Source: a virus
Lineage: Duplodnaviria > Caudoviricetes
Length of the DNA stretch: 24,574 nt
Direction: 5' to 3' (one strand)
Virus record (IMG/VR): IMGVR_UViG_3300044568_001207
Coordinates: 1-24,574 of that record
Shown piece after piece: positions 1 through 24,574 of the stretch (position 1 is the stretch's first letter; the number at the start of each line of letters is the position of its first letter). Under the pieces are notes generated by a model. That model worked only from the letters and a program-made list of their open reading frames with translations. It was not told the origin of the DNA and did not search any database. The position numbers and the translations under genes are program-made.

Positions 1-493
1 CTACCAAGGTGGTTTAGACTTTACAGTCACTAAAACATCCAAAGGTGGTTATGCTGACTACTCAACTTCAAAATGGTCACGCAAAGAATCTGCATTAACA
101 GCAGAAGAAGCTGCGGCAATTGAAACTCATGGCTTATACAACTTGAAAGATTTCTTGCCAAAGAAACCTAGCGAAGTTGAACTTAAAGTTATGAAAGAAA
201 TGTTTGAAGCTTCAGTAGATGGTCAAGCATATGACGCAGATCGTTGGGGTAATTATTACAAACCAAGAGGCGTAACAATCGTCTCAGCTGAATCAGCTAC
301 ACCTGTAGCACAAACAGCAACACCAGCAGTGGCAGATGAAGAATTTGAAACTGCACCGGCTGTGGCTGCTCCAGTAGTTACAGAGGCTGCACCGGCGGCT
401 CCTACAGCACCAGTTGCAACACCTCCAGCAGGTGGAACAGCACGTGCTGAAGACATCTTAGCGATGATTCGTAATAGACAAAAAACTTCTTAA
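1..493 (+). CDS. T4 gp32-like single-stranded DNA-binding protein, C-terminal part (5'-truncated by the window edge)
   Basis: Frame 2 is open from base 2 (YQGGLDFTVTKTSKGGYADYSTSKWSRKES...) through the listed 143..493 ORF. The G-x-DF...KGGYADYSTS motif resembles gp32-family SSBs. It has an Ala/Pro linker tail and lies directly upstream of uvsX. Confidence 0.8.
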   Translation, partial: YQGGLDFTVTKTSKGGYADYSTSKWSRKESALTAEEAAAIETHGLYNLKDFLPKKPSEVELKVMKEMFEASVDGQAYDADRWGNYYKPRGVTIVSAESATPVAQTATPAVADEEFETAPAVAAPVVTEAAPAAPTAPVATPPAGGTARAEDILAMIRNRQKTS

Positions 494-503
494 TAAGTAA
501 AGG

Positions 504-537
504 TAACGGGTAGAGCTTAGGTTCTACCCGGTTATTT
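504..537 (+). terminator. Stem-loop after SSB (possible weak intrinsic terminator or RNA processing/stability hairpin)
   Basis: CGGGTAGAGC-TTAG-GTTCTACCCG (507-530), followed by GTTATTT. The U-tract is poor. Confidence 0.5.
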
Positions 538-552
538 CAACGAGGACACATT

Positions 553-1632
553 ATGGCAAAACCATTCGATATATCAAAATTTAGAAAGTCGATTACCAAA
601 AGCATTGATGGCTTGGGTATTGGCTTTAACGATCCAACAGATTGGATCAGCACTGGCAACTACACATTAAACTACTTACTATCCGGTAACTTTGAAAGAG
701 GTATTCCAATGGGTAAAGTAACTGTATTTGCAGGAGAATCAGGCGCAGGTAAATCATTTATCTGTTCAGGTAATATTGTTAGACACGCACAAGAACAAGG
801 CATTTATGTTATCTTGATCGATACAGAAAACGCACTTGATGAAGCTTGGTTACACGCACTTGGTGTAGACACCACAGAAGACAAATTACTGAAACTTAAC
901 ATGGCTATGATCGATGATGTAGCCAAAGTTATCAGTGACTTTGTTAAAGAGTATCGCACCTTACCAGAAGAAGACCGTCCAAAGGTCCTATTCGTATTAG
1001 ATTCATTAGGTATGATGTTAACTCCAACAGACGTTAACCAGTTTGAAGCAGGTGAAATGAAGGGCGATATGGGTCGTAAACCTAAAGCACTTACAGCACT
1101 TGTACGTAACTGCGTAAACATGTTTGGTACACTGAACTTAGGATTGGTTTGTACGAATCATACTTATGCGAGCCAGGATATGTTTGATCCAGATGATAAG
1201 ATTAGTGGTGGTCAAGGCTTTATCTATGCGTCAAGTATCGTTGTAGCTATGCGCAAACTTAAACTTAAAACAGATGCAGACGGCAACAAGACTACAACAG
1301 TTAATGGTATACGTGCGGCATGTAAGATTATGAAAACACGTTACGCTAAACCGTTTGAATCAGTCCAAGTAGAGATTCCATATGAAACAGGTATGAGTCC
1401 TTACTCAGGATTAACAGACATGTTAGAAGCTAAAAACTTGCTTAAGAAAGAAGGCAATAGTTTAGTTTATACATTTGCTGATAAAACAACTATTAAACAA
1501 TTCCGCAAAGCCTGGGAACGCAATGAAGATGGTTGCTTAGATAAGGTTATGAAAGAACTTAGTTCTAATGTAAATCTGCTAAGTACTGAATCAAAAGTAG
1601 TCGAAGAAACAGAAGAGGAGACAGCAGAATGA
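553..1632 (+). CDS. uvsX: UvsX / RecA-like recombinase
   Basis: Walker A GESGAGKS, IDTENA, Walker B-like VLFVLDSLG, NHTY and SGGQG motifs of the RecA/UvsX family. GAGGA SD at 542-546. Confidence 0.93.
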   Translation: MAKPFDISKFRKSITKSIDGLGIGFNDPTDWISTGNYTLNYLLSGNFERGIPMGKVTVFAGESGAGKSFICSGNIVRHAQEQGIYVILIDTENALDEAWLHALGVDTTEDKLLKLNMAMIDDVAKVISDFVKEYRTLPEEDRPKVLFVLDSLGMMLTPTDVNQFEAGEMKGDMGRKPKALTALVRNCVNMFGTLNLGLVCTNHTYASQDMFDPDDKISGGQGFIYASSIVVAMRKLKLKTDADGNKTTTVNGIRAACKIMKTRYAKPFESVQVEIPYETGMSPYSGLTDMLEAKNLLKKEGNSLVYTFADKTTIKQFRKAWERNEDGCLDKVMKELSSNVNLLSTESKVVEETEEETAE

Positions 1633-1874
1633 GCATTGAATTAGATATCGCCAGTGAAGTTTGGCTTACTTGTAAAGAGTATATCAATCCTAAGGATCGT
1701 CAAGCGGCCGCAGATCACGTGATCAGTGTTGCTGCAGATCACAACATCACTGAAAGTGAGCTTAAAACCTTTGGTGGTACTGATGCTTATCTAGGTCGTG
1801 CTGTTAAGGAGTATCTTGGCGATGAAGAAGATCAAGCGATCGCTGATGAAGAAGATGACGGTGACGACTATTAA
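1629..1874 (+). CDS. Small acidic hypothetical protein (81 aa)
   Basis: ATGA overlap with the uvsX stop and TAATG overlap with the next start. GAGGAG SD upstream. Acidic C-terminus DEEDDGDDY. Confidence 0.8.
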   Translation: MSIELDIASEVWLTCKEYINPKDRQAAADHVISVAADHNITESELKTFGGTDAYLGRAVKEYLGDEEDQAIADEEDDGDDY

Positions 1875-2329
1875 TGTGGTATAGTCGTGTAGTTGCAAGT
1901 TTGGGCAGTATTCCTGATTTCATAGATCACTATGAAAAAGAACTGGATAGTGCTAAAACAGAAGTTGGGGTCTATGGTAACATAGAAAAGAATCTTGCTG
2001 GCCTGCCCGGTATTACAGAACGACGCTTTAATCAACTACAAGAGATTGAAGCGGTTCTCAACTATCTAAATATTCAACTACGCAAGATACGCACTAAACA
2101 CTTTAAGAAATACTTAGAAAACTATCAACGTGCCCTAACAAGTCGTGATGTAGAAAAATACGTAGACGGTGAAGATGAAGTCATTGACTTTGAAACAATT
2201 ATCAACGAAGTAGCCTTACTGCGTAATCGTTGGTTGGGTATCATGAAAGGCTTAGAATCTAAGAACTTCATGTTAGGACATGTAACACGCTTACGTACAG
2301 CAGGCATGGAGGACGCATCAATTGGCTAG
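1874..2329 (+). CDS. uvsY: UvsY-like recombination mediator protein
   Basis: 151-aa helical protein with KKYLENY...RDVEKYVDGEDE and GIMKGLESKNFML segments typical of UvsY-like proteins. It is clustered with SSB and uvsX. Confidence 0.75.
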   Translation: MWYSRVVASLGSIPDFIDHYEKELDSAKTEVGVYGNIEKNLAGLPGITERRFNQLQEIEAVLNYLNIQLRKIRTKHFKKYLENYQRALTSRDVEKYVDGEDEVIDFETIINEVALLRNRWLGIMKGLESKNFMLGHVTRLRTAGMEDASIG

Positions 2330-3227
2330 TCACTCAGAATCAGTATTAGGACAATTAAGAGAATATGATAGTTTCTTAGAAAGTCTACGCACAATCGCAG
2401 ACATGGGCTGCGGTACTGGCCAAGATATGACGTGGTGGGCCACTCTAGCAAGTAGAGATGATAATCCGGAACCATATAACTACAAATGTTTTGCTGTAGA
2501 CATTGACGGGTCAAAACTAGCACAAGTTCCGGACCTTATTAATATCACTAAACTTGAACGTGACTTTACCAAACCTAATATCCTTCCTACAAATATAGAT
2601 TTAATGTTTGCTCATGACTGTTTACATTACAGTATAAATCCATTGGAAACATTAAAGTTTTGGAACGATCAGATGTCAGTGAATGGCATGCTGGTATTGA
2701 GCGTACAACAAAACAGTGGGGTTCAATATAACAAATACTACAGTAGAAGTTATAGCGGAAGTTTCTTTGACTACACACCCGTTAACTTAATTTACATGCT
2801 AGCAGTCAATGGATTTGACTGTAATGATGCATACCTATTGAAGAAATATAACGATCCATGGATTGACATTGCTGTTTATAAGTCTAATATTGCTCCAATG
2901 GACCCTGCTAAAACCAAATGGGAACATCTAATAGACACAGGATTATTAAATCACAGTGTGGTTAATTCTATATTAAAGAATGGACATGTACGCCAAGAAG
3001 AAATTGTATACCCTTGGTTAGATAAAGAAAACTATTTTGTTGATTGGATTAGACAACAAACAGAAATTCCAATGGAAGCTGGCGACCCTATTATAGATGG
3101 TGTTTTTAATAAATCTGAAGCGAGTACAACGACCACTGTTGAACAAGCAACAGCAAAAATCAAAGGTACTGATCTATTAACTCCAACCGGAGTTATGCGA
3201 GTTCCTAAAGGTAGGTATGTTAAATAG
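2322..3227 (+). CDS. Class I SAM-dependent methyltransferase, substrate unknown
   Basis: Motif I IADMGCGTG, then AVDID and the downstream GMLVL strand. No DPPY/NPPY or PC DNA-methyltransferase catalytic motif is visible. GGAGG SD upstream. Confidence 0.8.
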   Translation: MASHSESVLGQLREYDSFLESLRTIADMGCGTGQDMTWWATLASRDDNPEPYNYKCFAVDIDGSKLAQVPDLINITKLERDFTKPNILPTNIDLMFAHDCLHYSINPLETLKFWNDQMSVNGMLVLSVQQNSGVQYNKYYSRSYSGSFFDYTPVNLIYMLAVNGFDCNDAYLLKKYNDPWIDIAVYKSNIAPMDPAKTKWEHLIDTGLLNHSVVNSILKNGHVRQEEIVYPWLDKENYFVDWIRQQTEIPMEAGDPIIDGVFNKSEASTTTTVEQATAKIKGTDLLTPTGVMRVPKGRYVK

Positions 3228-3651
3228 AGTGGTTCTGGTAACAGGTGGATTTGATCCACTACACTCAGGACACATAGAATACTTCCGTGCCGCCAGGCAG
3301 TTAGGAACTATGCTGGTAGTTGGAGTTAACAGTGATGCATGGTTAATTCGCAAAAAAGGGCAGGCATTCATGCCCATCAAAGATCGTGTAACAATCATTG
3401 AAAGTCTTCGTATGGTAGATCATTGTATATTATTTGACGACAATAATGATTCAGCGGTAGAAGCCATACGTAATGTTAAAATGATGTATCCTAACAGTAA
3501 AATAGTCTTTGCTAATGGCGGCGATCGTACAGCGACAAATATTCCAGAAATGTCAGAACCCAACGTAGAATTTGTATTTGGTGTAGGTGGCGATTTTAAG
3601 CTAAATTCCAGCAGTGAATTATTGAAACGCTGGAAATCTACACAAAGATAA
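3217..3651 (+). CDS. HxGH-family cytidylyl/adenylyltransferase (RfaE domain II / TagD-like)
   Basis: VTGGFDPLHSGH, VGVNSD, RKKG, ANGGDR and C-terminal SSS motifs. Confidence 0.88.
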   Translation: MLNRVVLVTGGFDPLHSGHIEYFRAARQLGTMLVVGVNSDAWLIRKKGQAFMPIKDRVTIIESLRMVDHCILFDDNNDSAVEAIRNVKMMYPNSKIVFANGGDRTATNIPEMSEPNVEFVFGVGGDFKLNSSSELLKRWKSTQR

Positions 3652-3654
3652 ATA
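3648..3654 (+). promoter_or_regulatory. Putative T4-type late promoter (ATAAATA)
   Basis: TAAATA at 3649-3654, 7 nt before ATG 3662, with no SD in between. It resembles the T4 late consensus TATAAATA and the motif recurs before other genes in the window. Confidence 0.55.
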
Positions 3655-3661
3655 CTACATC

Positions 3662-5053
3662 ATGCGTGCAAATGAATTCCTAATAGAAGCCGGCAACCTT
3701 GCTACAGGCGAGATTAAAAAATATCAAAGTAGAATCGCTGCCTTTATACATAAAGTACAGGCAGGAAGTCCCTTTGTAACAACAGATGGTAGAGATTTTG
3801 TTGTTGACCGTAAACAACTTCCAGAATTAAAAAAGTTCTTATTAGATCCTGATACTAAAGGTCAACTGTTGGTGCGTAGTACAGACGGTAAAGAACTAAT
3901 TAGCACTAGTAAACTAGTAAAAACCGGCGAATTTGGGGGACAAAGTAGCCCTACCCAAGCACAAGGACAAAACGTTGATGTAAGCCAAACCGCAGGTAAA
4001 GAAGGCTTACCAGTTAAACCACCACAGGTATTCCAAACTACAGATATTAAAGACATTAACCTAGCCACAGCTAAAGACCTACAACGTGCTGGCGCATTTA
4101 AGGTAAAAGATTTGTATAACAAAATATCTACCAGTGAACAGTTAAACGCATTAGGCACATATGGTCAAGCGATCATCAGTTGTGCTAAACAAATTAATTC
4201 AGGTAAAGATCCTAAAGTTCCAGAAGGCCTCACTAGCCCGCAGATGCGTGCTCTAGTAGACTATGCTGGGGAGTATTTAGGTATCCTTGCTATGTACAAA
4301 GGAACAGCAGATTTTCCTAAACGCGAAGCATTCCTAAAATTCATCGGTAATGATCTAGGTACAAGCACCTTATACTTTCCAAGTAAAAGTAACACTCCAT
4401 TGGCAGACAGCTTTGCTATCCAAGACAGTGAAACGGGTCATACTATATACATGAGTAGCAAAGGATCAGCAGGCGGCGCAGCTCCAGCAATCAGCGGACT
4501 TAAAATCCCAGAAGAGCTAAAAAAACGTCGTCAATACAAAGATGCTGTAGAATTTATCTTGCTATGTCAAAACACAGGTGCTATCGAACAACCATTCTAT
4601 TTAATGAATTATATAGCACAAAAATATCCAAATGCTATCGACGAAAAATTTATAAAAATGTTACCATGGGATATTACGGCTACAGTAAATGCAGTGAATG
4701 CCAGCCGCAGGGAACGCAAACCATTACCAGCCAAGATGCAGAAATTTGTTAATGGCTTTGTATTCAAACGCAAACTGGCAGACGAAACAACACCAGGCGG
4801 TGTATTACATTACGTTACGATTAAAGAAGTTATGCGGATTGTCAATACCGGTGCTATTAAAAATTTCCAAGCCTGCGTATTAGAAGTCCTGAGTGAAAAC
4901 TTTGTCCAAATATATACACAAGGTACTAAGCAAGGCACACTTGAAACCTACGTATTATGGCCAGCTAAAGTTGATGGCGTAGTAAGCGTAGAAAGTAAAG
5001 GTAGTGCCAGTAACCCAGTTAAAGGAACGGTAAGTTTCCGCGTCAGTAAATAG
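3662..5053 (+). CDS. Hypothetical 463-aa protein; possible virion-internal protein with a PD-(D/E)xK-like nuclease domain
   Basis: Long ORF. The N-terminus MRANEFLIEA resembles the T4 internal-protein capsid-targeting peptide. FPSKSNTPLADS...IYMSSKG resembles a restriction-endonuclease-like catalytic motif. The ORF is solid; the function is tentative. Confidence 0.6.
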   Translation: MRANEFLIEAGNLATGEIKKYQSRIAAFIHKVQAGSPFVTTDGRDFVVDRKQLPELKKFLLDPDTKGQLLVRSTDGKELISTSKLVKTGEFGGQSSPTQAQGQNVDVSQTAGKEGLPVKPPQVFQTTDIKDINLATAKDLQRAGAFKVKDLYNKISTSEQLNALGTYGQAIISCAKQINSGKDPKVPEGLTSPQMRALVDYAGEYLGILAMYKGTADFPKREAFLKFIGNDLGTSTLYFPSKSNTPLADSFAIQDSETGHTIYMSSKGSAGGAAPAISGLKIPEELKKRRQYKDAVEFILLCQNTGAIEQPFYLMNYIAQKYPNAIDEKFIKMLPWDITATVNAVNASRRERKPLPAKMQKFVNGFVFKRKLADETTPGGVLHYVTIKEVMRIVNTGAIKNFQACVLEVLSENFVQIYTQGTKQGTLETYVLWPAKVDGVVSVESKGSASNPVKGTVSFRVSK

Positions 5054-5082
5054 TTGACATCTTTCCAAAAGTCTGTTATAAT
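5054..5082 (+). promoter_or_regulatory. Consensus sigma70 promoter driving the tRNA/ncRNA operon
   Basis: TTGACA (5054-5059), 17-nt spacer, TATAAT (5077-5082), with extended -10 TG at 5074-5075. Confidence 0.9.
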
Positions 5083-5101
5083 TAATCATAAGTAAAAAAT
5101 T

Positions 5102-5186
5102 GCCGGCTTGCGCAGAGTGGGATTGCACCTGACTTGTAATCAGGCTTCGTAAGATAGAGAGTGTTCGATTCACTCAGCCGGCACCA
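5102..5186 (+). tRNA. tRNA-Thr(UGU), atypical (long variable arm)
   Basis: Acceptor GCCGGCT/AGCCGGC, anticodon arm CCTGA-CTTGTAA-TCAGG (TGT 5135-5137), T arm GAGTG-TTCGATT-CACTC, encoded A-CCA end. 14-nt variable region. Confidence 0.85.
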
Positions 5187-5192
5187 AATATT

Positions 5193-5828
5193 ATGAAAAT
5201 ATGTACAAAATGCGGTAAAGAATTTGATGCCTATAGCAAATGGGGTGAAAAGAAATTTTGCTCTAGGAGTTGTGGAAACAGTAGAACGTTTAGTAAAGAA
5301 TCACGAGAAAAAACCAGCGCAACTTTGCAGAAGTATAACGACAGCCTAACACCACAAGAAAAACGAGACAAGTTTGAAGTAGCTAAAAGCAAATATGATT
5401 ATGATGATATGCAACGTCGAGCTAAGGAAACTAAGATAAAGAAATCCTGGGATAGACCATATGAAGAAATGAGCCGAGAGGCTCTAAAGAAAAGGATATT
5501 GCACGAAAGTAATTACAAATGTGAAATGTGTGGTATAAGTGATTGGCAAGACAAACCTATAACTTTAGAAATAGATCACATAGATGGTGATCCATTTAAT
5601 AATAATAGAAAAAATTTAAGAATACTTTGCCCTAATTGCCACAGTCAAACGCACACATATAGAGCTAAGAATATTAAGATCAATAGAAGAGAATTAAATT
5701 TAGAGTTGTTAGAAGAAATGTTAAGGATACATAAGTATGCAACGCCTGCGTTACGTGCTATGGGATTAGCAAACAGCCCAAAACGTATAAAAGCCGCAAA
5801 TGAGATATTAAGTAGACTTAACTTTTAA
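5193..5828 (+). CDS. Free-standing HNH (homing-type) endonuclease
   Basis: CEMCG...LEIDHIDGDPFNNNRKNLRILCPNCHSQT HNH core. N-terminal CTKC...FCSRSC Zn module followed by a NUMOD3-like FSKESREKTS segment. Confidence 0.9.
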   Translation: MKICTKCGKEFDAYSKWGEKKFCSRSCGNSRTFSKESREKTSATLQKYNDSLTPQEKRDKFEVAKSKYDYDDMQRRAKETKIKKSWDRPYEEMSREALKKRILHESNYKCEMCGISDWQDKPITLEIDHIDGDPFNNNRKNLRILCPNCHSQTHTYRAKNIKINRRELNLELLEEMLRIHKYATPALRAMGLANSPKRIKAANEILSRLNF

Positions 5829-5872
5829 GAGTCGCTGACATTCCGGAATGTCCCCGTATAGAGTAAGCGGGA

Positions 5873-5995
5873 TTATTAGTATAGGGTTCTCAGCCAATCA
5901 ATATTATGATATATGCGGACTAATTCTAGATAGCTAGCTTCCGATGGGTCATATGCTACGGTTGCAACTGTAGCACGAGAACTCTATACTAATGA
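5873..5995 (+). ncRNA. Unannotated structured RNA (three-way junction, 6S-like architecture)
   Basis: 19-bp closing stem 5873-5891/5977-5995, unpaired AGCCAATCAATAT (5892-5904), imperfect hairpin 5905-5953 and 9-bp hairpin 5954-5975. The stems use G-U pairs. It lies within a tRNA operon with no ORF over it. Confidence 0.6.
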
Positions 5996-5999
5996 ACAA

Positions 6000-6087
6000 G
6001 GAAACGTGGCCGAGTGGTCGAAGGCACTTCACTGCTAACGAAGCAAACCGAAAGGTTTCGAGAGTTCGAATCTCTCCGTTTCCGCCA
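6000..6087 (+). tRNA. tRNA-Ser(GCU)
   Basis: Acceptor GGAAACG/CGTTTCC, anticodon GCT 6034-6036, long variable arm AAACC-GAAA-GGTTT, TTCGAAT T loop, G73, CCA. Confidence 0.95.
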
Positions 6088-6097
6088 TTTTTAAGTT

Positions 6098-6172
6098 GCG
6101 CCTTTAGCTTAATGGTAAAGCGTCCGACTCATAATCGGAGGAGTGATAGTTCAATTCTATCAAGGCGCACCA
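6098..6172 (+). tRNA. tRNA with CAU anticodon (probably Ile2/lysidine type; elongator Met not excluded)
   Basis: Acceptor GCGCCTT/AAGGCGC; the G1-C72 pair argues against initiator. TCCGA-CTCATAA-TCGGA arm (CAT 6130-6132), TTCAATT T loop, A-CCA. The CGACTCATAATCG core resembles enterobacterial tRNA-Ile2. Confidence 0.85.
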
Positions 6173-6174
6173 GG

Positions 6175-6249
6175 TACGGTGTAGTGTTAATGGTAGCACA
6201 CGGGTTTCCAAAACCCTTGGTCGCGGTTCGAGTCCGTGCATCGTAGCCA
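6175..6249 (+). tRNA. tRNA-Trp(CCA)
   Basis: Acceptor TACGGTG/CATCGTA, anticodon CCA 6208-6210, T arm CGCGG-TTCGAGT-CCGTG, G73, CCA. Confidence 0.92.
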
Positions 6250-6256
6250 GAACAGT

Positions 6257-6331
6257 CCGGTGTTAGTTTAATGGATAAAACAGGGGATTTCTACTCCCTA
6301 GATAGAGGTTCGATTCCTTTACGCCGGACCA
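6257..6331 (+). tRNA. tRNA-Arg(UCU)
   Basis: Acceptor CCGGTGT/ACGCCGG, D loop with GGATA (A20 Arg identity element), anticodon TCT 6290-6292, T arm AGAGG-TTCGATT-CCTTT, A-CCA. Confidence 0.92.
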
Positions 6332-6360
6332 GTAAGAATTAATAACAATAGGAATAATAA

Positions 6361-6534
6361 ATGTCAAAAGACACCAAACAACAAGAGTTAGAAGAATCAC
6401 AGGCAATAGATCTTGCTATGAAAAAGTTTTTAGCAAATGGTGGCGTCGTACAACAAATTGCCCGAGGAGTCAGCGGTGTAGAAGAAGGAAGTCCTCAGGC
6501 TGCCTGGGGACGACCTAAGAAAAAAGAAAAATAA
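6361..6534 (+). CDS. 57-aa SutA-like RNA-polymerase-binding protein (not in the ORF track)
   Basis: MSKDTKQQELEESQAIDLAMKKFLANGGVVQQIARGVSGVEEGSPQAAWGRPKKKEK, with AGGA SD near 6350. AMKKFLANGGVVQQI matches my recollection of the Pseudomonas SutA core (AMEEFLSRGGKVQEI). Confidence 0.7.
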   Translation: MSKDTKQQELEESQAIDLAMKKFLANGGVVQQIARGVSGVEEGSPQAAWGRPKKKEK

Positions 6535-6543
6535 TAGATTACT

Positions 6544-6619
6544 GCTCCCATCGTCTAGAGGCCTAGGACACCCGCCTTTCACGCAGGTAACACGAGTTCG
6601 AATCTCGTTGGGAGTACCA
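6544..6619 (+). tRNA. tRNA-Glu(UUC)
   Basis: Acceptor GCTCCCA/TGGGAGT, Glu-type D arm TCGTCTAGAGGCCTAGGAC, anticodon TTC 6578-6580, T arm ACGAG-TTCGAAT-CTCGT, A-CCA. Confidence 0.95.
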
Positions 6620-6621
6620 AT

Positions 6622-6629
6622 TATAAATA
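6622..6629 (+). promoter_or_regulatory. Putative T4-type late promoter TATAAATA
   Basis: Exact T4 late consensus, 5 nt upstream of ATG 6635. Confidence 0.6.
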
Positions 6630-6634
6630 TGAAT

Positions 6635-7447
6635 ATGCCAAGCCTAGATACCAGAGTAAAACTATTACAAGCATTTGTCTATGTGGGATTCGTCTACACA
6701 CTAGCATATCAGTTTGATCTAACCTTATTTTTAATCAGCTTCTTTATCATTGGTTGGTTAATGACTCTGGTAGGGGTTAGTTGTGGCTTACACAAATACA
6801 GTGCGCACGGTAACTTCAAAGAAAAGCATGTAGCATTTAAGATACTGATGTTGTTCTATGCTACAGTTATGAGTCTAGGCAGTAGTATTGCTTGGTCTAG
6901 CACACATCGTAAACATCATCAAACCAGCGATAAATTAGATGATCCACACAGTCCAAATACCAGTGGTGGTGGGTTCTGGCGCAGTATCAAGTTGTGGTTC
7001 TATTACTTCCCAACATATCATGTTAATCCACGTATAGTTAAAGACCTTAGTGTAGATCCTATACATAAATTTTTCCATAAGAATTACTTCAAAATTGTGG
7101 CCATTTACATTGTTTTATTGTCATTATTTGGCATAAAAGCGGTATGTTATTTGTACTTTGTGCCAGTGGTATATGGATTCCAAGCAACTAGTTATATCAC
7201 AGTTTTGGCACACAATACTTGGTTGGCTAAATTTGGCTATCGTAATTTCAACACTGATGATAAAAGTTTCAACAGCAAGGTAGCGGCAATATTCTGTCCA
7301 TGTGATGGTAATCATAACAATCATCATGGTTGTGCAGGTGCAGCAACTAACAGTTTGAAACCGGGTGATTGGGATACTGGTTATTGGTTTATTCGACTAA
7401 TTGGGCGTGTGCCTGATCAATCAGTGTTTAAGAAATTTAATAACTAA
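6635..7447 (+). CDS. Membrane fatty-acid (delta-9 acyl-CoA/acyl-lipid type) desaturase 1
   Basis: Three His boxes HKYSAH, HRKHH and HNNHH, plus DDPHSP and hydrophobic TM segments. Start moved from 6608 (inside tRNA-Glu) to ATG 6635; ATG 6629 is also possible. Confidence 0.88.
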   Translation: MPSLDTRVKLLQAFVYVGFVYTLAYQFDLTLFLISFFIIGWLMTLVGVSCGLHKYSAHGNFKEKHVAFKILMLFYATVMSLGSSIAWSSTHRKHHQTSDKLDDPHSPNTSGGGFWRSIKLWFYYFPTYHVNPRIVKDLSVDPIHKFFHKNYFKIVAIYIVLLSLFGIKAVCYLYFVPVVYGFQATSYITVLAHNTWLAKFGYRNFNTDDKSFNSKVAAIFCPCDGNHNNHHGCAGAATNSLKPGDWDTGYWFIRLIGRVPDQSVFKKFNN

Positions 7448-8191
7448 TCCTGTAGGATCAAATTTAGTTGCATTGAAGTCACACTGACCTGGATGTGCGT
7501 GATGGCTGTTATGTAATCCTTCCCCAGCAAATAATACTGTAAAAAGTCTACTATCCCAACTACGATCGTTGGTAACAGGATCTATTGGCCCGCTGTGTGC
7601 TATTACAGTTACCCAACTCATACCTAACACCATATAAGTTATTGGTAAGGCAACAAAATAAACAAAATACACAGGACCGCCTAGAAGTAAAACTAGTGCA
7701 GGATATACTGCCCATATCTTCCAATAGTGGTCATGACTTAATCTCATGTCCTCATCTCTGAGAATGTCTACGATCATCTTAGGGCTGGCACTCATCTTAG
7801 GGAAATGATACCAAAACAATTTGAAATTGTGCCAGAAATTATCAGTCAGTTTGAACGGATCCTGATCAGTGTCGCTGTGTACGTGATGTTGTCGATGTGC
7901 AGAGGCAAATCCAGGTACACTACCCAAGGTGCATTGTACACCCAACCATAACAATATCCATTTAATCACACGATTTTTTGGTTCAAAGCTACGATGACAA
8001 GTCCAACGGTGTAGACTCACACTACCACCAACGCAGAATAATAACCAACTAACGGCTAGTCCAGAAAATAACAAACTCCAATCAAATGCAACAATTAGTC
8101 CTGCGATAACTAGGGCGTGCATGACAGATTGTACAAATAAAACCTGTGAATATGTTGACGAATTTTTAATAGTTCTGTATAATGTAAGCAT
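7421..8191 (-). CDS. Membrane fatty-acid desaturase 2
   Basis: His boxes HRWTCH, HRQHH and GEGLHNSHH, plus HSDTDQDP and FDPTG. Start placed at ATG 8191 (MLTLYR...) because TAAATA lies 5 nt upstream; the track start at 8218 is possible. Confidence 0.88.
   Translation of the reverse strand: MLTLYRTIKNSSTYSQVLFVQSVMHALVIAGLIVAFDWSLLFSGLAVSWLLFCVGGSVSLHRWTCHRSFEPKNRVIKWILLWLGVQCTLGSVPGFASAHRQHHVHSDTDQDPFKLTDNFWHNFKLFWYHFPKMSASPKMIVDILRDEDMRLSHDHYWKIWAVYPALVLLLGGPVYFVYFVALPITYMVLGMSWVTVIAHSGPIDPVTNDRSWDSRLFTVLFAGEGLHNSHHAHPGQCDFNATKFDPTGLVIKFLKH
8155..8183 (+). promoter_or_regulatory. Sigma70-type promoter for the 8219 gene, lying inside the 5' end of desaturase 2
   Basis: TTGACG (8155-8160), 17-nt spacer, TATAAT (8178-8183). 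Confidence 0.7.
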
Positions 8192-8196
8192 AACTA

Positions 8197-8202
8197 TATT
8201 TA
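8197..8202 (-). promoter_or_regulatory. Putative late promoter core TAAATA for desaturase 2
   Basis: The minus strand reads TAAATA-TAGTT-ATG, the same 5-nt spacing seen at 6635 and 22240. Confidence 0.45.
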
Positions 8203-8218
8203 CGTTAAACGGAACCAT

Positions 8219-8932
8219 ATGTCAAACTTTAATCAACCATTGGTAATAATAGGCGCTAGGCAGACCTGGGACTTTATTACAGATACCTGCGAACAATTAA
8301 ATATTCCGGTATTGGGCTTTGTTGATCAGTATTATGCGGGCCGGGTTGAAGAATTAAACGGACTGGCTTGTTTGGGCAGTGAGTTAGATCTTGTTGATAA
8401 TCCTAAAAAGTTTGGTGATGCCAAGTTTTTTGTAGGCAGTTTCTGGGATGGCAACAGTAACATTGAAACTGATGTACTCAGCGGATATCAACTACGCTTA
8501 AATCGTATTAAATTCATTGATGATAACAAACTTGACTGCTATACACTAATAGATCCTCGCAGTATGTTAAGCAAAAACATAGAAGTTGGTGCTGGGACTT
8601 ATATTGGGCGCCAGGTAAACATACGTGCAGGTGCTAGGATTGGACGACATTGTACAATCACTGACGCCAGTGGATTTGCTAATGATGTTACCCTTGGTGA
8701 CAACTGTGTACTCAGTGCAGGTGTTTATCTAATGAGCAACGTCATACTTGGTAACAATGTTTATGTTGGTACTAGAGCCACAGTGTTTAATGGACACAGT
8801 AGCAAACAGTCACATGTAACCATTGGTGATGATTGCAAAATACATGCTACTGCTACAGTTTCCAAAGACATGGAACCGGGTACCACAGCCGTCTACAACG
8901 GTCGTATTCTAAAAAGAACAGACGTAGAATGA
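8219..8932 (+). CDS. NeuD/PglD-like sugar acetyltransferase (left-handed beta-helix)
   Basis: N-terminal LVIIGA...GFVD domain, TLIDP, and hexapeptide repeats (VGAGTYIG, IGRHCTI, LGDNCVL, LGNNVYVG, IGDDCKI). Confidence 0.85.
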   Translation: MSNFNQPLVIIGARQTWDFITDTCEQLNIPVLGFVDQYYAGRVEELNGLACLGSELDLVDNPKKFGDAKFFVGSFWDGNSNIETDVLSGYQLRLNRIKFIDDNKLDCYTLIDPRSMLSKNIEVGAGTYIGRQVNIRAGARIGRHCTITDASGFANDVTLGDNCVLSAGVYLMSNVILGNNVYVGTRATVFNGHSSKQSHVTIGDDCKIHATATVSKDMEPGTTAVYNGRILKRTDVE

Positions 8933-9729
8933 TCACACGTATCATGTGTGTAGGTCCGGGTAGAATCAATGAAGCCATGGCTACATTAAGTTTTGACCAC
9001 AGGATATTTCCACAGTGCGATCGCACGATTATCATCAGTCCTTATAGCCAACTGCAATTTCAAGAGCTATTCTTAGAATTTAATCTAAACATCACCAACT
9101 TTACTTTTTTAGATGATGAGTACTTTGGTAAACATTATGATCTAAGTCGTTGGTCACATAATAATTGGTATAAACAACAAGCATTCAAACTCTGCGCACT
9201 AGATCATTTTAGCAGTGAATATTTTTTAATACAAGACTGTGATTTAATTTTACTTAAATCTTATAGCATGATAGTCAGTGGAGAATTAAACTTCAAAGCT
9301 GAAGATCTTTGGAATGAGTATCAGCATTTATATGGCACTATGATTGAAAAAATCCTAGGTATATCACGCAAACACTCTGTTAGTCTAGTCAATGAATTAA
9401 TGCCCTATACCAAACAAGATTGGCTTGAGTTAAAATCATATATAGAACAACGACACGGCTGTAATTTTTTAGATGCCATAGCAAATACACAAGAATTTGA
9501 TAGTACAAGTTGGTTCAGTGAGTATGAATTATTAGGTATTTGGAAAACAAATCAAACGGGTTGGCAGTATTTTAGTAATCCTAGCCAACCAAAAGTTGAA
9601 ACCTGGGAGGAGTTTTTTGCGATAGATTGGTCGCAGTATCATTCGGTGAAATTCCATGCTCCACCGTTAAAAAATATGGATATAAATCAGGCAAAACACG
9701 TGATAAAATTTTTACGTGATGTTGCATAA
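8929..9729 (+). CDS. Putative GT-A-fold glycosyl/phosphotransferase-like protein (DUF6492-like)
   Basis: WYKQQAFKL, FLIQDCD (DxD) and FSEYELLG motifs. Start moved to ATG 8929 (ATGA overlap with the upstream stop). Confidence 0.6.
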   Translation: MITRIMCVGPGRINEAMATLSFDHRIFPQCDRTIIISPYSQLQFQELFLEFNLNITNFTFLDDEYFGKHYDLSRWSHNNWYKQQAFKLCALDHFSSEYFLIQDCDLILLKSYSMIVSGELNFKAEDLWNEYQHLYGTMIEKILGISRKHSVSLVNELMPYTKQDWLELKSYIEQRHGCNFLDAIANTQEFDSTSWFSEYELLGIWKTNQTGWQYFSNPSQPKVETWEEFFAIDWSQYHSVKFHAPPLKNMDINQAKHVIKFLRDVA

Positions 9730-9750
9730 AGTTAAATAGTAGTATATAAT
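9722..9750 (+). promoter_or_regulatory. Sigma70-type promoter with a nested TAAATA late-type core
   Basis: TTGCAT (9722-9727), 17-nt spacer, TATAAT (9745-9750). TAAATA at 9733-9738. GAGG SD before ATG 9771. Confidence 0.65.
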
Positions 9751-9770
9751 TATCTACATAAGAGGCCGCT

Positions 9771-10241
9771 ATGACTGTAGAATTCCGTAATATTGAAGAT
9801 TGTCACGTAGTACATAAACCCTGGGGTATTGAAACTTGGTTACAGGGTGGTTCAGATGTTTATCCATTTGCGCTTAAAGAATTAATACTAAAAGCAGGGT
9901 TCGTAACCAGCTTACAAGTACATCAATTCAAATCAGAAAGTATTCATTTACACATTGGTAATGGTGCATTGGCATATCATCCAGAACCATTTGACTGTGA
10001 ACGTTACCTTGCTGGTGGATACACCACAGAAGAAATTGATAAAATTAAAAGTGAACTAATAATTCAACCCTTAGGCCCAGGTGCTGTATTCCATACACCT
10101 CCAAGAACTATTCATCGTATGATTGCTTATACAGATTTGCATTATACAGAAGCCAGCACTACTCAATTAGATGACGTTATACGTCTTGAAGACTCTGCTA
10201 ACAGAGGACATGGAAGAATCGATGCCGAACACCAACAATAA
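9771..10241 (+). CDS. Cupin protein, mannose-6-phosphate-isomerase-like
   Basis: KPWGxExW, TSLQVHQFKSE, PPRTIHRM and EASTTQLDDVIRLED motifs. Confidence 0.8.
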   Translation: MTVEFRNIEDCHVVHKPWGIETWLQGGSDVYPFALKELILKAGFVTSLQVHQFKSESIHLHIGNGALAYHPEPFDCERYLAGGYTTEEIDKIKSELIIQPLGPGAVFHTPPRTIHRMIAYTDLHYTEASTTQLDDVIRLEDSANRGHGRIDAEHQQ

Positions 10242-11826
10242 ACTCACAGTACTAATTTTAGCTGCGGGCTATGGACGCAGAATGGGTCCATTTAGTCGTA
10301 TGGTACCTAAAGCACTTATTCCCTATGACAACAAACCTTTGATCAGTCACATCATGGAAAAGTTTGATCAAGGCACACGTTTTGTTGTTGCCTGCGGCCA
10401 CATGGGGCAGTATATTAAAGATTACGTAGGGGTAGTACACAGTGATAAAGATGTAGTATTCGTAGACATTCCTAACTATGCAGAAGGTGATACAGGGCCA
10501 GCAACTAGTATACAGGCCTGTGCCAAATACCTACATGGCGGATTTATGTGGTTAGCCTGTGACACATTATTTGACTTTGAATACAGAGATAAACTTGATC
10601 ACAACTGGATTGGAGTACATCCAGTAGACAGTGCCATTGCACAAGATTACTGTTGGATTGAACGTGAAGCTGATAAGATTATCAGTGTAAAGAATAAACT
10701 GCCTAGCAAGACCGCAGTTGATGCGTTTATTGGGTTGATGTATGCCTGCGATGATAGATATCTTAACAATCTAATCGCTCAGAAAGCCAAAGAAACTCCT
10801 GAAGGATTTAGCGGATTAGGGTTGAAAGCACACACAGTGCGCGGTTGGAAAGACTTTGGCACTTATGAAAAATGGGAAGAACTATCAAGTGAATTTACAG
10901 ATGTAAGTTTTCCTAAACCAGATGAACTGTTCTACAACGATAACAAGAAGATTATTAAGTTTTGGACTAATCCTAAGCAGGCAGAAATGCGTGTCAAGCG
11001 TGCTAATTGTAATCCAGAGGCCATGCCCAGTAACGTAGAACAATCAGGCAACTTCTTGATACATGACTTTGCCAAGGGTGATATTGTTTATAATCAATAC
11101 TCACCAGAAGTGTTTGAAAAAATGCTTGAATGGTGTGAGTCAACATTATGGAAACCTGCTCCATCTGAAAACGATGCTGATATCGATCATCTTACTATCT
11201 GTAACAAGTTCTACTACGAAAAGACCATAGAACGTGTAGAAATGTTCCGCGCCAAATATGCTAACTGGTCAGAGCCGTGTGTGGTCAATGGAGTTGAAGT
11301 AGATACTATTGACACATACCTAAGCAAGATTGACTTTACTTGGTTAACAACAGAAACGTCATGGAAGTTCATCCACGGTGACCTACACTTTGACAATACC
11401 ATTTACCAACATGGGCAATACCTAGGTTCATTGGACCTATACCAACAAGACAAAGAAACATATAAAGACAAGTTTACTGCTATCGATTGGCGCACTGACT
11501 TTGGTGGTGCACTATATGGTGACCAGTATTATGATCTAGCTAAGATGCTAGGTGGCTTACATTTGAGTTATAAAGATATCAAACATGAACGTTATAGCTA
11601 TACAGAACGCAACGATTATGCTACACTAGAAATTCCTAGTGTAAAAGATGTACAAGTATATGAAGATATACTACAACGTTGGGTGGTTAAACAAGGATTA
11701 GAATGGAAGAAAGTTAAGACCTTAGTACCAATCATCTACTTGAACATGAGTCCTTTACATGAAGCACCATTTGACAAGTTTTTGATAGCTCTAGCACAGT
11801 TACACTTTAACAAGGTGCTTGGATAA
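10222..11826 (+). CDS. Sugar-phosphate nucleotidyltransferase fused to an APH/choline-kinase-like phosphotransferase
   Basis: N-terminal LILAAGYGRRM...PKALI, ACD and WKDFGT. C-terminal HGDLHFDN, IDWR and GDQYYDLAK. Start taken as ATG 10222 (MPNTNNK). Confidence 0.85.
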   Translation: MPNTNNKLTVLILAAGYGRRMGPFSRMVPKALIPYDNKPLISHIMEKFDQGTRFVVACGHMGQYIKDYVGVVHSDKDVVFVDIPNYAEGDTGPATSIQACAKYLHGGFMWLACDTLFDFEYRDKLDHNWIGVHPVDSAIAQDYCWIEREADKIISVKNKLPSKTAVDAFIGLMYACDDRYLNNLIAQKAKETPEGFSGLGLKAHTVRGWKDFGTYEKWEELSSEFTDVSFPKPDELFYNDNKKIIKFWTNPKQAEMRVKRANCNPEAMPSNVEQSGNFLIHDFAKGDIVYNQYSPEVFEKMLEWCESTLWKPAPSENDADIDHLTICNKFYYEKTIERVEMFRAKYANWSEPCVVNGVEVDTIDTYLSKIDFTWLTTETSWKFIHGDLHFDNTIYQHGQYLGSLDLYQQDKETYKDKFTAIDWRTDFGGALYGDQYYDLAKMLGGLHLSYKDIKHERYSYTERNDYATLEIPSVKDVQVYEDILQRWVVKQGLEWKKVKTLVPIIYLNMSPLHEAPFDKFLIALAQLHFNKVLG

Positions 11827-12296
11827 TGTATAAACGTTTTATCATGGATGTAGATGGTGTATTAAATGATGGCATGCTCTATTGGGGTGTTGATGGGAAA
11901 CCATTCAAGGCCTTTGGTAATTATGACCACGACGGATTAAAACTCCTACGCAGTCATCTAGACATTGAGTTTGTCTCAGCTGACGAAAATGGATTTGGTA
12001 TTACGTATAATCGTATCTATGAACACATGAAGTTTCCTTTGACCATGGTTAAAGAAAAGGATCGCTTAAACTTTGTCTTAGGCAAGGGCAACCCAGCAGA
12101 AACAATTTTCATGGGTGATGGCCCTTTTGATGCTAAGATCATGCCACATGTAGGATTAAGTTTTGCTCCGGCACAGGCCTGGAGAACAGCAAAAGAAGCC
12201 GCAACCTATGTTACAGAACGTGAAGGTGGCAAGGGTGCTGTTATGGACGCTTGTATTATTATTATGGATAAAATGGGAATAGAACATGGATTTTAG
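11826..12296 (+). CDS. HAD-superfamily phosphatase, KdsC/YrbI-like
   Basis: MDVDGVLNDG, DHDGL, FMGDGPFD and GGKGAV motifs. TAATG overlap with the upstream stop. Confidence 0.85.
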   Translation: MYKRFIMDVDGVLNDGMLYWGVDGKPFKAFGNYDHDGLKLLRSHLDIEFVSADENGFGITYNRIYEHMKFPLTMVKEKDRLNFVLGKGNPAETIFMGDGPFDAKIMPHVGLSFAPAQAWRTAKEAATYVTEREGGKGAVMDACIIIMDKMGIEHGF

Positions 12297-13266
12297 ACTA
12301 GGTTTTGGGCCAATGAGCCGCGAAGTTATTAATATATTAGCAAATTATAGCCACGATAAACAACGACCATTGATGATCATTGCTAGTCGCAATCAAGTTG
12401 ATGCTGAAAGTGGTTATGTGATGACCACACCTGAGATTCGTAAACAATTATCCACACTACCTACAGATTATCTTTGGATGTGTCGTGATCATTGTGGTCC
12501 ATATTTCTTAGATGCTGAAAAGAATTTAAGTTTACGTGATGCTGTAGAAGCGACTAAGAAAACTATCGCTTATGACATTGAACAAGGCTTTAACTTGATC
12601 CATATTGATACTAGCCGTGTTGATGATACCTACGGTATTGCAGAAGAGTTATTTAACTTCTGTCTAGAACTTAATCCAAAGATTAACTTTGAATTTGGCA
12701 CTGAAGAAAATGTAGGTGTTGCGGCAGGTGCTGTCAAATATAAAAATGATGTAGCATTTGCTAAAAATATTCATAACATTCAATTTGTTGTAGCACAAAC
12801 AGGTAGCCTATGTTATGAAGATCATCAGGCTGGTGGGTTTGAAACTGAAACAGTTAAAGAACTAGTAGCAGTAGCAAACGCCAATGGTGTTAAGATGAAA
12901 GAACATAATGCCGATTATCTGACCGCAGAACAAATCCAATTGCGTAAAGCTACGGGGGTACATGCTCTTAATATTGCTCCACAACTAGGTGTAGTACAAA
13001 CTAAGTTATTAAGAATGCTATCAGGCAAATACAATCTAACTAAAGAATGGCAAGCGTTTGGTCAAGTTGTTCTTAACAGTGGGCGTTGGAAGAAATGGAC
13101 CAACAGCGATGAAAATGATCAAAAGATCGTTGTTGCTGGACATTACTGCTTTACCAGTCCTGAATATCGTACATTGATCAATGCTATCAACGAAACAGAT
13201 TGGAACGCGGCATTAGTTGACGAAATGTACGCAGTCTTGGATAACTACACAGAAAATCTACTATAA
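12286..13266 (+). CDS. GatZ/KbaZ-like TIM-barrel ketose-phosphate aldolase/epimerase
   Basis: IASRNQVD, RDHCGP, IHIDTS, EFGTEE, KEHNADY and NIAPQLG motifs resembling the tagatose-phosphate GatZ/KbaZ family. Confidence 0.72.
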   Translation: MDFRLGFGPMSREVINILANYSHDKQRPLMIIASRNQVDAESGYVMTTPEIRKQLSTLPTDYLWMCRDHCGPYFLDAEKNLSLRDAVEATKKTIAYDIEQGFNLIHIDTSRVDDTYGIAEELFNFCLELNPKINFEFGTEENVGVAAGAVKYKNDVAFAKNIHNIQFVVAQTGSLCYEDHQAGGFETETVKELVAVANANGVKMKEHNADYLTAEQIQLRKATGVHALNIAPQLGVVQTKLLRMLSGKYNLTKEWQAFGQVVLNSGRWKKWTNSDENDQKIVVAGHYCFTSPEYRTLINAINETDWNAALVDEMYAVLDNYTENLL

Positions 13267-14354
13267 TGATTGTTTTATTCAATGTAAAGATCACTGATGT
13301 CCGTATGGGTTTTCCTTATACCCGCGGCGTCTGGATGCCAAATCCTGAACGCTTTGATATCTTTAAGTATTGCCTCGCCAGTACAGCAGTGTTAGAACCC
13401 TTGGTCAGTAAGTTTGTATTTTGTATCACGCTAGCCCCTGAGCTAGCACACAGACAAGCTGAACTAGATGAATACATACATGGACTGTTTCCTTCCGACA
13501 AATTAGATCTAACCTGGGCACGCAATGACTACGGTAGCGATTGGCGCAAGACCTGTGATCGTGTACTAATAGACCCCAATGAAATAGTTTGGTTGGCCTG
13601 TAATGATGATCACATCTTTATCGATAATAGTATTGACATGGTAGCTAGTGCTATCGATACTCTTAAAGCAGACACTGATCCAAATGCTGTGATGTATTAC
13701 AGCCATTGGCCAGAACAAATGCGTGTAAGTCGTCATTTCAAAGGTGAACTTACCTCAGATGGTAACTTTATCAAGTATAATTGGGAAACCTACGATGGCA
13801 TCATGATGCTCAAAGCAGGTAGACTAAGCAAGTATTGGGAACGTGACTACGGCGATACATTAATGTTCAAAGTAGATTATCTAGGTGCGCATCACGGGTA
13901 TGTGTGTCCTGGTCCAATCTATGCTCCAACTAGAGAACTAGTACGACACTATGAAGGTTACAGTCACGTAGGTAGTTATGTAGCAAATATATCTCCCCCG
14001 TTATTTGTACCTCCGGGCTTCTTTGAAGGCGACATGCACATACGTATTGGTTACACTGACCGTCGCAATGACTACACTAATTTTAATCCTATCAGTGAAT
14101 GGCTTTACAATTTTAATCCTGCTGGTACTGACTATCGTTGGTTGTCAGAAGACATTCCGTTATTTTGGCAAGACCGCGTTGAGAATGTAGAATTTGCACC
14201 AGATTTTAACAAAGAACTAATGTACCAAGCACGAGATGCTGCATTTTTAGCCGCAACACGTGTACCAATGAAGTGTTTTGATATCATATTCACACACGAA
14301 AACCCAGCACCAAAAGAGTGGTTTACAAAACATTTATTAACTGCTAAACTGTAA
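13266..14354 (+). CDS. Hypothetical protein, possibly glycosyltransferase-like
   Basis: 362-aa ORF coupled by TAATG. VWLACNDDHIFID resembles a GT-A acidic motif, and it sits in a sugar operon. Confidence 0.6.
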   Translation: MIVLFNVKITDVRMGFPYTRGVWMPNPERFDIFKYCLASTAVLEPLVSKFVFCITLAPELAHRQAELDEYIHGLFPSDKLDLTWARNDYGSDWRKTCDRVLIDPNEIVWLACNDDHIFIDNSIDMVASAIDTLKADTDPNAVMYYSHWPEQMRVSRHFKGELTSDGNFIKYNWETYDGIMMLKAGRLSKYWERDYGDTLMFKVDYLGAHHGYVCPGPIYAPTRELVRHYEGYSHVGSYVANISPPLFVPPGFFEGDMHIRIGYTDRRNDYTNFNPISEWLYNFNPAGTDYRWLSEDIPLFWQDRVENVEFAPDFNKELMYQARDAAFLAATRVPMKCFDIIFTHENPAPKEWFTKHLLTAKL

Positions 14355-14360
14355 GATATT

Positions 14361-14445
14361 GCCCAGGTGGTGGAATTGGTAGACACCCCGGTCTTAGAAG
14401 CCGGTGTCGAAAGGCGTGAGAGTTCGAGTCTCTCCTTGGGCACCA
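14361..14445 (+). tRNA. tRNA-Leu(UAG)
   Basis: Acceptor GCCCAGG/CTTGGGC, D loop GAATTGGTAGA, anticodon TAG 14395-14397, long variable arm, T arm GAGAG-TTCGAGT-CTCTC, A-CCA. Confidence 0.96.
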
Positions 14446-14467
14446 AATAACATAAAAGGAAAATATA

Positions 14468-14677
14468 ATGGCTAAAACTAATGCAAGTTTCAATATGTCA
14501 AGAGTAACAAAATACAAACTAGCTGGTTACACTGATCCAGTAGCACGTAATCTTTATAAAAAGATGATGATTGATGCTGAAGCAGCATTGGTAGCCGCAA
14601 AAAATCGTAAGTTCAGTGATCCAGCACAAGCACAAAAAGGTGGAAACCGTCCACAACCTACAGAACCACAAGCATAA
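14468..14677 (+). CDS. Small basic hypothetical protein (69 aa)
   Basis: AAGGA SD upstream, phage-like codon usage, TAATG coupling to the next gene. Confidence 0.75.
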   Translation: MAKTNASFNMSRVTKYKLAGYTDPVARNLYKKMMIDAEAALVAAKNRKFSDPAQAQKGGNRPQPTEPQA

Positions 14678-15081
14678 TGGAAAAGAAACTTTGGGATAGT
14701 ATAGACGGTAGCATGCTAAAAAGTCTACCCAACGCGGCCAAGGGATATGAACAGCGTATTAGCGTACCTGAGTTTACATTTCTAGGTGGCGCAAATCAAC
14801 CAGACTTTGGTGATGTTACTATTTGGTTTTATGGTAATGCTAAGACTATTGAATTAAAAAGTCTCAAGCAATACCTATTCCAATACCGTGACACTAGATT
14901 AAGTTACGAACGTGCATTGGATGTTATGTATAAAGATCTTAAAGCAGTATACGAACCAGATCGTATTCGTATAGAAATTGAATATCGCCCTAGAGGCGGC
15001 ATTAGCAGTAGAATGACAGTAGACAGTGACTGGGGCCATCTAGGCGGCACTGATCAAATTTGGCAACATCACAAGGACTAA
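14677..15081 (+). CDS. QueF-like tunnel-fold protein lacking the catalytic cysteine
   Basis: [33 protein letters not shown] and RPRGGI align with unimodular QueF (PEFTSLCPxTGQPDFA / ExKSLKLYxxSFRN / HE / PRGGI). Confidence 0.78.
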
Positions 15082-15082
15082 C

Positions 15083-16369
15083 ATGGATTATAAAATAAAA
15101 GATATAAGTTTGGCGGCTTGGGGGCATAAAGAAATAGCCATCGCTGAAACAGAAATGCCAGGGCTAATAGCCATTAGAGATGAGTTCAAAGAAGCTCAAC
15201 CACTTAAAGGTGCACGTATCTCTGGGTCATTACACATGACTATTCAAACAGCAGTATTGGTTGAAACACTAGTTGCTCTTGGTGCTGAAGTACGTTGGAG
15301 TTCATGTAACATATTTTCAACACAGGATCACGCTGCCGCCGCACTTGCTGATCTGGGTATTCCTGTATTCGCCTGGAAAGGTGAAACAGAAGAAGAATAT
15401 TGGGATTGTATTGAACGCACACTGAGTGGTCCTAATGACTGGCGGCCAAATATGTTACTTGATGATGGACATGATTTAACTTATTATGTACACAAACATC
15501 ACCCAGGCCTATTAGAAGGCATCCGCGGTGTAACAGAAGAAACAACCACAGGTATTCATAAGATCAACGAAGCGATTGCCAAAGGTGAATTTAAGTTACG
15601 TGCTATTAATGTTAATGACAGCGTAACCAAAGCCAAGTTTGATAACTTGTATGGATGCCGTGAATCATTAGTTGACGGCATTAAACGTGCCACTGATGTT
15701 ATGATTGCTGGTAAAGTAGCAGTGGTAGCAGGCTTTGGTGATGTAGGTAAAGGATCAGCTGCCGCACTTCGCGCCTTGTCAGCACAGGTATGGGTAACTG
15801 AGATTGATCCTATCTGCGCACTACAGGCGGCTATGGAAGGTTATCGAGTTGTTACCATGGACTATGCCGCAGATAAGGCAGACATCTTCGTAACAGCCAC
15901 AGGTAATATTGATGTTATCACTCGTGACCATATGGTCAAGATGAAGCACAACAGTATCGTATGTAACATTGGACACTTTGACAGTGAGATCGACATCGCC
16001 GGTATACAAGATCTAGCCTGGGACGAAATCAAGCCACAAGTAGATCATGTTACATTACCAAACGGTAATAAGATCATTATCCTTGCTAAAGGCAGACTAG
16101 TTAACCTAGGTTGTGCTACAGGACATCCAAGTTATGTAATGAGTAATTCATTTACTAACCAAGTTCTAGCACAGATTGAAATGTTCACCAACACTGAAGA
16201 TTATCAGATTGGACATTTATATCTATTACCTAAACATTTGGATGAGAAGGTTGCTCAATTACATCTAGCTAAAGTTGGTGCAGAACTAACAGAGTTAACC
16301 ACTGATCAAGCCACATACATTGGCGTTGCGGTCGCAGGCCCATATAAACCTGATAGTTATCGTTATTAA
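15083..16369 (+). CDS. ahcY: S-adenosyl-L-homocysteine hydrolase
   Basis: [76 protein letters not shown] and C-terminal YRY. Confidence 0.98.
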
Positions 16370-16407
16370 TTGATCATTAAGTAATATTTTAACCTACGGG
16401 TTCTGTA

Positions 16408-16462
16408 TATAAATAAAAACGTGGCTAAAAGGCAACAAAATTTTATTCTGTGGCTTTTTAGC
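16408..16462 (+). promoter_or_regulatory. Late promoter TATAAATA followed by a 5'-leader hairpin
   Basis: TATAAATA at 16408-16415. Imperfect inverted repeat GCTAAAAGGCAACA...TGTGGCTTTTTAGC at 16424-16462. GAGGA SD before 16488. Confidence 0.6.
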
Positions 16463-16487
16463 AACAATTTATAACCGAGGAAACACA

Positions 16488-17078
16488 ATGAAAAAAACTT
16501 TAATCGCAACACTTATCGCTGGCCTATCATTTGGCACAGTAGCAATGGCTGAAGATGGCAAAAACTTTGCTCACATTCAATACACATTCCGAGACACAGT
16601 TTCTGATGACAAAGCTGCACCTAATAGACAAGGTGTTAACTTTACAATTGGCCGCAAAGTGTTAGATAACCTAACAATTGACTTAGGTGAACAATTCCGT
16701 ACTGAACGTCTAAACAATGATGCTGGTGTAAACACAACACGTTTAGAAGCAGGTGCTACATACTCATACAATCTACTTCCAGCTGTGTCATTATACACAC
16801 GTGGTGGTCTAGGCCAGAAGTTTACTTCAAATCAAGACTATACATACTATTCAGTTGAACCGGGTATCAAATACTCTTTAACAGATGCATTAGCAGTTAA
16901 AGCAGGATACCGTTTCCGTGATGCGTTCAATGACTCGTACAATGAAAAAACAAACACAGTGCGATTTGGTGCTGAATACGCTCTTGCTAAAGATCAAGCA
17001 TTAACACTAGGAATTGATCGTAGCTATGGCGCTAGTGACTTCATTGGTTACAATGCAGGTTACATGATCAAGTTCTAA
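16488..17078 (+). CDS. Outer-membrane beta-barrel protein (small porin-like)
   Basis: Sec signal peptide MKKTLIATLIAGLSFGTVAMA, alternating amphipathic aromatic-rich strands, and a C-terminal beta-signal YNAGYMIKF. Confidence 0.85.
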   Translation: MKKTLIATLIAGLSFGTVAMAEDGKNFAHIQYTFRDTVSDDKAAPNRQGVNFTIGRKVLDNLTIDLGEQFRTERLNNDAGVNTTRLEAGATYSYNLLPAVSLYTRGGLGQKFTSNQDYTYYSVEPGIKYSLTDALAVKAGYRFRDAFNDSYNEKTNTVRFGAEYALAKDQALTLGIDRSYGASDFIGYNAGYMIKF

Positions 17079-17125
17079 TCAAACTAATAACGCCTCTTAA
17101 CAATGCGCAACCTTTATTAGTATCC

Positions 17126-17153
17126 AAAAAAGGCTATTTCGATAGCCTTTTTT
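17126..17153 (+). terminator. Intrinsic terminator (potentially bidirectional)
   Basis: AAAAAAGGCTAT-TTCG-ATAGCCTTTTTT. Confidence 0.9.
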
Positions 17154-17154
17154 C

Positions 17155-17183
17155 TTGACTTTATTTTTTAGACGTGTTATTAT
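17155..17183 (+). promoter_or_regulatory. Sigma70-type promoter
   Basis: TTGACT (17155-17160), 17-nt spacer, TATTAT (17178-17183), with extended TG at 17175-17176. An overlapping TATAAT is at 17181-17186. Confidence 0.7.
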
Positions 17184-17216
17184 AATAAGGTAATAATCTT
17201 ATAAGAGGAAACAAAA

Positions 17217-17378
17217 ATGTTTGATTCAATTGAAATTCGTAAAGTAACAAATGGGTTCGTGGTAATTTTAACTACACCTGATGAAGATACCAAAGAGTAT
17301 GTTTTTGATACCAGTCGTAAAGCTATCAAGTTCATTAAAGAATACGTAGAAGCTAAAGTAGCTAACACCGTAGCATAA
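17217..17378 (+). CDS. 53-aa hypothetical protein (not in the ORF track)
   Basis: MFDSIEIRKVTNGFVVILTTPDEDTKEYVFDTSRKAIKFIKEYVEAKVANTVA, with GAGGA SD and its own promoter. Confidence 0.8.
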   Translation: MFDSIEIRKVTNGFVVILTTPDEDTKEYVFDTSRKAIKFIKEYVEAKVANTVA

Positions 17379-17401
17379 TTTTTCTGCCTCATTTTAGTAA
17401 A

Positions 17402-17408
17402 ATAAATA
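17402..17408 (+). promoter_or_regulatory. Putative late promoter ATAAATA upstream of the rmlB operon
   Basis: Same motif as at 3648, 6622, 16408 and 22228. Intergenic. Confidence 0.5.
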
Positions 17409-17447
17409 CTAGAAAGCAGTAAAATTCAACGAAAACTGGAGAAATCA

Positions 17448-18479
17448 ATGTCAAAAACCGTCTTAGTGACTGGCGGTGCGGGTTTTATCGCACACCACGT
17501 TATTGAAAATATTTTAAGAAATACCGATTGGAACGTAGTCAGCTTAGACAGACTAGACTTCTCGGGTAATCTAAATCGTCTATCAGATATGATGGCTGAT
17601 TTTGATACAGAAACACGTAAGCGTGTTAAGATCGTATTCCATGATCTACGTGCAGAATTAAATCCAATGGTGGTACGTGACATTGGTGATGTGAACTATG
17701 TTCTACACTTGGCCGCAGGTAGCCATGTTGATCGCAGTATCGAATTCCCAATGGAGTTTGTCTGGGACAACGTAGTTGGTACAGGTCATATTTTAGAGTT
17801 TAGCCGTAAACTAAAAAATCTAGAACGTTTTATCTACTTCTCAACTGATGAAGTATTTGGTCCAGCACCTAATGGTGTTAACTATGCTGAACGTGATCGT
17901 TACAATAGTTCAAACCCATATTCAGCTACCAAAGCTGGCGGTGAAGAACTAGCAGTGGCATTTGAAAATACCTACAAGTTACCTATCTATATCACACATA
18001 CCATGAACGTGTTTGGTCAACGCCAACACCCAGAAAAGTTTATTCCTATGTGTATCCGTAAGGTAAACGATGGTGATGCTATTACTATCCACAGTGATGC
18101 TACTAGAACTATTCCAGGCAGTCGTTTCTATATCCACGCGGCAGATGTAGCTGATGCTATGATGTTCTTGCTGGGATTAGATGCAACTAAATTAGAAGCA
18201 GACTATGGTGATGCACGTTGTCCTAAGTTCAATCTAGTAGGCAAACAAGAAATTAACAATTTACAACTAGCACAGATTATCGCTGATGCGCAAGGAAAAG
18301 AATTGAAGTACGAAATGGTTGACTTCCATAGCTCACGCCCAGGACATGACTTGCGTTATGCTCTCAGCGGTGACTACATGCGCAGTTTAGGTTGGGAACC
18401 TAAGGTTAGTTTAACAGAACGTATCGGTGAAGTAGTACAATGGACATTAAAGAATGACCGTTGGTTACGTTGCGAATAA
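17448..18479 (+). CDS. rfbB: dTDP-glucose 4,6-dehydratase (RmlB/RfbB family)
   Basis: TGGAGFIA, HLAAGSHVDRSI, STDEVFG, YSATK, QHPEKFIP and RPGHDLRY. Confidence 0.9.
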   Translation: MSKTVLVTGGAGFIAHHVIENILRNTDWNVVSLDRLDFSGNLNRLSDMMADFDTETRKRVKIVFHDLRAELNPMVVRDIGDVNYVLHLAAGSHVDRSIEFPMEFVWDNVVGTGHILEFSRKLKNLERFIYFSTDEVFGPAPNGVNYAERDRYNSSNPYSATKAGGEELAVAFENTYKLPIYITHTMNVFGQRQHPEKFIPMCIRKVNDGDAITIHSDATRTIPGSRFYIHAADVADAMMFLLGLDATKLEADYGDARCPKFNLVGKQEINNLQLAQIIADAQGKELKYEMVDFHSSRPGHDLRYALSGDYMRSLGWEPKVSLTERIGEVVQWTLKNDRWLRCE

Positions 18480-18487
18480 GGACTAAT

Positions 18488-19225
18488 ATGAAAAATATCG
18501 TATTGCTAACATCAGCAGTGTATACTAATTATGGGATCTATGATCCCAAACAACGTATTCAGCAGACCTTAGACACAGCTAAAAGTGCTAAGAAATATAT
18601 CCCTGGCGCTGTGATTGTTCTAGTAGACAACAGTAAAGTTGATGTACAAAATGATACTAGTGCAGAGTTTGAAGAACTCATTGACCTAGTTGACTACTAC
18701 ATTGACAACAGTGACGACGCTGACATCAAGTACTTCCATGACAATGTACAGAACTACGACATTGGTAAGAATGCCATGGAAGCATTAGGTATTATGAAAG
18801 CATTGACTTATATCAGCAATGAAAAAGACATGCTGAAAGAAGTTAAAGATGCTGATCGTATTTTTAAACTCAGTGGTCGATATCAAGTAACAGATAAGTT
18901 TGATATTAAACAATTTGATAATGCTACTACTAAAGACAAGTATGTGTTTAAGAAAGCACAACCAAGTTGGATCAATCCCGCTGACACGGGAGTTAACACA
19001 CTACTGCAAACACGTCTATGGTCGTTCACTCCTAGTCTATTAACTGATACTATCGATATGTATAACAAAATTATTGATACTATGGTAGGTTTATTTAATC
19101 AAAACAAATATATCGATAACGAACATGCGATGGCTAAATTTATCCCCAAGGATAAACTAGTTGAATTAGACATTGTTGGCTTGCAAGGAAATATTGCACC
19201 CAATGGCATGATGATCATTGATTGA
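18488..19225 (+). CDS. Hypothetical protein, possibly glycosyltransferase-like
   Basis: ATG 18488 with AAGGA SD. LTSA, LVDNS, RIFKLSGRY and DNEH motifs. Located inside an NDP-sugar operon. Confidence 0.6.
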   Translation: MKNIVLLTSAVYTNYGIYDPKQRIQQTLDTAKSAKKYIPGAVIVLVDNSKVDVQNDTSAEFEELIDLVDYYIDNSDDADIKYFHDNVQNYDIGKNAMEALGIMKALTYISNEKDMLKEVKDADRIFKLSGRYQVTDKFDIKQFDNATTKDKYVFKKAQPSWINPADTGVNTLLQTRLWSFTPSLLTDTIDMYNKIIDTMVGLFNQNKYIDNEHAMAKFIPKDKLVELDIVGLQGNIAPNGMMIID

Positions 19226-20148
19226 TGAAAAAAATATTAATTCTAGGTGGTGCGGGTTATATTGGCACTAGGCTCAGAGAAGTCCTGAGGGAACAACACT
19301 TTGTTAAGACCAACGATATTTGTTGGTTTAATCATGATGAAACCAGTGACCGCAGAGATTACCATAAGCTGACAAAGAAAGAATTAGCAGAAGTCGAAGT
19401 AGTCATAGTGCTAGCAGGACACAGCAGTGTGCCGAGCTGTCTTGGCACATTATACAGTCCTTGGTTAAACAATGTCACTAACTTTACAGACTTATTAGAT
19501 AAACTAGATGATCAATTGGTTATCTATGCTAGTTCAGCTAGTGTGTATGGTAATAGTGCTCCTGGCGAACGCCACAAAGAAACTAACACACACTTTACTC
19601 CTGTTAATAACTATGACGTAACAAAGTACGCATTAGATCAACAGGCGATTATATCAAATCTAAAAGGTCGGCGTGTAATAGGTCTAAGATTTGGTACTGT
19701 TAATGGATATAGTGCTAACCTACGTGTTGATGTAATGATCAATAGTATGTATCACAGTGTGCAGAATGGCACAGGTATACAAGTAACAAACAAACACATC
19801 AGTCGTGCTATGTTAGGTATAGAAGATCTATGCCGTGCGGTGGAACGTTGTATTGAACAACCAGTGCCGGGTATCTATAACCTAAGTAGTTTTAACGCCA
19901 CAGTTGGTGAGATAGCTGAAGCTGTTAGTAGGAAACTCGGTGCCGAGATAGTAGACAATGGTAATACTGCCAATGCCTATGACTTTGCATTAGATACAAC
20001 TTTGTTTGAACAGACATTTGATTTTGAATTTAAAGAAACACCAGATACGATATTAAATGGATTGATAGAACACTATGGAGAAAGTTTGCCACAGTGGAGA
20101 GACAAATATATAATTTATAATTGGGAATCAGATCATGCAAGACGCTAA
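19225..20148 (+). CDS. NAD(P)-dependent NDP-sugar epimerase/reductase (extended SDR)
   Basis: LGGAGYIG, YASSASVYG, YDVTK (YxxxK) and LRFGTVNG. TGATG overlap gives start 19225. Confidence 0.87.
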   Translation: MKKILILGGAGYIGTRLREVLREQHFVKTNDICWFNHDETSDRRDYHKLTKKELAEVEVVIVLAGHSSVPSCLGTLYSPWLNNVTNFTDLLDKLDDQLVIYASSASVYGNSAPGERHKETNTHFTPVNNYDVTKYALDQQAIISNLKGRRVIGLRFGTVNGYSANLRVDVMINSMYHSVQNGTGIQVTNKHISRAMLGIEDLCRAVERCIEQPVPGIYNLSSFNATVGEIAEAVSRKLGAEIVDNGNTANAYDFALDTTLFEQTFDFEFKETPDTILNGLIEHYGESLPQWRDKYIIYNWESDHARR

Positions 20149-21346
20149 AGAACTTAATGAATGCTTGTGCTGTGGTAGTGAACGACTAAAATTAGTCCTA
20201 GACTTAAATGAACAACCGCTGGCTAATAGTTTTAAAAAAACTGCTGAGGAAGCGGAGCCAACATTCCCATTATGCTTAAACATCTGTGAAGAGTGTACAC
20301 ACTTGCAATTAAGTCACGCAGTTAATCCAGATTTATTGTTTAAGAACTATCTATATGTAAGTGGCACAAGTCAAACACTTCGTGACTACTTTGATTGGTT
20401 CGCTAAACGTACCTTAGAATATTTTGAGACAACCCCACAAACAGTTTTAGATATCGCCTGCAACGATGGCAGCCAACTAAATTCATTTAAAGCTCTAGGA
20501 TTAAAGACCTATGGTGTTGACCCGGCTGAAAATCTACATCCGTTGAGCTCAGCTAACCACGACGTAGTCTGTGATTATTTCACAGACAAATATGCTTATC
20601 ATTATGGCAGCAAGAATTTAGACATTATCACAGCACAAAATGTATTTGCGCACAACAGCTATCCACTAGAATTTCTTAAACAGTGTAAAGAAATCATGCA
20701 TGACAAGAGCCGTTTGTTTATCCAAACTAGTCAAGCTGATATGATCAAGAACAATGAGTTTGACACTATATATCATGAGCATCTAAGTTTCTTTAATAGC
20801 AGTTCGATGTCTGCACTTGCGGCACGTGCTGGCTTACATATCATTGATATACAAAAAACCCCTATACATGGTAATAGTTATTTGTTTGTCATGGCTAAGA
20901 CCCCTGGTGCAAGACCAAGTGTACAACTACAATCAGATCAGGAGGGTGAGCAAGGACTACAAGATATGAATACCTATCTTGCCTATGCTGATCATTGCTA
21001 TACCATTATCGGCGATTTAAATTCTACTCTTGATCATTATCGGGGTCTTGGTTATAAACTCGTGGGCTACGGAGCTGCTGCAAAAGGTAACACACTATTA
21101 AACTTTGGTAAGACCAAACTAGATATGATCATCGATGATAATCCAATGAAACAAGGTTTATATAGTCCAGGTATGAGCATTCCTGTGCTAGCGATTGATG
21201 CATTAGATTCATTGGGTGATACCAAAGTAGCATTTGTTCCGTTGGCATGGAACTTCTTTAAAGAAATCAGTAGTAAAATTAAAACTAAACGCGATCAAGA
21301 AGGTGACGTATTCATCAAATACTTCCCTACAGTTAGTGTAAACTAA
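20135..21346 (+). CDS. NDP-hexose C-methyltransferase (NovU/TylC3/TcaB9-type)
   Basis: Zn module CLCCG...QPLANSF...CEEC, YLYVS, LDIACNDG, NVFAH, FDTIYHEHLSFF and GYGAAAKGNT. Confidence 0.88.
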   Translation: MQDAKELNECLCCGSERLKLVLDLNEQPLANSFKKTAEEAEPTFPLCLNICEECTHLQLSHAVNPDLLFKNYLYVSGTSQTLRDYFDWFAKRTLEYFETTPQTVLDIACNDGSQLNSFKALGLKTYGVDPAENLHPLSSANHDVVCDYFTDKYAYHYGSKNLDIITAQNVFAHNSYPLEFLKQCKEIMHDKSRLFIQTSQADMIKNNEFDTIYHEHLSFFNSSSMSALAARAGLHIIDIQKTPIHGNSYLFVMAKTPGARPSVQLQSDQEGEQGLQDMNTYLAYADHCYTIIGDLNSTLDHYRGLGYKLVGYGAAAKGNTLLNFGKTKLDMIIDDNPMKQGLYSPGMSIPVLAIDALDSLGDTKVAFVPLAWNFFKEISSKIKTKRDQEGDVFIKYFPTVSVN

Positions 21347-21355
21347 GGAAAAATA

Positions 21356-22222
21356 ATGGAACAAAATTTAAGACAGATGTACCTAGACATAGTGAGAAAA
21401 ACCATACTTGGGTTAACCTATAGAGATCCATCATTTGATTCTGGCAAGGGTCAGCAAATCGCATTCAATCAGACTGCTAGAGAACTTGGAGAAGATTGGC
21501 CAGTACTAGCACACTCAATGGCTGGTAACAAAAGATTATTAAATATTCAAGAACTTGCTGAAGATGTGATCGATAAAAATATTCCAGGTGACTTCATTGA
21601 AACTGGTGTGTGGCGTGGTGGTGCATGTATATTCATGTCAGCTGTGTTACGTGCTTATGGGATCACTGATCGTAATGTTTATGTATGTGATAGTTTTCAA
21701 GGCCTACCGCCGCCAAAGGATCACGAATATCCAGTGGACCGCGGTGACACACATCATACAGCGCCGTTCCTAGCAGTTAACCTTGAACAAGTACAACAAA
21801 ATTTTGAAGGGTATGATTTACTCACTGATCAAGTAAAATTCGTCAAAGGTTGGTTCAGTGACACACTACCAACGCTTGCTGTAGAAAAATTAGCTATCTT
21901 AAGACTGGATGGTGATATGTATGAGTCAACTATCGTGGCATTGGAGAACTTATATCCTAGACTATCAGTAGGCGGATATGTTATTGTTGATGACTATGGA
22001 TTGCCTAACTGCCGTCGTGCTTTAGCAGACTATAGAGAGTTTCACGAAATTGACAGCGAGTATATTACCATTGACAACAGTTCAGTGTATTGGGTGAAAA
22101 ATAAAGAACTTGATGCCGATAAAATAGAACATAGATTTAAAAATACAGACCCTGTACCAGAGGTGCCAGCACCAACATTTTCTATGCCCAATAGAGGCGG
22201 TAGTATCAGTAGCGTATTTTAG
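21356..22222 (+). CDS. TylF/MycF/NovP-family sugar O-methyltransferase
   Basis: PGDFIETGVWRGG, DSFQGLP, KGWFSDTLP, RLDGDMYEST and IVDDY. Confidence 0.92.
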   Translation: MEQNLRQMYLDIVRKTILGLTYRDPSFDSGKGQQIAFNQTARELGEDWPVLAHSMAGNKRLLNIQELAEDVIDKNIPGDFIETGVWRGGACIFMSAVLRAYGITDRNVYVCDSFQGLPPPKDHEYPVDRGDTHHTAPFLAVNLEQVQQNFEGYDLLTDQVKFVKGWFSDTLPTLAVEKLAILRLDGDMYESTIVALENLYPRLSVGGYVIVDDYGLPNCRRALADYREFHEIDSEYITIDNSSVYWVKNKELDADKIEHRFKNTDPVPEVPAPTFSMPNRGGSISSVF

Positions 22223-22227
22223 ACCAA

Positions 22228-22234
22228 ATAAATA
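22228..22234 (+). promoter_or_regulatory. Putative late promoter ATAAATA
   Basis: TAAATA at 22229-22234, 5 nt before ATG 22240, with no SD. Confidence 0.5.
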
Positions 22235-22239
22235 CATGC

Positions 22240-23148
22240 ATGAAGAAAACCGTTGTTTCACATTTCTATAACGAAGAGCATTTATTGCCTTGGTGGTTAC
22301 GCCAACATAAACAAATATTTGATCATGGAATCATGATTGATTACGCTAGTAATGATCGCAGCGTTGAGATTATTCGAAAAATATGTCCAACATGGGAAAT
22401 CAGACCCAGCGGTAATACAAACTTTTCCGATAGTACAGCTATTGATAATGAAGTTATGGATATCGAAAGAGGTTTAGATGGGTGGCGTATGTGTTTAAAT
22501 ACTACAGAATTTTTGTATGGTAATATAAATCATCTCGACGATAGAACAGAATCAACACAGTATTTCATTGGAAACTATGTATTTGTTGACATGGAAGATG
22601 AAACTAAAGGCCCCCTTGCACTATCACATGATATACCATTACATGAACAACGCTATTGGGGATATCACGAGTTTTCAAATTCCGGCGCAGGACATGGGCC
22701 CATCATGGGCAGGATAAATCGTAGCCTACATAATTATCCTGTAAGCTATAAAGGTGGAAGGCACTGGGGTGGCGTGGATTATCCAAAATCATTTGATGAT
22801 CTGGTAATATTCTATTATGGATGGGCAGATGTCAGTGATTTGGGTCTAAAAAGAAAAACGCAAATATCCACCGAAAAAGGTGGTAGCGGGCCTCACGCAT
22901 TCACTAAAGAACAATTTTTAGATTTTTATAGAACAGCGCATCGACCGATTAGTAGAAATCTTAAAGATATCGTAGAAGGCATTTATTCAGCGCAACAACG
23001 TTCAATTGAGAATAGACAACCGGTAGAAGATCAACATGATATAGAACAGCCCATTAAAGAAATTGCGGCTATTAGATTAGGGTCGACGAGCGATATCCTA
23101 GCAACAGAATCAAAATTAATACAAGCCGAGCCAAGGGTAATTGGATGA
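22240..23148 (+). CDS. GT2-like glycosyltransferase, paralog 1
   Basis: HFYNEEHLLPWW...FDHGIMIDYASNDRSVEI, typical of a GT2-type N-terminal nucleotide-binding region. Confidence 0.75.
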   Translation: MKKTVVSHFYNEEHLLPWWLRQHKQIFDHGIMIDYASNDRSVEIIRKICPTWEIRPSGNTNFSDSTAIDNEVMDIERGLDGWRMCLNTTEFLYGNINHLDDRTESTQYFIGNYVFVDMEDETKGPLALSHDIPLHEQRYWGYHEFSNSGAGHGPIMGRINRSLHNYPVSYKGGRHWGGVDYPKSFDDLVIFYYGWADVSDLGLKRKTQISTEKGGSGPHAFTKEQFLDFYRTAHRPISRNLKDIVEGIYSAQQRSIENRQPVEDQHDIEQPIKEIAAIRLGSTSDILATESKLIQAEPRVIG

Positions 23149-23927
23149 AGAAAACCGTATTATGTCATTTCTATAACGAAGAATATATGCTACCATGGTT
23201 CCTTAACCATCACAAGCAGATATTTGACCATGGAGTGATGATTGATTATCACAGCACTGATCGTAGTGTAGAAATTATTAAAAGTATTTGCCCAACTTGG
23301 ACGGTCATAACTAGTCGTAACCCAGACTTCCAGGCAGATACCATTGACACTGAAGTTAACGACATTGAAAGTCAAATTGATGGATGGAAGATTTGCCTTA
23401 ATGTTACAGAACAATTAATTGGTGACTACAGTATCTTAGATGATGAGCCTCGACAACTGCTGGTACCTAGTGTGTTTTTTGTTGACTGTGATAGAGAACG
23501 AAGCGTTACACAAGATCTGCCATTGTACGAACAAAAGTTTGATGGATTCTTGTTCAGCGATAATCAACAAAACTTTTTAGAACGTCGTAGTCGCAGCCTA
23601 CATAATATTCCTGTACACTACCCAGCACAATCAACACAGGCATGTATGGCTCCAGGACGTCATTGGAATACATATAATACAGATAAGTTGGTGACATTCT
23701 ATTATGGTTGGTGCCCATTGGATGCAGCCGGCTTTGCTCGCAAGCTACAGATACAAACACAGATACCCTTGATTGATCGCCAGTTAAATCGTGGGTTCCA
23801 TCATATCACAAACAAAGAAACATTAACCTATAGGCTTGAAAATGAATTCATGCCTCGAGCAAGAAATATATCAAAGGAAATACAACAGTATGTCAATACG
23901 CACAAAAATCTTTCAAATATACTTTAA
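23145..23927 (+). CDS. GT2-like glycosyltransferase, paralog 2
   Basis: HFYNEEYMLPWF...FDHGVMIDYHSTDRSVEI. ATGA overlap with paralog 1. Confidence 0.75.
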   Translation: MKKTVLCHFYNEEYMLPWFLNHHKQIFDHGVMIDYHSTDRSVEIIKSICPTWTVITSRNPDFQADTIDTEVNDIESQIDGWKICLNVTEQLIGDYSILDDEPRQLLVPSVFFVDCDRERSVTQDLPLYEQKFDGFLFSDNQQNFLERRSRSLHNIPVHYPAQSTQACMAPGRHWNTYNTDKLVTFYYGWCPLDAAGFARKLQIQTQIPLIDRQLNRGFHHITNKETLTYRLENEFMPRARNISKEIQQYVNTHKNLSNIL

Positions 23928-24574
23928 GCCAGAATTAAAATCACAGTGTGATCCATTGTTTACTCCGTTGGATAATACAGCGAATCCTCGTCCAGAACTA
24001 CGTGAATGGGATGTCTGGAATCGTGAACATGAAAATATTCTAGAACAAAATTTAGATCTTTGGGGATATGTTAGTTGGAAGTTCAAAGAAAAAACTAATC
24101 TCTCAGCAGAACAGGCATTCGCCCATATCAACGATAATCCTGGATATGATGTTTACTTGTTTAATCCTTGCATCGTCAATGAAGCATTGTTTACAAATAA
24201 TTGGGAACAGGGTGATATCCATCATCCGGGTATTAGTCAAATAGGTAACGCATTTTTTGCTAAATTAGGCTATGATGACATAGATGTGCTGGCAACATTA
24301 TTGGATAGAAATCGCACGGTTTTTGCTAATTATGTGGTAGGAAATCAGAGATTCTGGTCTGATTTTATGGCATTTAGTCGCCAGTTATTCACAGAGGCTG
24401 ATAAGGATACAGACTTTAAACATCAGGTGTTCGGAGAGGGATTAAGTAAATATGCGCATGACAATTCCCTGCCTATGTTTACTTTTCTCATTGAGAGATT
24501 GATCCCTACGTTTTTGGATCTCAATGATTATCGTGTCTGTCCATATGTTTATACCAACGAAACGCTACCAGAAA
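23890..24574 (+). CDS. Hypothetical glycan-biosynthesis protein, 3'-truncated by the window edge (not in the ORF track)
   Basis: Open frame from ATG 23890 to the end: MSIRTKIFQIYF...PLDN...PELREW...WGYVSWKF...FANYVVG...FWSDF...FLIERL. It resembles GT-like proteins of polysaccharide loci. Confidence 0.7.
   Translation, partial: MSIRTKIFQIYFKPELKSQCDPLFTPLDNTANPRPELREWDVWNREHENILEQNLDLWGYVSWKFKEKTNLSAEQAFAHINDNPGYDVYLFNPCIVNEALFTNNWEQGDIHHPGISQIGNAFFAKLGYDDIDVLATLLDRNRTVFANYVVGNQRFWSDFMAFSRQLFTEADKDTDFKHQVFGEGLSKYAHDNSLPMFTFLIERLIPTFLDLNDYRVCPYVYTNETLPE

Follow-up and report, generated by a model that had tools for sequence, protein, structure and literature searches.

A tRNA cluster of a GAP32-like jumbo phage holding a new structured RNA family and a SutA-domain protein without the acidic tail

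The tRNA cluster described here is a known type of phage operon that holds two apparently new parts: a structured RNA that defines a new family, with strong covariation and an invariant single-stranded loop, and a 57 aa protein with the RNA polymerase (RNAP)-binding domain of SutA and no acidic N-terminal tail. It is reasonable to propose that the tRNAs, a stable RNA released from among them and a protein that probably binds RNAP are all driven by one promoter. Our preferred reading, which we hold to be somewhat better than evenly supported, is that a jumbo phage of the GAP32/Atu_ph07 kind has here a tRNA island in the style of T4, likely served by one promoter and carrying two loosely linked host-control modules, a probable RNA decoy and a tail-less SutA that probably dampens RNAP.

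The window analysed, meaning the whole stretch of DNA, spans an entire viral record of 24.6 kb. It encodes SSB, UvsX and UvsY, and we assign its phage to the GAP32-like jumbo phages because the window UvsX (RecA) is 64–68 % identical to the counterparts of Phosso, Atu_ph07, CBB and GAP32. Close homologues of the 57 aa protein were found on contigs of 330–339 kb. The AhcY protein of the window has bacterial matches of 62–70 %, mostly to Burkholderiales and other proteobacteria among the best 80 matches listed, a slight indication that the host is a betaproteobacterium. Elsewhere in the window, two convergent fatty-acid desaturase genes with overlapping 3′ ends occupy positions 6608–8218, and a metabolic block at 9771–17078 encodes a cupin, a nucleotidyltransferase, a HAD hydrolase, a GatZ-like protein, QueF, AhcY and an outer-membrane beta-barrel. 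The cluster comprises the following features.

5054–5082, + strand: extended sigma70-type promoter, TTGACA, 17 nt, TG-n-TATAAT, score 12/12
5102–5186, + strand: tRNA-Thr(UGU) with a long variable arm
5193–5828, + strand: free-standing HNH endonuclease, 636 nt ORF, 211 aa, PHROG HNH E 1.5e-30
5829–5872, + strand: short leader with two small hairpins; predicted fold not significant, z −0.65
5873–5995, + strand: new structured RNA; family covariation, no Rfam family
5873–5891/5977–5995, + strand: closing stem of the RNA
5892–5910, + strand: single-stranded loop of the RNA, with invariant CCAAYCAAU at 5894–5902
5911–5921/5936–5949, + strand: irregular bulged helix of the RNA
5955–5974, + strand: variable hairpin of the RNA
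6000–6087, + strand: tRNA-Ser(GCU)
6098–6172, + strand: tRNA with CAU anticodon (Met or Ile2)
6175–6249, + strand: tRNA-Trp(CCA)
6257–6331, + strand: tRNA-Arg(UCU)
6350–6353, + strand: AGGA, ribosome site of the SutA-domain ORF
6361–6534, + strand: 57 aa protein, SutA RNAP-binding domain without acidic N-tail, PF20661 30.8 bits against a cut-off of 29.3
6544–6619, + strand: tRNA-Glu(UUC)
6622–6629, + strand: TATAAATA, T4 late-promoter-like, ahead of the next gene

The promoter is the sole 12/12 site among 36 found in window positions 1–12000, for which shuffling predicts 37 weaker promoter-like sites, and a near-consensus sigma70 promoter also heads the same cluster in relatives. No terminator-like site was found on the + strand between 5054 and 6619. 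The initial annotation had reported a perfect extended sigma70 promoter, six tRNAs, a structured RNA and a SutA-like ORF without an obvious terminator, and had placed a possible RNase P cleavage at 6000, five nt after the 3′ end of the RNA. The elements named are present: the six tRNAs lie within 5102–6619, and tRNA-Ser begins at 6000, 4 nt past the last closing-stem pair of the RNA (2 nt in most close relatives). That list left out the HNH ORF, which takes up 40 % of the region 5054–6619. Gene content and gene order vary among close relatives, as do the content and order of the tRNAs. The tRNA-Thr(UGU), whose long variable arm is unusual for tRNA-Thr, is conserved at 99–100 % among relatives. 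The HNH gene occurs among the close relatives only in the identical L001–L003 and in L020, each time directly after tRNA-Thr, and is likely a homing endonuclease riding behind this tRNA. The 3′ part of the leader lies directly behind the promoter in L004 and L013.

The stretch 5825–6000 folds with z = −4.64, a stability equalled by none of 200 shuffles, and the proposed structured RNA is upheld at 5873–5995. Its family was collected by pattern scans over viral and metagenome contigs, and the resulting counts of at least 29 distinct sequences in at least 98 partly redundant loci are lower bounds. An alignment of 22 members picked for diversity (95–132 nt in length) was scored against a structure of closing stem, central bulged helix and 3′ hairpin; 91.9 % of cells were paired and 23 of 37 pairs had changed on both sides. 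Slid controls gave 30–45 % paired, and the observed level was reached in 0 of 500 shuffles of a kind that ignores relatedness. CCAAYCAAU, GCGGA and UUCCGAYGGGUYA are each present in all 22 aligned RNAs, and about 30 bases are invariant. The RNA thus keeps an invariant single strand of 15–19 nt and an invariant bulged helix on a scaffold that varies freely, which suggests a surface for recognition by a protein. Two mutually exclusive helices, one a short RCC/GGU pairing and the other extended and with wobble pairs, each fit 22/22 members, and neither has two-sided changes. The UAUGAU/GUCAUA helix of the single-sequence fold was rejected, being missing in distant members.

Rfam scans, one of them on a 140 nt stretch, matched no family to the RNA, and none of the known antitoxin RNAs and ribozymes in Rfam matched. 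The family model found nothing in 141 bacterial genomes, a set without a positive control, and nothing in five cultured phages save an 18.8-bit match in Paride, which we judged to be chance since the invariant helix is missing there. Blastn with three members returned nothing in cultured phages or E. coli. Retron msr-msd RNAs carry a branching G after the closing repeat and have a linked reverse transcriptase; this identity was rejected, as the G is replaced by A in 3 of 22 members and no reverse transcriptase domain was present in the 24 window ORFs scanned. Among the accessible papers surveyed on phage 6S-like RNAs, tmRNA spacers and phage structured RNAs, none was seen to describe the RNA, although RNA catalogues in supplements or further papers could already list the motif.

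The RNA is followed by tRNA-Ser(GCU) in all 16 viral contigs with the window-type core. Elsewhere in the family it precedes tRNA-Met or tRNA-Glu or stands directly at a promoter, and in some relatives it sits flush between two tRNAs, against their CCA ends and RNase P sites. In L519 and L559 (2485–2593 in each), it makes up the intervening segment of permuted tmRNA genes of the alpha type, with its stem beginning at the CCA end. In G157, a 160 kb genome with 0 tRNAs, the RNA stands by itself, and in G170, a 236 kb genome with beta-type tmRNAs, 5.6 kb separate it from the tRNA array. A sigma70-like site was present within 350 nt upstream of 22 of 29 RNA loci, compared with 5–13 % of random positions in two phage genomes; the loci are related, and the rule took in −35 variants added after inspection. 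In two of four metatranscriptome runs, contigs span the RNA in relatives at a depth of 3–5, although such contigs cannot show transcription, ends or level.

Several further elements were observed in these records. A second RNA of ~100 nt lies between tRNAs in L005 (3486–3584), L011 (3630–3737), L010, L012 and L027; it has compensated helices and conserved loops, no Rfam match, and single-sequence folds that are not significant. In the 160 kb phage group, a conserved, possibly pseudoknotted element of ~60 nt lies directly 3′ of the RNA (L578, about 2622–2680; also L397, L447, L567, L597, L620 and L634). Arrays of 24–26 tRNAs in L045 (15326–20231) and L061 (4466–11789) include several long end-paired spacers that resemble further orphan RNAs. 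L100 has a tRNA with a CUA anticodon at 3848–3922 (ARAGORN ‘Pyl’), a possible amber suppressor, and G170 has two permuted beta-type tmRNA genes (143567–143966 and 172714–173131; L691 and L692), one with an unusually long predicted tag.

The ORF at 6361–6534, annotated initially as SutA-like, passes the Pfam SutA-RBD model (30.8 versus 29.3 bits). A PDB search with the 57 aa protein gave SutA as its only match, a weak one (E 0.26), and a helix is predicted at residues 3–25. The protein has 131 close homologues, and 23 clusters of homologues were obtained at 50 % identity. We compared it with the SutA interface residues described in PMC9300723: M71, F74, L75, G78, G79, V81 and I84 are identical and L67 is replaced by I, and at the polar contacts K60 and R64 the phage protein has E and S. 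The N-tail has five residues, one of them acidic, compared with 51 residues, 20 of them acidic, in the bacterial L696. According to 10.1101/423384, the acidic N-tail of SutA is required for activation, its deletion inhibited transcription in vitro, and some bacterial SutA homologues likewise lack it. Judged from these residues, the 57 aa protein probably binds the beta protrusion of host RNAP. If it does so, inhibition is the likelier effect, because the RNAP interface is kept and the activating acidic tail is absent. The SutA domain was found in 0/5 betaproteobacterial genomes and in 2/151 genomes in the class; the likely host group is thus mostly without SutA, so the host itself probably has none, and its beta protrusion may not fit. 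Tblastn with the protein gave no match in cultured phages, and a distant form gave two weak matches (E 0.5). Among the accessible papers surveyed on SutA together with phage, none was seen to describe a phage SutA.

The linkage of the RNA and the SutA-domain gene is recurrent and loose, not obligatory. The gene lies close downstream of the RNA in 12 of 16 window-type contigs and is absent in two (L015 and L020); the remaining two end too early. Over the 29 distinct RNAs listed, it is within ~520 nt in 12, among them the truncated L013, and at ~3.6 kb in one. It is absent in 10 whose flanks were each read for at least 2.4 kb, and the other six are too short on one side. Seven of 26 RNA-bearing records searched, most of them fragments, contain the domain. 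Among two near-complete genomes, G157 has both, with the SutA gene 170 nt from the RNA and a promoter between them, and G170 has the RNA only. G157 is a distant phage, its UvsX being 24 % identical to that of the window, and the SutA lineages of the two distant phage groups differ (32 % identical). Adjacency in two distant groups with different SutA lineages hints at a real coupling; a shared preference for early small-gene regions could also explain it. SutA-domain genes close tRNA arrays that have no RNA match in G173–G175, which are fragments, and in the fragment L014 such a gene lies among protein genes. The co-occurrence that the initial annotation proposed to check by synteny is seen in 12 of 16 close contigs and in the distant G157, and G170 departs from it. 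The initial annotation’s idea of a takeover cassette finds partial support: the parts are real and recurrently adjacent, but they are separable, the RNA is not 6S and the protein is tail-less.

Under our preferred reading, the host sigma70 holoenzyme would transcribe the cluster from about 5090, using the promoter at 5054–5082, and RNase P together with 3′ trimming would release the tRNAs. A cut at 6000 would free the 3′ end of the RNA, which we infer from the T4 cluster and from relatives in which the RNA is flush between tRNAs or in a permuted-tmRNA spacer. The RNA would then act as a protein-binding decoy, and the tail-less SutA would bind the beta protrusion of host RNAP, dampening host transcription. 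The HNH gene would travel as a mobile passenger and, like SegB in T4, may help the island to spread. A protein is the likely partner of the RNA, and RNAP is the best-named but a minority candidate for it. That the RNA sequesters a defence protein or an RNA-binding protein of the host is a tentative proposal; a 6S-style decoy of RNAP is doubtful, a base-pairing regulator unlikely, and a catalytic or other role more unlikely still.

We weighed three other explanations for the cluster. It could be a dedicated two-part module for RNAP takeover, in which the RNA is a miniature open-promoter mimic on the sigma70 holoenzyme and the tail-less SutA, on the beta protrusion, helps or complements it. In its favour, the RNA topology equals that of canonical 6S as described in PMC8414754, the 5′ loop and the RCCRAY motif resemble those of 6S (15–19 versus 13–16 nt; 22/22 phage RNAs, 14/34 6S RNAs), the RNA occupies an early sigma70 position, and the SutA gene is within about 520 nt for 12 of the 29 RNAs listed, in two phage groups. 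However, most members have an apical arm (median 39 versus 72) that could not reach far enough to mimic a −35 element, the 6S motifs are found in 0/22 RNAs, there is no 6S cross-match and no conserved −10-like hexamer, G170 lacks the protein, and a promoter separates the two genes in G157. We regard this explanation as unlikely. The boldest reading, in which a 6S-independent mini promoter-mimic RNA and a dominant-negative SutA jointly capture or retune host sigma70 RNAP early in several uncultured freshwater large-phage groups, seems to us a little less likely still.

The RNA could otherwise be an anti-defence decoy (an antitoxin mimic or nuclease sponge), in which case the island would serve chiefly for counter-defence, and its endonuclease would amplify or spread it. 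The early expression site, the tRNA context and the invariant A-rich single strand fit this proposal, as do the T6 precedent, in which SegB amplifies tRNA and anti-defence genes (PMC13096335), and an abiF-like RNA motif elsewhere in the window. This motif, at 17084–17121 on the + strand after a porin-like gene, scores 35 bits against a cut-off of 37 and is a possible antitoxin mimic; similar letters occur in L045 at about 17690–17720. Since the RNA matched no known antitoxin RNA and is single copy without repeats, we consider the proposal quite unlikely. Finally, the RNA could be a ribozyme or an element for processing the ends of neighbouring tRNAs or tmRNAs, or it could regulate by base pairing. 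This would suit its roughly 30 invariant bases, its position right against CCA ends and RNase P sites, and its filling of the permuted tmRNA spacer in L519 and L559. The RNA is nevertheless found alone in G157 and 5.6 kb off the array in G170, and no Rfam ribozyme matches it, which makes this the least probable explanation, and an improbable one.

The RNA family is widespread; its fold is well supported, its loop is invariant, and its members are found both in phages with alpha-type and in phages with beta-type tmRNAs. The phage proteins, comprising only the binding domain, are natural versions of the transcription-inhibiting SutA deletion mutant. Both parts are testable and apparently undescribed in phages. 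GAP32-like jumbo phages and T4-like phages must redirect host RNAP, and using a protein on the beta protrusion or a decoy RNA for this purpose would, if true, be new. The cluster also bears on the long-standing question of the role of stable RNAs in phage tRNA clusters.

The closest known system is the tRNA cluster of T4, in which a single transcript of ~1.75 kb bears eight tRNAs, segB and the species I/II RNAs (PMC2330249). Both clusters combine one promoter with an array of tRNAs, a stable RNA and a free-standing endonuclease of the homing type, a likely one in the window, where a single transcript is presumed. The stable RNAs of T4, rnaC and rnaD, are ~120–140 nt long and lie on the same precursor as the tRNAs (PMC2330249); homology to them was ruled out for the window RNA, for which the best overlap was 4.8 bits. 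The endonuclease is GIY-YIG in T4 and HNH in the window, and T4 has no SutA domain, whereas the window cluster has one. The initial annotation knew of no described system with its combination of elements; an operon of tRNAs, endonuclease and stable RNA is described for T4, and the RNA and SutA parts are apparently new.

With 6S RNA (RF00013), initially invoked as a likeness, the window RNA shares a topology of closing stem, large 5′ single strand, bulged apical helix and opposite 3′ hairpin. This agrees with PMC8414754, where canonical 6S has a closing stem below a large bulge on the 5′ side, with a hairpin facing that bulge and an apical stem above it. The RNA is not a member of that family, because its arm is about half as long, the 6S motifs are absent and there is no cross-hit. 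The phage RNAs measure 95–132 nt compared with 160–200 nt for 6S, and their apical arm 35–65 nt (median 39) compared with 65–91 nt (median 72) in 34 proteobacterial 6S RNAs. In 6S, an upstream arm bearing conserved bulges is required as a mimic of the −35 element (PMC9670815); 6S further has conserved proteobacterial motifs and a switchable −10/downstream-helix hairpin, binds the sigma70 holoenzyme and serves as template for product RNA. TGARCC, CYTGARC and GGTTCARG each occur in 0/22 phage RNAs, and in 34, 34 and 27 of the 34 6S RNAs, respectively. The 5′ loop is slightly longer than in the 34 6S RNAs, and the likeness of RCCRAY near the stem was noticed after the fact. The RF00013 model had no match in the window’s own record at E≤10 and matched all five control betaproteobacterial genomes. 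With filters off, the phage RNA model found no 6S match in the 28 of 34 6S loci searched, profile-HMM cross-searches gave no matches, and no −10-like hexamer is conserved on the 3′ strand of the alignment. A promoter-mimic geometry seen in the window alone, with a bubble of 14 nt, a hexamer resembling a −10 element on the 3′ strand and a hairpin in the −35 position, was rejected, as it is not conserved in distant members.

The third comparison is with Pseudomonas aeruginosa SutA (PF20661; PDB 7F0R, 7XL3 and 7XL4). The phage protein shares with it the domain of helix, GG and strand, the hydrophobic interface and an aromatic-Gly motif in the C-tail. P. aeruginosa SutA has 105 aa, with an acidic N-tail and K60/R64, whereas the phage-encoded version has 57 aa and lacks all of these.

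Follow-up and report, generated by a model that had tools for sequence, protein, structure and literature searches.

Phage takeover of host RNA polymerase is known to proceed through proteins, among them AsiA, gp55 and Alc. On the bacterial side, the same enzyme is bound by 6S RNA, whose E. coli form starts its pRNA at U44 of the RCCRAY motif (PMC3988568). A 78-nt B. subtilis 6S-1 RNA without the -35 region is reported still to bind RNAP and to make pRNA, and E. coli 6S to depend more on the -35 region than 6S-1 does (PMC8876501); small size is therefore no bar to 6S-like action. Two further points of comparison come from stable RNA clusters. The tRNA cluster of phage T4 contains, beside a homing endonuclease, rnaC (species 1) and rnaD (species 2), which are about 120-140 nt long and are labeled "small, stable RNA" in the T4 record. 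The intervening sequence of a two-piece tmRNA is reported to hold a tRNA-Ala (PMC11915505), and a glnA-like element is predicted at the Melnitz/Mosig ssrA (PMC9004378).

The element analyzed here lies in a tRNA operon of the window, by which we mean the whole 24,574-nt stretch of viral DNA that was studied. A first-pass annotation, made from the letters alone, had proposed that it encodes a shortened, phage-borne mimic of 6S RNA. In size and setting, among tRNAs and beside a homing endonuclease, it recalls T4 rnaC and rnaD, neither of which matches it in sequence or by model. The order in locus L450 is tRNA-Thr, 2 nt, the RNA, 2 nt, tRNA-Ser, and the HNH gene of the window can consequently be regarded as an insertion (Table 1). 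A leader similar to the one in the window precedes 7 of the 71 family copies described below; with its two hairpins, it is possibly a stabilizing leader or a tRNA remnant.

Judged by UvsX, the window is closest to the jumbo phages Phosso, Atu_ph07, CBB, and GAP32 (66-68%), and its DNA is present in lake-water metagenome runs. In a comparison aimed at the host, an AhcY-like ORF showed 62-70% identity across many groups, mostly betaproteobacteria. This ORF is one of several host-like metabolic genes at 6608-8218 and 14677-17078, which also include a fatty-acid desaturase together with an ORF of similar appearance on the other strand, an outer-membrane beta-barrel protein, and a GTP cyclohydrolase/QueF-like protein. 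A T4-type late promoter sequence, TATAAATA, occurs at 6622 and 16408, just ahead of the desaturase and beta-barrel genes.

Table 1. Features of the RNA element and of the surrounding tRNA operon, in positions of the window
Feature	Position	Strand	Remarks
Consensus sigma70 promoter, TTGACA-17-TATAAT	5054..5082	+	heads the tRNA operon; 12/12 match; presumably used
tRNA-Thr(UGU)	5102..5186	+	
HNH endonuclease	5193..5828	+	insertion
Two-hairpin leader	5829..5872	+	44 nt; optional
Small RNA gene	5873..5995	+	123 nt
Closing stem, 5' strand	5873..5891	+	pairs with 5977-5995; pairing kept despite varying sequence
Open 5' strand with RCCAAY motif	5892..5904	+	13 nt
Near-invariant 5' core, AUAYAUGCGGA-S-W	5909..5921	+	
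Variable apical segment	5922..5935	+	10-40 nt across the family
Near-invariant 3' core, W-S-CU-UCCG-A-YGGGUYA	5936..5951	+	
3' hairpin	5954..5975	+	covarying; right after the conserved YA
Closing stem, 3' strand	5977..5995	+	ends 4 nt before tRNA-Ser
tRNA-Ser(GCU)	6000..6087	+	an RNase P cut at its 5' end would free the RNA 3' end
57-aa protein with SutA RNAP-binding domain	6361..6534	+	inside the tRNA operon; PF20661, 30.8 bits

The structure at 5873-5995 is real. The minimum free energy (MFE) of the element is -46.5 kcal/mol (z -6.43), none of 200 shuffles was as stable, the MFE and centroid structures agree, and the reverse strand folds more weakly (-35.8, z -4.30). Most of the secondary structure first drawn for the element is borne out: the 19-bp closing stem with its two G-U pairs by sequence and fold, the 13-nt open 5' strand by the fold, in which the mean unpaired probability after the first C is predicted to be 0.86-0.97, and the 9-bp hairpin on the 3' side by fold and covariation alike. 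The apical arm (5905-5953) is a mixed case. It folds as described, and its CGGA-C-U / A-G-(CU)-UCCG helix covaries, but the TATGAT/GTCATA helix, although formed in the window, is restricted within the family to a subclade of 34 of the 71 copies to which the window belongs, and the CTAG-ATAG-CTAG hairpin, also seen in the window fold, sits in the freely variable segment of 10-40 nt.

Pattern scans of viral and metagenome contigs identified 71 distinct family sequences in 211 loci, many of these loci being one contig or strain fetched repeatedly. The scans returned many chance hits; those with both core motifs and the closing stem were kept. A truncated copy (L414) and a divergent copy (L351) were left out of the 71, and genomes G031 and G105 are counted in tallies only. 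The divergent copy (L351:2480-2620) has a much longer apical arm and lies among 14 tRNA/tmRNA genes, in a cluster whose two-piece tmRNA is of the betaproteobacterial type. With automatically placed ends, the median length of the family is 122 nt and its range 94-149 nt. No further clear member emerged when all loci collected were searched with a profile and 66 loci, either rejected or flanking, with the model. When the 3' core alone was used as the pattern, 20 of the 21 hits carried the full 5' core as well, and the invariance of the core is thus not solely an artefact of the pattern.

Covariation was measured against a 31-pair structure after 46 of the 71 copies had been aligned with MAFFT. 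In this alignment 91.7% of cells are paired; the value drops to 79.6% for shuffles and to 30-46% if the structure is slid. Changes on both sides occur in 21 of the 31 pairs, a count inflated by relatedness, and in the same alignment they affect 14 of 19 pairs of the closing stem and 6 of 7 pairs of the 3' hairpin. The two pairs beside the CU bulge are complementary in all 71 copies (C-G in 67 and G-C in 4; U-A in 57 and A-U in 14), and the two Y positions are compatible with G-Y pairing if one A is bulged out and an A-G mismatch is allowed in the register. The open 5' strand, 13-16 nt long in the family, carries RCCAAY immediately after the closing stem in 70 of the 71 copies. The carriers are jumbo and T4-like phages, uncultured, from freshwater and marine sources, and the core sequence is kept across phage lineages with UvsX proteins only 24-26% identical; this is the level at which the T4-like carriers G128, G130, and G131 compare with the window, and G128 and G130 encode the gp55 late sigma factor. 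We identify these copies as a new, covariation-supported family of small phage noncoding RNA genes. Selection at the RNA level, which the first-pass annotation had suspected from the G-U pairs, is upheld by a discrete RNA gene with covarying stems.

The element does not belong to the 6S family. When the window and 20 member loci were scanned against Rfam 15, only tRNA and tmRNA passed the gathering score of any family. The RF00013 model had no match on the window at E<=10 and matched none of seven carrier records, and as controls it found trimmed 6S cores of an alphaproteobacterium (E 0.033) and of E. coli (E 7e-19). An alphaproteobacterial 6S model, built from 28 6S RNAs, detected three of four beta/gamma 6S controls at E<0.01 but the element in none of 23 member loci. 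In the opposite direction, the family model matched 0 of 29 6S genes, and on 61 Limnohabitans-order genomes its best hits had E values of 0.45 and 0.79, neither of them at 6S. Sequence-only HMMs of the 6S core gave no signal with the alphaproteobacterial set, true alpha- and betaproteobacterial 6S RNAs barely cross-scoring, and the betaproteobacterial set gave a mean of -1.0 bits against -1.7 for shuffles in a partially reported comparison of little power. The bulged invariant helix in the apical arm does not align in sequence to the 6S "-35" motif, again in a sequence-only test of low power. Membership in the 6S family, for which a covariance-model scan of Rfam including RF00013 had been suggested as the check, is therefore rejected: no family matched, and all covariance-model tests were negative while their controls were positive.

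The likeness to 6S RNA resides instead in the layout, which is present much as first proposed, with a closing stem, a central bubble, and an apical stem, the 3' side of the bubble consisting of a short linker and a hairpin. A closing stem, an open A-rich 5' strand, and a bulged apical arm are common to 6S and the element, and the closest 6S layout is alphaproteobacterial, in which CA is followed by a pre-formed 3' hairpin, as YA is followed by the hairpin in the element. RCCAAY stands at the stem-bubble junction of the element, and RCCRAY is found in the corresponding region of 30 of 33 betaproteobacterial and 18 of 29 alphaproteobacterial 6S RNAs, these motif likenesses having been picked by eye and after the fact. 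There are differences as well. Unlike 6S, the element is phage encoded, and it measures about 95-150 nt against 155-195 nt; the first-pass annotation had already remarked that it is short, and a median of 122 nt indeed falls outside the 160-200 nt given there as usual. It is without the CUGC/GCGG terminal motifs and the GGGAGC/GCCC of 6S, and no clear counterpart of the -35 motif was recognized. Its closing stem is long and nearly uninterrupted whereas that of 6S is interrupted, and its core is more invariant, base by base, than 6S bubbles are. The E. coli 5' bubble had been given as beginning with AGCCGAT, and this sequence is indeed found in the E. coli 6S record, but its AGCC is paired there and mostly open here. 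More generally, GCC/ACC is paired in 6S and mostly open in the element, so that the predicted start would lie 7 nt into the bubble, compared with 3 nt in 6S.

Searches for relatives beyond the collected loci delimit the family further. Searched by blastn with the element and with a tmRNA-borne copy, 50,697 annotated phage records yielded nothing beyond short matches attributable to chance. In 10 cultured phages of the jumbo or T4-like type, the best hit of the family model had an E value of 4.5 and was not credible. A strict three-part pattern matched 0 stretches in the GTDB collection, although such a pattern would miss diverged cellular relatives. A phage-encoded 6S-like RNA was not found in the literature searched, which was mostly open access and largely represented by titles and summaries. 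The core motifs are absent from the seven supplement files of PMC10690425 that were searched; that work presents 10,006 candidate viral RNAs, and the element could be an unnamed one among them.

With promoter-flush 5' ends and tRNA-flush 3' ends in many copies, the element behaves as a stand-alone RNA gene: the closing stem begins 6-8 nt downstream of a full sigma70-type promoter in 24 of 70 other copies, and 36 of 71 copies end no more than 5 nt from the 5' end of a tRNA. The position of the element differs among tRNA clusters, in a few T4-like genomes it stands just before a start codon, and the genes downstream of family copies are unrelated to one another. In L309 and L326, the copies fill the excised spacer of a permuted two-piece tmRNA. 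These permuted phage tmRNAs (L309:2396-2807, with the tag ANDNVAFAGYALAA, and L326) are comparable to other two-piece tmRNAs with an RNA module inside the permuted precursor, but their spacer RNA has no glnA or tRNA match and the Mosig spacer is unrelated. Other structured sequences were observed next to the element. Directly after it, at L390:2572-2628 and in nine other T4-like loci, lies a second conserved structured RNA of about 55 nt, which is closed by a long stem, may contain an H-type pseudoknot, and has no Rfam match in the loci scanned; just 3' of it in L418 and L453 are 180-300 nt of conserved noncoding sequence with hairpins, likewise without an Rfam match.

Among six RNA runs, contigs from two (X19 and X22) cover close variants of the element. 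The match of two X19 contigs breaks off at 5872 and 5993, a weak hint of discrete ends, as the library may contain DNA and the flanks may be divergent. The element is uncovered in the other four runs (X20, X21, X23, and X24), from whose contigs absence cannot be read. Excision of the element had been suggested by contigs from X21 and X22 that join tRNA-Leu straight to tRNA-Ser. This idea was dropped: the joint is found in no IMG/VR contig, and tRNA-Leu is directly joined to tRNA-Ser in nine metagenome DNA loci, so rearranged clusters explain it.

The 57-aa ORF downstream of the element matches PF20661 above the cut-off of 29.3 bits (E 1.9e-7), and SutA is reported to bind the RNAP beta subunit and to assist the opening of promoters when Pseudomonas is limited for nutrients (PMC9300723). 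In a range of 2.5 kb around the RNA, close SutA-like homologues occur near 20 of 71 copies, DsbA near 13, an omega-like gene near 2, and a WYL_2 Sm-like gene near 14. SutA-like, omega-like, or DsbA genes accompany 34 of 71 copies, and 23 of the 42 whose flanks extend 1 kb or more in both directions, a signal that is confounded because the copies are related and tRNA/tmRNA clusters adjoin transcription genes in such phages anyway; for the remaining copies, including that of G128, none of the three is in range. Melnitz ssrA, for one, is described as lying just upstream of a transcription coactivator (PMC9004378). The SutA-like copies in relatives are 81-93% identical to that of the window, a weaker form below the cut-off is found near three T4-like copies, and the protein is absent from the 10 cultured phages and five bacterial genomes searched. 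In L406 (3157-3396) and L432, the tRNA cluster encodes a phage omega-subunit-like protein that matches PF01192 just above the cut-off.

We consider the leading explanation, with a probability of roughly 0.4, to be that the element is a miniature 6S-like open-promoter mimic which binds the host sigma70 holoenzyme. If it is a promoter mimic, it would be a 6S analogue or a heavily remodelled derivative. It can be hypothesized that the RNA would be transcribed from a sigma70 promoter and released by tRNA processing, with RNase P acting at the next tRNA or tmRNA. Its open A-rich strand would then enter the active-site cleft, flanked upstream by the bulged invariant helix and downstream by the closing stem. 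Synthesis of pRNA would begin at the last base of the RCCAAY motif, a Y that would always template a purine; in the window the predicted start is U5898. The RNA would thereby damp sigma70 transcription, its own included, while the SutA-like, omega-like, and gp55/DsbA proteins could steer polymerase to phage promoters in slow-growing hosts. Against such a decoy it may be argued that trapped holoenzyme would also remove core that gp55 needs.

Nearly as likely as the 6S-like reading is that the element belongs to a new class of stable RNAs and that its invariant bulged helix and open strand are bound by another protein. The partner could be a host RNA-binding or defense protein for which the RNA acts as a decoy, or a phage component such as the gp55 late complex or the Sm-like protein WYL_2. 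A core that is invariant across lineages so divergent in UvsX (24-26% identity) fits such a partner equally well, 6S homology is undetectable, WYL_2 genes lie near 14 of 71 copies, and the position among tRNAs is that of T4 rnaC and rnaD; however, no partner gene accompanies all clades, and the 6S-like layout together with the RCCAAY motif would be left unexplained. The length of the conserved single strand could also speak for a small RNA that pairs through its open 5' strand with a conserved host or phage RNA. We regard this as improbable, as exact sense or antisense matches reach at most 9 nt to 16S, 23S, and 5S rRNA of E. coli and five other proteobacteria, exact matches to five 6S RNAs are no longer than this, and the complete carrier genome G128 has no second site of more than 11 nt. 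Resemblances to rRNA helices had been seen by eye and proved no better than chance.

It is less probable again that the element is cis acting, a processing spacer, or a small mobile element with terminal inverted repeats, even though its position shifts within tRNA clusters, nine loci have tRNA-Leu joined to tRNA-Ser, and a few T4-like genomes carry it just before a start codon. The repeats vary and the interior is invariant, which is the reverse of a mobile element, 24 of 70 copies have their own promoter flush with the 5' end, and the downstream neighbors have nothing in common. Retrons, finally, are recognized by a long msd hairpin, an AG after the 5' repeat, and an invariant branching G. 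The first-pass annotation had mentioned an orphan retron-like template for reverse transcription, on the grounds that an inverted repeat followed by AG is present in the window; the same resemblance to msr-msd, terminal repeats with AG after the 5' one, extends to most copies. A role of this kind is very unlikely, since the long msd hairpin is missing, the branching position is G in 61 copies but A in 9 and U in 1, and no reverse transcriptase accompanies the element, RVT_1 having no match in five of five carrier records, the complete G128 among them.

Returning to the 6S-like mimic, a more far-reaching and more tentative proposal can be derived from it. A miniature RNA that acts as a decoy for host RNA polymerase might be encoded by phages of at least two distant lineages and be transcribed together with SutA-like and omega-like proteins, forming with them a kit for the takeover of transcription in starved cells; its long, uninterrupted closing stem may slow release.

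Even if the 6S reading fails, the analysis reveals an uncatalogued RNA family in abundant lake phages, one that moves between phage lineages, uses tRNA and tmRNA processing, and bears on a long-standing question, the function of the additional stable RNAs that phage tRNA clusters carry. If the reading is true, the element would be a naturally minimized 6S whose core is invariant, offering a direct way of finding out which features 6S needs for binding and release, and an RNA promoter mimic would represent a new route of polymerase takeover.
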